Positions 1 through 64,000 of a stretch of DNA of 64,000 bases are shown here, in pieces (position 1 is the first letter of the stretch; each line of letters begins with the position of its first letter). Under the pieces are notes generated by a model, which was given only the letters and a program-made list of their open reading frames with translations, searched no databases and was not told the origin of the DNA. Where the stretch lies: the NCBI GenBank assembly GCA_965242505.1, contig OZ251449.1:2552184-2616183 (forward strand), given 5' to 3'. A program made the position numbers and the translations under genes. The stretch is from Alphaproteobacteria bacterium. Its GTDB lineage: Bacteria > Pseudomonadota > Alphaproteobacteria > UBA2966.

Positions 1-24
1 GAACCCCTCCGCCCGGGCGACCGG

Positions 25-903
25 TTGCCGGACTCGGAGAGGCCCGGAGACGGCGCGCCGGTGCAGGTCGGCGCGCCGGTCGTGTCCTGGGTCGACCCGT
101 CGTGGAGACCGCCCCCGAACAGGGTCGCCGACGCCCTGGCGCGTCGGATGTCGCCGGCGGAAAGCCTTCCGAAGGCGCGGCGCGCGCTCGCCCGGGAGAT
201 CGAAGCGGTTCTGCTTCGGGTCCGGAACGAATATCCGGAGGCGGATGCGCGCGAGCTCCCGCCCATACTGGAAGGCGTCGTCCCGAACACGTTCGTCGTC
301 GTTCTGAGAGCGGATCTGTCCGCCACCGTCCGCCGCCGCCTTCTTCACGAATCGGATTGGCCGATGGCGCTGCGAACCGGGAACGCGGCGTTCGATTCCT
401 TCAATGAAAGGAACGGCCTTTCAAAGGCGTCCATACTTGAGCTCGAAGACGCGGCACTCGTACGTGAAGTACTCAAAGGCGCGAGATTCCTTTTCCATTT
501 CGAGCACCCCGTCGACCTCGATCCTCTCCCCACCGATTTCCCCATAATCAATGATCCAGTGATGAATTGGTTCAGCCTCCACCGCCATCCTTACGTCGAC
601 TGGGAGGGGCCGGGTTTCTACATGAAGGGGGTCAAGGACGTGGAGGCGGCCAGATACGATTGGGGGCACGCCGCCCATGAAGGCGTGGTCAAGCGCGAGG
701 ATACGCATGGAAGAAGCTATTTCGGCGACAGTTCCAACGTGACGCTGACGAGATCGAACGGGACGTGGTGTCTCGTGGTTCGGGAGTTTCTGGATTGGGG
801 CCTGTACTTGCATTACCGATTCATCGTCGAGGGAGACGAAGTGAAACGGATCGATCACGATCAGGACGCGGGCGAGTGCGCGGCCGCCTTCGGGTTCGGG
901 TAG
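25..903 (+). CDS. hypothetical protein; frame stays open to window start, so may be 5'-partial
   Basis: 292-aa ORF. Third-codon-position G/C is enriched in the + frame, which favours it over antisense ORF 421..1098. No motif recognised. Confidence 0.5.
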   Translation: MPDSERPGDGAPVQVGAPVVSWVDPSWRPPPNRVADALARRMSPAESLPKARRALAREIEAVLLRVRNEYPEADARELPPILEGVVPNTFVVVLRADLSATVRRRLLHESDWPMALRTGNAAFDSFNERNGLSKASILELEDAALVREVLKGARFLFHFEHPVDLDPLPTDFPIINDPVMNWFSLHRHPYVDWEGPGFYMKGVKDVEAARYDWGHAAHEGVVKREDTHGRSYFGDSSNVTLTRSNGTWCLVVREFLDWGLYLHYRFIVEGDEVKRIDHDQDAGECAAAFGFG

Positions 904-1174
904 GGAAACCAGGCGGCCGGCGCGGCGGGCCGTTTGCGCTTCTCCCCCGGCCGATTTTCGGTCGTGGCGCGGTTCGGTGAGCGTCGCGGAGGATGCGCCG
1001 CCCGCCCGCCACGCTCCTCGTTTCCGGCGGCGCGCGTTTGGCGCCGGGGGGTCATTGTATGGCGCAGGGGGTGAGTCCATCGCCGGGAGTGTCATCAACG
1101 CATTCGTAACGGCTCATTGACATACGGTGGGACCGCATTCTGATATGACCCTCCCACGAGCGAATACTACATTA

Positions 1175-2275
1175 TCAACACTGTATGGCTCCCCCTCCCC
1201 CCGACGACTGTATGGCTCCGCACCCATCACTGCCCCTCCCACGCCGTTCCTCACGTTCCCGGCGCTCCGCCGCGCGCCTTCGCGCCTCCGCCCGTTCCCA
1301 CCGCTTCGCCCGTTCCGCCTCTTCACGTTTCTGACGCTTCCAGTCCAGAAACGTCCGGGTGGCGCTTTCCAGCTGGCGAGCGCTCTCCCATAGCTGCCGC
1401 TGCGAGGCTTCGAGCTGGCGCTCCTGTTCCCGCCGGGCCCGTTCCTGTTCTCGCTGGGCCCGTTCCTGCTCCTGCCGGGCCGCCTCGCGCCGGTGTTGGG
1501 CGTCCAGTTCCAGCAACCTCTGCGCCTCCGCCCGCTCCGCCGCTTCCCGTTCGCGCTCGGCTTCCGCCCGCCGCCGCTCGGCCTCGGCCTCGGTTTCGAG
1601 GCGTTCCAGCGCCTCCTCGTAGCCGCCGCGTCCGCCGCGCGCGTAGCCGGGCCCGGATTCCCCGCCGTGGTCGGCCTCTCCGACATAGCGACGGAGGGCC
1701 GTTTCGTCCCGTCCCCACGGGTCGCGGGCGGGCGCGACGTCGTCCCATCCGCCCGGCGAAGCGGCGGTCCCGGCCGGCGGGGCGGACGCCTTCGCCTCGG
1801 GCAGCGGCCTGGTCCCGAGCACGCCGGCGTCCTCGTAGAAGCGCCGCTCTCCGGCGCCGACCGAGAGCGCCCGGCGGCGGTCGCCCGGGGCGGCGCCTTT
1901 CCCGAACCAGCCCGCGACCCGGTCCGCGGCGTCCTTCGCCGACGCGGCGAGGCCGCGCGCCTTGCCGGCGAACTTCTCGACCCCGAGCCCGCGCGAGACG
2001 ATGCTCTCCGCCGCGGCGCGACATTCGTCCAGCGCCTCCTTCACCGACCGGTTCGCCTTGCGGTCGAACTCTCTGGCGGTCATGCGCTCGAAATTGCGCA
2101 TCCCCGATTCGAAGACCCGCAGCGGGTTGAACGTCGCCTTGGCCGCGCAGCCCACGGCGTCGCGCGCGTTCTCGAACGAGTCGCGGAGACCGGCGTCCGC
2201 GGGCGACGCGGCCAGCGCGGCCGCGGCGGCGAGGGCGAAGGCCATGGCGCGGATGCGTTTCAGCGGCGGGGTCAT
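1175..2275 (-). CDS. secreted hypothetical protein with Glu/Arg-rich coiled-coil C-terminal half
   Basis: N-terminal signal-like AMAFALAAAAALAASPADA. C-terminal half has ERAQREQERARREQER-type repeats. Sits 10 nt downstream of 2285..3688. Confidence 0.55.
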   Translation of the reverse strand: MTPPLKRIRAMAFALAAAAALAASPADAGLRDSFENARDAVGCAAKATFNPLRVFESGMRNFERMTAREFDRKANRSVKEALDECRAAAESIVSRGLGVEKFAGKARGLAASAKDAADRVAGWFGKGAAPGDRRRALSVGAGERRFYEDAGVLGTRPLPEAKASAPPAGTAASPGGWDDVAPARDPWGRDETALRRYVGEADHGGESGPGYARGGRGGYEEALERLETEAEAERRRAEAEREREAAERAEAQRLLELDAQHRREAARQEQERAQREQERARREQERQLEASQRQLWESARQLESATRTFLDWKRQKREEAERAKRWERAEARRRAAERREREERRGRGSDGCGAIQSSGGGGAIQC

Positions 2276-2284
2276 CGCCGTATT

Positions 2285-3688
2285 CTATTCCGATTCTGCC
2301 AGCGCCGCCAGCGTCAGGCGGCGCAGCGCGCAGGCTTCGCCCTGGAGCCGGCAGAGCGCCAACAGATAGACCGCGCCGTCGTCGGGCGAAGAGGCGACCA
2401 GGAGTCTTCCTTCCGTCCCCGCCGGCATCGCCGCGTCGAGAGCGAGGCTCGCGGCGAAGGCCGGCGGCAACCGCGCCAGGGCCGCGGCCTGCGCCGGCCC
2501 GGTGTCGGGCGCCGCGGCCCGGACCGCGCCGGCGTCGCGGGCGGCGAGCGCCGCGTCGATGCGCCCCAGCAGCGGCGGGAGCCAGACCGACCCCTGGCCG
2601 GCCCACGACGCGCCCGCCGCGGCGCGCCAGACGAGGCGCGGCAGCCCCGCCCGCATGTCCGCGGCCGCGGCGGCGAAAGAGGCCGTATCGCGCGCCGGCC
2701 GGCGCGAGCCCGCCGGATGCGCGCGGCGGAAGGCGGCGAGCCGCGCGGCCGCGATGCGCCGGAGCGCCGCCGCCGGTCCGTCGGCCGCCGTCGTCCAGGC
2801 CGGGCGGAGCGGGGCCGCGGCCTTCCGGTCCGCCAGGCGCTCCCCCGGCAAGGCGCGGGCCGCGGCGACGCGCCAGCCGTCCCGGCTCCGCTCCCAGAAG
2901 GTGAGGATCGCCAGGTCGAGCAGCGGGTCGTAATAGAGGGCGGCGGGGGCGGGCGAGCGCAGCCGGCCGAGCTTGACGACCGCGTTGGCGAAGAACGGGC
3001 GCCACAGCGCGGGCAGCGCAGCGCCGGCCCCGACCAGCCCCGCCCCCGGCATCGCGGCGAGGACCGCCGCCGCCGGCGCGCTTCCCTCCACCCCGGCCGC
3101 GCGCAGCGCCAGCGCCTGGGCGGCGAACAGCCGGGCGCCGGTCTCCGCCTCGTCCGCGGTTTCGTCCACGTCGGGATCGGGCGCGAACGGCTCCCGCGCC
3201 GCGGCCTCCGCCCAAGGGTCCGGCCCGTCGTCCGCGGGCGCCGGCTCCCGCGCGCGCTCTCCGCCGTCGGCCTCCCGGCTCTCCGCGCCGGCCCGGGAGT
3301 CGGGGGTTTCCGCGCCCCCGGCGTCGCACTTGGCCCTCTCCTCGCGGAAGAACGTGGCGCACGCCTCCACCTGCCGCTCGAAGATCGACAGGCAACCGGC
3401 ATGGCGCCGATCCTCGGCGCCGCTCGCGAAGCCGATGTTGGTGGAGCAGGCGGAAATTCTGTCGTCGACGGACCGCCGGCACGCCTCCCGTTCGGCCGGC
3501 AGGTCCGTGAAGGTCACGCCGGGGACGTCCCCGGACTTCGGCTTCAGCACCGCGCCACCCAGCGTCTTGCAGACGAACGCGAAGCCGCCGATGCGCGCCT
3601 CGGCGGCGCGCGCGTGCGGGGCGTCCATCGCCGAATACGCGATCGCGGCCGCGACGAGAGCCGCCAGCGACGGCGTGAGCGATCTCAT
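2285..3688 (-). CDS. secreted hypothetical protein (signal peptide, Cys-rich N-domain, acidic linker, Ala-rich C-domain)
   Basis: 467-aa ORF starting MRSLTPSLAALVAAAIAYSAMDAPHARA. No family recognised. Confidence 0.55.
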   Translation of the reverse strand: MRSLTPSLAALVAAAIAYSAMDAPHARAAEARIGGFAFVCKTLGGAVLKPKSGDVPGVTFTDLPAEREACRRSVDDRISACSTNIGFASGAEDRRHAGCLSIFERQVEACATFFREERAKCDAGGAETPDSRAGAESREADGGERAREPAPADDGPDPWAEAAAREPFAPDPDVDETADEAETGARLFAAQALALRAAGVEGSAPAAAVLAAMPGAGLVGAGAALPALWRPFFANAVVKLGRLRSPAPAALYYDPLLDLAILTFWERSRDGWRVAAARALPGERLADRKAAAPLRPAWTTAADGPAAALRRIAAARLAAFRRAHPAGSRRPARDTASFAAAAADMRAGLPRLVWRAAAGASWAGQGSVWLPPLLGRIDAALAARDAGAVRAAAPDTGPAQAAALARLPPAFAASLALDAAMPAGTEGRLLVASSPDDGAVYLLALCRLQGEACALRRLTLAALAESE

Positions 3689-3827
3689 CCGTTCCTCTCC
3701 CCCGCGGGGCGAACCCGGCGCCTCCCGCCGCGGAAAGGCCGGGTTCCCCGCCCGCGGACAACGCCGGGAACCGTATGCTGTTCAATTCCTGACCGGCGAT
3801 CAAGCCCCTCCGGGGCGCGGCGGTCGC

Positions 3828-4057
3828 TTTCGGACGAGTGACGGGAGCGCCGCGGGGTCCGTTCGCGCTCCTCTCCCCTGGCGCGACCCCCACCCCGACC
3901 CTCCCCTTGACCATTGGCGCTCCTCCCCCCTGACAGGGGGGAGGCCGGGAGGGGGGCGGATCGGATACGGCTCGGCCGCCGCGACCCCCACCCCGACCCT
4001 CCCCCTGCAAGGGAGAGGGAGAAGAAGGGGGATGAGCAGGCGCCAGTATGAGAAATG
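3828..4057 (-). repeat. GC-rich mosaic intergenic element, copy R1 (rearranged: two B arms around one A hairpin; right end TATGAGAAATG)
   Basis: Contains GCGCGACCCCCACCCCGACCCTCCCC twice and CTCCTCCCCCCTGACAGGGGGGAGG once. Matches the other copies listed below. Confidence 0.75.
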
Positions 4058-4083
4058 TAGATCAGGGATAAACTGGTGGAGTC

Positions 4084-5301
4084 ATGCGCCATCTCAGCGG
4101 TCCGCCCCTGGTCGCCGCCATGTGCCTCGCCGAGATCGTCGGCATGGCGAGCTTCGCCGCGTTTCCCGCCCTGATGCCGGGTTTCATCGCGGAGTGGGAG
4201 CTCACCAACGCCGACGCCGGTTGGATCAACGGCATGTACTTCGCCGGATACATGGCGGCGGCGCCGATCCTCGTCGGCATGACCGACCGCGTGGACCCGC
4301 GCCGCATCTACCTCGCGTCGGCGGCGGTGACGGCCATGTCGGCGCTCGGCTTCGCCCTTCTGGCGGACGGGTTCTGGCCGGCCCTGATCCTGCGGACGCT
4401 GGCCGGCGCCGGGCTGGCCGGCGCCTACATGCCCGGACTCAAGGCGCTGAGCGACCGGCTCGAAGGGACCGCCCAGAGCCGCGCCGTCGCCGTCTACACG
4501 GCGAGCTTCGGCATCGGCGCCAGCGTCTCGTTCGCCGTTTCGGGAGAGCTCGCCCAGTGGCTCGGCTGGCGCGGCGTCTTCGCCGTCGGCGGGGGCGGCG
4601 CGGCCCTGGCGTTCGCCATCGTCGCCGCGGCGCTCGCCCCGGCGCCGGCGAGGCGGACGGAGCCCGAAAGCCTCCTGCCGGACTTTCGGCTCGCGCTCCG
4701 CAACCGGCCGGCGATGGGCTACGCGCTGGCGTACGCGGCCCACAACTGGGAGCTCTTCGGCCTGCGGTCGTGGATCGTCGCGTTCCTCGTCTACGCGCAA
4801 TCGCTCCAGGCGGACGGCGCGTCGTGGTGGAGCCCGCCCCTGATCGCCGCCGCCGTCAACCTCGTCGGCTGGCCCGCCAGCGTGTTGGGGAACGAACTCG
4901 CCGTCCGCTTCGGCCGCCGGCGCGTGGTGACCCTGGCCATGTCCGCATCGGCCGTCTGCTCCTGCGCGTTCGGGTTCACGGCCTCCCTGCCGTTCGTCGC
5001 GGTCGTCGCCCTCGCGCTCGTCTACGGCATGGCGGCCACCGGCGATTCCGCCTCGATCACCGCCGGCGTCGTCGCGGCCGCCCGTCCGGACCAGCGCGGC
5101 GCGACCATGGCCGCGCACACGTGCATCGGGTTCGCCGGGGCGAGCGCCGGCCCCATCGTGTTCGGGGTCGTCCTCGACGCGATGGGAGGCGCGTCGAGCA
5201 CCCTCGCCTGGGGGCTGGCGTTCGCGGCGATGGGCCTCGGCGCCGCGACGGGGCCGGCGGCCGTGGCGCTGCTCTCGCGCGAGAAGGGCCGGAGCGCGTA
5301 G
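4084..5301 (+). CDS. MFS transporter
   Basis: 405-aa polytopic hydrophobic ORF with a 12-TM-like layout. GGTGGAG lies upstream of the ATG. Confidence 0.75.
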   Translation: MRHLSGPPLVAAMCLAEIVGMASFAAFPALMPGFIAEWELTNADAGWINGMYFAGYMAAAPILVGMTDRVDPRRIYLASAAVTAMSALGFALLADGFWPALILRTLAGAGLAGAYMPGLKALSDRLEGTAQSRAVAVYTASFGIGASVSFAVSGELAQWLGWRGVFAVGGGGAALAFAIVAAALAPAPARRTEPESLLPDFRLALRNRPAMGYALAYAAHNWELFGLRSWIVAFLVYAQSLQADGASWWSPPLIAAAVNLVGWPASVLGNELAVRFGRRRVVTLAMSASAVCSCAFGFTASLPFVAVVALALVYGMAATGDSASITAGVVAAARPDQRGATMAAHTCIGFAGASAGPIVFGVVLDAMGGASSTLAWGLAFAAMGLGAATGPAAVALLSREKGRSA

Positions 5302-5396
5302 CCCGCATTTCTCGCGCCGACGGAGGATCGAGGAGCGCGCGGCGTTGCGGGAGCGCGGACCCCCCTCCCGACCTCCCCCCTGTCAGGGGGGAGGAG
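5302..5396 (+). repeat. mosaic element copy R2 (solo A module)
   Basis: CCCGCATTTCTCG...GATCGAGGAGCGCGCGGCGTTGCGGGAGCGCGGACCCCCCTCCCGACCTCCCCCCTGTCAGGGGGGAGG. Starts directly after the MFS TAG stop and overlaps the xerC 3' end. Confidence 0.8.
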
Positions 5397-6360
5397 AGCG
5401 CCCGGCGCGGCGCCGGGCGCTGGGGTGGGCCTGGTCGTAGACCTCCAGGAGGCGCCGCGCGTCGACCTCCGTGTAACGCTGCGTGGTGGAGAGGGAGGCG
5501 TGGCCGAGCAGTTCCTGGATCGTCCGCAGATCCCCGCCGCCGGACAGCAGATGGGTCGCGAAGCTGTGGCGCAACGCGTGCGGGGTGGCGGTCTCGGGCA
5601 GGCCCAGCAGACCGCGCAGGCGGCGGACCTGCCGCTGGACGACGCCGGGAGCGAGGCGGCGTCCGCGCTTGCCGACGAACAGGGGATCGCCGCCGCCCAG
5701 CTCGAACGGGCAGGCGTCGACGTAGTCGTCGACGGCGTCGCGCACGACCCGCAGCACGGGGACCACCCGTTCCTTGCCGCCCTTGCCGACGACGACGAGC
5801 GTGTCGCCGGTCGGCTTGTCGCGCCGGTCGAGGGACAGGGCCTCCGAGATGCGCAACCCGCAGCCGTACAACAGGGTCAGGACGGCGGCGTCCCGTTTCC
5901 CCAGCCAGGACTCCTCCTGCAACCGCGTCACGTCGCGCACGGACTCCCTCGCCTGCGCGACCGAGAGCGGCTTCGGGACGCCGTGAGGCCACTTCGGAGA
6001 GCGGATGGCGCCGACCGCCGGGTTGTGGACCCGGTCGGTGCGCTCGAGGAACCTGAAGAGGCTGCGGACGGCGGACATCGCGCGGGCGAGCGACGCGTTG
6101 GACAGACCCTCGCGCCGCCGCCGCGCCAGATAGCCGCGAAAGTCGGCCGGCGTCAGGCTCGCCAGATCGGCCAGCCCGGCCGGCCCGCCCAGGTGCTCCG
6201 CGAGGAAGCGGACGAACGCCCGGACGTCGCGGCCGTAGGACTCGGTCGTGTGATCCGCCGACCGGCGTTCCGACTCGAGCCACCGGCGCCAGTCCCGCAC
6301 GGCATCGCGGAGGTCGGCGGCGGCGGGCGCGTCGCTCAGGACGGCGGCAGGTCGAGCCAT
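5383..6360 (-). CDS. xerC: tyrosine recombinase XerC
   Basis: Phage-integrase fold motifs: ARLLYGCGLRISE-like GLRISEAL, HALRHSFATHLL and LLGHASLSTTQRYT. Follows a DUF484 gene, as is usual. Start chosen at MARPAAVL. Confidence 0.85.
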   Translation of the reverse strand: MARPAAVLSDAPAAADLRDAVRDWRRWLESERRSADHTTESYGRDVRAFVRFLAEHLGGPAGLADLASLTPADFRGYLARRRREGLSNASLARAMSAVRSLFRFLERTDRVHNPAVGAIRSPKWPHGVPKPLSVAQARESVRDVTRLQEESWLGKRDAAVLTLLYGCGLRISEALSLDRRDKPTGDTLVVVGKGGKERVVPVLRVVRDAVDDYVDACPFELGGGDPLFVGKRGRRLAPGVVQRQVRRLRGLLGLPETATPHALRHSFATHLLSGGGDLRTIQELLGHASLSTTQRYTEVDARRLLEVYDQAHPSARRRAGRSPPP

Positions 6361-7061
6361 TCCCTCAGACACCGCGCGACGACGCGGCCCAGGAAGCACA
6401 GGGGCTCCGTCCCCCGGCCCGGATGGAAGCGCCCGCGTTCGCGGGACCCCAGCGCGAGGACGGCCGGCGGGCTCGCGCCGTTGATCCGCAGGCGCGCCAG
6501 GGCCGACGACTTCACGAGCGGCGCGGCGGCGCCGAAAAGGCCGGGTTCCGCGTCTCCGTCCCCCCGGAAGGCGACGTCGCGGCCTTCGCCGAGGAGCTCG
6601 TCGACGCGCCCCGCGGGAATGGCGAACACCCCATCCGCGTCCGCGCCCCCGGCCGCGGTCGAGGCCGAGTCCGACTCCACGCAGAGCGTGACGACGTCGA
6701 CGTCGAGCAGGTTGGCGAGGTCCGTGGCGACGACCTCGATCAGATGCTCGAGGGTCCGGGCCTCCAGCAGCGCCAGCGCCGCGGAATGGACCCGCGCCTG
6801 ACCCGTCACGTTGCCGCGCGACGCGGCGATCAGCTCCCGTTGCTCCGACCGCAGCGCGGAGACCTGTTTCTGGAGCCGGTCGATCATGTAGCGCTGCATG
6901 TCGACCACGCCCTCGCCCCGGCGATGGATCGGGGGCGTCAACACGGTAAGCAGATCGGGATGCGCCGTCAGGAAGTCCGGGTTGTCCGACAGGTATCGCC
7001 GGACCTCGTCGGACCGCGGCGCGGAGTCGCGCGGGGCGGCCTTGCCGGGCCTGGGGCTCAT
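6336..7061 (-). CDS. DUF484 family protein
   Basis: Real part of the 555-aa ORF starts at MSPRPGK. Contains [18 protein letters not shown]. Its ATG overlaps the fsa stop (ATGA). Conserved partner upstream of xerC. Confidence 0.75.
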
Positions 7062-7732
7062 GCAGTGGTCAACAGGCCGCGGACGTCCCGGCCGGTCTTC
7101 CGCCAGTCGTCCAGGAACGCCGCGAGGCCCTTGTCCGTAAGCGGGTGGTCGGCGAGCTTCCTGATGACGTCCGGCGGGCAGGTGCAGGCGTCGGCCCCGA
7201 TGCGCGCGGCCTCGGCCACGTGTCCGGGATGGCGGACGGAGGCGACCAGAATCTCGGTGGTGAACTTCGGATAATGGTCGTAGACGGTGCGGATGTCGTC
7301 GATCAAGCCCATGCCCTCGTGGCCGACGTCGTCGAGCCGGCCGACGAACGGCGAGACGAACGCGGCGCCCGCCTTGGCGGCCAGCAGGGCCTGAACCGGC
7401 GCGAAGCAGAGCGTCACGTTGACTTTGACGCTTTTGCTCGACAGCGCCTTGCAGGCCTTGAGGCCGTCCCACGTCAGCGGCACCTTGACCACGACGTTGC
7501 CGGCGATCCCGGCGAGCCTGCGTCCTTGGGCCACCATGCCCCCGGCGTCGGTCGCCGTCACCTCGGCGCTCACGGGCCCTTCCACGAGCGCGCAGATCGC
7601 CCCCAGCACGTCGAGGAAATCCTTTCCGGTCCGGGCGACGAGGGAAGGGTTGGTGGTCACGCCGTCCAGCAGCCCGGTCGCCGCGAGGTCGCGGATCTCG
7701 CCGACGTCCGCGGTGTCCGCGAAAAACTTCAT
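7058..7732 (-). CDS. fsa: fructose-6-phosphate aldolase / short-type transaldolase
   Basis: [47 protein letters not shown], typical of the TalC/Fsa family. 224 aa. Confidence 0.85.
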
Positions 7733-7890
7733 GCGCCTCGCTCCGTCGATGCCGCCGCCATGGGACCACGACCGGTCTGAAGAGGGCCGGGGCGGTTGAG
7801 AAGCCCCGAGCCGAGGGGCACAGTGTAGACCATGGAGGCGACCTGCGCCAGAAACCGTCCCCGTTCACTACATATGAGACGCCGTGTGGG

Positions 7891-8140
7891 CCGCGTTTCT
7901 CATACTGCTCGTCCGCAAGCTTCGTCCGGCGATGGGGGCGCCGCAGGGTCCGTTCGCGCTCCTCCCCCCTGGCGCGACCCCCACCCCGACCCTCCCCCTG
8001 CAAGGGAGAGGGAGAAGAAGGGAAACGGCGAGGCCATTCATACTCCTCCTCCCTGGACAGGGGGGAGGTCGGGAGGGGGGTGGACCGCGGTCCCGCAACG
8101 CCGCGCGCTCCTCGATCCCTGCCGGTACGAGAAATGCGGG
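7891..8140 (-). repeat. mosaic element copy R3 (full length B+A, 250 bp, inverted termini)
   Basis: Left end is CCGCGTTTCTCATAC. Right end is GTACGAGAAATGCGGG. Contains both the B and the A hairpins. Confidence 0.85.
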
Positions 8141-8275
8141 GCAGGCCGCCGGGAGCGGCGCGTCAAGCCGCTTTGCGGCTCCTCCGCTACGCTCCGGCCC
8201 TTCGGGTGACCCGCCGCTCTCAACGGTTCCGAGGACAACCATGACGGGACCGGATACCGACTGGCCCAATGGGCC

Positions 8276-10534
8276 GTGTCTCGCATGTGTCTGAACCAGG
8301 ACGGAAACGACGCTCCCGGCGGCGCGGGCGCGGCGCCGGACTCCGGCGCGTTCCGCGGCGGAGACCGGGTCGGCGTCCTGCTGCCCCTGCCGCTCGGCGG
8401 CGCCTACGACTACCTCGCGCCCGCTGGCCTGGAGCTGGACGAAGGGGACTTCGTGACCGTTCCCCTGGGCTCCAGGGAGGTGGACGGCGTGGTGTGGGGG
8501 CCGGGCGGCGGACGGGTGGAGGCCGGGAAGCTCCGCCAAGTGGCGGGACGCCACGACCTGCCCGCGCTGTCGGCCGACGTCCGCGCGTTCGTCGAGTGGG
8601 TCGCGGCCTACACGCTGTCGCCCGTCGGCGCCGTGCTCCGCATGGCCATGAGCGCGCGATCCCTCTTCGGGCCGCCCGCCCGCCGCCCCGCCGCCCACCG
8701 CATCGCCTACCGGCTCGCCGGTCCCCCGCCCGAGCGGATGACCAAGGCCCGTCGACGGGTCATCGACCTGCTGGCGGACGGCCCGCCGCGCACGCTCGCG
8801 GACATATGCGAGGCCGCCGCCGTCGGCGCCTCGGTGGTCCGGGGCCTCGCCGACCGCGCCGCGCTCGGGCGGGTCGTCCTGCCGGAAGACGCCGGATTCG
8901 CGATGCCGGACGCCGCGCGGCCGGGAGTCCGGCTCACGAGCGGCCAGGCGGTCGCGGTCGCGGCGCTGAACGCGCGCATCGCCGCGGGCGGGTTCAACGT
9001 CACGGTGATCGACGGCGTTCCGGGGTCCGGGAAGACGGAGGTCTATCTGGAGGGAATCGCCTCGACGCTGCGCCAGGGGCGGCAGGCTCTGGTCCTGCTC
9101 CCGGAGATCGCGCTGACCACCCGCTGGCTGGAGAGGTTCGAGGCGCGGTTCGGCGCGCGGCCCGCCCTCTGGCACTCCGACCTGAGCCAGTCGGAACGCC
9201 GCCGCGCGTGGCGCGCCGTGGCGAGCGGCGCGGCGCGCGTCGTCGTCGGCGCCCGGTCGGCGTTGTTCCTGCCCTATCCCGAGCTCGGCTTCGTCGTCGT
9301 CGACGAGGAGCACGACCCGTCCTACAAGCAGGAGGACGGCGTCGTCTACAACGCCCGGGACATGGCGGTGGCCCGCGGACACCTGTCCGGTTTTCCCGTG
9401 GCGCTGGTCTCGGCGACGCCCTCCCTGGAGACGGTCGTCAACGTCGACAACGGGCGTTACGGGCGCGTCCATCTCCCCGAACGGCACGGCGCGGCCGGAC
9501 CGCCGCGCATCGAGGCGATCGACATGCGGGACGCGGGCCTGCCCGCCGGCTCGTGGCTGTCGCCGGCGCTCGCCGCGGCGGCGCGCGAGACGCTGGCGGC
9601 GGGAGAACAGGTCATGCTGTTCCTGAACCGGCGCGGCTACGCGCCGCTGACGCTCTGCCGCGGTTGCGGGTTTCGCTTCGAGTGCCCGGACTGCTCGGCC
9701 TGGCTGGTCGAGCATCGCCGCGCGGGACGCCTGACGTGCCACCATTGCGGCCTGTCGCGGGGCTTTCCGGAGTCCTGTCCCGACTGCGGCGCGGACGACC
9801 GTTTCGCCGCCTGCGGCCCCGGCGTCGAACGTCTGGCCGAAGAGGTCCGGGGGCGCTTCCCCGACGCGCGCCTCGAGATCGTCGCCAGCGACACCCTCTC
9901 GGGGCCGGGAGCGACGCGGGAGTTGCTGGCGCGGATCGAGGGGCGCGAGGTCGACGTCCTGATCGGCACGCAGATTCTCGCCAAGGGGCATCACTTTCCC
10001 ATGCTGACGCTGGTGGGCGTCGTCGATGCCGATCTCGGCCTCGACGGCGGGGACCTGCGCGCGGCGGAACGCACCTACCAGTTGCACTTTCAGGTCGCCG
10101 GCCGGGCCGGCCGCGCCGACCGTCCGGGCCGGGTCCTTCTCCAGACCTATCTTCCCGATCACCCGGTGATGGCCGCGCTCGTGTCCGGAGACCGGGATTC
10201 GTTCCTGGACCGCGAGAAGGAAGCGCGCCGGCGCGCCGGGATGCCGCCCTTCGGTCGCCTGGCGTCGTTGATCGTGTCCGGCCGCGACGAGCGCGCCGCC
10301 GCCGCCGCCGCGCGCCGCCTCGGCGCCTCGGCGCCGCGAGGCGAGGGCGTTTCCGTCCTCGGTCCCGCGCCTGCGCCGCTGTCGGTGCTGCGGGGCATGC
10401 ACCGGTTCCGCCTGCTTCTCAAGGCGGCGCGCAACGTCCCGGTCCAGGAACGCGTCCGCGGCTGGCTGCGCGAGTCTCCCCCTCCGTCGAACGTCCGCGT
10501 GCGGGTCGACATAGACCCGTACTCGTTCCTCTGA
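8276..10534 (+). CDS. priA: primosomal protein N' (replication restart helicase PriA)
   Basis: Walker A GVPGSGKTEVY, DEAH-like VVDEEHD, Cys-rich zinc region CRGCG..CPDC..CHHCG..CPDCG. 752 aa. Confidence 0.9.
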   Translation: MSRMCLNQDGNDAPGGAGAAPDSGAFRGGDRVGVLLPLPLGGAYDYLAPAGLELDEGDFVTVPLGSREVDGVVWGPGGGRVEAGKLRQVAGRHDLPALSADVRAFVEWVAAYTLSPVGAVLRMAMSARSLFGPPARRPAAHRIAYRLAGPPPERMTKARRRVIDLLADGPPRTLADICEAAAVGASVVRGLADRAALGRVVLPEDAGFAMPDAARPGVRLTSGQAVAVAALNARIAAGGFNVTVIDGVPGSGKTEVYLEGIASTLRQGRQALVLLPEIALTTRWLERFEARFGARPALWHSDLSQSERRRAWRAVASGAARVVVGARSALFLPYPELGFVVVDEEHDPSYKQEDGVVYNARDMAVARGHLSGFPVALVSATPSLETVVNVDNGRYGRVHLPERHGAAGPPRIEAIDMRDAGLPAGSWLSPALAAAARETLAAGEQVMLFLNRRGYAPLTLCRGCGFRFECPDCSAWLVEHRRAGRLTCHHCGLSRGFPESCPDCGADDRFAACGPGVERLAEEVRGRFPDARLEIVASDTLSGPGATRELLARIEGREVDVLIGTQILAKGHHFPMLTLVGVVDADLGLDGGDLRAAERTYQLHFQVAGRAGRADRPGRVLLQTYLPDHPVMAALVSGDRDSFLDREKEARRRAGMPPFGRLASLIVSGRDERAAAAAARRLGASAPRGEGVSVLGPAPAPLSVLRGMHRFRLLLKAARNVPVQERVRGWLRESPPPSNVRVRVDIDPYSFL

Positions 10535-10540
10535 AACACG

Positions 10541-10560
10541 GCCGACCGGGGCCGGTCGGC
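10541..10560 (+). terminator. hairpin downstream of priA (no U tract)
   Basis: GCCGACCGG GG CCGGTCGGC perfect inverted repeat 7 nt after the priA stop. Confidence 0.3.
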
Positions 10561-10586
10561 GCCTCGTGCCGAACCGGGACGGGCGG

Positions 10587-10615
10587 TTGCAAGCGCCATG
10601 CCGGTGTAGTAGAAA
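10587..10615 (+). promoter_or_regulatory. candidate sigma70-type promoter of the atp operon
   Basis: TTGCAA, 17-nt spacer, TAGAAA, about 105 nt upstream of the proposed atpH start. Confidence 0.3.
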
Positions 10616-10721
10616 ACGCCGTCCCCGCGGCGGATGCCCGAAGCGGCGCGCCGTCACGGAGAACGTTCAATCAGAACAGCAAGTCGACCCGCTCGTTCGG
10701 ACTTCACGGGTAGTTTCCGAA

Positions 10722-11282
10722 TTGCTCAGCCAAACAAGCATCGTGTCCGGCATTGCAGGGCGTTACGCGTCGGCGCTCTTCGACCTCGCGCGCGAAGGGA
10801 ACGCGCTGGACGACGTCGCCGGCGACCTCGAAACCATCGACGCGATGATCGCCGGGAACGCGGACCTCGCGCGATTCACGCGTAACCCCGTGATTTCCCG
10901 CGAGCACCAGGGGCGGGCCATCGACGCGGTGCTGGAGGCGGCCGGCATCGGAGATCTCGCGCGCCGGTTCGTCGGGCTCGCGGCGCGGAACCGGCGCCTG
11001 TCCGCGCTCCGCGACATGACGGCGGCCTATCGGACCCTGCTGGCCGACCATCGGGGCCAGGCCGTCGCGAGGGTCACTTCGGCGCGCCCTCTGACGGACG
11101 AGCAGGCCGCGCGGATCGGGTCGCAGGTCGCCGGCGTCGTCGACCAGGAGATATCGCTGGCCACGGACGTCGACGAGAGCCTGCTGGGCGGCCTCGTCGT
11201 CCGCATCGGCTCCCGCATGATCGACAGCTCCCTCAAGACCAGGCTTCAGGGAATGCGGACCGCCATGAAGGAAGCCGGCTGA
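10722..11282 (+). CDS. atpH: F1 ATP synthase subunit delta (OSCP)
   Basis: GIAGRYASALFDLA..LLGGLVVRIGSRMIDSSLKTRL. Start is uncertain: TTG 10722 or GTG 10743. The 10566 start in the track gives an Arg/Cys-rich, implausible leader. Confidence 0.8.
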   Translation: MLSQTSIVSGIAGRYASALFDLAREGNALDDVAGDLETIDAMIAGNADLARFTRNPVISREHQGRAIDAVLEAAGIGDLARRFVGLAARNRRLSALRDMTAAYRTLLADHRGQAVARVTSARPLTDEQAARIGSQVAGVVDQEISLATDVDESLLGGLVVRIGSRMIDSSLKTRLQGMRTAMKEAG

Positions 11283-11308
11283 CGGACGGCCAGGAAAGAG
11301 GTTGATCC

Positions 11309-12838
11309 ATGGATATTCGCGCCGCCGAGATTTCGTCGATCCTGAAGTCGCAAATCGAGAACTTCGGCGCCGAGGCCGAAGTCTCCGAGGTGGGGCAGGT
11401 CCTTTCCGTCGGCGACGGGATAGCGCGCGTCTACGGCCTCGACCGGGTTCAGGCCGGCGAGATGGTCGAATTTCCCGGGGGCATCCAGGGAATGGCCCTC
11501 AACCTCGAGGACGACAACGTGGGCGTCGTCATCTTCGGCGAGGACCGCACCATCCGCGAAGGCGATACGGTCAAGCGCACCGAAACCATCGTCGACGTCC
11601 CGACGGGGAAGAACCTGCTGGGCCGCGTGGTCGACGGACTGGGCAACCCGATCGACGGCAAGGGGCCGGCGGAAGCCGCCGAACGCCGCCGCGTCGAGGT
11701 GAAGGCTCCGGGCATCATTCCGCGCAAGTCGGTCCACGAACCGATGCAGACCGGCCTGAAGGCCCTCGACAGCCTGGTCCCCATCGGGCGCGGACAGCGC
11801 GAGCTCGTCATCGGCGACCGCCAGACCGGAAAGACGGCGGTCGCCATCGACGCCATCATCAACCAGAAGGCGATCAACGAGGGCGACGACGAATCGCGCA
11901 AGCTGTACTGCATCTACGTCGCGGTGGGCCAGAAGCGGTCGACCGTCGCGCAGGTGGTCAAGGCCCTGGAGGACGCGGGGGCCATGAGCTACACGACCGT
12001 GGTCGCGGCGACGGCGTCCGAGCCGGCGCCGCTACAGTTCCTGGCGCCCTACACCGGCTGCGCGATGGGCGAGTATTTCCGCGACAACGGCATGCACGCG
12101 CTCATCGTCTACGACGACCTCTCCAAGCAGGCGACGGCCTACCGGCAGATGTCGCTCCTGCTGCGCCGTCCGCCCGGACGCGAGGCGTTTCCCGGCGACG
12201 TGTTCTACCTGCACTCCAGACTCCTGGAGCGCGCCGCCAAGATGAACGACGACGAGGGGGCGGGTTCGCTGACGGCGTTGCCCGTGATCGAGACGCAGGC
12301 GAGCGACGTGTCGGCCTACATTCCGACCAACGTCATCTCCATTACCGACGGCCAGATATTCCTCGAGACGGACCTGTTCTACCAAGGCGTCCGTCCGGCC
12401 ATCAACGTCGGGATCAGCGTGAGCCGGGTGGGATCGGCGGCCCAGATCAAGGCCATGAAGCAGGTCGCGGGCAGCATCAAGCTCGAGCTGGCCCAATACC
12501 GCGAGATGGCCGCGTTCGCCCAGTTCGGATCGGATCTCGACGTCTCGACCCAGCGGTTGCTGAACCGGGGCGCGCGCCTCACCGAGCTGCTGAAACAGCC
12601 CCAGTACCGGCCCCTGCCGGTGGAGGAGCAGGTCGTTTCGATCTTCGCGGGCGTCAACGGCTACCTGGACGGCGTTCCCGTCGAGTCGGTAACGGACTTC
12701 GAGGAGAAGTTCCTGGCCGGGATGCGGGCCCGGAACGGCGACGTCCTGGACGCCATCCGCTCGGAACGGGAAATCTCCGACGCCACCGAGGAGAAGTTGA
12801 AGGGCATCCTCGACGACTTCGCCCGGAACTACGCCTAG
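11309..12838 (+). CDS. atpA: F1 ATP synthase subunit alpha
   Basis: GDRQTGKTA Walker A. 509 aa. Canonical operon position. Confidence 0.95.
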
Positions 12839-12882
12839 GTTCTCCGGGCGGCGACTCCGAGCGATCGACGGGCCGACGGTTC

Positions 12883-15252
<2,370 letters not shown>

Positions 15253-15269
15253 GGAACGGGGTCGCGAAC

Positions 15270-15671
15270 ATGGCCGACAAGCTCGCCTTCGAACTCGTTT
15301 CGCCGGAACGGCTCCTCGTTTCGGCCGAGGCCGACATGGTCGTCGTTCCGGGCGGCGAAGGCGATTTCGGCGTCCTGGCGGGTCACGCGCCGGTGATCTC
15401 GTCGGTTCGGCCGGGCGTCATCGAGACGCACGGCGAAGACGGCGAAACGGAGCGCATCTTCGTCACGGGCGGTTTCGCCGAGGTGACGGCCGAGGGCCTT
15501 ACGGTGCTGGCGGAAGACGCCGTTCCCGTGGCCGAGATGGACCGCGGAGATCTGGAGCAGCGCCTGAAGAACGCCCGGGAAGACCTCGAGGACGCGAAGA
15601 CGGACGAAGCGGCGCACAAGGCGCAGGCCACGATCGCGCTGTTGACGGAGATGCTGAAGGCCGCGGCCTGA
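15270..15671 (+). CDS. atpC: F1 ATP synthase subunit epsilon
   Basis: 133 aa. [34 protein letters not shown]. Confidence 0.9.
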
Positions 15672-15765
15672 CCCGCATTTCCCCTACCGGCAGGGACCGA
15701 GGATCGCGCGGCTGCGGTCCACCCCCCTCCCGACCTCCCCCCTGCCAGGGGGGAGCGTCAACGGT
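15672..15765 (+). repeat. mosaic element copy R4 (solo A module) between convergent atpC and rppH
   Basis: CCCGCATTTCCCC...GGTCCACCCCCCTCCCGACCTCCCCCCTGCCAGGGGGGAG. Starts directly after the atpC TGA. Confidence 0.8.
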
Positions 15766-15774
15766 TCCCTCCCG

Positions 15775-16302
15775 TCATCTGTCCAGGGGGAGGGGCGTGC
15801 GCGGCGGCCCGTCCCGCCGGAGCCGGTCCAGGGCGTCCGAGAATTCCGCCAGGACGGCCTCGTAGACGCCCCGCTTGAACGCCACGATCAGGGCGGGGAG
15901 CCCGTCGGGCTCGATCCATTTCCACTCGTCGAATTCGGCGTCGCGCGCGCCGAGCCCGATGTCGCCGTCGGAGCCGGTGAACCGGAACAGGAACCACTTC
16001 TGACGCTGGCCTCTGTAGCGGCCTTTCCACGCCTTCTTCCGTATGTCGGCGGGGAAGTCGTAGGCCAGCCACCCGGAGCTCTCGGCGATGATCTCCGCCT
16101 TGTTCGTGCCGATCTCCTCCTCGAGTTCGCGCCAGGCCGCCGCTGCCGGCGTCTCTCCCTCGTCGATGCCGCCCTGCGGCATCTGCCAGGCGGGTGAGTC
16201 CATGTCGTTCCGGCGGGCGACCAGAACCCGCCCCTCCGGGTTCGCCAGCATCATGCCGACGCCGGCCCGGTAGGGAAGATCGTCGGTCGTATCAGGCGTC
16301 AT
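15775..16302 (-). CDS. rppH: RNA pyrophosphohydrolase (Nudix)
   Basis: Nudix box GGIDEGETPAAAAWRELEEEIG. YRGQRQKWFLFRF, typical of RppH. Confidence 0.85.
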   Translation of the reverse strand: MTPDTTDDLPYRAGVGMMLANPEGRVLVARRNDMDSPAWQMPQGGIDEGETPAAAAWRELEEEIGTNKAEIIAESSGWLAYDFPADIRKKAWKGRYRGQRQKWFLFRFTGSDGDIGLGARDAEFDEWKWIEPDGLPALIVAFKRGVYEAVLAEFSDALDRLRRDGPPRTPLPLDR

Positions 16303-16304
16303 TG

Positions 16305-16401
16305 CTCCTCCCCCCTGACAGGGGGGAGGTCGGGAGGGGGGTGGACCACGGTCCCGCGACGCCGCGCAATCCTCGATCCCTGCCGGTGCGAGGAATGCGG
16401 G
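16305..16401 (-). repeat. mosaic element copy R5 (solo A module), fills the whole ctpA-rppH gap
   Basis: CTCCTCCCCCCTGACAGGGGGGAGGTCGGGAGGGGGGTGGACCACGGTCCCGCGACGCCGCGCAATCCTCGATCCCTGCCGGTGCGAGGAATGCGGG. Confidence 0.85.
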
Positions 16402-17682
16402 CTAATCGGTCCGCCGTCCATAAAGCGTGATGCCCCGCAGGAGGTCGAGCGCGCGCGCGAGCTGATAATCCTCGGCCGCCGAGGTGGCCGGCCTCGTCCC
16501 GGAGGCCGCCCCCGCGCCCGGCTCGCCGTCGCCGTCGTCCTCGGACTCCAGCGCGTTGCGGAGCGACGCCTCGCTGCGCCGCGGTTCCGATTCGATGGGT
16601 TCCACGCGGGACTGCACGATCTCGATGTCGGGCTCGATGCCGGTGGCCTGGATCGAGCGTCCCGACGGCGTGTAGTAGCGCGACGTGGTCAGGCGCATCG
16701 CCCCATGGCCGGACAGGGGAATGATGGTCTGGACCGAACCCTTGCCGAAGGATTTGGTTCCCAGCACCAGCGCGCGCCGATGGTCCTGCAGGGCGCCCGC
16801 CACGATCTCCGACGCGGATGCGGAACCCCCGTTGATGAGCACGACGATGGGCTTGCCGTTCGACACGTCGCCGTCGCGCGCCGAAAAGCGTTGAACGTCG
16901 TCGGGGTCGCGCCCGCGGGTGGATACGATCTCGCCCTTGTCGAGGAAGGCGTCGGCCACCGAGACGGCCTGCTCGAGGAGGCCGCCGGGATTGTTGCGCA
17001 GGTCGAGCACTATGCCGCGCATGTCGTCGCCGAGTTCGCTCTCCAGCGACGTCATCGCCTTCTTCAACCCCATTTCGGTCTGCTCGTTGAAGGAGGTGAC
17101 GCGAATGTAGGCGACGTTCCCCTCGGCCCGGGAGCGCACGGACCGAATCCTGATGATGGCGCGGGTGATCGAGATGTCGAACGGCCGCTCCTCTCCGGGT
17201 CTCGAGATCGTGAGGGCGATGTCCGTGTCGACGGGACCCCTCATCTTCTCGACGGCTTCCGCGAGCGTCAGCCCCAGAACCTGCTGGCCGTCGATCCGCG
17301 TGATGAAATCGCCGGCCTTGACCCCGGCGCGATAGGCCGGCGTATCGTCGATCGGAGAAACGACCTTGACCACGCCGTTCTCCATGGTCACCTCGATCCC
17401 CAGACCGCCGAACTCGCCCTTGGTCTGCACCTGCATGTCCCGATAGCTCTTGGCGTTCAGATAGGCCGAGTGGGGATCCAGCGACGTCAGCATGCCGTTG
17501 ATCGCCTTCTCGATCAGAGTCTCGTCCGTGACCTCCTCGACGTAGTCCGAGCGCACGCGCTCGAAAACGTCGCCGAAGAGCTGCAACTGGCGGTAGGTGT
17601 CCGAGCTGTCCGATTGGGCGCCCGCCGGTATCGCGAAACACGCCAGCCCCATCAGGGCGAGACACCATGCCGAACGCTTCAT
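16402..17682 (-). CDS. ctpA: carboxy-terminal processing (S41) protease
   Basis: Signal peptide MKRSAWCLALMGLACFAIPAGA. PDZ region. LDLRNNPGGLL and GSASASEI motifs. Confidence 0.85.
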   Translation of the reverse strand: MKRSAWCLALMGLACFAIPAGAQSDSSDTYRQLQLFGDVFERVRSDYVEEVTDETLIEKAINGMLTSLDPHSAYLNAKSYRDMQVQTKGEFGGLGIEVTMENGVVKVVSPIDDTPAYRAGVKAGDFITRIDGQQVLGLTLAEAVEKMRGPVDTDIALTISRPGEERPFDISITRAIIRIRSVRSRAEGNVAYIRVTSFNEQTEMGLKKAMTSLESELGDDMRGIVLDLRNNPGGLLEQAVSVADAFLDKGEIVSTRGRDPDDVQRFSARDGDVSNGKPIVVLINGGSASASEIVAGALQDHRRALVLGTKSFGKGSVQTIIPLSGHGAMRLTTSRYYTPSGRSIQATGIEPDIEIVQSRVEPIESEPRRSEASLRNALESEDDGDGEPGAGAASGTRPATSAAEDYQLARALDLLRGITLYGRRTD

Positions 17683-18878
17683 CCGCTCACCTTTCTCTCG
17701 CTGGACGCCAACCAGGGAAGCGGATCGATCGGCGCGCCGTTTCGCCTCAGTTCCACGTACAGGACAGGGGCGCCGCCGTCGTTCCCGCCCATCCGCCCTA
17801 TGGGCTCTCCGGCCAGCAGCCACTGGCCCACGACGCCGTCGATGCGGGACATTCCGGCTATCAGCGAATGGTATCCCTCGCCGTGAGAGATGATCAAGAG
17901 TTGGCCATACCCGCGGAAGGGACCGGCGAACATCAAGCGGCCGTCGTAGGGCGCGACCACCTGCGCCGATGCCCGGGTGGCGACGGTCAGGCCCTGGTTG
18001 CGCGTTCCGAATCGATTCCGTTCGCCGAACCTCGTCACCAGCCGGCCGCGCGCCGGCAGGGGAAGCTTGCCTCGCGCGCCGGCGAACGGACCGCCGCCTC
18101 CCGGAACGAGGGCCGCGCCGGGAGACTCCCGGGCCATACGCTCCTCGTCCTTTCGCAGCTCTCGCAGCAGCGCGCGCAGATCCCTGGCTTCCCTCGCCAG
18201 ACGGGCGATCCGCTCCCTGGACCGGGTCCATTCGCCAAGGGTCTGTTCGTGGAGCCGGGACGTCTGCATCAGCAGCCGGTCGAGGGCCTGGCGTTCGCGC
18301 GCCAGCGTCTCGGATGCGTGGGCCAGTTCCGCCCGTTCATCCTCTATGCCGCTCCGGACGTCTCGGAGCGCGGTCAGCTCCGCGCGCAGTTCGCGCACCC
18401 GGGACCGCAGCCCGGGGATCGCGCTGGCCAGCAAAATCGCGCCCCGAACCGCGGCGACGGGGTCCGCCGAAGCCGAGACGAGGGTTTCGGGCGGGCGGCG
18501 TCCCAAAAGCGCCAAGGTCGCGATGACCGACGAGAGATCTCCGTGCCGTTCCCGAAGATCGCGCGCCTTCGCGTGTTCCTCGGCGCGCAACGCCTGCAAT
18601 CTGGCCTCGATGCCGGAGATCCGTTCCTCATGGGTCTGAACCGACGCAGCCGTGTCGATCAGCTCTCCGCGCATGGACTTGAGGCCCCGGTCGAGGCGCC
18701 CGACCCGTGATTCGAGGGTTCGTTCCCGCTGGCGGCTCGATTCGATCTCCCGTTCGATCCGTTGAAGTTCCTGTTCCGTCGACTGGGCATGGACCCGACC
18801 GGAGCCATCGAGACATGGCGCGGCGTACGCGGCCAGGCCGCAAACGAGCGCGAGAGACCGGAGGTCAGGCCGGCGCAT
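17679..18878 (-). CDS. M23/LytM-domain murein hydrolase activator (EnvC-like)
   Basis: N-terminal coiled coil. C-terminal GLTVATRASAQVVAPYDGRLMFAGPFRGYGQLLIISHGEGYHSL. Start chosen at MRRPDLRSLAL. Confidence 0.75.
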   Translation of the reverse strand: MRRPDLRSLALVCGLAAYAAPCLDGSGRVHAQSTEQELQRIEREIESSRQRERTLESRVGRLDRGLKSMRGELIDTAASVQTHEERISGIEARLQALRAEEHAKARDLRERHGDLSSVIATLALLGRRPPETLVSASADPVAAVRGAILLASAIPGLRSRVRELRAELTALRDVRSGIEDERAELAHASETLARERQALDRLLMQTSRLHEQTLGEWTRSRERIARLAREARDLRALLRELRKDEERMARESPGAALVPGGGGPFAGARGKLPLPARGRLVTRFGERNRFGTRNQGLTVATRASAQVVAPYDGRLMFAGPFRGYGQLLIISHGEGYHSLIAGMSRIDGVVGQWLLAGEPIGRMGGNDGGAPVLYVELRRNGAPIDPLPWLASSERKVSG

Positions 18879-20454
18879 GGCCGCAGCGGGACGCCGGGGC
18901 CCCGGCGCGTTCGAGGAGGGAGGTTCCCGAGGCGCCGCCGGGCGCGGAGAGGCCCATGAGCTCCAGAAGCGTCGGGGCGACGTCGGCGAGCCGCCCATCA
19001 CGCAGACGGCCGACGCCGCCCGGCGCGTTCACCAGGATCGCCGGGACCTTGCCCATGGTATGCGCCGTGTGCGGCTGTCCCGTGTCCGGGTCGATCATGC
19101 GCTCGGCATTGCCGTGATCCGCCGTGATCAGGAGAGACCCGCCAGCCTGCCCCACGGCGTCCGCGAGCCTGCCGAGACAGGCGTCCACGGTTTCCGCCGC
19201 CGTGATCGCGGCGTCGAGGTTCCCCGTGTGGCCGACCATGTCTCCGTTCGCGTAGTTCACGAGGATGAAATCGAACGTCTCGCCGTCGATCGCCGCGATC
19301 AGCCGGTCCGTGACCTCATGGGCCGACATCTCCGGCCTGAGGTCGTAGGTGGCCACTTTCGGCGACGGCACCAGAATGCGTTCCTCGCCGGGGAAGACCC
19401 GCTCTTCTCCTCCGTTGAAGAAGAACGTGACGTGCGCATACTTCTCCGTCTCGGCGATGCGGAGTTGCCTGAAGCCGGCCCGGGACACGATCTCCCCCAG
19501 GGTGTCCCGCACCTGGACGGGCGGGAACAGCGCGGGCAGGAGCGGGGCCAGCTCCGCGGCGTACTCGACCATGCCGACGGCCGCCGCGAAGCGGACGACT
19601 CGCCGCCGCCGGAACGACGCGAACGCGGGGTCGAGCAACGCCGTCATGATCTCGCGGGCGCGGTCGGCGCGGAAGTTGATCATCAGAACGCCGTCGCCGT
19701 CGCTCATGCCCGCGTAGTCCGCGACGAGCCGCGGCCTGACGAATTCGTCCGTCTCGCCGGCGGCGTACGCGGACTCGATGGCCGATGCGGCGTCGGCGGC
19801 GCGTTCTCCGACACCGGCGACCAGCGCGCCGTAGGCGATTTCGACCCGCTCCCAGCGCCCGTCCCGATCCATGGCGTAGTAGCGTCCGCAGAGCGACGCG
19901 ACGCGGATATCCCCGATCCCATCGACGGCCTTCGCAAAGCGGGCGAGATACGCATCCGCGCTCTTCGGGGGGGTGTCCCTTCCGTCCAGCAGCGCGTGGA
20001 CCGCGACCGGAACGCCGGCCGACGCGACGAGTCCGGCGAGGGCCGAGATATGGTCCTGGCGCGAATGGACGCCGCCCGGCGACATCAGACCCAGCATGTG
20101 GCAGGTTCCGCCGCTCTCCTTCAGCGCGTCGACGAAATCCCGCAGGACGCCGTTGCCGGCGAGGACGCCGCGACGCAGCGCGTCGTCGATGCGCGGCAGG
20201 TCCTGCGGGACGACGCGGCCGGCGCCGATGTTCATGTGACCTACTTCCGAGTTGCCCATCTGTCCGGCGGGCAAGCCGACATGGGCCTCCGAAGCGTCCA
20301 GCAGACTCCAGGGGCATCCCGCCAGCAGGCGGTCGTAGTTCGGCGTCGACGCCCGGGCGATCGCGTTGTCCTCCCCGGCCTCCCGATGGCCCCAGCCATC
20401 CAGGACGCAGAGGACGACGGGGCGCGGCCTGTCGATGTCGCGCATGAAGTTCAT
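18865..20454 (-). CDS. gpmI: 2,3-bisphosphoglycerate-independent phosphoglycerate mutase
   Basis: VVLCVLDGWGH..GQMGNSEVGHMNIGAGR..TADHGNAE. Start at MNFMRDID (or 20445). Confidence 0.9.
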   Translation of the reverse strand: MNFMRDIDRPRPVVLCVLDGWGHREAGEDNAIARASTPNYDRLLAGCPWSLLDASEAHVGLPAGQMGNSEVGHMNIGAGRVVPQDLPRIDDALRRGVLAGNGVLRDFVDALKESGGTCHMLGLMSPGGVHSRQDHISALAGLVASAGVPVAVHALLDGRDTPPKSADAYLARFAKAVDGIGDIRVASLCGRYYAMDRDGRWERVEIAYGALVAGVGERAADAASAIESAYAAGETDEFVRPRLVADYAGMSDGDGVLMINFRADRAREIMTALLDPAFASFRRRRVVRFAAAVGMVEYAAELAPLLPALFPPVQVRDTLGEIVSRAGFRQLRIAETEKYAHVTFFFNGGEERVFPGEERILVPSPKVATYDLRPEMSAHEVTDRLIAAIDGETFDFILVNYANGDMVGHTGNLDAAITAAETVDACLGRLADAVGQAGGSLLITADHGNAERMIDPDTGQPHTAHTMGKVPAILVNAPGGVGRLRDGRLADVAPTLLELMGLSAPGGASGTSLLERAGAPASRCGHAPA

Positions 20455-20557
20455 TTTACCATATCCGGAACGATCCGACGCTCCGTTCCGGACAGGCGCG
20501 GACAGCGCCGGCCCGAACGGGCGAGACGCGCGGTCCCGGCGCCTTGCCCGTCTTTGT

Positions 20558-20805
20558 CCGCATTTCTCGTACAGGCGGGGATCGAGGATTGCGCGGCGTT
20601 GCGGGACCGCGGTCCACCCCCCTCCCGACCTCCCCCTGTCAAGGGGGAGGAGCGTCAACGGCCCCTCCGTCCCCCTTCTTCTCCCTCCCCTTGGCAGGGG
20701 GAGGGTCGGGGTGGGGGTCGCGCCAGGGGGGAGGAGCGCGAACGGCCCCTGCGGTGCCTCCGTCGCCGGACGAGTCTTGCGGACGAGCCCTATGAGAAAT
20801 GCGGG
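20558..20805 (+). repeat. mosaic element copy R6 (full length A+B, 248 bp, inverted termini)
   Basis: Left end is CCGCATTTCTCGTAC. Right end is CTATGAGAAATGCGG. Contains the A hairpin, GAGAAGAAG-type spacer, B hairpin and G-tract arm. Confidence 0.85.
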
Positions 20806-20815
20806 TCGATGCGTC

Positions 20816-21292
20816 TCACGAGCGGTTCCGTCGGCGAGATCGGTGATAGGGATGACCGGAATGGATCGTCGAGGCGCGATAGAGCTGTTCCGCAAGCATC
20901 ACCCGGGCCAGCATGTGAGGCCACGTCATGGCGCCGAAGGACACGACCGCGTCGGCCCGCTTCAGGACGGCATCGCCGAGGCCGTCGGCGCCGCCGACGA
21001 GGAAGACGATCTCGGGAACGGCCCGGTTCAGCCACTCCCGGAGTCTGGCCGCGAAGTCCTCGCTCGTGAGGGACTCGCCGCGTCGGTCCAGGGCGACCGC
21101 CAGCCCCTCGTCGGGCCAGGCGTCGCCGATGAGCCTGTGTTCGCGATCCCGGCGCTCGCCGGCGTTCGATCGCCCGCGGGCCTCGACCTCCTTGACCTCG
21201 ATCGGCCAGGGCAGGCGTTCGACGTACCGTTCGAACAGCGGAGCGGTGGGATCACGCTTCCCGCGGCCCACGGCGACGATCCTGATCCGCAT
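20816..21292 (-). CDS. rlmH: 23S rRNA (pseudouridine1915-N3)-methyltransferase
   Basis: MRIRIVAVGRGK...FLVGGADGL..SFGAMTWPHMLARVMLAEQLYRA. SPOUT RlmH family. Confidence 0.85.
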   Translation of the reverse strand: MRIRIVAVGRGKRDPTAPLFERYVERLPWPIEVKEVEARGRSNAGERRDREHRLIGDAWPDEGLAVALDRRGESLTSEDFAARLREWLNRAVPEIVFLVGGADGLGDAVLKRADAVVSFGAMTWPHMLARVMLAEQLYRASTIHSGHPYHRSRRRNRS

Positions 21293-21300
21293 GACGGGAA

Positions 21301-21693
21301 TCAGCCGGCGGCCTGCTCCGAGGGAGGCATCTCGACCGACCACATCTTCTCCAGGTTGTAGAATTCGCGCACTTCCCGACGAAAGACGTGGGCGATGACG
21401 TCGCCCGCGTCGATCAGCACCCAGTCGCACCGGGGCATGCCCTCGACCCCGACCGGGCGCCGCGCGCTCTTCTTGAGGCGCTCGACAAGGCGTTCGGCGA
21501 CGGCGCCGACGTGTCGCTGGGAGCGGCCCGTGGCGATTACCAGATAATCGGCGAGGATGGTCTTGTTCCGAAGGTCGATGGCGACGACGTCGATCGCCTT
21601 GTCGTCTTCCAGCGATGACGTGACCAGTTCCAGCAGCCCGGCCGAAGAATCAACGGCGGGATCAGTCTCGTTTATCTTCCCGTCCTCCCTCAC
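21301..21693 (-). CDS. rsfS: ribosome silencing factor RsfS (iojap)
   Basis: DDKAIDVVAIDLRNKTILADYLVIATGRSQRHV..DWVLIDAGDVIAHVF. GTG start overlaps the nadD stop (GTGA). Confidence 0.8.
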   Translation of the reverse strand: MREDGKINETDPAVDSSAGLLELVTSSLEDDKAIDVVAIDLRNKTILADYLVIATGRSQRHVGAVAERLVERLKKSARRPVGVEGMPRCDWVLIDAGDVIAHVFRREVREFYNLEKMWSVEMPPSEQAAG

Positions 21694-22301
21694 GAAATGG
21701 CGGCGCTCCCCCGCAAGGCCGTCGCGGAAGTGGGATCGTTGGAACCCCAGAGAAAAATCCACGCCGGAGGCGTACGGTCAGCCAGAAGCCTTCCCTCACG
21801 TCCGTTCAGTCGGCGGCGGGCATAACGCGCCGCCGCGGCGCCCGCCAACGCTCGATAAGAATACGTCGGGCGGTCGACGACCGCAACGGGCGCCGTCTCG
21901 AAGATCTCGATCCACCGTCGCCATGCCGTGATCTGAACCAGATTGTCCGCCCCCATGATCCACACGAAGCGATGACGGGGGCGCCGACGGCGCAGGCGGC
22001 GGAGCGTGTCGGCGGTGTATCGAGTTCCCAGTTCCACCTCCGCCTCGCTGATCCGGATCCGTCGATCGCGCGCGGCCTCGCGGGCGGAAGCGAGGCGCTC
22101 CGCGTAGGGCGCCATTCCGGCCGTTGGCTTGAGAGGATTCTGCGGCGATATCAACCACCAGACCTGATCGAGGTTCAGGCGCCCGAGCGCGAGCAGGCTG
22201 ACGCGCAGGTGGCCGGCGTGAGCCGGATTGAACGATCCGCCCAGCAGTCCCACTCTCGGGCCGCGGGCGGCGCGCCGCCGGGGGGCGACCGGCCGGTTCA
22301 T
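21690..22301 (-). CDS. nadD: nicotinate-nucleotide adenylyltransferase
   Basis: GLLGGSFNPAHAGHL, ISPQNPLK. Start uncertain (22301 or 22328). Confidence 0.85.
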   Translation of the reverse strand: MNRPVAPRRRAARGPRVGLLGGSFNPAHAGHLRVSLLALGRLNLDQVWWLISPQNPLKPTAGMAPYAERLASAREAARDRRIRISEAEVELGTRYTADTLRRLRRRRPRHRFVWIMGADNLVQITAWRRWIEIFETAPVAVVDRPTYSYRALAGAAAARYARRRLNGREGRLLADRTPPAWIFLWGSNDPTSATALRGSAAIS

Positions 22302-22347
22302 GCGCCTTCGCGCGCCGCGATTGCGCAACGCATTCGTCGTGGGGCCG

Positions 22348-23639
22348 TCAGGGCCGGATCTGCCCGGACCCGCGGACGACGTACTTGAACGTGGTCAATT
22401 GCTCCACGCCCACCGGCCCGCGCGCGTGCAGGCGTCCCGTCGATATCCCGATCTCCGCGCCCATGCCGAACTCGCCGCCGTCGGCGAATTGCGTCGAGGC
22501 GTTGTGCAGCAGGATGGCGCTGTCCAATTCGTTCAGGAAGCGTTCGGCCGCGGCGTCGTTCCCGGTGACGATGCTTTCGGTGTGATGGGAGCCGTAGGTC
22601 TCGATGTGTCGGATGGCCGCGTCGAGGTCCTCGACCACGCGCACGGAGATGACGGCGTCGAGGTACTCGGTGGCCCAGTCGTCCGCGGTGGCCTCGGTGA
22701 CGCGATGGTCCAGGGCGCGCGCCGAGTCGTCTCCCCGGACCTCGCACCCCGCGCCAATCAGGTCGTCGACGATGGGCGGCAGGTGAGTCCCGGCGATCGC
22801 CTTGTCGACAAGCAGCGTCTCCGCCGCGCCGCAGACGCCGGTGCGCCGCATCTTGGCGTTGAGAACGATGGTCCGCGCCATCTCCGGGTCGGCGTCCCGA
22901 TGCACGTAGACGTGGCACAGCCCGTCCAGATGGGCGATGACCGGCATCCGGCTTTCCTCGAACACCCGTTCGATCAGCGATCGACCGCCGCGCGGCACGA
23001 TGACGTCGACGTAGTCGTGGAGACGCAGGAGCGCCCCGACCGCGGCGCGGTCGCTCGTCGGAACGAGCTGGATGGCGGTCTCGGGCAGGCCGCCGGCGGC
23101 CAGTCCCCGGCGCAGGCATGCATGGATGGCGCGAGAGGAACAGTGGCTCTCCGATCCGCCGCGCAGGATGGCCGCGTTACCCGACTTCAGGGACAGCGCC
23201 CCGGCGTCCGCCGTCACGTTCGGCCGCGACTCGTAGACGATGCCGATCACGCCGAGGGGGACGCGCACGCGCGAGATACGCAAGCCGTTGGGGCGCATCC
23301 ATTCGGCGATCACGTCGCCCACCGGATCCGCGAGATGAGCGACCTCTTCGAGGCCCCTGGCGATGCCCTCGATCCGCGTTTCGTCGAGCGCCAGCCGGTC
23401 CAGCCGGGCGGCGCCGAGGCCGGAGTCGCGGGCGGCGTTCATGTCGGCGGCGTTGGCTTCGAGGATGTCTCCGGCGCGGGCGCGGATTTCGGCGGCCGCC
23501 GCCAGCAGGGCCGTGTTCTTGGCCTCGGTCGATGCGCCGCCGAGGGCCGTTCCGGCGGCGCGCGCGGCCTTGCCGAGGCGGGTCAGCAGCGCATCGGCGT
23601 CTTCATCCGGTTCGGCGATGCCCGCCGCATCGATAGCGC

Positions 23640-23643
<4 letters not shown>
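22348..23643 (-). CDS. proA: glutamate-5-semialdehyde dehydrogenase
   Basis: 431 aa. [19 protein letters not shown]-like [25 protein letters not shown]. Confidence 0.9.
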
Positions 23644-25906
<2,263 letters not shown>

Positions 25907-26164
25907 CTAGGCGGGTGGCTCCACGGAGACGTAGGTGTGTCCCGGCCCTTTCTTCTCGAAGGCGACCTTGCCCTCGATCAGGGCGAAAATCGTATGATCC
26001 TTGCCGAGGCCCACGTTCCGGCCCGGGCGCCATTTGGTGCCGCGCTGGCGGATGATGATGTTGCCGGGAACGACAAGCTCGCCACCGTACTTCTTGACGC
26101 CGAGCCGCCGCCCCGCCGAGTCGCGCCCGTTGCGCGAACTCCCGCCCGCCTTCTTGTGAGCCAT
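25907..26164 (-). CDS. rpmA: 50S ribosomal protein L27
   Basis: [25 protein letters not shown]. Confidence 0.95.
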
Positions 26165-26176
26165 CGTTCCGCTCCT

Positions 26177-26584
26177 CTACGAGCCGTCCTCGTCGTCATC
26201 GCCGCCGCCTTCGCGCGTCGCCGGAACCCGCCGTTCGGACGCCGCCGCGCTTCCCGCGGAATCCTTCGCGCCGGACACGTTGATGTCGGTGACGCGCAGA
26301 AGGGTGACATGCTGCCGGTGCCCCTTCTTGCGGCGGTAGTTCTTCCGGCGTTTCTTCTTGAACACGACGATCTTGTCGCTGCGCGTCTGCTCGACGACCT
26401 CGACACTGACGCTCGCGCCATCGACCAGCGGGCTGCCGACCGTGGTGTTTCGGTCGTCACCGATCATCAGCACCTCGCCCAGATCAAGAGTCGATCCGGC
26501 TTCGGCCGCGAGTTTCTCGACGGCGATGATTTCATCCTTGGCGACGCGATATTGCTTGCCGCCCGTCCTGACGACCGCGTACAT
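26177..26584 (-). CDS. rplU: 50S ribosomal protein L21 (with acidic C-terminal tail)
   Basis: [29 protein letters not shown]. Confidence 0.9.
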
Positions 26585-26770
26585 GACAAGTTGCCGATTA
26601 CATCGTGTGTCCAAGGCGCGCGTGACCCCGCGACGGTCCCGGCGCGCGATCGGGACTATAACCCCGACGTCCGGCAAGTCAATGACTTCGTTTCCGATTC
26701 ACGAGATTCCCGCTCTGGCGGGTCGGGCGTGGCTCCCCGGACGCGCCGGTGGACAGCCGCGCGGAACGAA

Positions 26771-26798
26771 TTGGCAGCCGCGACGGTTCTGCCATAAT
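26771..26798 (+). promoter_or_regulatory. candidate sigma70-type promoter of the CBS gene
   Basis: TTGGCA, 16-nt spacer, CATAAT. GAGGGAGG Shine-Dalgarno lies before ATG 26844. Confidence 0.35.
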
Positions 26799-26843
26799 GC
26801 GCCTGCGCGATGCCTTGGCGGAGAAACGACGAGGGAGGCGGCC

Positions 26844-27290
26844 ATGCGGGCCAAGGAAATCATGACCAGACAACTGGTCACGGCGAAACCCGAAACGCCG
26901 GTAACGGAGGTCGCGCAGTTGATGATGGAGCATCGGATCAGCGCCGTTCCGGTCGTCACGCCCGACCAGCGTCTCCTCGGGATCGTCAGCGACACCGACC
27001 TCCTGCAGCGCCGGGAAGTCGGTATGCAGAGGCTTCCGCGGTCCTGGTGGCTGGCGCTCTTCAATTCAAAGGATCGGCTCACCAACAGCGTCGACAGGAC
27101 GGAAAGCAATCTCGCCGAGAACATCATGACCACGCCGGCCATCTCCATCGATCAGGAAGCGACGATCGAAGACGTCGCGAGGCTGTTTCTGACGCGGAAG
27201 ATCAACCAGGCCCCGGTGGTGCATGGAGGCAAGCTCGTGGGGATCGTCAGCCGGGGCGATCTGGTGTCGGCCATCGCCCGTTCCGACTGA
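26844..27290 (+). CDS. CBS domain pair protein
   Basis: Two CBS-like units: IMTRQLVT..ISAVPVV..GIVSDTDLL and IMTTPAISI..APVVHGGKLVGIVSRGDLV. Confidence 0.8.
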   Translation: MRAKEIMTRQLVTAKPETPVTEVAQLMMEHRISAVPVVTPDQRLLGIVSDTDLLQRREVGMQRLPRSWWLALFNSKDRLTNSVDRTESNLAENIMTTPAISIDQEATIEDVARLFLTRKINQAPVVHGGKLVGIVSRGDLVSAIARSD

Positions 27291-27488
27291 TCCGGACATC
27301 TCGCGAGGGTAGCGCGCCAGAGCCTTGAGCCGGGCGATCTCGGGGCCGTCGCCGGCGGGGATTTCCATGCTCATGTCGATCAGCTCCGCGCTGCGGCGCT
27401 TGACGGCTTGGATGAAACCGCTGCCGGACGGGTTGAAGTCGAGGCCGACGCGGCGCTCGCCTTTGGTGAGTTCTCGGGTTTCGGACAT
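27066..27488 (-). pseudogene. phage-like small protein, probably 3'-truncated; only about 27300-27488 looks protein-like
   Basis: MSETRELTKGERRVGLDFNPSGSGFIQAVKRRSAELIDM..EIARLKALA. The ORF then runs antisense through the CBS gene 3' end for about 225 nt. Confidence 0.35.
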
Positions 27489-27833
27489 TCACTTCTCCTC
27501 CTTGATGGTTCGGGTTTCAAGGTCTTCGATATCCCAGGGCGCTCCGATCACGGCCTCGCCCCGGTGTCCGCGGGCGGCGAGGATGCGCAGGCCGTCGGCG
27601 ATGAGGCGTTCGCGCTCGCGGCGCAGGTAGCGCTCGCACCGGTCCCCGGCCTTGTAGGCGCCGAGGCTGCCGGGCGCGGCGCCGTCGAGCTGGTTCAGCG
27701 CCTCCGCTTCGTCCTCGTCGAGCGGGTGCGTGATGCGCTCTTCCTCCGTGAGGCCGTGGGGCGAATCCCACCACGCCGTCCCGTAGACGTGCGCCCGGCC
27801 CCACGTTCGGATGCGGATGCCCGCTCTCTTCAT
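27489..27833 (-). CDS. hypothetical protein (114 aa), island ORF
   Basis: Start MKRAGIRIRTW overlaps the upstream stop (ATGA). Its stop abuts the next ATG (TGAATG). Confidence 0.45.
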   Translation of the reverse strand: MKRAGIRIRTWGRAHVYGTAWWDSPHGLTEEERITHPLDEDEAEALNQLDGAAPGSLGAYKAGDRCERYLRRERERLIADGLRILAARGHRGEAVIGAPWDIEDLETRTIKEEK

Positions 27834-28063
27834 GATGCCACTCCCTTCCGTGGAATGTCGATGGCGTCCTCGCCTCCTTCGCAGAGGCGACGCAGTTCCT
27901 CGGCGCGGATCGGGACGAAACGATCGCCCAATGGCCGCAAGAGTTCCCGGCAGCTCTCGCACAGGCTGTCGCGGCGCAGGCGGCCGTAGGCGCCCGACCC
28001 CTCGATCTCCAGGGCCCGGCTACAGTCTCGGCATTCGATCGTGCGGATCGTCCGGAGCGTCAA
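27830..28063 (-). CDS. hypothetical zinc-ribbon-like protein (77 aa; CxxC...CxxC)
   Basis: ECRDCS....LCESC. Proposed TTG start overlaps the upstream TGA (TTGA). Confidence 0.4.
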   Translation of the reverse strand: MTLRTIRTIECRDCSRALEIEGSGAYGRLRRDSLCESCRELLRPLGDRFVPIRAEELRRLCEGGEDAIDIPRKGVAS

Positions 28064-28293
28064 TGAGTAACGCCCTTCTTCATGGCCATCTTCACCATCT
28101 CCTGCGCTTTCTCGGCAGATGAAAACCCCGTCTGGATGCCCGCCTTTCCGAGAATGGACCCGATCCGATTGAAGCACTCGGAGAACTCCTTGCGCTGTTC
28201 GTCGGAGTAGCCGCGCTCGGTCATGGCTATCTCGGCAGCCTCATTGATGAACATCTGCGTGACTTCGATCTGATCCTCTTCCGTCATGTCCAT
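28060..28293 (-). CDS. hypothetical small acidic helical protein (77 aa)
   Basis: MDMTEEDQIEVTQMFINEAAEIAMTERGYSDEQRKEF... Visibly lower G+C than its surroundings. Confidence 0.5.
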   Translation of the reverse strand: MDMTEEDQIEVTQMFINEAAEIAMTERGYSDEQRKEFSECFNRIGSILGKAGIQTGFSSAEKAQEMVKMAMKKGVTH

Positions 28294-28511
28294 TTTCTGA
28301 ACCTCGCCTTCTTGCCGTACAGTTCCGGGAAGGCGCGCCGCGCGGCGGCCTCGTATTCAGCCCTCTTGCGCTCGGGCGCTCCCCTGCATATGGTGCGTGT
28401 GGACGGTCCGGTGTCAGTCTGCGACGGATCCACCACGTGCCCTTCGGGGCCGTGCCAAACGGTGGGAGAAGGAGCTTCCGGACCGTCGCCGTTTCCTTTC
28501 CGGTCACTCAT
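28284..28511 (-). CDS. hypothetical protein (75 aa)
   Basis: Start MSDRKGNGDG overlaps the MuF-fragment stop by 8 nt (ATGAGTGA). Confidence 0.4.
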   Translation of the reverse strand: MSDRKGNGDGPEAPSPTVWHGPEGHVVDPSQTDTGPSTRTICRGAPERKRAEYEAAARRAFPELYGKKARFRKWT

Positions 28512-29373
28512 CCATCTCTCCCTCAATGAGCGCATGGCGCGGATCACGCAGATCTCTCGCCTTGACGTACCCCGCGGTTCGGATGGCGTTGATCTGGCCC
28601 TTTCGGCGCGTGGCGAAGTTGACGCGGACGGCGATCTTGCCGCGCCGTTCGTCGTCAGCCGGATCGAAGACGTAGAGGAGCGTCGGCCCTTCCGGCCGCG
28701 TCTCGAACAGGACGGCGCGGGGTTCGGCGAGTATCTCGGGGAGGCGGTCGAGGTCGGCGGCGTCGAGGGCCTGCCCGCGGGCGCGCTTGGGGTCGCGGGT
28801 CATGTGTCCGAGGGCGCGGCGGTCCACGGTGACGGCGACCGTCGCGGGCGGGTCCCCGCGTTCGGCGAGGGCCTTGACGGTCTTTGGCGAGAGCGCGCCC
28901 ACCTCGAAGCGGTTCTGCAAGTCGGGTCCGGGTTCGCTGCGGCGCCAGCGGCGCCAGTTCTCGCCCAGGGCCCGGAGGACGGACGGCCGCCGGAGCATCG
29001 GGCGGATGGCGGCGGCGGCGATGGAGGGGGCGGTCTCGATGGAGGAGAGGATGGCCTGGCGCACGGCGTCGCCGGACTGAAGACTGGCTCCGGGGGCGTA
29101 GTCGAAGCCCGGGTCGATGCCCTCCGGGACGGTGACGGTGCGCCTGGCGCGCCCGCGCCCCACGGTGCGGGTGACCATGCGGTCGGGCGGGGCCTCGTCG
29201 GGTCCGTCCTTCCCGGCGCGCCGGAGGCCGTCGTCGTCGAGGGCCTCGACGTAGCACTTGCAGCCCCATCCGTTGGGCGGGTAGTGGGCGTCCCACCAGG
29301 GATGGTCGTGGCGGAGCACGAGGCCGTCCCACGCGAGGTGATCGGGGCGCGCGTCGACGGAGGCCGGTCGCCG
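28504..29373 (-). pseudogene. 5'-truncated phage MuF-like (minor head/morphogenesis) gene retaining a C-terminal toxin-like extension
   Basis: Frame is open from the stop at 29374. It reads ..HLAWDGLVLRHDHPWWDAHYPPNGWGCKCYV (end of the MuF domain) and VPEGIDPGFDYAPG. A tail of about 150 aa follows, with ALGHMTRDPKRARGQ..LPEILAEP..LLYVF..KIAVRVNF. Confidence 0.55.
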
Positions 29374-29412
29374 TCACGGCCCTCTGCCTCGCGGGGTGGG
29401 CGCTCGCCCGGT

Positions 29413-29526
29413 TCAGTCCAGGAACGGGGCGATGAGCGCGGCGAACAGGACGAAGAGGAAGATGCCGGCGTACATGACGGCCGCCGGCGCCATGATCAAC
29501 CCGATGAACCACAGTATTTCCCTCAT
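29413..29526 (-). CDS. possible 37-aa hydrophobic peptide (below the ORF-track cutoff)
   Basis: My own translation: MREILWFIGLIMAPAAVMYAGIFLFVLFAALIAPFLD, followed by TGA. Confidence 0.25.
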   Translation of the reverse strand: MREILWFIGLIMAPAAVMYAGIFLFVLFAALIAPFLD

Positions 29527-29544
29527 GTCCTCGATGTAGGCGCC

Positions 29545-29700
29545 ATGACGGACGGTCTCAACCTCGCGCTCCGCATCCGCGCCGACGTGGCGGAGGCGGC
29601 GAGAGCGCTCCGCAACGTCGACAAGTCCCTGGGCAAGATGGGGGCCGCCCGCGGCATGGACGAGGTCGGGACTTGTCGTAGTTCAGGCTTTGCCCTATTG
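29545..29700 (+). pseudogene. fragment resembling the N-terminus of a phage tail tape-measure protein
   Basis: MTDGLNLALRIRADVAEAARALRNVDKSLGKMGAARGMDEVG, then runs into the tRNA gene. Assignment is by resemblance only. Confidence 0.25.
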
Positions 29701-29701
29701 A
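29673..29701 (+). promoter_or_regulatory. candidate promoter of tRNA-Ser
   Basis: TTGTCG, 17-nt spacer, TATTGA, ending 14 nt before the tRNA 5' end. Confidence 0.3.
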
Positions 29702-29715
29702 GGCGGCCGTCGCGC

Positions 29716-29804
29716 GGAGGGGTGCCGGAGTGGCCGAACGGGGCGGTCTCGAAAACCGTTGTACGCTCTGCGTACCGTGGGTTCGAATCCCACCCCCTCC
29801 GCCA
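29716..29804 (+). tRNA. tRNA-Ser (anticodon CGA), CCA encoded
   Basis: Acceptor GGAGGGG/CCCCTCC. Anticodon loop CTCGAAA. Long variable arm GTACGC-TCT-GCGTAC. T arm GTGGGTTCGAATCCCAC. Confidence 0.9.
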
Positions 29805-29875
29805 CGGATTCACCCGCCTGCGGGGCGGCGGGCGGCTCCATGGCGGTTCGGGTCCGACCTGCGCCGCCGCGGACC

Positions 29876-30751
29876 TCAAAGAAGGTAGGCGATCAGGAAC
29901 GGCAACGTCAGAAACGATATCGCCGTCGAGACCACGACGCCGCCCGCGACGTCGGACGGACGGTTGTCGTACCGCTGAGCGAACAGGAAGTTGTAGACGG
30001 CCACCGGCATCGCGCACTGGAGTACGAGCACGCCGCGCGCGACGCCCTCGAAGTCGAGCAACCCCGCCAGCGACAGGCCCAACGGGAAGCCGAGGCCCAC
30101 ACGGAAGACGCCGATCAACGTCGCGCGCCCCATGTCGGCTACCCGTAACCGGGCCAGGGCGACCCCAAGCGTGATCAGGATCGCCGGAATCGTGAAGCCC
30201 CCGATCAACCGTGTCGTATTGGCAAGCCACAGGGGCGGCTCGGTCCCGGCGGCGAGAAACGCCACTCCGGCCAGCGCGGCCCAGATCAGCGGCGTCCGCA
30301 GCAGCCGCGCGGGAGATATCTCGCCCGAAGCGAGCCAGATCCCGAGCGTGAAGTTCCCGAGCGACGTCACGGTAAAGAAGGTGACGCCCAGCGCCAACCC
30401 TTCGCCGCCGAACGCGAACAGGCAGAGGGGCAGCCCCACGTTGCCCGAATTCGGAAACATCAGGGAGGGGAGAAAGGCGCGGACCGGTTGCCGCGCCGCG
30501 AACAGGACCGCGCCGCCCACCGCCGAGAGGAGGACGATGGACATCAACGAGGCCAGCGCCATGCTTGCGACCGCGTCGAGGTCGACGCCGAATTCCGTCA
30601 GCGTCGAAAAGACCAGGCATGGCGTGCCGATGACCAGCACCAGCGATGTCAGCAACTCGGTGTTGAAGGCGGGTCCGCGCCGGGCCCAGCCGAACCCCAG
30701 GGCGGCGCCGAACATCACCGGAGCGACCACGGCGAAGGTTTCGGCGATCAC
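29876..30751 (-). CDS. AEC (auxin efflux carrier) family transporter, copy 2
   Basis: Polytopic. NSGNVGLPLCLFAFG motif. GTG start overlaps the stop of copy 1 (GTGA). Confidence 0.75.
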   Translation of the reverse strand: MIAETFAVVAPVMFGAALGFGWARRGPAFNTELLTSLVLVIGTPCLVFSTLTEFGVDLDAVASMALASLMSIVLLSAVGGAVLFAARQPVRAFLPSLMFPNSGNVGLPLCLFAFGGEGLALGVTFFTVTSLGNFTLGIWLASGEISPARLLRTPLIWAALAGVAFLAAGTEPPLWLANTTRLIGGFTIPAILITLGVALARLRVADMGRATLIGVFRVGLGFPLGLSLAGLLDFEGVARGVLVLQCAMPVAVYNFLFAQRYDNRPSDVAGGVVVSTAISFLTLPFLIAYLL

Positions 30752-31635
30752 AGCGCGTACGCCACGAGCAAGGGGAGAGTCGCGATCGACATGAAGCCCG
30801 ACACCACGACCATCGCCGCCACCTCCTGGGGACTCCGGTCGTAATACTGGGAGATGAGATAATTGATCATTCCGACCGACAGGGAGCAGTTGACGATCAG
30901 GACGCCCCGTTCCACGCCATCGAACGCGAACAGGTCCGCCGCGACGACGCCGACCGCGAATCCCATCCCCAGTCTCAACAGCGAAAGCAGAAAGGCGCGG
31001 CGGAGATTGGCGACTCTCAGCGTCGCCAACGATACGCCGAGCATGACGAGGAGCAGCGGGATCGCCAGGCCGCTGATCAGGCCGGTGGTGTTGGCGAGCC
31101 ACGCGGGCGGCTCGGTCCCGCTCGCGAGGAACGCCAACGCGCCGAGCGCGGCGTAGACCAGCGGCGTTCGGATCAGGTCCCGCGCGGTGAACCGCCCCGA
31201 CGCCACCCACACCCCCAGGGTCGCGACCATGACCGCATCGACGGTGAACCAGGCGGCGGACAGCGCCAGTCCGAGTTCGCCGAAGGCGAACAGGCATAGG
31301 GGCAGGCCGACGTTCCCCGCATTCGGATAGACCATGCCGTTGAGATAGATGGACAGCGGCAACCGCGCGGCGCGCAGCGCGAGCGCGCCGATGGCGAGGA
31401 ACGCGAGATGGGTGGCGACCGAGGCCCACGCCATATCGACGAAGACCTCGGGGTCTACGTCGACCTTGGTCAATATCGAGAAGATCAGGCACGGCATCCC
31501 GACGTTGTGAATCATGTTGGCGAGGAACCGGACGTCGAAGTCACGGCCGAGCCTGGCCCAGGCGTAACCGATCGCGATGGTGACGAGCACCGGCGCGAGC
31601 ACCGGGATCAGCTGCGCGACGACGGCTTGGTTCAT
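30748..31635 (-). CDS. AEC (auxin efflux carrier) family transporter, copy 1
   Basis: 295 aa. NAGNVGLPLCLFAFG. Paralogous to 29876..30751. Confidence 0.8.
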   Translation of the reverse strand: MNQAVVAQLIPVLAPVLVTIAIGYAWARLGRDFDVRFLANMIHNVGMPCLIFSILTKVDVDPEVFVDMAWASVATHLAFLAIGALALRAARLPLSIYLNGMVYPNAGNVGLPLCLFAFGELGLALSAAWFTVDAVMVATLGVWVASGRFTARDLIRTPLVYAALGALAFLASGTEPPAWLANTTGLISGLAIPLLLVMLGVSLATLRVANLRRAFLLSLLRLGMGFAVGVVAADLFAFDGVERGVLIVNCSLSVGMINYLISQYYDRSPQEVAAMVVVSGFMSIATLPLLVAYAL

Positions 31636-31726
31636 GCGCGGACGCCGTTCGGCCAGGCGGCGTTCGGATACGCGACGAGAGACAGGGGCGGCGAATCGGC
31701 CGCCCGGCGCACGGGAGAAGACGGGA

Positions 31727-33010
31727 TCACGAAGCCCCGGTCCGCGGCTTCGTGGGCGGTATCACGCGCAGGGATACGATCTGGTTTCTCTGGCGCCGCA
31801 GGACTTCGAACCTGAAATCGTAGAACGTGAACATCTGGCCGGCTTCCGGAATGACCCGGGCGTTGTAGATCACGAGTCCGGCGACCGTCGCCGCCTCTTC
31901 GTCGGGCAGGTTCCAGTCGAACAGGCGATTGAGGTCGCGAATCGTGGTTCCACCCTCGACGACGTAGGAGCCATCGCCGAGCGCCCGCACCGTCGGCGCC
32001 GGAACGTCATGCTCGTCCGTGATGTCGCCGACGATCTCTTCCAGGATGTCTTCCAGCGTCACGAGGCCCATCAAGGTGCCGTACTCGTCCACCACGAGGG
32101 CGACATGGGCGCGACGGCGGCGGAACGCGTTGAGCTGCTGGCGGAGCGACGTGGTTTCGGGAACGAACCAGGGTTCGCCGACCACCGCGGTCGCGTCGAG
32201 ATCGTCCAGCGGCCCCCGATGGACGTGCAGCGCCTTCAGCAGGTCCTTGACGTGGACGATTCCGACGATGTTGTCCGGATCGTCCCGCCAGACGGGAACG
32301 CGCGTGTAGGGACTCGACAGGATTTGTTCGACGAGGCTCGACGTGGCGTCGTCCGCGTTGACGGCGAACATGTTCCTGCGATGCACCATGACCTCGTCGA
32401 CGTGGACGTCGGTCAGGTCGAGAACGCTGCCGAGCATGTCCCTTTCGTGCTTTACGACCTCTCCTTCCTGGGCGCGCAAGGCGATCGTGCTGCGGATCTC
32501 CTCGCTCGCCGTCGCGACCTTGGGCGACCCCGCGCCCGCGCCGAACAGTCTCAAGGTCGCGCCGACGACGAGGTTCAAGGCGCGCGTGATCGGCGAAAAG
32601 AACGCGACGAGGATCCGGATGACCGGCGCCACGCCCAACGCGACTCGATCCGCGTTGGACAGGGCGTAGGTCTTGGGAAGGATCTCCGAGAAGATCAGCA
32701 CGAGGGTCGTCATCACCACGGTCGCGATGGCGACGCCGAGATCTCCGAAAAACCCGATCAGGATGCTCGTCGCCAGGGCGGAGGCGAGGATGTTCACCAG
32801 ATTGTTGCCCAGCAGGATCGCGCCGATCAGATGCTCCCGCGTTTCCATCAACCGCGTCACGGTGCGCGCGCGCCTGTTTCCCTTGCGCAGCAGATGGTGA
32901 ATCCGCGCCTGGTTCGACGCCGTGAGGGCGGTCTCCGAACCCGAGAACAGAGCCGACAGCACCAGCAGGCCGGCAATGGCGATCAGGGAAAAGAGGAGGG
33001 TCAGTTCCAA
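31727..33010 (-). CDS. HlyC/CorC (CNNM) family transporter: DUF21 + CBS pair + CorC_HlyC
   Basis: 427 aa. N-terminal TM region, internal CBS-like units, C-terminal ...FEVLRRQRNQIVSLRV. Confidence 0.8.
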   Translation of the reverse strand: MELTLLFSLIAIAGLLVLSALFSGSETALTASNQARIHHLLRKGNRRARTVTRLMETREHLIGAILLGNNLVNILASALATSILIGFFGDLGVAIATVVMTTLVLIFSEILPKTYALSNADRVALGVAPVIRILVAFFSPITRALNLVVGATLRLFGAGAGSPKVATASEEIRSTIALRAQEGEVVKHERDMLGSVLDLTDVHVDEVMVHRRNMFAVNADDATSSLVEQILSSPYTRVPVWRDDPDNIVGIVHVKDLLKALHVHRGPLDDLDATAVVGEPWFVPETTSLRQQLNAFRRRRAHVALVVDEYGTLMGLVTLEDILEEIVGDITDEHDVPAPTVRALGDGSYVVEGGTTIRDLNRLFDWNLPDEEAATVAGLVIYNARVIPEAGQMFTFYDFRFEVLRRQRNQIVSLRVIPPTKPRTGAS

Positions 33011-33115
33011 GCGCGCTGATCCGTATGCGGGACGGCGCAGCGGTCGATCGGACGAAGCGCGGCCGCACCGCGAAGCATCGAGGACGGAGTCCGGAACTCG
33101 TTCGTCATCGGGCCG

Positions 33116-34243
33116 TCATGCCGCCGCCGCCAGATCCTCTCCGAGCAACGCAGTTACCGCTTCCTCTTCGACATCGGATGCGATGAACGCGCGTCCGATG
33201 CCCTTGGTGAGCACGAACGTCAGCCGTCCGCCGCGCGCCTTCTTGTCCTGCCGCATGTGCTCGAGCAGCGTCTCGGGGCGGACGGCGTCGAACCCGGGGA
33301 CCGACGCGACGGCCGTAGGAAGGCCGGCGTCCGCGATGTGGCGACGAACGCGGACAACCTCCCCGGCGGCGCAGAACCCGAGCCGGGACGACAGTTCGAA
33401 CGCCTTCACCATTCCGATGGCCACCGCCTCGCCGTGCAACAGGCGGCCTTCGTAGGCGGCTTCGGCTTCCAGCGCGTGGGCGAACGTATGCCCCAGATTC
33501 AGAAGGGCGCGCGAGCCGGCCTCCCGTTCGTCCGCGGAGACGATTCGCGCCTTGGCGCGGCAGCTCGTCACGACGGCGTGGCGCGTCTCCTCGGCGTCCC
33601 CCGAGACGACGCGCGCGCCGTTCGTTTCCAGCCAGGCGAAGAAGTCGGGCCGGTCGATCAGGCCGTATTTCACGACCTCGGCGTACCCCGCCCTCGTCTC
33701 GCGCCGCGGAAGCGTCCCGAGCACGGACGTGTCCGCGAGAACCAGTTTCGGCTGATGGAACGCGCCGACGAGGTTCTTGCCCCGGCGGGTGTTGATCGCG
33801 GTTTTTCCTCCGACGGAACTGTCGACCTGAGCGAGGAGGGTGGTGGGCGCCTGGATGACGTCGACGCCGCGCCGCAGGACGCTCGCCGCAAATCCGGCGA
33901 GATCGCCGATGACGCCGCCGCCGAACGCGACGATCGCGTCGTTGCGCTCGATCCGGAGTCCGATGAGGCGGTCGAGCAGCGCCTCGAGATGCGCGAAGCT
34001 CTTGACGCGTTCTCCCGCGGGAAGCGTTATCGAGTCGTGCGTGATCGACGACGAATCGAGCGCGGCCGTGAAGGTCGCGAGATGTCGGGCCGCCACGTTC
34101 TCGTCGGTCACCACCGCCACGCGCTTTCGACGAAGCACGGGCGCGAGCAGTCGTCCCGCCATTCCCAGGACGTTGGCTCCGACATGAATACGGTAGCCGC
34201 GGTCCCCGAGAGCGACGTCGACGACATCTGGGCCAGTTTGCAT
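33116..34243 (-). CDS. aroB: 3-dehydroquinate synthase
   Basis: GGGVIGDLAGFAA..PTTLLAQVDSSVGGKTAIN..LNLGHTFAHA. Start at MQTGPDVV. Confidence 0.9.
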   Translation of the reverse strand: MQTGPDVVDVALGDRGYRIHVGANVLGMAGRLLAPVLRRKRVAVVTDENVAARHLATFTAALDSSSITHDSITLPAGERVKSFAHLEALLDRLIGLRIERNDAIVAFGGGVIGDLAGFAASVLRRGVDVIQAPTTLLAQVDSSVGGKTAINTRRGKNLVGAFHQPKLVLADTSVLGTLPRRETRAGYAEVVKYGLIDRPDFFAWLETNGARVVSGDAEETRHAVVTSCRAKARIVSADEREAGSRALLNLGHTFAHALEAEAAYEGRLLHGEAVAIGMVKAFELSSRLGFCAAGEVVRVRRHIADAGLPTAVASVPGFDAVRPETLLEHMRQDKKARGGRLTFVLTKGIGRAFIASDVEEEAVTALLGEDLAAAA

Positions 34244-34254
34244 CGATAGGTCAG

Positions 34255-34836
34255 TCAGGCGTTGGCATCCGTTCGGTTCGCCGACAGATATCCGCCCGCC
34301 GAGAGTTCCTCCATGATCTTGTCGACGACGGTTCGGTGCGGCTTGTCGCCGGTGTCCACGACGATATTGGCCTCTCCATACACCGGATATCTCCGGTCTA
34401 TCAGATTTTCGAGGGTTTCGCGCATGTCGCCGTCTCTGAGAAGCGGCCGGTCGTCGCGCCGCGCGCATCGTCGCACCAGGACGTCCAGATCCGCTCGCAA
34501 CCAGACCGAAACGCCCTTCTCCCTGATGCGATCGCGCGTTTCCTCGTTCATGAAGGCCCCGCCACCCGTCGCCAGAACTCCCACCGGCCCATCCAGCAAG
34601 CGCCCGATGACCCGTTTCTCGCCCTCGCGGAACGCGGCTTCCCCGTGGACCTCGAACATGTCTCCGATGGAGCATCCGGCCGCCCGTTCGACCTCGTCAT
34701 CCGCGTCGACGAACGGAACGCCGAGCCGGGCCGCGAGCCGGCGACCGATGGTGCTCTTCCCCGCGCCCATGAGTCCGACGAGGACGATCATCCGATTCGG
34801 GGCGGCCCAGGCTGTCGCTTTACTGGATATCGACAT
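34255..34836 (-). CDS. aroK: shikimate kinase
   Basis: [29 protein letters not shown]. Confidence 0.9.
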
Positions 34837-34903
34837 CGGATCAGGCGCCGGGAGGCTTTGCGACTGGAGCGGGAAACCCGCGTCGGGGGACGGTGCCGGG
34901 ACG

Positions 34904-34932
34904 TTGAATCCCGACTCGCGAGCCGATAGACT
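34904..34932 (+). promoter_or_regulatory. candidate sigma70-type promoter
   Basis: TTGAAT, 17-nt spacer, TAGACT, in the divergent aroK / 35023 intergenic region. Confidence 0.35.
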
Positions 34933-35022
34933 GACTCAACTTCGCCACAATTGCACCTTAGCATATGTGGTCGGAGGTTGTCCCGACCCGCGGCGCGCCT
35001 TCCCAGGATTCCATGTAGCTTG

Positions 35023-35163
35023 ATGTCCAAGGCGCCGTACATCGCACTCGTCATCGTGTTGCTGGTTCTGGTTGGCGGAGCCGCGTTTCTCGCCACGTGG
35101 GACATTCCACCTCCATCGAAAAGCGTGGAAAAGGTGTTGCCCGATGAGCGCTTTCCCCGCTGA
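35023..35163 (+). CDS. small single-TM membrane protein (46 aa)
   Basis: MSKAPYIALVIVLLVLVGGAAFLATW... Overlaps the next ORF by 20 nt. Confidence 0.4.
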   Translation: MSKAPYIALVIVLLVLVGGAAFLATWDIPPPSKSVEKVLPDERFPR

Positions 35164-36991
35164 TCGACCGTCGCTCGGCCCGTCCCTGCGCCGGTCGATG
35201 TTCGGCGCGGCGCTGGTCGCGCTGATCGGTTCCCCGGCTCACGCGCAAGTGGGACCGCCGATAAAGTTGATACCCGACCCCCAGGTCCCGCAGCGGGAGC
35301 CCGCGGTTTCAGGCGCGCCGCCCGCGGCGAGTCCGGCCAGCGAACCGTCGTCGTCCGGTTCCTGGTCCAGGACGCGGCCCATCGTACAGGGCGAAGGTGT
35401 CGTGGTCGGCAGAATCGCCGCCGTCGATCCGTCTTCCGTCGGCCTTTTGACGGAAGAGGACGGCGGCTTCGGTTTCGACATGTGGGTCGGGAGCGACCGC
35501 GCCTTCATCGAAGCGCTGGTGCCGCGTCTTCCGGCGCGAACCCTGTCGCCGGTGATGCAGGATCTGACCCGTCGCCTGTTGCTGTCCGAAGCGCGGGTTC
35601 CGGCGGGCGCGCCCATGGCTTCGAGCCTGCTGGGACTCCGGGTGGAGCGCCTCGGCGCCAGCGGCAGGACCGATCTCGTTCAGGACCTTCTGCGCCTGGG
35701 GACATCGCGACTCCAGGACGCATCGCTCGCGCGCGCGGAGGTCGACAGTATGTTGCTGTCGGGAAACCACGCCGGAGCGTGCGCCAATATCGAGGCCTTG
35801 CTGCGGACGGACGACGATCCCTATTGGCTCAAGGGTCTCACGTTCTGCAAGGCGTTGAACGGTGAAGGCGCCGCGGCCCGGCTCGGCGTTTCCTTGCTGC
35901 GGGAGGGGGGCGGGGCCGGGGACGACGTCTTCTTCGAGCTGGTGGAATCGCTCGTGGGAGAAACGAGGTCGCCGTCCGGCGGTCTGATCGATCCCTCGCC
36001 GTTGCATCTGGCGATGCTGCGCGCCGCCCGCCTCGAGATTCCCGACGGCGCGGTCCCGGGCGCGCGACCGGCCATACTGCGCGCCATCGCGGTCTCGCCG
36101 AACGCGCCGTTGGCGACGCGCCTCGTGGCCGCGGAGCGCGCCGAGGCCGCCGGCGCCCTTTCGCCGGACGCGCTGACGGCGATGTACGCCAGCGTGGATT
36201 TCTCACCCGAGGATCGACTGGCGTGGCGGGCCCTGGCGGTCGAGGAGGCCGGACCGCGAGTCAATGCGCTGCTGTACCAAGTCGCCTCCATCCAGACCGA
36301 TCCCCGGACGAAGGCTCGCGCCATCGTCGCCGCGCTGTCGCGGGCGCGCGCCGCGGACGGGTTCGGCACGGCGGCGCGCATCCTGCGAGACATCTGCAAG
36401 TCCATAGAACCGTCACCCGGCCTGGCGTGGGCGGCGTCGGATATCGGGCGGGCTCTGCTGGCCGCCGGAGATGTGGGGTCCGCGCGGCGCTGGTTCGACA
36501 TGCTTTACCGGAGCGCTACGCCCGAAACCCCCGATGCCGCCGTCGCCATTCTGGATCTCTGGCCCCTCGTCCAGCTCATGGATATCGACGGTTCCCTGGG
36601 ATGGAACGCCGATGCGCTGGTCAACTGGTGGGCCGGCGAGCAGGAACGGTCGGGAGATGACGCTTTCGAGCGGGCCGCTGTGATTCTGGCGTTGATGGAC
36701 GCGATCGGTTATGACGTTCCCGAGGCGTCGTGGCGGGAGCTGCTGGAATCGTCCTTGACCGTCACCGCCTATCTGCCCTCGGTGCAACTCTGGCGGGCGT
36801 TGGAGATCGCGTCCGCGAACGGCCGTGTGGGCGAGACGGTCCTGTTGTCGTTGCTGGCGCTCGGCGAGGTCGGCCCCGTCGGCGCCGATCCCACGACCCT
36901 GCATACCGTCGTGTCCGCTCTCATGGGCGTGGGTCTGGAGACGGATGCCAGAAAACTGGCGCTCGAATCGGCGCTCGCCAAGGGCCTCTAG
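35144..36991 (+). CDS. secreted hypothetical protein
   Basis: Signal peptide ..MFGAALVALIGSPAHAQ. 615 aa. Helical-repeat-like, Ala/Leu-rich. Confidence 0.6.
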   Translation: MSAFPADRPSLGPSLRRSMFGAALVALIGSPAHAQVGPPIKLIPDPQVPQREPAVSGAPPAASPASEPSSSGSWSRTRPIVQGEGVVVGRIAAVDPSSVGLLTEEDGGFGFDMWVGSDRAFIEALVPRLPARTLSPVMQDLTRRLLLSEARVPAGAPMASSLLGLRVERLGASGRTDLVQDLLRLGTSRLQDASLARAEVDSMLLSGNHAGACANIEALLRTDDDPYWLKGLTFCKALNGEGAAARLGVSLLREGGGAGDDVFFELVESLVGETRSPSGGLIDPSPLHLAMLRAARLEIPDGAVPGARPAILRAIAVSPNAPLATRLVAAERAEAAGALSPDALTAMYASVDFSPEDRLAWRALAVEEAGPRVNALLYQVASIQTDPRTKARAIVAALSRARAADGFGTAARILRDICKSIEPSPGLAWAASDIGRALLAAGDVGSARRWFDMLYRSATPETPDAAVAILDLWPLVQLMDIDGSLGWNADALVNWWAGEQERSGDDAFERAAVILALMDAIGYDVPEASWRELLESSLTVTAYLPSVQLWRALEIASANGRVGETVLLSLLALGEVGPVGADPTTLHTVVSALMGVGLETDARKLALESALAKGL

Positions 36992-37042
36992 CGGCGGGTC
37001 CGTGAGGGCGGCGAACACCGCGCAGGTTGTCGGCGGGAACAT

Positions 37043-37981
37043 TTGACCGATACGAACGTCGAGCTGTTTCTCGAGATGATGTCTGCGGAGCGGGGCGCTG
37101 CGTCGGCGACTCTGAGCAGCTATCAGCGGGACCTGGAGGATTTCGCCAGGTTCGCCGACGAACGCGGCGTGACGGTCTCTTCCGCCGATACCGGACTCGT
37201 TCGCGACTACCTCTCCTCCATGTCGGATGCGGGTCTGGCGGCATCGACCGCGGCTCGTCGCCTTTCCGCGCTTCGGCAGTTTTTCGGTTTTCTGTACGCG
37301 GAGGGACTACGGAAGGACGATCCCTGTATCGCCGTCGACGGCCCTCGGCGAAGCCGTCCACTGCCGAAAGTGCTTTCGGAGCGCGAAGTCGAGCTGCTTC
37401 TGAACACGGCGCGCGAGATGAAAGGCCCTGAAGGCGCGCGATTGCTGGCGTTGACGGAAACCCTCTACGCCACGGGTCTCCGCGTGTCGGAACTCGTCCG
37501 CCTGCCCCTGTCCGCCGCGAGATCGGACTCCCGGGTGCTGATGGTGCGGGGCAAAGGCGAGAAGGAGCGGATCGTGCCTCTCAGCGAGTCCGCCAAGGAA
37601 GCGATCGTCGACTACGTCGCCGTGCGAAAGCATTTTCTGAAGGAGAACGAGGATTCCCCGTGGCTGTTCCCATCGCGGAGCGGGCGTGGGCATCTTTCGG
37701 AGCGTCGGTTCGCGCAGATGATCAAGGACATGGCCTGCGACTCGGGGATCGATCCGACGCGGGTATCGCCGCACGTCCTCAGACATGCGTTCGCGAGTCA
37801 TCTTCTGGCTCACGGCGCCGATCTGCGAGCGGTGCAGCAAATGCTGGGTCACGCGGACATCTCGACGACGCAGATCTATACCCACGTACTCGACGAGCGC
37901 CTGAAGGAGATGGTGACGCGGCATCATCCGTTGAGCGTCGGATCCGGCGCGCGGAACGATTCCTCCGAGAGACGGACATGA
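37043..37981 (+). CDS. xerD: tyrosine recombinase XerD
   Basis: [41 protein letters not shown] start. Confidence 0.9.
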
Positions 37982-39012
37982 GCTTCTCCACCGTCGACGA
38001 GGCGACGCCGCGATTGAATCGCTCGGAGCTCTCGGTCCCCGCGATATCGACGCGGTTTCTGGAACGCGCGGCGACGAGTCCCGCGGACGTCGTCCTGCTC
38101 GATCTCGAGGACTCGGTGGCGCCGGACGACAAGCCGACGGCCCGCGGGAACGTGATCGAGGCCCTCAACGATCTCGATTGGGAAGATCGAACGGTGTCGG
38201 TCAGGGTCAACGGCCTCGATACGCCCTGGATGTATCGCGATGTCGTGGACATCCTGGAAAGAGCCGGCGCGCGCCTCGATCTCGTCATGGTTCCCAAGGT
38301 CGGGACGGCGGCGGACGTCTACGCCGTCGACGTGCTGATCTCGCAGATCGAACAGGCCGCGGACCTGAAAAAACGGATCGGCCTCGAGCTGCTGGTGGAG
38401 ACGGCCTTGGGAATGCGGAACGTGGAGGAGATTGCCGCCGCGAGCAGACGCGCCGAGTCCCTTCATTTTGGGGTCGCCGATTACGCGGCATCGACCGGCG
38501 CGCGAACGACCGGCGTCGGAGGGCCGAATCCGAACTACCATACGCTCACCGATCCGGATCATGCGAACCGGCGGGAGAAGCACTGGGGCGACGTCTGGCA
38601 CTATCCGCTCGCGCGCGTGGTCGTCGCCGCGCGCGCGCGCGGATTGCGGCCCGTCGACGGGCCGTACGGCGACATCCCGGACACGGAAGGATTTCGCTCG
38701 CAGGCGCTGCGCGCGGCCGCCCTCGGTTGCGAGGGCAAATGGGCGATCCACCCGAGCCAGATCGAACTTGCGAACGAACTGTTCAGCCCCACGAAGGAAG
38801 AGCTCGCCCGGGCCCGGCGCATCCTGTCGGCGATGCGCGAAGCCCGGCGCGATGGCCGCGCCGCCGTGTCGCTGGACGGTCGCATGATCGACATCGCGTC
38901 GATCCGTCAAGCCCAGGCCATGGTGAAGAAGGCTCGCCGGATTCGATCGCGGGAGCGGGCGGGCGGCGGCGGCGCCCGGCGCGGGCCTTCCGCCCCCGAG
39001 GCGAAGGCGTAA
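37978..39012 (+). CDS. mcl: HpcH/HpaI-family L-malyl-CoA/beta-methylmalyl-CoA lyase
   Basis: [52 protein letters not shown] overlaps the xerD stop (ATGA). Confidence 0.75.
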
Positions 39013-39026
39013 GGGGCGGCCGCGAG

Positions 39027-40001
39027 ATGGAAGCGTTTCTCGATTTCGAAAAGCCTCTTGCCGAGCTCGAGGGCAAGATCAGGGAGTTGCGCCATCTCGC
39101 CGATACGGGCGATGCGGACATAGGCGAGGAAGTCGCCAGGCTGGAAGCCAAGGCGGGCGCGTTGCTGGTCGACACGTACGCGAATCTGACGCCATGGCAG
39201 AAGACCCAGGTCGCGCGTCATCCCAATCGGCCGCATTTCGGCGACTACGTCTCGCGTCTGATCGATGGTTTCACCCCGTTGGCGGGTGATCGCGCGTACG
39301 GCGACGACCCGGCGATCCGGGGCGGATTGGGCCGCTTTCGCGGTCGACCGCTCATGGTGATCGGGCACGAAAGAGGCAATGGAACGGAAGGACGGATCCG
39401 ACACAATTTCGGAATGGCGCAGCCCGAGGGCTATCGAAAGGCGGCTCGCCTGATGAAGCTCGCCGACCGCTTCGACATCGCCATCCTCACGTTCGTCGAT
39501 ACGCCCGGCGCCTATCCCGGCATCGGCGCCGAGGAGCGCGGTCAATCCGAGGCGATCGCGCGTTCCATCGAAACCTGCCTGTCCCTGAGCGTTCCCCTTC
39601 TGTCCGTCGTGATCGGCGAAGGGGGATCGGGCGGCGCGATCGCCCTCGCCAGCGGCAACCGCGTCATGATGCTGGAGCACGCGATCTACTCGGTGATTTC
39701 TCCCGAAGGCTGCGCGTCCATTCTGTGGCGCAGCGCCGAACACGCGCGGCAAGCCGCCGAGGCCCTGAAGCTCACCGCGGAGGACCTGATGGATTTCGGG
39801 GTCATCGATACGGTGATCGACGAGCCGGTGGGAGGGGCGCACCGCAGCCCGCTCGGCGCCATCGATGCCGCCGGAGACGCCATCGAGGCGGCGTTCACGT
39901 CTCTCGACAACCTTGACGGGGAACAGCTCAAATCGGGCCGGAGGAAGAAATTCCTGGAGATGGGACGGAACGGCCTGTACGGCGGCTCGAGCCGGGCTTG
40001 A
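39027..40001 (+). CDS. accA: acetyl-CoA carboxylase carboxyltransferase subunit alpha
   Basis: [51 protein letters not shown]-like [10 protein letters not shown]. Confidence 0.9.
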
Positions 40002-40031
40002 ACCGCGCCGGAACCGAACGCCGACCGGCGT

Positions 40032-40124
40032 CCGCATCGTCCTTCCATTCCGCTCGAGGATCTCGGGCCGCGCAAGCTGCGGCCGCGGCGCTGCTCTTGC
40101 GCGAGCGGCGTTGCAGAGCCGCGG
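40032..40124 (+). repeat. degenerate tail half of a mosaic A module, cut off from its hairpin half by IS copy 1
   Basis: CCGCAT...CGAGGATC...GCGGCGTTGCAGAGCCGCGG, to be compared with the consensus ..GCGGCGTTGCGGGACCGCGG. Confidence 0.45.
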
Positions 40125-41457
40125 TGAGCAACCGGATAGATGGGTAACACTATAGACCGGATACATGGGTGACAGTGTTCCCGGTCTGTCCCGCTTCCGT
40201 GCGGCCCGGCCGGGCCGCACGGAAGCGGTGTAGCTTCTTCGACCTCCGATCGATGATCCCGAGGTCGACATCCGCGAAGCGGACGATCCAGTCGCCCCCG
40301 TCAGTCTCGGCCACGCCCACAGGCTCACCCCTCAGCGTCTCGCTGACGAAGACCAGATCGCCGCCCCACTTGATGGAGCCATCGGTGCGGACCCGGCGCA
40401 TCGCGTGCTCGGCATCGTACCAGGGCTCCTCCAGGCGCTCGGGATGACGCCGCGACGACGACCGGTAGAACGCCGCAGGCGGCCTCTGCCCCAAGGCCTC
40501 ATGCGGACGATGGACGTTGAAGTCCTGGCGGAAGCGGTCGAAGCGGGCCTGTTGCGCGTCCGCCGTCGCCGCCGGCGGCGTCGCGGTCTCGGCCTTCAAC
40601 GTCCGATGCATCCGCTCATGCCTCCCGTTCTGCTGCGGCTGACCCCGCGCAATCCGCTCCACCGCGATCCCGGCCTTGATCCACTCCACCGACAGACGCG
40701 ACAGACCCCCAGCCCCCGGACCGGCGAACGGCGCCCCGTTGTCCGAACGGATGGCCTCGGGAACCCCGTAGCGCCGGAACACCCGCCCCACCGCCGCCCC
40801 CACCGCAGCGGTCTGCGGCGGGACGATGACGCACGCCAACAGAAAGCGGCTGTAGGCGTCGGTGATCGTCAGCGGATCGCAGCGGACGCCGTCGCGGGTG
40901 CGAAACCACCCCTTGAAGTCGATGCGCCACACGTCGTTGGGAGCCGCCACAGGGCGGAACGGACGACACGGAGCCGCCATCCGACGGCGACGGCGACGGC
41001 GCGCCACCAGACCTTCCGCGCGCAGCAGGTCGCCCATCGTGCTGGCCGCCGGCCACGCCACCTCGGGGTGCTCACCCACCAACACCGCCCGCAGCTTGCG
41101 CGGACCCCAGTGCGGACGCGTGCGGCGCAAGGCGATGATCGCCTCGGCCACCGACGGCGCCATCGACCGACCATGGCGACGCGGCGCCCGCGACCGATCG
41201 ACCAGACCCTCCGGGCCGTCGCCGCGATACCGTCCAAGCCACTTGTACCCGGTCTTGCGGCTGATGCCGTAGTGCTCGCACAGCGCCGTCATCGACCACT
41301 CGCCACGCAGATAGTCGGCAACGAAAACCAGCTTCTCGTCCATCGGACAGGTCTCCTTCCAGGGCATCGGCCGCACCTCCCGCACCTCCCGACCAACCCT
41401 CTAACCTGTTACCCATGTATCCGGTCTGAACTGTTACCTTTCTATCCGGTCTGTACC
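40125..41457 (-). mobile_element. IS481-like insertion sequence, copy 1 (1333 bp)
   Basis: About 50-bp imperfect terminal inverted repeats (..CCGGATAGA.GGTAACA....AGACCGGATACATGGGT.ACAG). Single DDE transposase ORF. Flanks are CGG / CAG. Confidence 0.85.
40150..41385 (-). CDS. IS481-family DDE transposase (HTH + rve integrase core)
   Basis: 411 aa. N-terminal HTH (ALCEHYGISRKTGYKWL). VWRIDFKG..SDNGAPF..NGRHERMHRTLK (D, D, E region). Confidence 0.85.
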   Translation of the reverse strand: MREVRPMPWKETCPMDEKLVFVADYLRGEWSMTALCEHYGISRKTGYKWLGRYRGDGPEGLVDRSRAPRRHGRSMAPSVAEAIIALRRTRPHWGPRKLRAVLVGEHPEVAWPAASTMGDLLRAEGLVARRRRRRRMAAPCRPFRPVAAPNDVWRIDFKGWFRTRDGVRCDPLTITDAYSRFLLACVIVPPQTAAVGAAVGRVFRRYGVPEAIRSDNGAPFAGPGAGGLSRLSVEWIKAGIAVERIARGQPQQNGRHERMHRTLKAETATPPAATADAQQARFDRFRQDFNVHRPHEALGQRPPAAFYRSSSRRHPERLEEPWYDAEHAMRRVRTDGSIKWGGDLVFVSETLRGEPVGVAETDGGDWIVRFADVDLGIIDRRSKKLHRFRAARPGRTEAGQTGNTVTHVSGL

Positions 41458-41460
41458 CAG

Positions 41461-41662
41461 TCCACCCCCCTCCCGACCTCCCCCTGCCAGGGGGGAGGAG
41501 TATGGATGGTCAGGGGGGAAGAGCGTCGACGGCTCCCTCCCCCTCTCTTCTTCTCCCTCCCCCTTGCAGGGGGAGGGTCGGGGTGGGGGTCGCGCCTGGG
41601 GAGAGGAGCGCGAACGGACCCTGCGGCACCCCCGTCACTGGACGAGTCTTGCGGACGAGCAG
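41461..41662 (+). repeat. mosaic element copy R7 (A hairpin half + B module), right flank of IS copy 1
   Basis: TCCACCCCCCTCCCGACCTCCCCCTGCCAGGGGGGAGG ... CCCTTGCAGGGGGAGGGTCGGGGTGGGGGTCGCGCC ... GCGCGAACGGACCCTGCGG. Confidence 0.8.
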
Positions 41663-41747
41663 GAAACCGCTTTCGGTTCGATGACGGATCGCCCTGGCGC
41701 CCGTGCTATAACCGCCGTCGTCCAGCGACGCGGAGTGATCGAGCAGG

Positions 41748-43886
41748 GTGTCGAGCGCGGCGGAAAATCTTGCCGAGGCCGCCCGCCTCTACCGGGCGGG
41801 CGATCGCGAAGGCGCCAAGGGTCTCTGCGAAAGGCTCGCCGCGGCGGAACCCGGCAACGCCGACGCCCTGAACCTCCGGGGCCTGATCGACCACCGGGCG
41901 GGCGCCCACGCGGCGGCGGCGGACTGGATCGCGCGGGCCCTGGAGATCGAGCCGGAGAACGCGGCGTTCCACTTCAATCTCGGCGAGACCTTGCGCGCGC
42001 GGGGCAAGGTCGACGAGGCGCTGGCCGCCTACTACCGAGCGCTCGGCTTCGACCCCGCCCTCGCCGGCGCCTACACCAGCATCGGGCTTCTCTGCCTGGA
42101 GCGCCGCCGCCTTCCCGAAGCGGCGGACGTCCTGCGGCGCGCCGCCGCCCACATGCCCGCGGACGGCGCCGCGCACGCGCGCCTGGGCGCGGCCCAAGCC
42201 GAGCGCGGCGAACTCGACGAGGCGCTCACGGCCTTCGCCCGGGCCATCCGCTTCGCGCCCGGCGACCCCGATCACGTCCACCTCTTCCTGCGGACGCTCG
42301 ACGCCCGTCCGTTCCCGTCCCTGCCCCCCGGGCCCGTCGGGGAGCTCCGGGCCTGCTTCGATCTCGACGGCATCGAGCATCAGAAGCTGGCGCCCGCGGC
42401 CGCCGCCGTCCTCAAGAGGGACGAGCGGTTCGCGGGGCTCCTGGCGATGGCCGACGGCGGGGACGTCGACGCGATCATGGCCGCGGCGGCGGGCGGCGTG
42501 TTCGACGACCTTCTGTCCGAACCCCTGCTGCTGGGACTGCTCGTCAACACCGTCGTCACCGACGACGAGATGGTCAGAGCCCTGTCGGCGATCCGCCGGG
42601 CCATCGTCCTCCAGGGAGAACGGGGAACGGCGCCCGAGGATTTCGTCGTGGGCAGACGCCGGCAGTTCGTCATCGCGCTCGCGCAGCAATGCTTCGCGAC
42701 CGATTACGCCTGGCCCGAGACGCCGAGGGAAGCCCTGGCGGCCGGATACATGATCTCCGAGGTCCGCCGGGGCCTCGACGCCATCGGCGGCGCCTCCGAG
42801 GCGAGCGCGTGGGATCTCGAGATGTGGAATCGCCTGGCCGTCGTCGCGGCCTACCGCCCCATCCGCAGGATCGAGGGGATCGAGAAGCTGCTGGAGTTGG
42901 GACTCCCGGCGGAAGCGCCCTACCGCCGCATGTTGATCCGGCGGCAGTTGGCGGAACCCCTGCGGGAACGCGAGCTCGCGGCGGCCATGACGCGCGCCGC
43001 CGGCCCGTCGCCGGAGGCCGGCGGAGACGAGGCCGACGCGGCGCCGCGCCCTCGCTGGCGCCGTTCGGCCGAAACCGGGCCGGGAAACCGCGCCGGCGAC
43101 CCGGAAGAACCGATCCCGGACTTCCTGGCCCCGGAATACGCGCGGGGAGGGCGCGTTCTCGTCGCCGGTTGCGCCACCGGGAGACGCGCGCTCCGGCTGG
43201 CGGCGGCTTACGGCGACCTGGAAATCCTGGCGACGGACCCGAGCCTCGCCAACCTCGCCTACGCGGCCCGCATGGCCGCGGAGATGGGCGTCGGCAACGT
43301 CGAGTTCCGTCAGGTTCCGCACGGGCGGCTCGATCGCGTCGACGGACGGTTCCACATCGTCCATACGGGGGATGCGATGCTCCGGACGGGCGACGCCATG
43401 GCCGCTTGGCGCGCCCTCGCGAACCTCCTGCTCCCCGGCGGCCTGATGCGCGTCCAGACGCGCGGGCGGCGAATTCCGGAGGCCCTCGCGGCGGCCCGAA
43501 ACCTCGTCCGCGAGAGAGCGCTGGCCGGAGACGCCGAAGGGGTGCGCGAGGCCCGCAAGCTCCTGCTCGATCTGCCCGAAGGAGAGCCCGCTCGCGGGAT
43601 CGTCGCGGCGGACGGCTTCCACAACCTCCATCAATGCCGCGACCTGCTGTTCCCCGACGGCGAGGAGGCCCTGTTCGCCGTCGCGGACCTGCGGGACGCC
43701 CTGCCGGGCCTGAAACTGCGGTTTCTGGCCTACGAAGTCCGGAAACGGGCCGCCATGCAGGATTTCGCGGAGTTGTTCGGCGATTCGGCGAACCCCGGGG
43801 ATCTGGATCAGTGGGCGGAACTGGAGGAACGGCGGCCCGACTCCCTGGGCGACGCGCACCGGCTCTGGTGCCGGAAGGCGGAGTAG
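41748..43886 (+). CDS. TPR-repeat protein with C-terminal class I SAM-dependent methyltransferase domain
   Basis: N-terminal TPR units (ALNLRGLI.., AAFHFNLGETLRARGKVDEALAAYYRAL). C-terminal VLVAGCATGRRAL motif I-like. Confidence 0.7.
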   Translation: MSSAAENLAEAARLYRAGDREGAKGLCERLAAAEPGNADALNLRGLIDHRAGAHAAAADWIARALEIEPENAAFHFNLGETLRARGKVDEALAAYYRALGFDPALAGAYTSIGLLCLERRRLPEAADVLRRAAAHMPADGAAHARLGAAQAERGELDEALTAFARAIRFAPGDPDHVHLFLRTLDARPFPSLPPGPVGELRACFDLDGIEHQKLAPAAAAVLKRDERFAGLLAMADGGDVDAIMAAAAGGVFDDLLSEPLLLGLLVNTVVTDDEMVRALSAIRRAIVLQGERGTAPEDFVVGRRRQFVIALAQQCFATDYAWPETPREALAAGYMISEVRRGLDAIGGASEASAWDLEMWNRLAVVAAYRPIRRIEGIEKLLELGLPAEAPYRRMLIRRQLAEPLRERELAAAMTRAAGPSPEAGGDEADAAPRPRWRRSAETGPGNRAGDPEEPIPDFLAPEYARGGRVLVAGCATGRRALRLAAAYGDLEILATDPSLANLAYAARMAAEMGVGNVEFRQVPHGRLDRVDGRFHIVHTGDAMLRTGDAMAAWRALANLLLPGGLMRVQTRGRRIPEALAAARNLVRERALAGDAEGVREARKLLLDLPEGEPARGIVAADGFHNLHQCRDLLFPDGEEALFAVADLRDALPGLKLRFLAYEVRKRAAMQDFAELFGDSANPGDLDQWAELEERRPDSLGDAHRLWCRKAE

Positions 43887-43923
43887 GGGGAGGCGGGCGC
43901 CGGATCTGGCGCGCCCGGCCGCG

Positions 43924-44766
43924 TCATGCGCCAAAGAATTCCCGCAGATGGCGCGTTACAGCGCGCGGTTTCTCGAAGGCGATCCAGTGCTGCGCCTGCG
44001 GGAAATAGAACACCTCCATGTCGTCGACCCACGGCGCCGCGATGTCGTTGACCACCGGATCGAGCGCTATGTCCCTTCGGCCCCAGAGCACGCGGACGGG
44101 ACAGACGATGCGACGGGGGGTCGCGTGGCGGCGGCGGGGGATTTCCTTCACGATCTCGCGGTAATAGTTGATCGCCGCGGTGGCGGCGCCCGGCTTCTCG
44201 AAGGCCTCGCGGTACACGGCCACGTCTTCCGGCGGCATGACGCGGGCGAGGCGTATGGAACCGTCGCGGAACTGCGCCCTGTAGTTCTCCTCGGGGAAGT
44301 CCGGCAGCAGGTTGAGGAAGACGTACCAGCTCTTGCGCTGTTGCTCGGCGTGGGTCAGCCAGGCCCGGATCCAAGCGTCCGGATGGGGCGCGTTGAGGAT
44401 GGCGAGCTTGCGGACCCGATCCGGCCAGTCCATGGCCAGCTGATAGGCCACGATGCCGCCCCAGTCGTGCCCGGCCACGAAGGCCGGACCGCCGAGATGA
44501 TCGATGAGGTCCCGCATGTCGGCGGCCAGGGTCGCGGCATCGTACCCGGCGGCCGGCTTTTCCGATTCGTTGAAACCCCGCATGTCCACGGCGACGACCC
44601 TGAAGCGCCGCGACAGCGGGCCGATCTGCTTGCGCCAGGACCACCAGAACTCGGGAAAGCCGTGCATCAGAAGCGCGAGGGGGCCGTCCCCCTTCTCCAC
44701 CCAATGGAGCTCGACGCCGTTCACCCGCGCCCTTCCGTGCGTGACTCCGTCCAGGGTGGCCGTCAT
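43924..44766 (-). CDS. alpha/beta hydrolase (epoxide hydrolase / haloalkane dehalogenase-like)
   Basis: HGFPEFWWSWRKQI, nucleophile elbow GHDWGG, 280 aa. Confidence 0.8.
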   Translation of the reverse strand: MTATLDGVTHGRARVNGVELHWVEKGDGPLALLMHGFPEFWWSWRKQIGPLSRRFRVVAVDMRGFNESEKPAAGYDAATLAADMRDLIDHLGGPAFVAGHDWGGIVAYQLAMDWPDRVRKLAILNAPHPDAWIRAWLTHAEQQRKSWYVFLNLLPDFPEENYRAQFRDGSIRLARVMPPEDVAVYREAFEKPGAATAAINYYREIVKEIPRRRHATPRRIVCPVRVLWGRRDIALDPVVNDIAAPWVDDMEVFYFPQAQHWIAFEKPRAVTRHLREFFGA

Positions 44767-44870
44767 GGCGGATCCTCCAAATCCCGACCGGCGGCGCCCT
44801 CTCCTTTTCGCCGCCGCGGCCCCGAGTGTAGCATCACGCCGCGGACGTTGCGAAAGGAGATGCGCGGATA

Positions 44871-45845
44871 ATGTCGGCGGCGGAACGAAACGGCGGCGCG
44901 TGGAAATTTCCCGCCACCGTCTTCCTGGGCGCCGCGATCATCGCGGTCGCCGAAATCCTGCTCGTCCTGGACGTCGCGTTCCGGGGCGGCGCCGTCATGC
45001 CTTACGAGGCCGTTCCGCCGCCCGAGGGGGCGCTGTCGTCGGTCGCCCGCGGCGCGGCCGTGTTCCTGACCCCGCTGTGCTGGACCGGGCTGCTGTTCCT
45101 GCTCGACGGGCTTCTCCATCGCGGCGCGCTCCGGAGCGCCTCGCCGGTCCGCGACAGGCCCTGGCGGTTCGCCGCGACCTATCTGCTCAGCATTCCCGTC
45201 TGGCTGGTCTTCGACTGGGTGAACTTCCAGTACATCGACGCCTGGCGGTATCACGGCCTTCCGGAAAACCTTCTCGTCCGGCACGCGGGATACTTCCTGG
45301 CATTCGGCGCCATCTGTCCGGGCATGTTCCTGATCGCCGACCTCGCGCAGCGGACGCGGATGGGCCGCCTGCGCGGCCCGGCGCTCGCCCCCAACGCCGT
45401 CGTCCGCGCCGCGCTGATCGCGGCCGGTGCCGCGATGGCGCTGTATCCGTTTCTCGCGCGCGATCCCGTCGGCAGCCTGACGTTGTGGCTGGGCTGGTTC
45501 TTTCTGCTGGATCCCGTCAACGAGCGGCTCGGCGCGCCGAGCATCTTCGGCGACTGGCGGCAAGGGCGGTACGGACGCACCGTCTCGCTGATGGCCGGAG
45601 GCGCCGTCTGCGGCCTGTTGTGGGAGTTCTGGAACTACTGGGCCCTCGCGAAATGGACCTACAACCTGCCGTTCCTCGGCCCGCTGGAGGACGTCGCATA
45701 CTTCGAGATGCCGGCGCTGGGCTTTCTCGGGTTCCTGCCGTTCGCCCTGGAATGCTGGGCCATGGTTCAGACGATCCTGTGGCTGGCCCGGAGACTCGGC
45801 TTCCGGCGCATCGAACCGCTGCCGTCGGGTGATGCGATCACCTGA
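44871..45845 (+). CDS. polytopic membrane protein, unknown function
   Basis: 324 aa with several hydrophobic segments. No motif recognised. Confidence 0.55.
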   Translation: MSAAERNGGAWKFPATVFLGAAIIAVAEILLVLDVAFRGGAVMPYEAVPPPEGALSSVARGAAVFLTPLCWTGLLFLLDGLLHRGALRSASPVRDRPWRFAATYLLSIPVWLVFDWVNFQYIDAWRYHGLPENLLVRHAGYFLAFGAICPGMFLIADLAQRTRMGRLRGPALAPNAVVRAALIAAGAAMALYPFLARDPVGSLTLWLGWFFLLDPVNERLGAPSIFGDWRQGRYGRTVSLMAGGAVCGLLWEFWNYWALAKWTYNLPFLGPLEDVAYFEMPALGFLGFLPFALECWAMVQTILWLARRLGFRRIEPLPSGDAIT

Positions 45846-45868
45846 GCCGGCAGCGTCCCATACTGGCC

Positions 45869-46756
45869 ATGACCGGCGCGGCGCCCGCCGTGCTATGCTG
45901 GCGCTCCGGCGGGCGGGGAGCGATCGTGTTGAGGGAGAGTCTCGGACTGGAGGGCAAGGCGGCGATCGTCACCGGCGGCGGCGCGGCGGGCGAGGGGATC
46001 GGCAACGGGCGCGCGGCGGCCGTCATGCTCGCCCGCGCCGGCGCCCGCGTGCTGGTCGTCGACCGGTTCCTCGACCTGGCGGAGAACACGGTGGGGATGA
46101 TCGAGGCCGAAGGCGGCGAAGCGGTCGCCCACATGGCCGATCTCGGCTGCGAAGACCAGTGCCGGGGCATGGTGGACGCCGCGCTGGAGCGGTTCGGCCG
46201 GCTCGATGTCCTCGACAACAACGTCGGCGTCAGCAGCAAGGGCAGCGTCGTCGAGGAGGGTCGGGACGCCTGGGAGGCGGTCATGCGGGTCAACGTCGAA
46301 AGCGTCTTCCTGGCCTCGAAATACGCCGTGCCGGCGATGGTCGGGAGCGGCGACGGCGGCGCCATCGTCAACATCGCCTCGACGGCCGCCATCCGGCCGC
46401 GCGGCATGACGGCCTATTCCACGTCGAAGGGCGCCGTGATGTCGCTCACCCGCGCCATGGCGGTCGATCACGGCGCCGACGGCATCCGCGTCAACTGCAT
46501 CCTGCCAGGCGCCGTGCATACGCCGCGGCTTTTCCACAAGGGCATGACGGACGAGGCGCGCGAGCGGCGGCGGCGGGCCTCCCTGCTGGAGGTCGAGGGC
46601 GAAGGCTGGGACGTGGGCCGCGCCGTCCTCTATCTCTGTTCGGACTGGGCGCGGTACGTGACCGGGCAATGCCTCGTGGTCGACGGCGGCATGAGCCTGA
46701 CCACGCGCCCGCGGGGCTCGGGGGTCGAGGACCGCCGCGGCGGCGCGCTGGCCTGA
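45869..46756 (+). CDS. SDR-family oxidoreductase
   Basis: KAAIVTGGGAAGEGIG Rossmann motif, NNVG, YSTSK catalytic Tyr-x3-Lys. The true start may be GTG 45926. Confidence 0.8.
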   Translation: MTGAAPAVLCWRSGGRGAIVLRESLGLEGKAAIVTGGGAAGEGIGNGRAAAVMLARAGARVLVVDRFLDLAENTVGMIEAEGGEAVAHMADLGCEDQCRGMVDAALERFGRLDVLDNNVGVSSKGSVVEEGRDAWEAVMRVNVESVFLASKYAVPAMVGSGDGGAIVNIASTAAIRPRGMTAYSTSKGAVMSLTRAMAVDHGADGIRVNCILPGAVHTPRLFHKGMTDEARERRRRASLLEVEGEGWDVGRAVLYLCSDWARYVTGQCLVVDGGMSLTTRPRGSGVEDRRGGALA

Positions 46757-46882
46757 GCGCCGCCCGCGGCGTCCCGCGCGCGCTCCCCGAAACGCCCCGA
46801 ACGTCCGCGTTGCGCGGCGGCGGCGCCCGACCTGTGTAACCCGCCGCGAGGGACCGTATTTCAAGGCGACGGGTGAAGGAGC

Positions 46883-47716
46883 ATGACGACCAGACTGCGG
46901 GTGGCGGAATTCATCGAGGGCAGGCGGGCCCAGACGTTCATCACGGCGTTGATCGTTCTCAACGCCATTTCGCTCGGCCTGGAGACGTCGCCCGCGGCCA
47001 TGGGGAGGTTCGGCGGCGCCCTCGCCGCGTTCGACACGCTCGTGCTCGGCGTGTTCGCCGTCGAGATCGCCGCGAAGCTGTTCGGGCGGGGAGTCGGCTT
47101 CTTCCGGAACGGCTGGAACGTCTTCGATTTCCTGATCGTCGGCATCGCCCTGCTGCCGGCCTCCGGCCCCCTGGCGGTGCTGCGCGCGCTCCGCATTCTC
47201 CGCGTCCTGCGCCTGGTGTCGGCGTCGCCCCAGATGCGGGCGGTGATACAGGCGCTCATCACCGCCATCCCGGGCATGGTCTCGATCGTCGGGCTGATCA
47301 CCCTGATCTTCTACGTCTCGGCGGTGCTGGCGACCAATTTCTTCGGCGGAAGCTTCGACGAGTGGTTCGGCAGCATCGGCGCCTCGATGTTCAGCCTGTT
47401 CCAGATCATGACTCTGGAAAGCTGGTCGATGGGCATCGTGCGCCCGGTCATGGTCGAGTTTCCCCATGCCTGGGCCTTCTTCGTGCCGTTCATCCTGGTG
47501 ACGAGCTTCGCCGTCATCAACCTGTTCATCGGCGTCATCGTGGACGCCATGCAGACGCACCATGCTGAGGAAGCCCGGCGCATCGGGGCGCGCGTGGACG
47601 AGGATACGGAGTCCCTGCGCCGCGAGATGGCGGGACTGCGCGAGGAAATCGCCGGATTGCGGCGGTCGCTGCGGGCTGGCGAAGGCCCTGAACCGCGCAG
47701 CGCCGGCGGGGGATGA
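46883..47716 (+). CDS. bacterial voltage-gated sodium channel (NaChBac/BacNaV family)
   Basis: S4 segment with Arg every third residue (LRALRILRVLRLV). Pore filter FQIMTLESWSMG. C-terminal coiled coil. Confidence 0.8.
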   Translation: MTTRLRVAEFIEGRRAQTFITALIVLNAISLGLETSPAAMGRFGGALAAFDTLVLGVFAVEIAAKLFGRGVGFFRNGWNVFDFLIVGIALLPASGPLAVLRALRILRVLRLVSASPQMRAVIQALITAIPGMVSIVGLITLIFYVSAVLATNFFGGSFDEWFGSIGASMFSLFQIMTLESWSMGIVRPVMVEFPHAWAFFVPFILVTSFAVINLFIGVIVDAMQTHHAEEARRIGARVDEDTESLRREMAGLREEIAGLRRSLRAGEGPEPRSAGGG

Positions 47717-47723
47717 CCGCCGG

Positions 47724-49232
47724 ATGGGCGGCGAACGAGCGATCATCGTCAGGGGTGGGCGCGTGCTCGACGGCGCCCGGCCCGGGGCGGAACCCGGCGA
47801 CCTGTTGATCGAGGGCGATACGATCCGCGGCGTCGGCCCTCCCGGCCTCCCGGCGCCCGCGGACGCCGTCCTGCTCGACGCGCGCGGCAAGCTTCTGCAT
47901 CCAGGACTGATCAACGCCCACACCCACGGATACCACGCGGCGCACAAGGCCACGACGGATCGCTGGACCCTGGAGCGGTTCCTCACGGTCAGCCCCTGGA
48001 TCAACGCCGACCTGAGTCTCGAGGCGACCCGGCTGTTCACCAGGATCGCGGCGGTGGAGATGGCGCTCAAGGGCTGCACCGCCTGCTACGACCTGCCCCT
48101 GCCCTTGCCGCTGCCGACCCTCGACGCGCTGAACAGCGTGACGCGGGCCTACGCCGATGTCGGGATACGCGCCGTGGTCGCCCCGATGGTGGCCGACATC
48201 TCCATCTTCCACGCCGTGCCGGGCTTCCTGGACGCGCTGCCGCCGTCGTTCCGCCGGGATCTCGAAAATCGCGCGGCCGAGCCCGAAACGGCGATCCTGG
48301 CCCAATACCGGATGCTGTTCCGGGACTGGCGCGAAGAGGGCGGCCTCGCGCGTCTCGCCGTCTCGCCCGCCATCGCCCACCACTGCACGGCGCCCCTGTT
48401 CACGGGGCTCGCCGAACTGGCCCGGGAAAACGGCGCCGGACTTCACACCCATCTCGCGGAGTCCAGGATACAGGCCGTCTCCGGCCTCGAGCGGTTCGGC
48501 AAGACCGTGACAGCCTGGCTCGACGACCTCGGCGTGCTGGGCCCGAACTTCACGGCGGCGCACGGAGTCTGGCTCGACGACGACGACGTCCGGCGGCTCG
48601 CCGACCGCGGCGCCGCAGTCGCGCACAACCCGGGCAGCAACCTGCGGCTCGGGGTCGGGATCGCGGACGTTCGCAAGATGCTCGACGCGGGCCTCGACGT
48701 GGGCGTCGGCACCGATGGCGCACGCTCGTCGGACCATCAGAACATGTACGAGGCGACGCGCCTCGCCGCGCTCGTCTCGACGGCGCACGGCCGCGATCGC
48801 GAGGCCGGCCTTTCGGCCGCCGAGGCGTTCCACGCGGCGACCGTCGGCGGCGCGCGGACGCTGGGCCTCGACAAGATCGGACGCCTCGCGCCGGGATACA
48901 AGGCGGATATCGTCTTCCTGGACCTCGGGCGGATCAACTGGATACCCCTGAACGACCCGTTGCTCCAGATCGTCCACGTCGAGGACGGCGGCAGCGTGGA
49001 CACCGTCATGGTGGGCGGGAAGGTGGTGGTGGAGAACGGCAGGCCCGCGACCGTCGACATGGCGGCGCTCGCCTCCGAGGCCGACGCGCTGCGCCCCCGG
49101 TTCGAGGAGCTGATGTCCCGGAACCCGGAGCTGCTCGGGCAGGCGCAATCGATCGGCGGAGAGTTCTGCGGCGCGCTGGCTGCGGAGCCCTATCACATCG
49201 AGCGGCGCATCCCCGCGGCGGGGCATCGGTGA
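47724..49232 (+). CDS. metal-dependent amidohydrolase (cytosine/guanine deaminase-chlorohydrolase superfamily)
   Basis: LHPGLINAHTH metal-binding HxH. ..HLAES.., ..GTDGA.. downstream motifs. Confidence 0.75.
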   Translation: MGGERAIIVRGGRVLDGARPGAEPGDLLIEGDTIRGVGPPGLPAPADAVLLDARGKLLHPGLINAHTHGYHAAHKATTDRWTLERFLTVSPWINADLSLEATRLFTRIAAVEMALKGCTACYDLPLPLPLPTLDALNSVTRAYADVGIRAVVAPMVADISIFHAVPGFLDALPPSFRRDLENRAAEPETAILAQYRMLFRDWREEGGLARLAVSPAIAHHCTAPLFTGLAELARENGAGLHTHLAESRIQAVSGLERFGKTVTAWLDDLGVLGPNFTAAHGVWLDDDDVRRLADRGAAVAHNPGSNLRLGVGIADVRKMLDAGLDVGVGTDGARSSDHQNMYEATRLAALVSTAHGRDREAGLSAAEAFHAATVGGARTLGLDKIGRLAPGYKADIVFLDLGRINWIPLNDPLLQIVHVEDGGSVDTVMVGGKVVVENGRPATVDMAALASEADALRPRFEELMSRNPELLGQAQSIGGEFCGALAAEPYHIERRIPAAGHR

Positions 49233-49290
49233 ACCGCCATCCTCACGGCGGAGCGAGCGGCCGGCCGCCGCGCGCGTCGATGGCCGGCGC

Positions 49291-49302
49291 GGGAAATGCG
49301 GG
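49291..49302 (-). repeat. terminal fragment of a mosaic element (GGGAAATGCGGG) abutting a TAG stop
   Basis: Matches the GAGAAATGCGGG terminus of the other copies. Only about 12 nt, so it could be chance. Confidence 0.3.
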
Positions 49303-51750
49303 CTACGCCAGGATCCGTTCGCGTCCGGGGTCGTGGAAGGGGGCGAGCGACGCCCGCGCGGGAAATCGCTCGCCGGCGATCTCGATCTCGTAACTCCCGG
49401 CCTCGATCCATTCCCGCGTGACGCCCGCTTCGCGGCAGACGTAGCCCATGCCGACGGCGGCGCCGACCGTGTGGCCGAACATGCCGGACGTGAGATATCC
49501 GACGATCTCGCCGTCGCGGCGGATCGGCTCGTAGTGGTGGAGCAGCGGCTCCGGGTCCTCCAGGGCGAACAGGACGAGACGCTTGCCGACGCCCGTGTCC
49601 CTCTGGCGCAGCGCGGCGTCGCGGCCGATGAACCCGGCGTTCTTCCCGTACGCCACGGCGAAGCCGAGGCCGGCTTCCTGCGCCGTGTCCTCGTCGCTGA
49701 TGTCGTGTCCCCAGTGGCGATAGCCCTTCTCCAGGCGGAGGGAGTTCACCGCATGGAACCCGACGGGGGCCAGCCCGACGTCCCGACCGCGCGCCATGAG
49801 CTCGTCGCAGACGCCGGCGGCGAACTCGGCCGGCACGTAGAGCTCCCAGCCCAGCTCCCCGACGTAGGTGATGCGGGTCGCGCGCGCCGTCGCGTAGCCG
49901 ACGTCGATCTCGCGGGAGGTCGCGAAGGGGAAGGCGTCGTTGCCGAGGTCCGCGCTCGTGACCCGCGACAGCAGGTCCCGGGCCTTCGGCCCCATGACGC
50001 CGAGAACGGCGTAGGCGGACGTCACGTCCGTGACCGCGGCTCGCGACCCGTCGGGGATGTGGCGGTTGAGCCAGTCGACGTCCCGCGTCTGACTCTCCAC
50101 CCCGGTCACGACGAGGAAGCCGTCCTCGGCGAGACGGGTGACGGTGACGTCGGCCTCGATGCCGCCGCGGTCGTTGAGCCATTGCGTATAGACGACGCGG
50201 CCCACGGGAACCGCGACGTCGTTGGCGCAGATGCGGTTGAGCGCCGCCTCCGCGTCGGCGCCGGACACCAGGATCTTGCCGAAACTGCTCTGGTCGATCA
50301 GCCCGACGCGCTCACGCACCGCCCGATGCTCGTCCGCCGAATACTCGAACCAGTTCTGACGCCGCTAGGAATACTCGTACCGGGGCTCGACCCCTTCCGG
50401 CGCATACCAGTTGGGACGCTCCCAGCCGGCGGCCTCCCCGAAGCAGGCCCGGCGCGCCGCGAGCCGGTCGTGGAGGGGCGACTTGCGGATGCCGCGCGCC
50501 GTCACGAACTGCCGGAAGGGCCAGCGCATGTCGTAGAGGAGACCCAGCCCCTCGACGACGCGCTCCTCGAGATAGCGGGCATTCCCCTAGAAAGGCTGCA
50601 TCCGGCGCGGGTCGACTTCCCACAGGTCCATGCCCGGATGACCGTTGACGATCCACTCGGCGAGCACCTTGCCCGCGCCGCCCGACGATCCGACGCCGAT
50701 CGAGTTGAACCCGCACGCGAGGTAGAAGTTCCGAAGCTCGGGCGCCTCGCCGAGGAGGTAGCGGTCATCCGGCGTGAAGCTCTCCGGTCCGCAGAAGAAC
50801 GTCTGCACGCCCGTCTCCGCGAGGACGGGAATGCGATGCAGGGCGCTTTCCATGATGGGCTCGAAGTGGTCCCAGTCCTCGGGCAGCTGATCGAACTCGA
50901 AGTCTTCGGGGATGCCGCCCATGCCCCAGGGCTTGGCCTCCTTCTCGAAGGCGCCCACGAGCAGCTTGCCCGCGTCCTCCTTGACGTAGAGGCCCGCGTT
51001 CTGCTCGCGCAGCGACGGGGTGCCGGGGCTCAGCCCCGCAATCGGCTCGGTCACGACGTAGAAGTGCTCGGCGGCGTGGAGAGGCGTGTTGACCCCCGCC
51101 AGCCGGCCGATCTCGCGGCCCCACATGCCGCCGCAGTTGACGACGAACTCCGCGCGGATGTCGCCGTCGTCCGTCGCCACGCCCGTGACCCGGCCGCCGC
51201 TCCGGCGTATGGCCGTGACCCTGGTGTTCTCGAAGATCCGCGCGCCGCGCATACGCGCGCCCTTGGCGTAGGCCAACGTCGTGTCGACGGGATTCGTCTG
51301 TCCCTCGCTCGGGATGAAGACCCCGCCGATCAGGTCGTCCGCGTTCAACAGCGGCCACAGCTCCAGCGCCTCTCCCGGCGACAGCACCCGGACCTCGAGC
51401 CCGAAGCAGCGGCCCATGGAGGCGTTGCGCTTGAGTTCGATGAACCGTTCCTCGTCGGCCGTCACGAGCAACGCTCCGTTCTGCTTGTAGCCGGTGGCCT
51501 GACCGGTCTCCTCCTCCAGGGACAGCAGAACCTCGGTCGTGTACTGGGCGAGACGCGTCATGTTGAACGTGGCGCGGAGCTGTCCGATCAGGCCCGCGGC
51601 ATGCCACGTCGTCCCGCTGGTCAGCGACTTTCGTTCCAGCAGGACGACGTCGGTCCAGCCCGCCCGGGTCAGGTGATAGGCGACGCTGCAACCGATGACG
51701 CCGCCGCCGATGATGACGACCCGGGCCTGCTCCGGTAGTTTGTCGGACAT
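49303..51750 (-). pseudogene. dimethylglycine/sarcosine dehydrogenase-family gene (FAD DAO domain + GcvT aminomethyltransferase domain) interrupted by two in-frame TAG codons
   Basis: One continuous frame. [17 protein letters not shown] at the N-terminus and GLIDQSSFGKILVSG..GcvT-like at the C-terminus. TAG at 50587-50589 and at 50365-50367. Confidence 0.8.
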
Positions 51751-51838
51751 GCGCGCCTCATGCGTGCCGGGTGGTCATGGATACGACAGGAGGTCCCCGG
51801 TCGGCAACGGGGCGAGCGATTCCGCCCGACCGCAAGGC

Positions 51839-54800
51839 TCATCCGGCGGCGCGAAGCGGCCAGCCGCCGCGCGCATCGATGGCTTGGTCGATGCGCGCCA
51901 TGGCGCAGGGCGTTTCGGCGAGGGCGGCGCAGATTCGGCGATAGCGCGCGATGTCTTCGAACGAGAGGAACCGCCCCTTGCGGTCCTTCAGCCATTTCTC
52001 CGCCGGGCGGTAGCCGCCGATGGCGAAGGCCCAGACGTCCGGCGACACGCCCTCGAAGTACTGGCCGCCGTTGATCCATACCCGGCCCGGGACGCCGCCG
52101 CTCGGCGGGGCGTAGCGGACCTTGTCGATGCGGTTGTCGCCCGCGTCCGGAAAGGCGGGCGCGTCTTCGCCCTCGGCCTCCATCAGGTGCAGGGCGGCGA
52201 GGCGCCGGCCCAGGCCGACCAGTTCGGCGAACAGCGCGCGATCGTCCGTGAGCGGCGCGCGCGGGAAATCCGACTTCAGGAAATCCGCGTACCGGCGGCG
52301 GTATTCCGGGCTGTGGAGCACCGCATAGATGTAGTGAAACACGTCCTCCGGCCCGAAGACGGATTCGAGGTCGCCCGCGCCGTCGGGGATGAAGTCGAGA
52401 CCGAGCGCCGCGCGCATCGATTCGACGAAGCCTGGGTCGAGATTGGCCGCGCGCATCTTTCCGAAGCAATCCGTCGCATAGGTGTAGAGGGGAAAGAGGG
52501 AATTCGAGTCGTAGGCGTCCAGGGACTTGTTACCAGTGACGGTTTTTGCCGCGAATGCGTTCCATTGTCCCCGACCTTGCCGCGTCGTGACGATGCCGAC
52601 GTTCGGCCCTCTCAACATATGGCGCATGACGTTCGGCCGCGGCATACAGATGAATCCGCGGCTACGGCCGGTGTAACAGGTGAAGCGCGTATCGAACGGG
52701 CGATACAGTATGGGTACCGGACTCCACTGCCCTCCGGGGATTCCGCGGACGTCCCGTTGCGCGTCCTCGACCTTCCAATCGCGAACGTCCCTGCCCAACC
52801 GATAAAACGCTCTCGCGTCTTCGGGGTCCCGAGAGGCGAAGTCCTCCACGACGCGACGCATGTCATCCGCCGTCCACTGGATCGCCAGCCTGTCGCGCGC
52901 CGTCACGATCCCGATCGAATTGACGGGAAAGACGTCGGTAAGAGCCGGGTACGTTTCGTACTCCTCGCGCAACGCCTCGTCGCGCGGCGCGAACAGATAG
53001 AGCGGCGGCATGGGCGCGAGCTCCGTCCACGACGTCGTCCCCACGTCGTTGGCGGAGAGCCATCCGTACTTGCCGCCGTCCGGCCCGGCCTCGCGTTCGC
53101 CCCACAGATCGGCATGGAACACCCGCGCCGATCCGTCATCGCTGTCCGCCCTCTTGACGAACAGGCCGATGGCAACGCCCTTCTGGATGTCGAACACGTT
53201 CTCGTTCCTGCCGCCGTCCGGCGCGCGCTCCCTCTTCATGGCGTCGCCGTGCAGGTCGAGCAGGTAGATCTCGTCGAAAGCTTCCATCAGACTCTTCCGC
53301 ATCCCGCGAAAGGTCGGGTTGTCGAGATAACCGTGATTGGTGACGAAGCCGAGCACGCCTTCGCCGGTGCTCTCGATCCGCCACTGCGCGAAGCGGATGA
53401 ACTTGACGTAATCGTCGTACAGCCACTTCAGGTTCTTTTCGCAGAGCGGTTCGCCGTCCACCTCGAAATAGCTGCCGGTCCTGGCCGCGCCGTCCCTGCC
53501 TTGCAGCAGAGCCTTGATCCACGCGCCCTCGTTGGCGGATTCGCCGCGATAGGGCGGGTTGCCGATCACGACCATCACCGGCTTTTCGCGCTTCACCGCA
53601 TCCGCATCCGCAGCCTCACGAGCGACCTCATGGGCGAACAGCGCGCCGGCGGTCCCCTCGTGCGCCTCTTCAAGCGCGTTGGTGAGAAAGACGCCGAGCC
53701 GCTGGCCGTCCGGCATCCTGAAACCCGCGTCCGTCCCGCCGATCTCGAGAGCCAGCTTCAGATGGCAGATGGCGTAGGGCGCCATCAGCAACTCGAACCC
53801 GAACAGGCGCGGCAACAGGTGGTCCCGCACGTAGTCCGGCCACGCGCCGCCGAGGCCCTTGCCCTCGATCGTCTCGCGGACCGTGGCGACGGCCTCGCGC
53901 AGGAACGTGCCCGTGCCCGCAGCCGGGTCGAGGATCAGCACCCGCGGACTCGCCGTCGGCTGCCCTTCGGGGTCGCGCTCGTCGATCGTCGCGGTGTCGG
54001 CAAGCCCGTCCGCCAAGCCGAACCTCTCGCGGAGCAGGCGATCCACGCTCGCCACGATGTAGGAGACCACAGGCTCGGGCGTGTAGTAGACGCCGCGCGC
54101 CGCACGCCGTTTCGGGTCGTAGGCGGCCAGAAAGTCCTCGTAGAAATGCACCACCGGGTCTTCGCGGCGGGTGCGGCGACCGAAATCGGCGAGGATCTCC
54201 GCCATGTCGGCCCGGTCGAGCAGGCGCGCCAGATCGTCCACGATCCAGGCCAGGCGCGAATCGACGCCGGGGCCGGCGATATGGCCGAAGACCTCACGCA
54301 GGAACGGCGTCGTCTCGGCGAAAACGGCGGACCGGCGTGTGAACGGCCCGCTCTTCGGATCGTGCAGGCAGCGGGCCGCGAACAGGCCGTAGGCGGCGGT
54401 CTGCGCTTGCAGGTCGGCGAACTCATCGGCCGGCAACTGCAGGAACAACACGTCGCGATAGGCGGCCAGCAAGTCACTCAGGGGTCCCGACTGGCCTTCC
54501 CACTCCAAAATGCGTTCGACGCCATCGCGCAACAGCCGCGTCTTGGCCGCCATGCGCTCCGCGAGTTCACGGGACTGGCCGATGGACGGCGTATCGGCGG
54601 CGAGGAACGCTTGGAACAGCCCGGTAACCTGGCCCAAACCCTCCCGGTTCGCCACGATTTTGCCGCGGCGGTCGAACCGGCCCAGTCGCGCGGTCTCGCG
54701 CAACTCGCCGTCGGCGTACCAGCGAAACTCGAGATAGTCCGTCAGGATCAGATTGGGCAGAGCGGTCCGGTAGCGCTTCAGTTGTTCGTCGCGCTCGTCT

Positions 54801-55057
54801 TGGTTCAGGTCGGCTCCGACGTCCTTGCATTCGATATGGCCGACCGGAACGCCGCGCCGCTCGACGATGAAGTCGGGCGCGCCGCACGCGACGCGCGACG
54901 GCTCGTTGAGGGCGTGAACGCCGGCGCCGCCCAACTCCTGCGCGAGCGTCCGAAGCGCCGGACGGTAGCTGTGCTCGGTCGCCTGCCCGGTGGCGCGCGT
55001 TCGCTCCAACTCCCGGCGGTAATCGCGAAGCGCGCCCGCCGCGTCCCGGTCCGTCAT
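51839..55057 (-). CDS. single-chain restriction-modification enzyme, MmeI-like architecture (type IIL/IIG): PD-ExK nuclease + N6-adenine MTase + specificity region; copy 1
   Basis: GAPDFIVERRGVPVGHIECKD. YYTPEPVV, LDPAAGTGTFL (motif I), VIGNPPY (motif IV). 1072 aa from MTDRDAAGAL. The 1337-aa version in the track is an upstream shadow extension. Confidence 0.7.
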   Translation of the reverse strand: MTDRDAAGALRDYRRELERTRATGQATEHSYRPALRTLAQELGGAGVHALNEPSRVACGAPDFIVERRGVPVGHIECKDVGADLNQDERDEQLKRYRTALPNLILTDYLEFRWYADGELRETARLGRFDRRGKIVANREGLGQVTGLFQAFLAADTPSIGQSRELAERMAAKTRLLRDGVERILEWEGQSGPLSDLLAAYRDVLFLQLPADEFADLQAQTAAYGLFAARCLHDPKSGPFTRRSAVFAETTPFLREVFGHIAGPGVDSRLAWIVDDLARLLDRADMAEILADFGRRTRREDPVVHFYEDFLAAYDPKRRAARGVYYTPEPVVSYIVASVDRLLRERFGLADGLADTATIDERDPEGQPTASPRVLILDPAAGTGTFLREAVATVRETIEGKGLGGAWPDYVRDHLLPRLFGFELLMAPYAICHLKLALEIGGTDAGFRMPDGQRLGVFLTNALEEAHEGTAGALFAHEVAREAADADAVKREKPVMVVIGNPPYRGESANEGAWIKALLQGRDGAARTGSYFEVDGEPLCEKNLKWLYDDYVKFIRFAQWRIESTGEGVLGFVTNHGYLDNPTFRGMRKSLMEAFDEIYLLDLHGDAMKRERAPDGGRNENVFDIQKGVAIGLFVKRADSDDGSARVFHADLWGEREAGPDGGKYGWLSANDVGTTSWTELAPMPPLYLFAPRDEALREEYETYPALTDVFPVNSIGIVTARDRLAIQWTADDMRRVVEDFASRDPEDARAFYRLGRDVRDWKVEDAQRDVRGIPGGQWSPVPILYRPFDTRFTCYTGRSRGFICMPRPNVMRHMLRGPNVGIVTTRQGRGQWNAFAAKTVTGNKSLDAYDSNSLFPLYTYATDCFGKMRAANLDPGFVESMRAALGLDFIPDGAGDLESVFGPEDVFHYIYAVLHSPEYRRRYADFLKSDFPRAPLTDDRALFAELVGLGRRLAALHLMEAEGEDAPAFPDAGDNRIDKVRYAPPSGGVPGRVWINGGQYFEGVSPDVWAFAIGGYRPAEKWLKDRKGRFLSFEDIARYRRICAALAETPCAMARIDQAIDARGGWPLRAAG

Positions 55058-55221
55058 TTGGGCGTCTCTCAGGTCGCGCCGCGGGAGGCTCGCGCCCACC
55101 GCGGTTCGGCGGGGCGGGCCTCGACGGCCGCCATCGGTTTCGCGTTCGCTCCGTTCATCCTGCATGTTGTCGCCGAGTTCGCCCCGACGTGCAAGGTCGG
55201 CATTCCGCCCGACCGCAAGGC

Positions 55222-58200
55222 TCATCCGGCGGCGCGAAGCGGCCAGCCGCCGCGCGCGTCGATGGCCTGGTCGATGCGCGCCATGATCCGCGGTGTTTCG
55301 GCGAGGGCGGCGCAGATTCGGCGATAGCGCGCGACGTCGTCGAACGAGAGGAGACGCCCCTTGCGGTCCTTCAGCCATTTCTCCGCCGGGCGGTAGCCGC
55401 CGACGGCGAAGGCCCAGACGTCCGGCGACACGCCCTCGAAGTACTGGCCGCCGTTGATCCATACCCGGCCCGGGACGCCGCCGCTCGGCGGGGCGTAGCG
55501 GACCTTGTCGACGCGGTTGTCGCCCGCGCCCGGAAAGGCGGGCGCGTCTTCGCCCTCGGCCTCCATCAGGTGCAAGGCGGCGAGGCGACGGCCCAGGCCG
55601 ACCAGTTCGGCGAACAGCGCGCGATCGCCCGTGAGCGGCGCGCGCGGGAAATCCGACTTCAGGAAATCCGCGTAACGGCGGCGGTATTCCGGGCTGTGGA
55701 GCACCGCATAGACGTAGTGGAACACGTCCTCCGGCCCGAAGACGGCTTCGAGGTCGCCCGCGCCGTCGGGGATGAAGTCGAGACCGAGCGCCGCGCGCAT
55801 CGATTCGACGAAGCCAGGGTCGAGATTCGCTGCGCGCGTCTTTCCGAAGCAATCCGTCGCATAGGTGTAGAGGGGGAAGAGGTAATTCACCTCCTTGAGT
55901 GAGACCGTGTGATGTTGGATGAGATGGCTTGAGGCGAACACGTGTTCCCAGCCGTCGGCAATCTCCGTCGACCTTGTCGTCGAGAGACCCAGGTTCGGCC
56001 CCGCCAGCATGTGGCGCATGACGTTCGGCCGCGGCATACAGATGAATCCGCGGCTACGGCCGGTGTAACAGGTGAAGCGCGTATCGAACGGGCGATACAG
56101 TATGGGTACTGGATTCCACTGCCCTCCGGGGATTCCGCGGACGTCCCGCTGCGCGTCCTCGACCTTCCAGTCGCGAGCATCCCTGCCCAACCGATAAAAC
56201 GCTCTCGCATCTTCGGGGTCGCGGGAGGCGAAGTCCTCCACGACGCGACGCATGTCGTCCGCCGTCCACTGGATCGCCAGCTTGTCGCGCGCCGTAACCA
56301 CGCCGACGGAGTTGACTGGAAAAATTTCCGGGAGCTTCCAGTTGTCCTCGTACTCCGCCTTCAACGCCTCGTCGCGCGGCGCGAACAGATAGAGCGGCGG
56401 CATGGGCGCGAGTTCCGTCCACGACGTCGTCTCCACGTCGTTGGCGGAGAGCCATCCGTACTTGCCGCCGTCCGGCCCGGCCTCGCGTTCGCCCCACAGG
56501 TCGGCATGGAACACCCTCGCCGGCTTCCCGTCGGCGCCTCCGCGCTTGACGAACAGGCCGATGACGACGCCCTGCTGAATGTCGAACACGTTCTCGTCCC
56601 TGCCGCCGTCCGGCGCGCGCTCCTTCCTCTTCGCGTTGCCGTGCAGATCAAGCAGGTGGATCTCGTCGAAAGCTTCCATCAGGCTTTGCCGCATCCCGCG
56701 AAAGGTCGGGTTGTCGAGATAGCCGTGATTGGTGACGAAGCCGAGCACGCCTTCGCCGGTGCTCTCGATCCGCCACTGCGCGAAGCGGATGAACTTGACG
56801 TAATCGTCGTTCAGCCACTTCGGGTTCCTTTCACCGAGCGGTTCGCCGTCCACCTCGAAATAGCCGCTGCTCCCGTCCGCGTCGTTTCGGCCCCGCAACA
56901 GGTCGGCGATCCATGCGCCCTTGTTGGCGGAATGGCCGGAATAGGGCGGGTTGCCGAGCACGACCATCACCGGCTTCTCCCGCTTGACCGCATCCGCGCC
57001 AGCGGCCTCCCGGGCGATCTCGTGGGCGAACAGCGCACCGGCGGTCCCCTCGTGCGCCTCTTCCAGCGCGTTGGTGAGAAAGACGCCGAGCCGCTGGCCG
57101 TCCGGCATCCTGAAACCTGCGTCCGTCCCGCCGATCTCGAGAGCCAGCTTCAGATGGCAGATGGCGTAGGGCGCCATCAGCAACTCGAACCCGAACAGGC
57201 GCGGCAACAGGTGGTCCCGCACGTAGTCCGGCCATGCGCCGCCGAGGCCCTTGCCCTCGATCGTCGCGCGGACCGTGGCAACGGTCTCGCGCAGGAACGT
57301 GCCCGTGCCCGCCGCCGGGTCGAGGATCAGCACCCGCGGACTCGCCTTCGATTGCCCCTCGGGATCGCGCCCGGCGATCGTTGCGGTGTCGGCAAGCCCG
57401 TCCCCCAGACCGAAACTTGCGCGCAAGATGCGGTCCACGCTGCGCACGATGTAGGAGACCACGGGCTCGGGCGTGTAGTAGACGCCGCGTACCTCGCGCA
57501 GTTTCGGGTCGTAGGCGGCCAGAAAGTCCTCGTAGAAATGCACCACCGGGTCTTCGCGGCGGGTGCGGCGACCGAAATCGGCGAGAATCTCCGCCATGTC
57601 GGCCCGGTCGAGCAGGCGCGCCAGATCGTCCACGATCCAGGCCAAGCGCGAATCGACGCCGGGGCCGGCGATATGGCCGAAGACCTCGCGCAGGAACGGC
57701 GTCGTCTCGGCGAAAACGGCGGACCGGCGCGTGAACGGCCCATTCTTCGGGTCGTGCAGGCAGCGGGCCGCGAACAGGCCGTAGGCGGCGGTCTGCGCTT
57801 GCAGGTCGGCGAACTGATCGGCCGACAACCGCGCGATCAACACGTCGCGATAGGCGGCCAGCAAGTCGCGCAGGGGTCCCGATCGGCCTTCCCCCCGCAG
57901 GATGCGTTCGACGCCATCGCGCAACAGCCGCGCCTTGGCCGCCATGCGCTCCGCGAGTTCACGGGACTGGCCGATGGACGGCGCATCGGCGGTGAAGAAC
58001 GCCTGGAACAGCCCGGTAACCTGGCCCAAACCCTCCCGGTTCACCGCGACCCTGCCGCGACGGTCGAACCGGCCCAGTCGCGCGGTCTCGCGCAATTCGC
58101 CGTCGGCGTACCAGCGAAACCTGAGATAGTCCGTCAGGATCAGATTGGGCAGGGCGGCCCGGTAGCGTTTCAGTTGTTTGCTGCACTCGACACGGTTCAG

Positions 58201-58449
58201 GTCGGTTCCGACGTCCTTGCACTCGATATGGCCGACCGGAACGCCGCGCCGCTCGACGATGAAGTCGGGCGCGCCGCACGCGACATGCGAAGGCTCGTTG
58301 AGGGCGTGAACGCCGGCGCCGCCCAACTCCTGCGCGAGCGTCTGAAGCGCCGGACGGTAGCTGTGCTCGGTCGCCTGCCCGGTGGCGCGCGTCCGTTCCA
58401 ACTCCCGGCGGTAATCGCGAAGCGCGCCCGCCGCGTCCCGATCCGTCAT
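55222..58449 (-). CDS. single-chain restriction-modification enzyme, MmeI-like architecture; copy 2 (paralogue with divergent cassettes)
   Basis: Same motifs (VLGNPPY). 1075 aa. Roughly 90 percent aa identity to copy 1 by eye, with the differences clustered in patches. Confidence 0.7.
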   Translation of the reverse strand: MTDRDAAGALRDYRRELERTRATGQATEHSYRPALQTLAQELGGAGVHALNEPSHVACGAPDFIVERRGVPVGHIECKDVGTDLNRVECSKQLKRYRAALPNLILTDYLRFRWYADGELRETARLGRFDRRGRVAVNREGLGQVTGLFQAFFTADAPSIGQSRELAERMAAKARLLRDGVERILRGEGRSGPLRDLLAAYRDVLIARLSADQFADLQAQTAAYGLFAARCLHDPKNGPFTRRSAVFAETTPFLREVFGHIAGPGVDSRLAWIVDDLARLLDRADMAEILADFGRRTRREDPVVHFYEDFLAAYDPKLREVRGVYYTPEPVVSYIVRSVDRILRASFGLGDGLADTATIAGRDPEGQSKASPRVLILDPAAGTGTFLRETVATVRATIEGKGLGGAWPDYVRDHLLPRLFGFELLMAPYAICHLKLALEIGGTDAGFRMPDGQRLGVFLTNALEEAHEGTAGALFAHEIAREAAGADAVKREKPVMVVLGNPPYSGHSANKGAWIADLLRGRNDADGSSGYFEVDGEPLGERNPKWLNDDYVKFIRFAQWRIESTGEGVLGFVTNHGYLDNPTFRGMRQSLMEAFDEIHLLDLHGNAKRKERAPDGGRDENVFDIQQGVVIGLFVKRGGADGKPARVFHADLWGEREAGPDGGKYGWLSANDVETTSWTELAPMPPLYLFAPRDEALKAEYEDNWKLPEIFPVNSVGVVTARDKLAIQWTADDMRRVVEDFASRDPEDARAFYRLGRDARDWKVEDAQRDVRGIPGGQWNPVPILYRPFDTRFTCYTGRSRGFICMPRPNVMRHMLAGPNLGLSTTRSTEIADGWEHVFASSHLIQHHTVSLKEVNYLFPLYTYATDCFGKTRAANLDPGFVESMRAALGLDFIPDGAGDLEAVFGPEDVFHYVYAVLHSPEYRRRYADFLKSDFPRAPLTGDRALFAELVGLGRRLAALHLMEAEGEDAPAFPGAGDNRVDKVRYAPPSGGVPGRVWINGGQYFEGVSPDVWAFAVGGYRPAEKWLKDRKGRLLSFDDVARYRRICAALAETPRIMARIDQAIDARGGWPLRAAG

Positions 58450-58668
58450 CGGGCGTCTCTCAGGTCGCGCCGCGGGAGGCTCGCGCCCGCCGCGGTTCGG
58501 CGGGGCGGGCCTCGACGGCCGCCATCGGTTTCGTATCCGGTACGTTCATCCTTCATGTTGTCGCCGAGTTCGCCCCGACATGCAAGGTCGGCGGCATGGG
58601 GGGTCGAACCGGTCGGGGCGGCGTGATAGCGTCCCGGCCATGAAGGGGCTCTCGATCGACGCGGCGCG

Positions 58669-60048
58669 ATGACCGGCCGGCCCAACTCCGCCGCCGCCAG
58701 AGACGCGGCGGCGGTGCTGCATCCGTTCACCGACCTCAAGGCCCACGAGGAAGACGGACCGTTCATCATCGACCACGGCAACGGCGTGCGCGTCACCGAC
58801 GAGAGCGGCAAGACCTATATCGAGGGCATGTCCGGACTGTGGTGCGCGTCGCTCGGTTTCAGCGAGCGCCGCTTGGTCGACGCGGCGGCGCGCCAGATGG
58901 CGGAACTGCCCTACAACCAGACGTTCCTCGGACGGAGCCACGAAACGGCGATCAATCTCGCCGAGCGCCTTCTCTCCCTGTCGCCGGTTCCCATGTCCAG
59001 GATCCTGTTCGCCAGCTCGGGCTCCGAGGCCAACGACACCGCGGTCAAGCTGGTCTGGTACTACAACAACGCCGAGGGGCGGCCCGAAAGGCGCAAGATC
59101 ATCGGGCGGCGGAACGGCTATCACGGGACGACGGTCGCCACGACGAGCCTGAGCGGCATCCCCGACCTGCACCGGGGCTTCAATTTGCCGATCGCCGACG
59201 TCCTGCACACCGACTGTCCGCATCACTACCGCTTCGCGCGCCCCGGCGAGACCGAGGAGGAGTTCGCGGACCGCCTCGCCGCCAATCTGGAGAGGCTGAT
59301 CCTCGACGAGGGCCCGGAGACCGTGGCCGCCTTCATCGCCGAGCCGGTGATGGGGGTCGGCGGCGTCATCGTGCCGCCGCGGACCTATTTCGAGAGGATG
59401 CAGGCCGTGCTGCGCGAGTACGGCGTGCTGTTCATCGTCGACGAGGTCATCTGCGGCTTCGGACGGACGGGGAACATGTTCGGCAGCGAGACCTTCGGCC
59501 TCCGGCCCGACCTCATGTGCTGCGCCAAGGCGCTGTCGTCCGCCTACCTGCCGATCTCGGCGACCTTCATCTCCGAGCCGATCTACCGAGCGATGGTGGC
59601 GGAGAGCGAGAAGATCGGCGTGTTCGGCCACGGATACACCTACTCCGGCCATCCGGTCGCGGCGGCCGTGGCCCTCGAGGCGCTCGACATCTACGAGGAG
59701 CGCGACGTCGTGGGCCACGTGCGGGCCGTCGCTCCGCGCTTCCAGGAGGTATTCCGGTCGCTCGCCGACCGCCCGCTGGTGGGGGAGGCCCGAGGCGTGG
59801 GGCTGATGGCCGGCGTCGAACTGGTCGCCGACAAGACCGCCAAGCGGCCCTTCGACCCGGCGCTCAAGGTCGGCGCCTACCTGGCGTCGCGGGCCCGCGA
59901 ACACGGGTTGATCGTGCGGGCGCTCGGCGACACCGTGGTCTGCGCTCCGCCGTTGATCATCGCCGAAGACGAGATCGACGAGCTCGGCGCGCGCTTCCAC
60001 CGCGCGCTGGCGGACACGGAGGCGCGGTTCCTCGGGGATACGGCGTAG
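58669..60048 (+). CDS. class III (omega) aminotransferase, PLP-dependent
   Basis: 459 aa. SGSEANDTAVK, DEVICGFGRTG, CCAKALSS (PLP Lys). Confidence 0.85.
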   Translation: MTGRPNSAAARDAAAVLHPFTDLKAHEEDGPFIIDHGNGVRVTDESGKTYIEGMSGLWCASLGFSERRLVDAAARQMAELPYNQTFLGRSHETAINLAERLLSLSPVPMSRILFASSGSEANDTAVKLVWYYNNAEGRPERRKIIGRRNGYHGTTVATTSLSGIPDLHRGFNLPIADVLHTDCPHHYRFARPGETEEEFADRLAANLERLILDEGPETVAAFIAEPVMGVGGVIVPPRTYFERMQAVLREYGVLFIVDEVICGFGRTGNMFGSETFGLRPDLMCCAKALSSAYLPISATFISEPIYRAMVAESEKIGVFGHGYTYSGHPVAAAVALEALDIYEERDVVGHVRAVAPRFQEVFRSLADRPLVGEARGVGLMAGVELVADKTAKRPFDPALKVGAYLASRAREHGLIVRALGDTVVCAPPLIIAEDEIDELGARFHRALADTEARFLGDTA

Positions 60049-60063
60049 GACGGGGCGTGTTCG

Positions 60064-61459
60064 ATGACCGGCGATCTCGCGTCGATGTCGGCGGTGGAGC
60101 TGGTCTCCCGCTACCGCCGCAAGACGTTGTCGCCGGTCGAGGCGGTCGAAGCGGCGCTTGAGCGGATCGACCGGTGCGACGGCGCCGTCAACGCCTTCCG
60201 CCATCTCGATCCCGATTCGGCGCTCGCGTCGGCGCGCGAATCGGAGGCGCGCTGGCGGGCGGGAACTCCCGCCGGCCTCGTCGACGGCGTGCCCACGACG
60301 ATCAAGGACGCGCTTCTGACGAAGGGCTGGCCGACCCGGCGCGGCTCGCGCACCGGTTCGGCCGATGGTCCCTGGGACGAGGACGGCGCGCCTGCGGGCC
60401 CACGGCGCGGTGCTGATCGGCAAGACGACGACCCCGGAGTTCGGCTGGAAGGGCGTCACCGACAGCCCGCTCACCGGCGTCACGCGGAACCCGTGGAACC
60501 TGGAACGGACGCCGGGCGGTTCCAGCGGCGGCGCCTCGGCGGCCTGCGCGCTCGGGATGGGGGCGCTGCACGTGGGCACCGACGGCGCCGGCTCGATCCG
60601 CATTCCGGCGGCCTTCACCGGCATCTATGGCCTCAAGCCCACGTTCGGGCGCGTGCCCATCTATCCGATGAACATGCCGGGCGCGATCATCCATCACGGA
60701 CCGATGACGCGAACCGTGGGCGACGCGGCGCTGATGCTCAACGTCATCGCCGAGCCCGACCCTCGGGACTGGACGGCCCTTCCTTACGATGCCCGCGACT
60801 GGCGGACGGGGATCGAGGATGGCGTCAGGGGCCTCCGCATCGCCTATTCGCGCGATTTCGGTTACGCGGACGTGGACCCCGAGGTCGCCGGCCTCGTCGA
60901 GAAGGCGGTGGACGTATTCGCCGATCTGGGCGCCGTCGTCGAAGAGGCCGACCCCGGGTTCGAGGACCCGCGCGAGGCTTTCGGCGCATATTATTTCCTG
61001 CGCTTCCGGCCCCTCGTCGATGCGATGGACGACGAACAGCGCGCGCTCATGGACCCGGGGCTGGTGCGATCGGTCGAGGAATACCGGGACAGGGGCGTCG
61101 CCGAGTCGCTGGCCGCCGATGCGGCGCGTCTGATGCTGGGGCGGCGCATGAACCTGTTTCACCAGACCTATGACCTGCTGGTCTCGCCGCAGATGCCGCT
61201 CACCGCCTTCGAGGCGGGGGCCGAGGCGCCGGCCGGCCGCGGCATGAAGAACTGGATGGACTGGAGTCCGTTCACCTATCCATTCAACTTCACGCAAGCG
61301 CCGGCGGCGAGCGCGCCCTGCGGGATCACCGGCGAGGGCCTGCCGGCGGCGATGCAGATCGCCGGGCCGCGGTATCGGGAGGACCTAGTGCTGCGCGCAA
61401 GCCGCGCCTACGAGTCGGCCCGCCCGTTCGTCATGCCGAAACCGCCGGAGGACGGCTGA
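60064..61459 (+). pseudogene. amidase-signature family amidase, frameshifted near 60383-60395
   Basis: N-terminal part (..GVPTTIKDAL..PWDED) is in one frame. RLRAHGAVLIGKTTTPEFG..GGSSGGASAACA..GTDGAGSIRIPAAF is in another frame. Confidence 0.75.
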
Positions 61460-61520
61460 CTGCGATCAAGGCCGACGGTCCGACGGCGTCGGCGAACGGC
61501 TCGAATTTCAGATCAGAACA

Positions 61521-61672
61521 CTTCCGACGGGAGCGCCGCAAGGTCCGTCCGCGCCCCTTCCCCCTTGGCGCGACCCCCACCCCGGCCCTCCCCCTGCAAG
61601 GGGGAGGGGGGCGGAGGGACCGTCGACGCTCCTCCCCCCTGACAGGGGGGAGGTCGGGAGGGGGGACCGCGG
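61521..61672 (-). repeat. mosaic element copy R8, B module + A hairpin half (left flank of IS copy 2)
   Basis: GGCGCGACCCCCACCCCGGCCCTCCCCCTGCAAGGGGGAGGG ... CTCCTCCCCCCTGACAGGGGGGAGGTCGGGAGGGGGGACCGCGG. Confidence 0.8.
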
Positions 61673-63005
61673 GGTACAGACCGGATAGAAAGGTAACAGT
61701 TCAGACCGGATACATGGGTAACAGGTTAGAGGGTTGGTCGGGAGGTGCGGGAGGTGCGGCCGATGCCTTGGAAGGAGACCTGTCCGATGGACGAGAAGCT
61801 GGTTTTCGTTGCCGACTATCTGCGTGGCGAGTGGTCGATGACGGCGCTGTGCGAGCACTACGGCATCAGCCGCAAGACCGGGTACAAGTGGCTTGATCGG
61901 TATCGCGGCGACGGCCCGGAGGGTCTGGTCGAGCGGTCGCGGGCGCCGCGTCGCCATGGTCGGTCGATGGCGCCGTCGGTGGCCGAGGCGATCATCGCCT
62001 TGCGCCGCGCGCGTCCGCACTGGGGTCCGCGCAAGCTGCGGGCGGTGTTGGTGAGTCAGCGCCCCGAGGTGGCGTGGCCGGCGGCCAGCACGATGGGCGA
62101 CCTGCTGCGGGCGGAGGGTCTGGTGGCGCGCCGTCGCCGGCGCCGTCGGATGGCGGCTCCGTGTCGTCCGTTCCGCCCTGTGGCGGCTCCCAACGACGTG
62201 TGGTGTATCGACTTCAAGGGGTGGTTTCGCACCCGCGACGGCGTCCGCTGCGATCCGCTGACGATCACCGACGCCTACAGCCGCTTTCTGTTGGCGTGCG
62301 TCATCGTCCCGCTGCAGACCGCAGCGGTGGGGGCGGCGGTGGGGCGGGTGTTCCGGCGCTACGGGGTTCCCGAAGCCATCCGTTCGGACAACGGGGCGCC
62401 GTTCGCCGGTCCGGGGGCTGGGGGTCTGTCGCGTCTGTCGGTGGAATGGATCAAGGCCGGGATCGCGGTGGAGCGGATTGCGCGGGGTCAGCCGCAGCAG
62501 AACGGGAGGCACGAGCGGATGCATCGGACGTTGAAGGCCGAGACCGCGACGCCGCCGGCGGCGACGGCGGACGCGCAACAGGCCCGCTTCGACCGCTTCC
62601 GCCAGGACTTCAACGCCCATCGTCCGCATGAGGCCTTGGGGCAGAGGCCGCCTGCGGCGTTCTACCGGTCGTCGGAGCGGCGTCATCCCGAGCGCCTGGA
62701 GGAGCCCTGGTACGATGCCGAGCACGCGATGCGCCGGGTCCGCACCGATGGCTCCATCAAGTGGGGCGGCGACCTGGTCTTCATCAGCGAGACGCTGAGG
62801 GGCGAGCCTGTGGGCGTGGCCGAGACCGACGGGGGCGACTGGATCGTCCGCTTCGCGGATATCGACCTCGGGATCATCGATCGGAGGTCGAAGAAGCTAC
62901 ACCGCTTCCGTGCGGCCCGGCCGGGCCGCACGGAAGCGGGACAGACCGGGAACACTGTTACCCATGTATCCGGTCTATAGTGTTACCCATCTATCCGGTT
63001 GCTCA
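61673..63005 (+). mobile_element. IS481-like insertion sequence, copy 2 (1333 bp), inverted relative to copy 1
   Basis: Same termini as copy 1. Flanked by CGG on both sides. Confidence 0.85.
61745..62980 (+). CDS. IS481-family DDE transposase
   Basis: 411 aa. Differs from the copy 1 protein at about a dozen positions (e.g. GEHPEV vs SQRPEV). Confidence 0.85.
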   Translation: MREVRPMPWKETCPMDEKLVFVADYLRGEWSMTALCEHYGISRKTGYKWLDRYRGDGPEGLVERSRAPRRHGRSMAPSVAEAIIALRRARPHWGPRKLRAVLVSQRPEVAWPAASTMGDLLRAEGLVARRRRRRRMAAPCRPFRPVAAPNDVWCIDFKGWFRTRDGVRCDPLTITDAYSRFLLACVIVPLQTAAVGAAVGRVFRRYGVPEAIRSDNGAPFAGPGAGGLSRLSVEWIKAGIAVERIARGQPQQNGRHERMHRTLKAETATPPAATADAQQARFDRFRQDFNAHRPHEALGQRPPAAFYRSSERRHPERLEEPWYDAEHAMRRVRTDGSIKWGGDLVFISETLRGEPVGVAETDGGDWIVRFADIDLGIIDRRSKKLHRFRAARPGRTEAGQTGNTVTHVSGL

Positions 63006-63058
63006 CGGTCCCGCAACGCCGCGCAATCCTCGATCCCTGCCGGCATCGGAAATGCGGG
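63006..63058 (-). repeat. mosaic element copy R8, A tail half (right flank of IS copy 2)
   Basis: CGGTCCCGCAACGCCGCGCAATCCTCGATCCCTGCCGGCATCGGAAATGCGGG. Confidence 0.8.
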
Positions 63059-63174
63059 TCGACATGGCGAATCCCGAATTACGCAGGTGTTTCGGGATTC
63101 CTTCACACGCGCGAAAGCGGGAAGCCAGGAACCCTGATGAGAACTCCCCCTCCCGGCCGCTGGCGCGCGGCGCC

Positions 63175-63300
63175 TCAGCCGTGCCGGACCGAAGGTCCGG
63201 AGGTGGTCTCCTGGGTGGAAAAACCGAGATAGTCGAGGGCGATGTCCGCGCCCACGGAGATCACGGCAATAGCCAGAAATGCGATAAGCATGGCTTTCAT
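63175..63300 (-). CDS. possible 41-aa membrane peptide coupled to the upstream cytochrome c gene
   Basis: My own translation: MKAMLIAFLAIAVISVGADIALDYLGFSTQETTSGPSVRHG. ATG overlaps the upstream TGA (ATGA). Confidence 0.3.
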   Translation of the reverse strand: MKAMLIAFLAIAVISVGADIALDYLGFSTQETTSGPSVRHG

Positions 63301-64000
63301 CGGTTACCTCCCCGCTCCGCCGTCGCGCGCCTCAGGAACGCGATCAGGTCCTTCCTGTCGGCGGCCCCGGTGATCCGTTGCATCGGCATCTTGGAACCGG
63401 GAATGAAGCCGTCCGGACCAAGATCGAACAGCGCGTCGATCGTGCCGACGTCCCAGATGATATCGGAATTCCGGAGCGTTGGCGAGTAGCTGTAGTTCGC
63501 CAGACTTCCCGCCGGGCGTCCGAATATCCCGAGGAGCGTGGGACCGGCGCGCCGGCGCCCGTCCGTGTTCAGCGTGTGGCAGATCGAGCATTTACGCTGG
63601 AACTGGCGCTCCCCGTTGCTCATCCCTGCCGGGTCCCTGAGAAACGACAGCTCGCCGGCCGCCATGGGTTCGTGCTCGCCGAGCGACGCCACGGGCCAGC
63701 CATACATGGCGTCGTCGAGGCCGCCCGCGTGTATGTTGCCGCCGTCGGCGGAGAAACGGAGCGCCCAGATGGGGCCGCGCAGGGTCGCGCGAAAGTCCCC
63801 GGCGACCCGCCATGTCGCGCTGTCGATGAGCTTGATGAACCCGTGGCCATCGCCCACCGCCAGGGTCGCGAACTCCCGATCGGCCGCCATGGCGAGGATG
63901 GGATTGCGTTCGCCGCTGAAATCGGCGATCGTGTCGCCGCTGTCGACGTCCATCACCCGTATCGTCCCGTCCACCGCGCCGTAGGCCAGCCACCCTCCGG
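63297..64000 (-). CDS. beta-propeller (WD40-like) protein fused to a C-terminal class I c-type cytochrome; 5'-partial at window end
   Basis: DGTIRVMDVDSGD WD-like repeat. Heme motif CSICH with GPTLLGIFGRPAG..IPGSKMPMQ..RKDLIAFL (mitochondrial-type cytochrome c layout). Frame is open to position 64000. Confidence 0.7.
   Translation of the reverse strand, partial: GGWLAYGAVDGTIRVMDVDSGDTIADFSGERNPILAMAADREFATLAVGDGHGFIKLIDSATWRVAGDFRATLRGPIWALRFSADGGNIHAGGLDDAMYGWPVASLGEHEPMAAGELSFLRDPAGMSNGERQFQRKCSICHTLNTDGRRRAGPTLLGIFGRPAGSLANYSYSPTLRNSDIIWDVGTIDALFDLGPDGFIPGSKMPMQRITGAADRKDLIAFLRRATAERGGNR

What the first reader, a model, noticed from the sequence alone, without database searches (positions are those of the whole stretch)
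27489..29373. Orphaned MuF C-terminal toxin-like module followed by a chain of small ORFs
Seen: the ORF ending at 28504 retains only the last 40 residues or so of a MuF-type head-morphogenesis domain (..HLAWDGLVLRHDHPWWDAHYPPNGWGCKCYV, VPEGIDPGFDYAPG). Its frame is closed by a stop at 29374. A C-terminal extension of about 150 aa is intact (..VDRRALGHMTRDPKRARGQALDAADLDRLPEILAEPRAVLFETRPEGPTLLYVFDP..KIAVRVNF..). Downstream on the same strand are ORFs of 75, 77, 77 and 114 aa plus a truncated fifth. They are chained by overlapping or abutting stop/start codons (ATGAGTGA, a 10-nt overlap, TTGA, ATGA, TGAATG). Established: temperate-phage MuF proteins are known carriers of polymorphic C-terminal toxin domains, including Barnase/EndoU/RelE-like nucleases, with an immunity gene next to them. 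Inference: this could be a retained toxin-CT/immunity module, analogous to orphan CdiA-CT modules, with extra uncharacterised partners. None of the small proteins is recognisable to me.
Basis: partly seen in the sequence, partly recalled or inferred. Interest (0 to 1): 0.65.

Follow-up and report, generated by a model that had tools for sequence, protein, structure and literature searches.

The report
Decayed Mu-like prophage fragment with cargo genes
This 2.1-kb stretch is a broken leftover of a Mu-type transposable phage, holding the tail end of its head protein F gene, a few small accessory genes and a cut-off anti-CBASS (acb2-like) gene; it is not shown to be a working toxin-immunity pair.

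Summary
The sequence features are real. The toxin/immunity reading is mostly not supported.

- **F-gene fragment (28504-29373, minus strand).** It aligns end to end with the last ~280 residues of Mu gp30 (F) proteins. There were 3957 hits, typically 415-450 aa long, and phage B3 ORF33 covers 97% of the fragment.
- **The "C-terminal extension".** It is the ordinary conserved part of this family and ends in the MuF-C domain. That domain has been predicted to be a phage BECR-type RNase. His190 and Thr266 are present, but no solved nuclease fold was matched.
- **Downstream gene in relatives.** In most relatives the gene after F is the morphogenesis gene G, not an immunity gene.
- **Small ORFs o3-o5.** They have Shine-Dalgarno-like motifs and coding-type codon composition. 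No homologue was found anywhere.
- **o2.** It is a degenerate remnant of a small gene.
- **The fifth ORF.** It is a 3'-truncated Acb2/Tad1-family gene that has lost a conserved Tyr and its C-terminal helix.
- **Related loci.** An orthologous metagenome locus shares the left junction but carries a different cassette. Another relic elsewhere carries a DNA methyltransferase.

Best reading: a doubly truncated relic of a Mu-like element's variable cargo region. Expression could not be tested.

The parts
28504..29373 (-). 5'-truncated Mu gp30 (F)-type minor head protein gene: 289 codons with no start codon. About 135 N-terminal residues are missing compared with stand-alone 418-aa orthologues. The closest full-length relatives are portal-MuF fusions of 915-974 aa.
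   Evidence: tblastn to phage B3 ORF33: 38.5% identity, 97% coverage, matching its residues 136-418. phrog_220 E 1.5e-39. 3957 homologues whose matches end at their C-termini. Alignment. AlphaFold model pLDDT 92.
29248..29352 (-). Tail of the Phage_Mu_F domain (fragment residues 8-42, motif HLAWDG..PWW..YPPNGWGCKC).
   Evidence: Pfam PF04233 positions 77-111 of 112, E 7.7e-06.
28507..28851 (-). MuF-C domain (PBECR-type, predicted RNase-like), fragment residues ~175-289. His190 lies in the first helix and Thr266 in the motif NAIRTAGY.
   Evidence: Pfam MuF_C E 0.013 and PBECR3 E 0.062. Domain model pLDDT 93.5 with helices followed by a five-stranded sheet. BFVD matches to a solo 165-aa phage protein (TM 0.81, E 5e-06), to a protein annotated 'Phage MuF C-terminal domain-containing protein' and to polyvalent proteins. 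His and Thr/Ser columns. Domain definition in PMC5512222.
29374..29376 (-). TGA stop that closes the fragment's frame upstream. The left junction of the relic lies here and is shared with the orthologous locus L177, apart from a 15-nt indel.
28423..28490 (-). 68-nt element just downstream of the F stop codon. It is conserved at ~88-90% nucleotide identity in L177 and L178, and homology to both loci ends exactly at 28423. Its function is unresolved.
   Evidence: No significant RNA fold (z -0.48). No Rfam hit. Absent from IMG/VR.
28284..28511 (-). o2 (75 codons): probably a degenerate remnant of a small gene. It is the counterpart of the 77-aa ORF after F in L178, but lacks about 42 internal codons. 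In L177 even its start is gone.
   Evidence: Codon-position GC is not coding-like.
28060..28293 (-). o3 (77 aa, acidic, pI 4.8, lower GC of 0.55): orphan accessory gene of unknown function.
   Evidence: Coding-type GC3. SD-like motif. No hit in Pfam, PHROGs, NCBIfam, PADLOC, phages, plasmids, IMG/VR or PDB. Absent from one contig of run X6 that joins 28062 to 28422.
27830..28063 (-). o4 (77 codons, TTG start): small protein with a C-x2-C ... C-x2-C motif, read as a zinc-ribbon-like motif from the sequence alone. Function unknown.
   Evidence: Sequence. No family hit. In run X4 this 235-nt segment is replaced by 241 unlike letters between 27821 and 28057.
27489..27833 (-). o5 (114 aa): orphan accessory gene of unknown function.
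   Evidence: GC3 0.88. SD-like GGGAG. No homologue found. The start region appears at the end of L177. Strain variants carry no stop codons, but most changes alter amino acids.
27291..27488 (-). o6: 3'-truncated Acb2/Tad1-family (cyclic-nucleotide sponge) gene, about 58 of about 80 codons. It is cut at the stop codon of the convergent CBS-domain gene. Arg replaces the Tyr/Ser of relatives in the GEYRVG motif, and the C-terminal helix is missing.
   Evidence: 12 IMG/VR relatives at 43-54% identity. 8 of 8 full-length relatives pass Pfam PF24729 (best E 2e-14), while o6 itself does not. Alignment. Acb2 residue roles from PMC10312549.
26844..27290 (+). Flanking chromosomal gene (CBS-domain-like by sequence) whose stop codon abuts the right edge of the relic.
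   Evidence: The junction is shared with contigs of runs X4 and X6.
29716..29804 (+). tRNA-Ser(CGA), 340 nt from the left edge of the relic. The relic lies on the tRNA's 5' side, so it does not look like a tRNA 3'-end integration.

Best explanation
Window 27291-29373 is a doubly truncated, decaying fragment of a Mu-like transposable phage or element.

Shown:
- The left part is the 3' two-thirds of the F (gp30) minor-head/DNA-pilot gene. It has lost its start and most of its MuF domain, and keeps the conserved middle region and the MuF-C domain.
- The right part is what remains of the element's variable accessory ('cargo') region: a degenerate small gene (o2), three orphan small genes (o3-o5) that were translationally coupled phage genes, and an acb2-like anti-CBASS sponge gene cut off at its 3' end.
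- The cargo differs between related loci.

Inferred:
- In the parental element F would have been packaged in the virion, and its MuF-C domain delivered with the DNA as an early effector.
- The cargo genes would have served the phage. One relative carries a DNA methyltransferase and this locus carries an acb2-like gene, which points to counter-defence.
- In this chromosome the piece most likely has no toxin/immunity function. The F fragment is probably not translated and o6 is dead.
- The relic has probably kept exchanging sequence with related circulating Mu-like elements by homologous recombination. That would explain its cassette mosaicism and its excess divergence.
For: Identity of the fragment:
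- It is collinear with the C-terminal ~280 aa of thousands of gp30 orthologues.
- Phage B3 ORF33 shows the same Pfam pattern.

No other Mu-like gene was found in the 64-kb window.

Both ends are truncations:
- There is a stop codon and no start at 29374.
- o6 lacks about 22 C-terminal residues and abuts the neighbouring gene's stop codon.

Context in relatives:
- F is followed by G in B3, Mu, JBD67 and most loci.
- In the nearest clade F lies close to the element's right end: L180 and L181 end 227 bp after G.
- Cargo sits between F and G. L178 reads F'-77aa-D12 methyltransferase-51aa-46aa-G' (first 27 codons)-repeats.

Mosaicism:
- The orthologous locus L177 shares the flank, the left junction and the F fragment. 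It carries a different 277/297-aa gene between 28423 and the o5 start.
- Contigs of runs X4 and X6 show swaps at the same gene boundaries.

Divergence and co-occurrence:
- dS is 0.25 in the fragment against 0.035 in the flanking gene.
- Diverged MuF copies at higher depth occur in the same samples.

Decay in a sister relic: L178 has a frameshift and has lost the His motif.
Against: - The 289-codon frame is still open, with GC3 0.90, and keeps the predicted catalytic His and Thr.
- o3-o5 carry no stop or frameshift in any strain seen.
- The relic persists in several related strains and metagenomes.
- dN/dS values (0.4-0.6 for the fragment; 0.5-2 for o4-o6 on few changes) do not separate neutral decay from weak constraint. 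The flanking housekeeping gene gives 0.52 at this low divergence.
- Expression could not be examined because no RNA run was found.
- The parental gene order (F-cargo-acb2 without G, protease and capsid genes in between) was not found in any intact element.
Confidence: 0.78

Rival explanations
1. Orphan toxin-immunity module. The MuF-C/PBECR domain would be made from an internal start and act as an RNase toxin, with one of the downstream small ORFs as its immunity protein.
For: - The MuF-C domain is predicted to be RNase-like, with His and Thr/Ser in active orthologues (PMC5512222). The fragment has both residues.
- The frame is intact.
- MuF toxins of Firmicutes phages are usually followed by small ORFs (PMC5576092).
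- In L178 a small ORF overlaps the F stop codon.
Against: - The domain is the conserved part of gp30 orthologues, not a variable toxin.
- Those phages have G, not an immunity gene, after F.
- The first downstream ORF is degenerate here and lacks a start in L177.
- The other ORFs are swapped between strains independently of the F fragment.
- No SD or start precedes the fragment.
- There is no similarity to solved BECR toxins and no PADLOC or TA-family hit.
- The His motif is deleted in the sister relic L178.
Confidence: 0.06
2. Retained, still useful cargo. The relic would survive because one or more of o3-o5 are expressed and benefit the host, for example by superinfection exclusion or regulation. 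Alternatively it serves as a chromosomal landing pad that captures cassettes from incoming Mu-like elements. In the parental phage o3-o5 would have been counter-defence genes.
For: - Intact ORFs with SD motifs and coding-type composition.
- The relic is present in several strains and metagenomes.
- Neighbours in the same cargo position include an acb2-like gene and a D12 methyltransferase.
- Cassette swaps fall at gene boundaries.
- o3 is small and acidic.
Against: - No homologue or family hit exists for o3-o5 anywhere searched.
- Most strain differences in o5 and o6 change amino acids, some radically.
- The only recognisable counter-defence gene here is truncated.
- No promoter evidence was found beyond one weak consensus match.
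Confidence: 0.15
3. The small ORFs are chance open frames in GC-rich DNA, and only the F fragment is real.
For: - The window is 65-75% GC and long spurious ORFs occur in every frame.
- o2 has no coding-type codon composition, and o4 has only a TTG start.
- There are no homologues for o2-o5.
Against: - o3, o5 and o6 show strong third-position GC bias in their own frames.
- All five starts have SD-like motifs and coupled stop/start junctions.
- o6 has clear homologues.
- Cassette boundaries in other strains coincide with the ORF boundaries.
Confidence: 0.05

Closest known systems
Mu gp30 (F) / phage B3 ORF33-type minor head protein (PHROG 220, 'minor head protein and DNA pilot')
   Same: The fragment aligns over 97% of its length with the C-terminal 283 residues of B3 ORF33. 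It has the same order of MuF domain tail, helical middle part and MuF-C domain.
   Different: - The first ~135 residues and the start codon are missing.
- It is not next to portal, terminase or G genes.
- Unlike Mu gp30 itself, it keeps the His that Iyer et al. take as catalytic.
MuF-C / PBECR domains of phage polyvalent proteins (Iyer et al. 2017, PMC5512222)
   Same: - Weak Pfam hits to MuF_C and PBECR3.
- Structural matches (probability 1.0) to phage proteins annotated as MuF C-terminal domain, nuclease and polyvalent-protein domains.
- His in the first helix and Thr near the C-terminus.
   Different: - Pfam scores are below the curated cutoffs.
- No similarity to solved BECR RNases was detected here.
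- RNase activity has not been shown for this clade.
MuF polymorphic toxins of temperate phages (Jamet et al. 2017, PMC5576092)
   Same: A MuF-family protein with a C-terminal region beyond the MuF domain, followed by small ORFs.
   Different: - Those toxins have a full MuF domain, a variable known toxin domain and a linked small immunity ORF, mostly in Firmicutes.
- This one belongs to the proteobacterial class with a conserved C-terminal extension of unknown activity (their 'Ct_MAD'-type class).
- It is truncated, and its downstream genes are not conserved with it.
Acb2 (anti-CBASS 2) cyclic-oligonucleotide sponge, e.g. Mu-like phage JBD67 orf24 (PMC10312549)
   Same: - o6 is homologous (43-54% identity) to small phage proteins that pass the Pfam Acb2_Tad1_hairpin model.
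- Mu-like phages carry acb2 in their late region.
   Different: - o6 lacks the last ~22 residues (the second helix).
- It has Arg at the conserved aromatic position of GEYRVG, so it is most likely non-functional.
- It follows small ORFs after F rather than the major head gene.
Orphan CdiA-CT/CdiI modules
   Same: A 5'-truncated gene piece that keeps a C-terminal effector-type domain, followed by small ORFs.
   Different: - No full-length parent gene lies upstream.
- No recognisable immunity gene is present.
- The effector domain is conserved rather than polymorphic.
- The origin is a phage structural gene.

Membership tests
Mu gp30 (F) minor head protein family (Pfam Phage_Mu_F + conserved C-terminal region; PHROG 220) | Significant, collinear sequence similarity to gp30 orthologues | tested here: met
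   phrog_220 E 1.5e-39. B3 ORF33 97% coverage, E 3e-46. 1420 proteins at E<=1e-10.
Mu gp30 (F) minor head protein family (Pfam Phage_Mu_F + conserved C-terminal region; PHROG 220) | Complete MuF domain and a start codon (an intact gene) | tested here: not met
   Only model positions 77-111 of 112 remain, scoring 27.1 bits against a 29.6 cutoff. A stop lies at 29374-29376 and there is no SD or start.
Mu gp30 (F) minor head protein family (Pfam Phage_Mu_F + conserved C-terminal region; PHROG 220) | Located in a packaging/head module (terminase, portal upstream; G downstream) | tested here: not met
   No other Mu-like gene in the window at E<0.01. The flanks are tRNA-Ser and a CBS-domain-like gene.
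MuF-C / PBECR predicted RNase domain | Match to Pfam MuF_C (PF18819) or a PBECR model above the curated threshold | tested here: inconclusive
   MuF_C E 0.013 (16.1 bits against 27.6). PBECR3 E 0.062 (13.7 bits against 30). B3 ORF33 is equally weak.
MuF-C / PBECR predicted RNase domain | Same fold as phage MuF-C/polyvalent-protein domains | tested here: met
   Foldseek against BFVD: TM 0.81 at E 5e-06 to a solo phage protein. Probability 1.0 to 'Phage MuF C-terminal domain-containing protein' (phi191), 'Nuclease' and polyvalent proteins. Model pLDDT 93.5.
MuF-C / PBECR predicted RNase domain | [quoted passage not shown] | tested here: met
   His190 (ALGHMTRD) and Thr266 (NAIRTAGY) align with His and Ser/Thr of orthologues. 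Mu gp30 and P0001 lack the His segment.
MuF-C / PBECR predicted RNase domain | Structural similarity to solved BECR RNases (colicin D/E5, RelE, barnase, EndoU) | tested here: not met
   Foldseek against PDB found no match at E<=0.001, with best E 0.5-0.6 to unrelated proteins. A profile against PDB sequences gave nothing.
MuF-C / PBECR predicted RNase domain | RNase activity | not testable with these tools
   Needs biochemistry.
MuF polymorphic toxin system (Jamet et al. 2017) | C-terminal domain is variable between otherwise related MuF proteins and is a known toxin domain | tested here: not met
   The same C-terminal region is conserved to the last residues in most of the 150 best hits. No known toxin Pfam family passes threshold.
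MuF polymorphic toxin system (Jamet et al. 2017) | A cognate small immunity gene immediately downstream, co-varying with the toxin domain | tested here: not met
   The downstream gene is G in most relatives. Among the closest relics the downstream content differs. o2 is degenerate.
Orphan CdiA-CT/CdiI-type module | Lies downstream of a full-length toxin locus with which it can recombine | tested here: not met
   No full-length MuF or other Mu-like gene in the 64-kb window. Diverged MuF copies do exist elsewhere in the same samples.
Acb2/Tad1 sponge family (Pfam PF24729) | Match to the Acb2_Tad1_hairpin model | tested here: inconclusive
   o6 itself has no hit. Its 8 full-length relatives all pass, with best E 2e-14, and o6 is 43-54% identical to them.
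Acb2/Tad1 sponge family (Pfam PF24729) | Complete two-helix hairpin with the ligand-binding residues (Y11, K26, R67, T74 in PaMx33 Acb2; PMC10312549) | tested here: not met
   The C-terminal helix is absent. Arg replaces the Tyr of GEYRVG. The Lys of the IK motif is kept. Correspondence to PaMx33 numbering is inferred from the motif positions and was not aligned directly.
Type II toxin-antitoxin / known defence systems | Hit to a known toxin, antitoxin or defence-protein model | tested here: not met
   No PADLOC, Pfam or NCBIfam hit for any of the six products.

The most novel reading that the evidence does not exclude
The region downstream of F in this clade of Mu-like elements may be a cassette-exchange hotspot for counter-defence genes. 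On this reading the chromosomal relic still swaps cassettes with circulating elements at fixed joints: the end of the 68-nt element at 28423, 28057-28063 and 27821-27836. The orphans o3, o4 and o5 would then be uncharacterised anti-defence or host-takeover proteins that travel with acb2 and a DNA methyltransferase. A bolder variant is that the conserved 68-nt element is the recombination or regulatory site that organises these swaps.
Probability: 0.2. Interest if true: 0.5.

Novelty: new member of a known kind. Interest (0 to 1): 0.25.

Why it matters
- **Annotation.** A 5'-truncated MuF gene with a long C-terminal region in Proteobacteria should not be read as an orphan polymorphic toxin. The region is the normal gp30 body with its MuF-C domain.
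- **Leads on Mu-like elements.** In this clade accessory genes sit between F and G, close to the right end. They include an acb2-like sponge and a DNA methyltransferase. Three orphan small proteins found in that company are reasonable candidates for counter-defence screens.
- **MuF-C function.** The domain's predicted RNase function remains untested. This clade keeps the proposed catalytic residues that Mu itself lacks, so it would suit such a test.

Tried and rejected
Tools that gave nothing or were unavailable:
Homologues came from the representatives search instead.
- The single genome-contig scan returned only two distant hits.
- Exact-sequence look-ups of o3, o5 and the CBS-like protein found nothing.

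Searches for relatives of o2-o5:
- Pfam, PHROGs, NCBIfam, PADLOC, tblastn against phages and plasmids, IMG/VR scans and PDB all gave nothing usable.
- None of 160 loci encoding MuF relatives contains them.

Ideas rejected or left unsupported:
- The 68-nt element as a structured RNA: rejected for lack of support (fold z -0.48; no Rfam hit).
- tRNA-linked integration: rejected, because the relic is on the 5' side of tRNA-Ser and Mu-type elements transpose.
- Flanking repeats as deletion scars: none convincing.
- Promoter/terminator scan: one weak promoter-like match and no terminator.
- The 77-aa ORF of L178 as a ribbon-helix-helix antitoxin-like protein: this came only from my reading of the sequence. 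Pfam and PDB searches gave no support, so it stays an unverified lead.
- dN/dS as a test of function: uninformative at this divergence.
- RNA evidence: no RNA run found.
Full report
**Observation**

On the minus strand a TGA at 29376-29374 is followed by 289 open codons ending at 28504. Residues 8-42 (HLAWDG...PWW...YPPNGWGCKC) match the last 35 positions of Pfam Phage_Mu_F.

Five further ORFs follow on the same strand:
- o2: 28284-28511
- o3: 28060-28293
- o4: 27830-28063 (TTG start)
- o5: 27489-27833
- o6: 27291-27488

Each start has a Shine-Dalgarno-like motif. Codon-position GC is strongly coding-like for the fragment, o5, o6 and o3. It is weaker for o4 and absent for o2.

**What the large fragment is**

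The whole fragment, not only its first 40 residues, is homologous to Mu gp30 (F) proteins.
- PHROG 220 ('minor head protein and DNA pilot') matches residues 7-254 at E 1.5e-39.
- tblastn against phages gives 231 records. B3 ORF33 (418 aa) is aligned over 97% of the query, to its residues 136-418.
- A full HMMER scan of 1.8 billion representatives gives 3957 hits. Most are 415-450 aa long, and their matches run to their C-termini.
- The closest full-length relatives are portal-MuF fusions of 915-974 aa.
- B3 ORF33 shows the same Pfam pattern: a MuF domain plus a weak MuF_C hit.

So the 'C-terminal extension' is the normal body of this protein family. About 135 N-terminal residues and the start codon are missing.

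**The terminal domain**

Pfam gives sub-threshold hits to MuF_C (E 0.013) and PBECR3 (E 0.062). Iyer et al. 2017 (PMC5512222) defined MuF-C as a member of the phage BECR (PBECR) predicted RNases. They noted that it is inactive in Mu gp30 itself, but likely active in orthologues with a His in the first helix and a Thr/Ser near the C-terminus. The alignment shows that the window fragment has both, His190 and Thr266, whereas Mu lacks the His segment.

AlphaFold models are confident: pLDDT 92 for the fragment and 93.5 for the domain.
- Against BFVD the domain matches a solo phage protein (TM 0.81) and proteins annotated as MuF C-terminal domain, nuclease and polyvalent proteins, all at probability 1.0.
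- Against the PDB nothing is significant, whether by fold or by profile.

The domain assignment therefore holds. The 'toxin fold' is neither confirmed nor excluded. Jamet et al. 2017 (PMC5576092) place proteobacterial MuF proteins with such extensions in a class of unknown activity, separate from the Firmicutes MuF toxins with known toxin domains and immunity ORFs.

**Downstream genes in relatives**

In Mu, B3, JBD67 and most fetched loci the next gene is G (Phage_tail_S), sometimes after a ~35-codon ORF. None of about 160 loci encoding MuF relatives holds a homologue of o2-o5. No family, phage, plasmid, IMG/VR or PDB match exists for o2-o5.

o6 is different. It has 12 IMG/VR relatives at 43-54% identity. 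Their full-length forms (73-86 aa) all pass Pfam Acb2_Tad1_hairpin. In the Mu-like contig L005, and in phage JBD67, acb2 lies between the major head and head-tail adaptor genes.

The window copy stops after ...ARLKALA and so lacks the second helix. It also has Arg where relatives have Tyr in GEYRVG. Its remaining frame runs into the antisense of a CBS-domain-like gene whose stop codon is at 27290. It is a dead gene, and the relic is truncated on this side too.

**The closest relatives and what they show**

L177 is a 3.3-kb metagenome scaffold that represents the orthologous locus.
- It is 89.6% identical to window 30808-28423. It has the same transporter gene, tRNA-Ser, 37-aa ORF and left junction, apart from a 15-nt indel.
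- Homology stops at 28423. A 277/297-aa gene follows, and the last 34 nt match the o4/o5 junction.

L178 is a second relic in a different chromosomal context, between FtsK/LolA/GATase genes and cNMP-binding/ABC genes. It consists of:
- a frameshifted F gene that has lost the His motif;
- a 77-aa ORF;
- a D12 methyltransferase;
- two small ORFs;
- the first 27 codons of G;
- three GAATCCC repeats.

L180 and L181 are two 97.7%-identical copies of a Mu-like element in one contig. Both end 227 bp after G at ...TTCACA. In this clade, therefore, F lies near the right end and accessory genes sit between F and G.

o2 is the counterpart of the 77-aa ORF of L178 with about 42 codons deleted. In L177 its start is gone.

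**Mosaicism and divergence**

- A 68-nt element (28423-28490) is ~88-90% identical in all three loci, while the F coding DNA is only 75-86% identical. Both homologies end at 28423.
- Contigs of other runs show the o4 segment replaced between 27821 and 28057, a joint from 28062 to 28422, and an indel variant inside o6.
- Between the window and L177, dS is 0.25 in the fragment (0.16 in the N part and 0.41 in the C part) against 0.035 in the flanking transporter.
- Diverged MuF copies at higher depth occur in the same samples.

I infer patchwise recombination with related elements. The mechanism is not shown.

**Function**

- No SD or start precedes the fragment.
- There is no terminator and only one weak promoter-like match.
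- No RNA run was found.
- dN/dS is uninformative at this divergence.

The best reading is a decaying fragment of a Mu-like element's F gene plus its cargo region. Toxin-immunity function is unlikely (about 6%). Some retained role for o3-o5 is possible (about 15%).

**Limits**

- The genome scan gave little.
- The organism is not identified.
- The parental gene order was not seen in an intact element.

Noticed in passing
L180:975-13691 and L181:987-13691: Two 97.7%-identical copies of a Mu-like transposable element lie in one 3.57-Mb metagenome contig. Each carries transposase, a MuB-like ATPase, Gam, GemA, gp27, terminase, a 941-aa portal-MuF fusion and G. Both end 227 bp after G at '...CGTCCGTTCACA'. 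No protease, capsid or tail genes lie to the right of G. These could be satellite-like or defective Mu relatives. The left ends were not reached.
   Followed up: partly
L179:6199-6340; L180:12826-12978 (also L181): A ~130-nt intergenic block between MuF and the next gene has strictly conserved stretches (GGCCGCCGGGACG, CGATGCAGT, ACCATCTACCGGGAG, TTACCCGGCCTACCC.GCGGCCGG). These are separated by hairpin-like segments that differ between loci. It is a candidate structured RNA or DNA site. There is no Rfam hit.
   Followed up: partly
window 28423-28490 (-): This 68-nt element after the F stop codon is more conserved than the neighbouring coding DNA in three loci, and it marks the point where homology ends. 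In phage Mu a gyrase site is annotated in the intergenic region after G. Whether this element is a comparable DNA site is pure speculation.
   Followed up: partly
window 29413-29526 (-): A 37-aa strongly hydrophobic ORF (MREILWFIGLIMAPAAVMYAGIFLFVLFAALIAPFLD) has GC3 0.92. It lies between tRNA-Ser and the relic and is conserved in L177 (83% amino-acid identity). No family hit was found.
   Followed up: partly
L178:9776-12590: A second, independent relic of the same element type sits in another chromosomal context. Its cargo includes a D12-class adenine methyltransferase. It ends with a stub of G and three GAATCCC repeats that abut the stop codon of a convergent cNMP-binding gene.
   Followed up: yes
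window 28568-29399: In runs X1 and X2 the word depth over the MuF fragment is up to about 9 times that of the flanks. Extra contigs of 80-90% identity continue into unlike sequence. Related MuF genes, probably from intact elements, therefore co-occur in the same samples.
   Followed up: partly
window 29876-31635 (-): Two adjacent genes of about 300 codons encode similar multi-pass membrane proteins, so they look like tandem paralogues. The second copy gave 40-53% tblastx identity to the first. No family search was run.
   Followed up: no
L177:2391-3284: The cassette that replaces o2'-o4 in the orthologous locus encodes a 277/297-aa Arg/Lys-rich protein with a C-x2-C ... C-x2-C motif. It gave only a weak rubredoxin-like Pfam hit (E 0.006). 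o4 in the window has a similar cysteine motif but no detectable sequence similarity to it.
   Followed up: partly

Follow-up and report, generated by a model that had tools for sequence, protein, structure and literature searches.

The window, by which we mean the whole 64,000-nucleotide stretch of DNA analysed here, carries two intact, head-to-tail genes (A and B) for DrdV-like Type IIL restriction-modification (RM) enzymes, and the differences between their products are concentrated in predicted DNA-reading tracts. The explanation we favor, with a probability of roughly three in four, is an in-situ tandem duplication of one such gene combined with cassette recombination, yielding two specificities.

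Two complete RM genes in direct repeat

Repeat search and global alignment delimit head-to-tail direct repeats at positions 51819-55201 (3383 bp) and 55202-58592 (3391 bp), with 91.2% nucleotide identity over 3401 columns in BLASTN. A 3.4-kb repeat at 91% identity lies far beyond chance. Each unit consists of one ORF with an upstream leader of ca. 143 bp and 20 bp past the stop codon. This confirms the tandem repeat of two ORFs with a shared leader described in the first-pass annotation of the window, and both copies are intact. The units contain the following features:

51819..55201, minus strand: repeat unit 1 (20 bp trailer, gene A and 143-144 bp leader)
51839..55057, minus strand: gene A, 1072 aa, DrdV-like Type IIL RM enzyme with beta-type target recognition domain (TRD) core
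55058..55201, minus strand: leader of gene A, with a 1-nt insertion before the ATG
55202..58592, minus strand: repeat unit 2 (20 bp trailer, gene B and 143 bp leader)
55222..58449, minus strand: gene B, 1075 aa, DrdV-like Type IIL RM enzyme with alpha-type TRD core
58450..58592, minus strand: leader of gene B, duplicated part, also kept upstream of single-copy orthologues

The two proteins are 87.5% identical and the two leaders 94%. The start of gene A was taken at the conserved MTDRDAAG; the mechanical ORF extends farther upstream, and gene callers give 1128 aa because the 1-nt insertion puts the upstream frame in phase with the gene. A leader ORF overlapping the start of gene B by ATGA was rejected as a coupled leader peptide since it is frame-shifted by indels in gene A as well as in the orthologues from L003 and L004. 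A promoter and terminator scan of the units detected no sigma-70-like promoter in either leader, the sole terminator-like site falls outside the units, and an Rfam search of 49-59 kb returned no match. The GC content is 67.6% in the units and ca. 70% in the flanks, a gap too small for composition to be taken as a sign of foreign origin.

Both proteins are DrdV-like Type IIL enzymes

The chain of A and B is ordered as a PD-(D/E)xK endonuclease, a helical connector, a gamma-class N6-adenine methyltransferase and a C-terminal recognition domain of a kind that Type ISP enzymes also have:

57955..58449, minus strand: gene B PD-(D/E)xK endonuclease domain, N-terminal, aa 1-165 (D62, E76 and K78 at 58216-58266)
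54563..55057, minus strand: gene A PD-(D/E)xK endonuclease domain, N-terminal (D62, E76 and K78 at 54824-54874)
56941..57321, minus strand: methyltransferase core of gene B, bounded by motif I DPAAGTGTF (57295-57321) and motif IV NPPY (56941-56952)
53549..53929, minus strand: methyltransferase core of gene A, bounded by motif I (53903-53929) and NPPY (53549-53560)
55282..56328, minus strand: gene B target recognition domain, Pfam Type_ISP_C, aa 708-1056
51935..52933, minus strand: gene A target recognition domain, Type_ISP_C, aa 709-1041

All motifs quoted in the first-pass annotation are found in both copies, namely APDFIVERRGVPVGHIECKD, QLKRYR...LILTDYL.FRWY, LDPAAGTGTFL and NPPY. The nuclease residues D62, E76 and K78 are invariant across 39 homologues, and a sub-threshold HSDR_N match covers the nuclease motif. 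An AF2 model of the gene B nuclease domain (pLDDT 88) has the DrdV nuclease domain as its top Foldseek match (E 4e-6, TM 0.65-0.77). Only ca. 170 helical residues connect nuclease and methyltransferase. DPAAGTGTF (aa 377-385) and NPPY (aa 500-503) occupy the same positions in A and B; Pfam N6_Mtase is matched and the DrdV methyltransferase aligns here, giving the gamma-class order with motif I upstream of NPPY in the same chain. Type_ISP_C (PF18135) matches the two copies with E-values of 1e-88 and 4e-85.

We assign A and B to the DrdV-like Type IIL (Type IIG) single-chain RM enzymes and not to the MmeI family. PADLOC REase_MTase_IIG scores are 925 and 891 bits, and the match to the PADLOC Type IIG model PDLC03631 spans aa 18-1030. 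DrdV from Deinococcus wulumuqiensis (Type IIL; PDB 7lo5/7lvv) shows the same four-part order in one chain of ca. 1030-1075 aa and is the closest known system by sequence; by fold it is also the best match, whether the whole chain or just the nuclease domain is compared. It is the top PDB sequence match (7lo5, E 8e-34; 5e-57 with a profile), with ca. 20% identity overall and N-terminal 300 aa whose similarity is undetectable by sequence. The full-length AF2 model is poor (pLDDT 57) and was used for collinearity only; it aligns collinearly and end to end with 7lo5 (Foldseek E 5e-24). DrdV differs from the locus described here in that the latter holds two tandem paralogues.

The first-pass annotation had described a stand-alone chain combining nuclease, methyltransferase and recognition functions, and this is borne out: there is no separate S subunit, no helicase, specificity or controller gene was found adjacent to the pair, and the neighboring genes are metabolic. 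Its assignment of this chain to an MmeI-like family has to be revised. In MmeI one chain cuts, methylates and recognizes DNA, and changes in the TRD alter specificity (PMC4833311, PMC2731913). The MmeI family (Type IIL; PDB 5hr4) shares the enzyme class and general domain order of A and B but is a different sequence family. Among the Pfam models MmeI_N, MmeI_hel, MmeI_Mtase, MmeI_TRD and MmeI_C only MmeI_Mtase appears, below threshold (15.8-16.7 bits with a cut-off of 27), the C-terminal domain is Type_ISP_C, and 5hr4 is a weak fold match (Foldseek E 1e-3), with DrdV being the best match.

[quoted passage not shown] However, these alignments begin past the ATPase domains of LlaGI and LlaBIII, at residues 677 and 841, and Pfam matches no helicase or ATPase domain in A or B. 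We rejected Type ISP membership because the RecA-like SF2 ATPase/translocase is absent between nuclease and methyltransferase, and without it the collision-based cleavage mechanism of Type ISP enzymes cannot apply. A BREX PglX/BrxX methyltransferase was likewise rejected, given the presence of a nuclease domain and neighbors that are not brx genes; PADLOC gives no PglX match and BrxX is a distant fold match only (E 1e-5). NCBIfam offers no usable family for A and B. The annotation is corrected to DrdV-like, in place of both MmeI and the automated label 'type ISP'. The family is very large (>8000 matches) and barely characterized biochemically.

Differences between the copies lie in predicted DNA-reading tracts

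In backbone sequence, A and B are closer to each other than to any other relative. The differences between them are clustered, with a variance-to-mean ratio of 7.4 compared with 0.9 in shuffles, and fall into tracts with sharp boundaries in which dS is 0.47, compared with 0.107 in the backbone. They concentrate on family-variable columns (p 4e-23). Two tracts coincide in alignment with base-contacting positions of DrdV, listed here for each copy:

56809..56943, minus strand: gene B variable post-NPPY loop, aa 503-547, aligning with the DrdV loop that holds K486/K488
53417..53551, minus strand: gene A variable post-NPPY loop, aa 503-547
55870..56013, minus strand: gene B, alpha-cassette hypervariable core of the TRD, aa 813-860, where S850/V854 align with DrdV D803/K807
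52487..52621, minus strand: gene A, beta-cassette hypervariable core of the TRD, aa 813-857

The A and B TRD cores are essentially non-homologous, with ca. 50-70% nucleotide identity and an indel. Across 120 homologues the cores sort into ca. 8 discrete types, and these cassette types are shuffled among backbones. The core of A has 93% identity to that of the L003 orthologue but 69% to that of B, and the segment 52487-52621 has ca. 90% nucleotide identity to L003. The TRD of gene B is chimeric, an alpha core being set within a beta-type N-terminal part, an arrangement seen in no other family member examined, and may be impaired. No close donor of the B alpha core was found among 87 loci, the best being L085 (80% nucleotide identity) and L005 (77%). 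On these sequence comparisons the divergence of A and B is a mosaic of bounded tracts common to other alleles and not simple post-duplication drift.

In DrdV, bases are contacted by K486/K488 and D803/K807 (bioRxiv 10.1101/2021.01.06.425610). These positions fall inside the variable tracts of A and B, as mapped from alignments at ca. 20% sequence identity. The cell therefore most likely carries two restriction specificities, one per copy, as judged from the predicted role of the tracts; the first-pass annotation had proposed as much, and we rate its proposal as likely. That A and B instead recognize the same sequence, with the duplication serving as dosage amplification and the variable tracts irrelevant to specificity, is the least probable of the readings we weighed, given that the TRD cores belong to different discrete cassette classes shuffled among backbones and that the variable cores align with base-contacting residues of DrdV.

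Discrete TRD homology groups are also known from Helicobacter pylori RM genes, where they take part in 'domain movement' and where recombination in conserved flanks swaps TRD groups between alleles and alters specificity (PMC3983042, PMC3077401). The likeness lies in the exchange of discrete recognition-domain groups at an otherwise orthologous locus. The H. pylori work concerns mainly Type I S and Type III mod genes, whereas here the exchanged unit is a core of ca. 145 nt in a Type IIL enzyme, and, unlike the H. pylori case, two alleles are fixed side by side by tandem duplication.

Both copies are predicted to be functional

We considered a real duplication in which only one RM enzyme works and the other copy is decaying, methyltransferase-only or a spare cassette donor. 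The uniquely chimeric TRD of B and the presence of pseudogenes among the neighboring genes would fit such a history, as would four or five substitutions in A at near-invariant positions, among them S504R, N605D, D618N and Q626K. We nevertheless regard it as unlikely, since neither ORF is truncated and each retains every catalytic motif, the backbone dN/dS is 0.28, and both copies keep the conserved leader. The deviations also stay inside the normal range of the family: A departs from 5 and B from 1 of 347 family-conserved columns, with a family median of 3. Both copies are thus intact, and nuclease and methyltransferase activity as well as dual expression are predicted for them.

The duplication probably arose in place

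The genes flanking the pair and other features of the locus are as follows:

49233..49285, minus strand: 53-nt vestige of the 3' end of the RM gene, by the amidohydrolase stop codon
49303-51750, minus strand: DMGDH-like gene, full length, with two in-frame TAG codons
58669-60048: class-III aminotransferase gene
ca. 40.1-41.5 kb and 61.6-63.0 kb: IS481-family copies

One orthologous copy is present at the same syntenic locus, between the same flanking genes, in L003, L004, L085 and L086, and these single-copy orthologues carry alternative recognition-domain cores. Synteny with L003 resumes past the right-hand IS. A composite-transposon insertion, which predicts an empty site in relatives and a break of synteny at the IS copies, was rejected. 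The suggestion in the first-pass annotation of a recent, IS-bracketed insertion consequently does not hold, with an orthologue at the same site in four relatives and synteny crossing the right-hand IS. The DMGDH gene, which it had called broken, is interrupted by its two in-frame TAG codons but otherwise retains its full length. The vestigial RM 3' end at 49233-49285 is the ancestral junction.

In the history we prefer, duplication would have arisen in place, at a site that is single-copy in relatives; the duplicated segment would comprise leader, ORF and 20 bp trailer, with a few bases of microhomology at the join. The divergent tracts would have been gained or retained by homologous recombination with other alleles; this may reflect an old duplication followed by gene conversion or a recent duplication with imported tracts. 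The longest identical runs between the copies reach 116 nt, which makes the earlier idea that the pair provides a substrate for recombination plausible.

Alternatively, a metagenome assembler could have joined two strain alleles (alpha and beta) of a single-copy gene head to tail. The source is apparently a metagenome-assembled chromosome of 3.67 Mb, and related strains have alternative alleles at the very same locus. Such an artefact is nonetheless highly improbable: the junction, from trailer +20 nt to leader -143 nt, is novel and offers no similarity to an overlap assembler, the backbones of A and B are nearer each other than to any strain allele, the flanks hold other real rearrangements including the vestigial RM 3' end, and similar pairs are present in three further assemblies that derive from different samples.

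Co-resident pairs and possible modes of action

Co-resident pairs from three other genomes (L001, L002 and L087) follow the pattern of A and B. The members of each pair are almost the same apart from the TRD and its surroundings, and the L002 pair differs additionally in the post-NPPY block (aa 501-550). A search of 80 species-representative genomes found no second copy within 8 kb, indicating that close pairs are uncommon.

By analogy with DrdV, each of the two enzymes in the window would bind its own asymmetric site and methylate one adenine on one strand, and unmodified DNA would be cut at a fixed distance after several DNA-bound protomers have assembled. With each enzyme addressing its own site, the cell would restrict two site classes. 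DrdV-type enzymes cleave only once several DNA-bound protomers assemble via their nuclease and connector domains. Hetero-oligomers are conceivable because this assembly proceeds through modules that are near-identical in the pairs of four lineages, the window, L001, L002 and L087. More speculatively, and in our estimation with rather low probability, the paralogues might hetero-oligomerize as a two-specificity cooperative restriction complex, with the array also serving as a cassette store that needs no invertase. In such a complex, both kinds of site would be counted jointly toward licensing cleavage, instead of by two independent systems, and the tandem array would reshuffle specificity by gene conversion.

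The pair is a useful, fairly ordinary example of Type IIL enzyme diversification. Under the favored reading of in-situ duplication and cassette recombination, the locus would show a resident RM gene gaining a second specificity while the first is kept. The natural allele comparison narrows the likely specificity determinants to a core of ca. 48 residues and the post-NPPY loop. Near-isogenic natural pairs, whose differences are almost confined to the TRD core, lend themselves to recognition-code mapping and Type IIL specificity engineering, the clearest being P0127 and P0128, which share 100% identity over 550 aa but 30% in the core.

Two head-to-tail copies of a DrdV-like restriction-modification gene

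The tandem duplication proposed in the first-pass annotation is real and well delimited, and every sequence motif quoted there is found in both copies. Across 3401 aligned columns the two units share 91.2% identity; each consists of a gene, a leader of about 143 bp and 20 bp past the stop codon, and the encoded proteins are 87.5% identical. The pair belongs to a known kind of enzyme, with an instructive divergence in cassette type.

Repeat units and restriction-modification (RM) genes (window coordinates)
51819-55201, repeat unit 1, head-to-tail direct repeat
51839-55057, minus strand, copy A, 1072 aa
55202-58592, repeat unit 2, head-to-tail direct repeat
55222-58449, minus strand, copy B, 1075 aa

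The junction between the units is novel, joining ...GGCGGAAT to GCCGACCTTGCA..., and shares microhomology of only a few bases with the two parental sequences, which fits illegitimate or unequal exchange. An assembly artefact is an unlikely source of the pair, given this novel junction sequence, the paralogue-specific backbone and the independent recurrence of pairs in other assemblies. Between the genes (55058-55221), a 1-nt insertion right before the ATG of copy A brings the leader frame into phase with the gene, so that gene callers lengthen copy A to 1128 aa (P0002), an extension kept neither in copy B nor in orthologues.

The top solved-structure match by sequence is DrdV (PDB 7lo5), a Type IIL enzyme of 1029 aa (E 8e-34; family profile E 5e-57), followed by the Type ISP enzymes LlaBIII and LlaGI, whose alignments begin past their ATPase domains. 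An AlphaFold model of the whole chain, though weak (pLDDT 57), aligns collinearly with DrdV from end to end (Foldseek E 5e-24), with Type ISP enzymes ranking next. The N-terminal 165 residues, modelled separately (pLDDT 88, pTM 0.85), align specifically with the endonuclease domain of DrdV (E 4e-6, TM 0.65-0.77, rmsd 3.2-4.1 Å), with HsdR and BpuSI nucleases as weaker fold matches. The catalytic residues D62, E76 and K78 are invariant among 39 homologues. PADLOC assigns REase_MTase_IIG (925 and 891 bits), and Pfam matches N6_Mtase and, over aa 708-1056, Type_ISP_C (PF18135; E 1e-88 and 4e-85); an NCBIfam search of the proteins returned nothing useful. In NCBI annotation, plasmid-borne full-length homologues carry the label 'type ISP restriction/modification enzyme'. 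In contrast to Type ISP enzymes, neither copy contains an ATPase domain, and no separate S, C or helicase gene lies nearby, as had been noted from the sequence. Together with the DrdV matches and the invariant catalytic residues, this identifies both proteins as DrdV-like Type IIL/IIG enzymes rather than true Type ISP enzymes. Nor are they members of the MmeI family, as initially proposed: MmeI_Mtase falls under threshold, other MmeI Pfam domains are unmatched and the Foldseek match to MmeI reaches just E 1e-3.

Both copies look functional by sequence. At 347 columns at least 95% conserved among 118 homologues, copy A departs five times and copy B once (family median 3), and backbone dN/dS between them is 0.28. 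The leader is retained in both, and its conservation extends to the upstream regions of single-copy orthologues. The chimeric target recognition domain (TRD) of copy B and the few unusual substitutions in copy A leave room for one copy being impaired.

The copies carry different TRD cassettes on a near-identical backbone

The 296 nucleotide differences between the copies are strongly clustered (variance/mean 7.4 in 60-nt windows, versus 0.9 in shuffles), with identical runs of up to 116 nt. A per-codon map resolves sharply bounded tracts at aa 316-352, 503-547, 600-645, 696-717 and, most prominently, 813-860, flanked by tens of identical codons. Synonymous divergence rises from 0.107 in the backbone to 0.47 in the tracts, and exceeds 1 in the TRD core. 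These bounds and the raised synonymous divergence show that the tracts differ in ancestry and do not simply consist of faster-evolving residues. Block-by-block comparison with four orthologues shows the copies to be mutual nearest relatives over the backbone, while in several tracts one of them is nearer to an allele from another strain. Over aa 811-840, copy A is 93.6-94.9% identical to the L003 and L086 orthologues and 71.8% identical to copy B, whose core is nearest to that of L085 (80%). Either an old duplication with homogenisation or a recent duplication with imported tracts would produce this pattern.

Differences between the copies sit on family-variable columns (entropy 1.83 versus 0.95, p 4e-23). 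In DrdV, the reported base-specific contacts come from methyltransferase residues K486/K488 and TRD residues D803/K807 (bioRxiv 10.1101/2021.01.06.425610). The former align to positions 543/545, within a loop reading CEKNLKWLY in copy A and GERNPKWLN in copy B; the latter align to S850/V854 of copy B, within the hypervariable core. Among 120 homologues, about eight discrete cassette types of this core can be distinguished, paired with differing backbones.

Cassette types of the TRD core
alpha, 49 members, including copy B
gamma, 26 members
delta, 16 members
beta, 11 members, including copy A
epsilon, 9 members
three smaller types, 2-4 members each

Copy B is chimeric: the N-terminal part of its TRD (aa 740-812) is beta-type and identical to that of copy A, and its core is alpha. 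This suggests a beta-type ancestor, with the second copy having gained an alpha core via short-patch recombination.

By analogy with DrdV, each enzyme would recognise an asymmetric site, methylating a single adenine on one of the strands; cleavage at a fixed distance would follow once several DNA-bound protomers had come together via their nuclease and connector domains. The two cassettes imply that two sequences are recognised, which would broaden restriction, and the long identical runs would allow unequal crossing-over and gene conversion within the pair.

The gene is resident at this locus, and pairs have arisen repeatedly

The four related genomes L003, L004, L085 and L086, which come from different samples, have a single orthologue each at this locus, between amidase, aminotransferase and M20 peptidase genes on one flank and amidohydrolase, DMGDH, ion channel and SDR genes on the other. 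Their core alleles differ (beta, gamma, alpha and beta, respectively), marking the RM gene as a resident, polymorphic specificity locus. A recent insertion within an IS-bracketed segment, as first suggested, is not supported, because L003 synteny carries on past the right-hand IS. On a longer timescale the DrdV-like family clearly moves horizontally; homologues 64-74% identical in phyla as distant as Alphaproteobacteria, Chloroflexota, Acidobacteriota, Latescibacterota, Entotheonella and others (loci L005-L084) suggest extensive spread. Several of these record names indicate sponge-associated lineages (Entotheonella, Poriferisodalis).

Close pairs are uncommon yet have arisen repeatedly. No second copy was found within 8 kb in any of 80 species-representative genomes; three other loci carry pairs.

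Paired copies in other genomes (percentage identity)
L001, P0084 and P0119, true tandem, 90% overall, about 40% in aa 801-900
L087, P0127 and P0128, 6 kb apart, 100% over aa 251-800, 30% in aa 801-850
L002, P0080 and P0103, 1.8 kb apart, 94-100% to aa 500, 22-58% in aa 501-550 and 701-900

Upstream of the L001 pair, 227 nt are left from the 3' end of a third copy. This independent pair (9587-16606) adjoins priA, with a GmrSD-like gene and a PIN gene downstream. The L087 (1-15035) and L002 (4966-13171) pairs occupy defence-island-like settings near def-fmt; L087 contains a RES-Xre toxin-antitoxin pair, a SIR2_2 gene and IS fragments, and a DUF5677 gene and a truncated peptide deformylase separate the L002 copies.

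Neighbouring genes are rearranged and partly degraded

The DMGDH-like gene (DAO-FAO_M-GCV_T; 49303-51750, minus strand) retains its full length and shares 93.6% identity with its orthologue. It is probably a pseudogene, with in-frame TAG codons at codon 388 (50587-50589), where relatives have CAC, and at codon 462 (50365-50367), where they have TGG; each gives a CTAG tetranucleotide. The amidase gene (60064-61459, plus strand), a single 468-aa ORF in relatives, is split into two frames by a frameshift near 60374-60390. The M20 peptidase gene, which separates the RM gene from the aminotransferase in the four relatives, is deleted in the window apart from a 10-codon ORF (58640-58672, plus strand) overlapping the aminotransferase start. 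Compared with relatives, DMGDH and amidohydrolase are swapped in order without inversion (47683-51807), and a 53-nt vestige of an RM 3' end is still joined to the amidohydrolase end (49233-49285). Swapped order and vestige suggest that the locus had been rearranged before, by duplication and deletion or by template switching.

Two IS481-family copies (40105-41511, minus strand; 61618-63022, plus strand) are 96.9% identical and inverted, the right-hand one replacing most of an EamA transporter gene, of which the last 21 codons are left (63167-63229). Four dispersed copies of a repeat roughly 50 nt long (CGGTCCCGCAACGCCGCGCAATCCTCGATCCCTGCCGG...) show 88-97% identity (8088-8140, 16347-16386, 20558-20609 and 63006-63058), and one of them adjoins the IS end.
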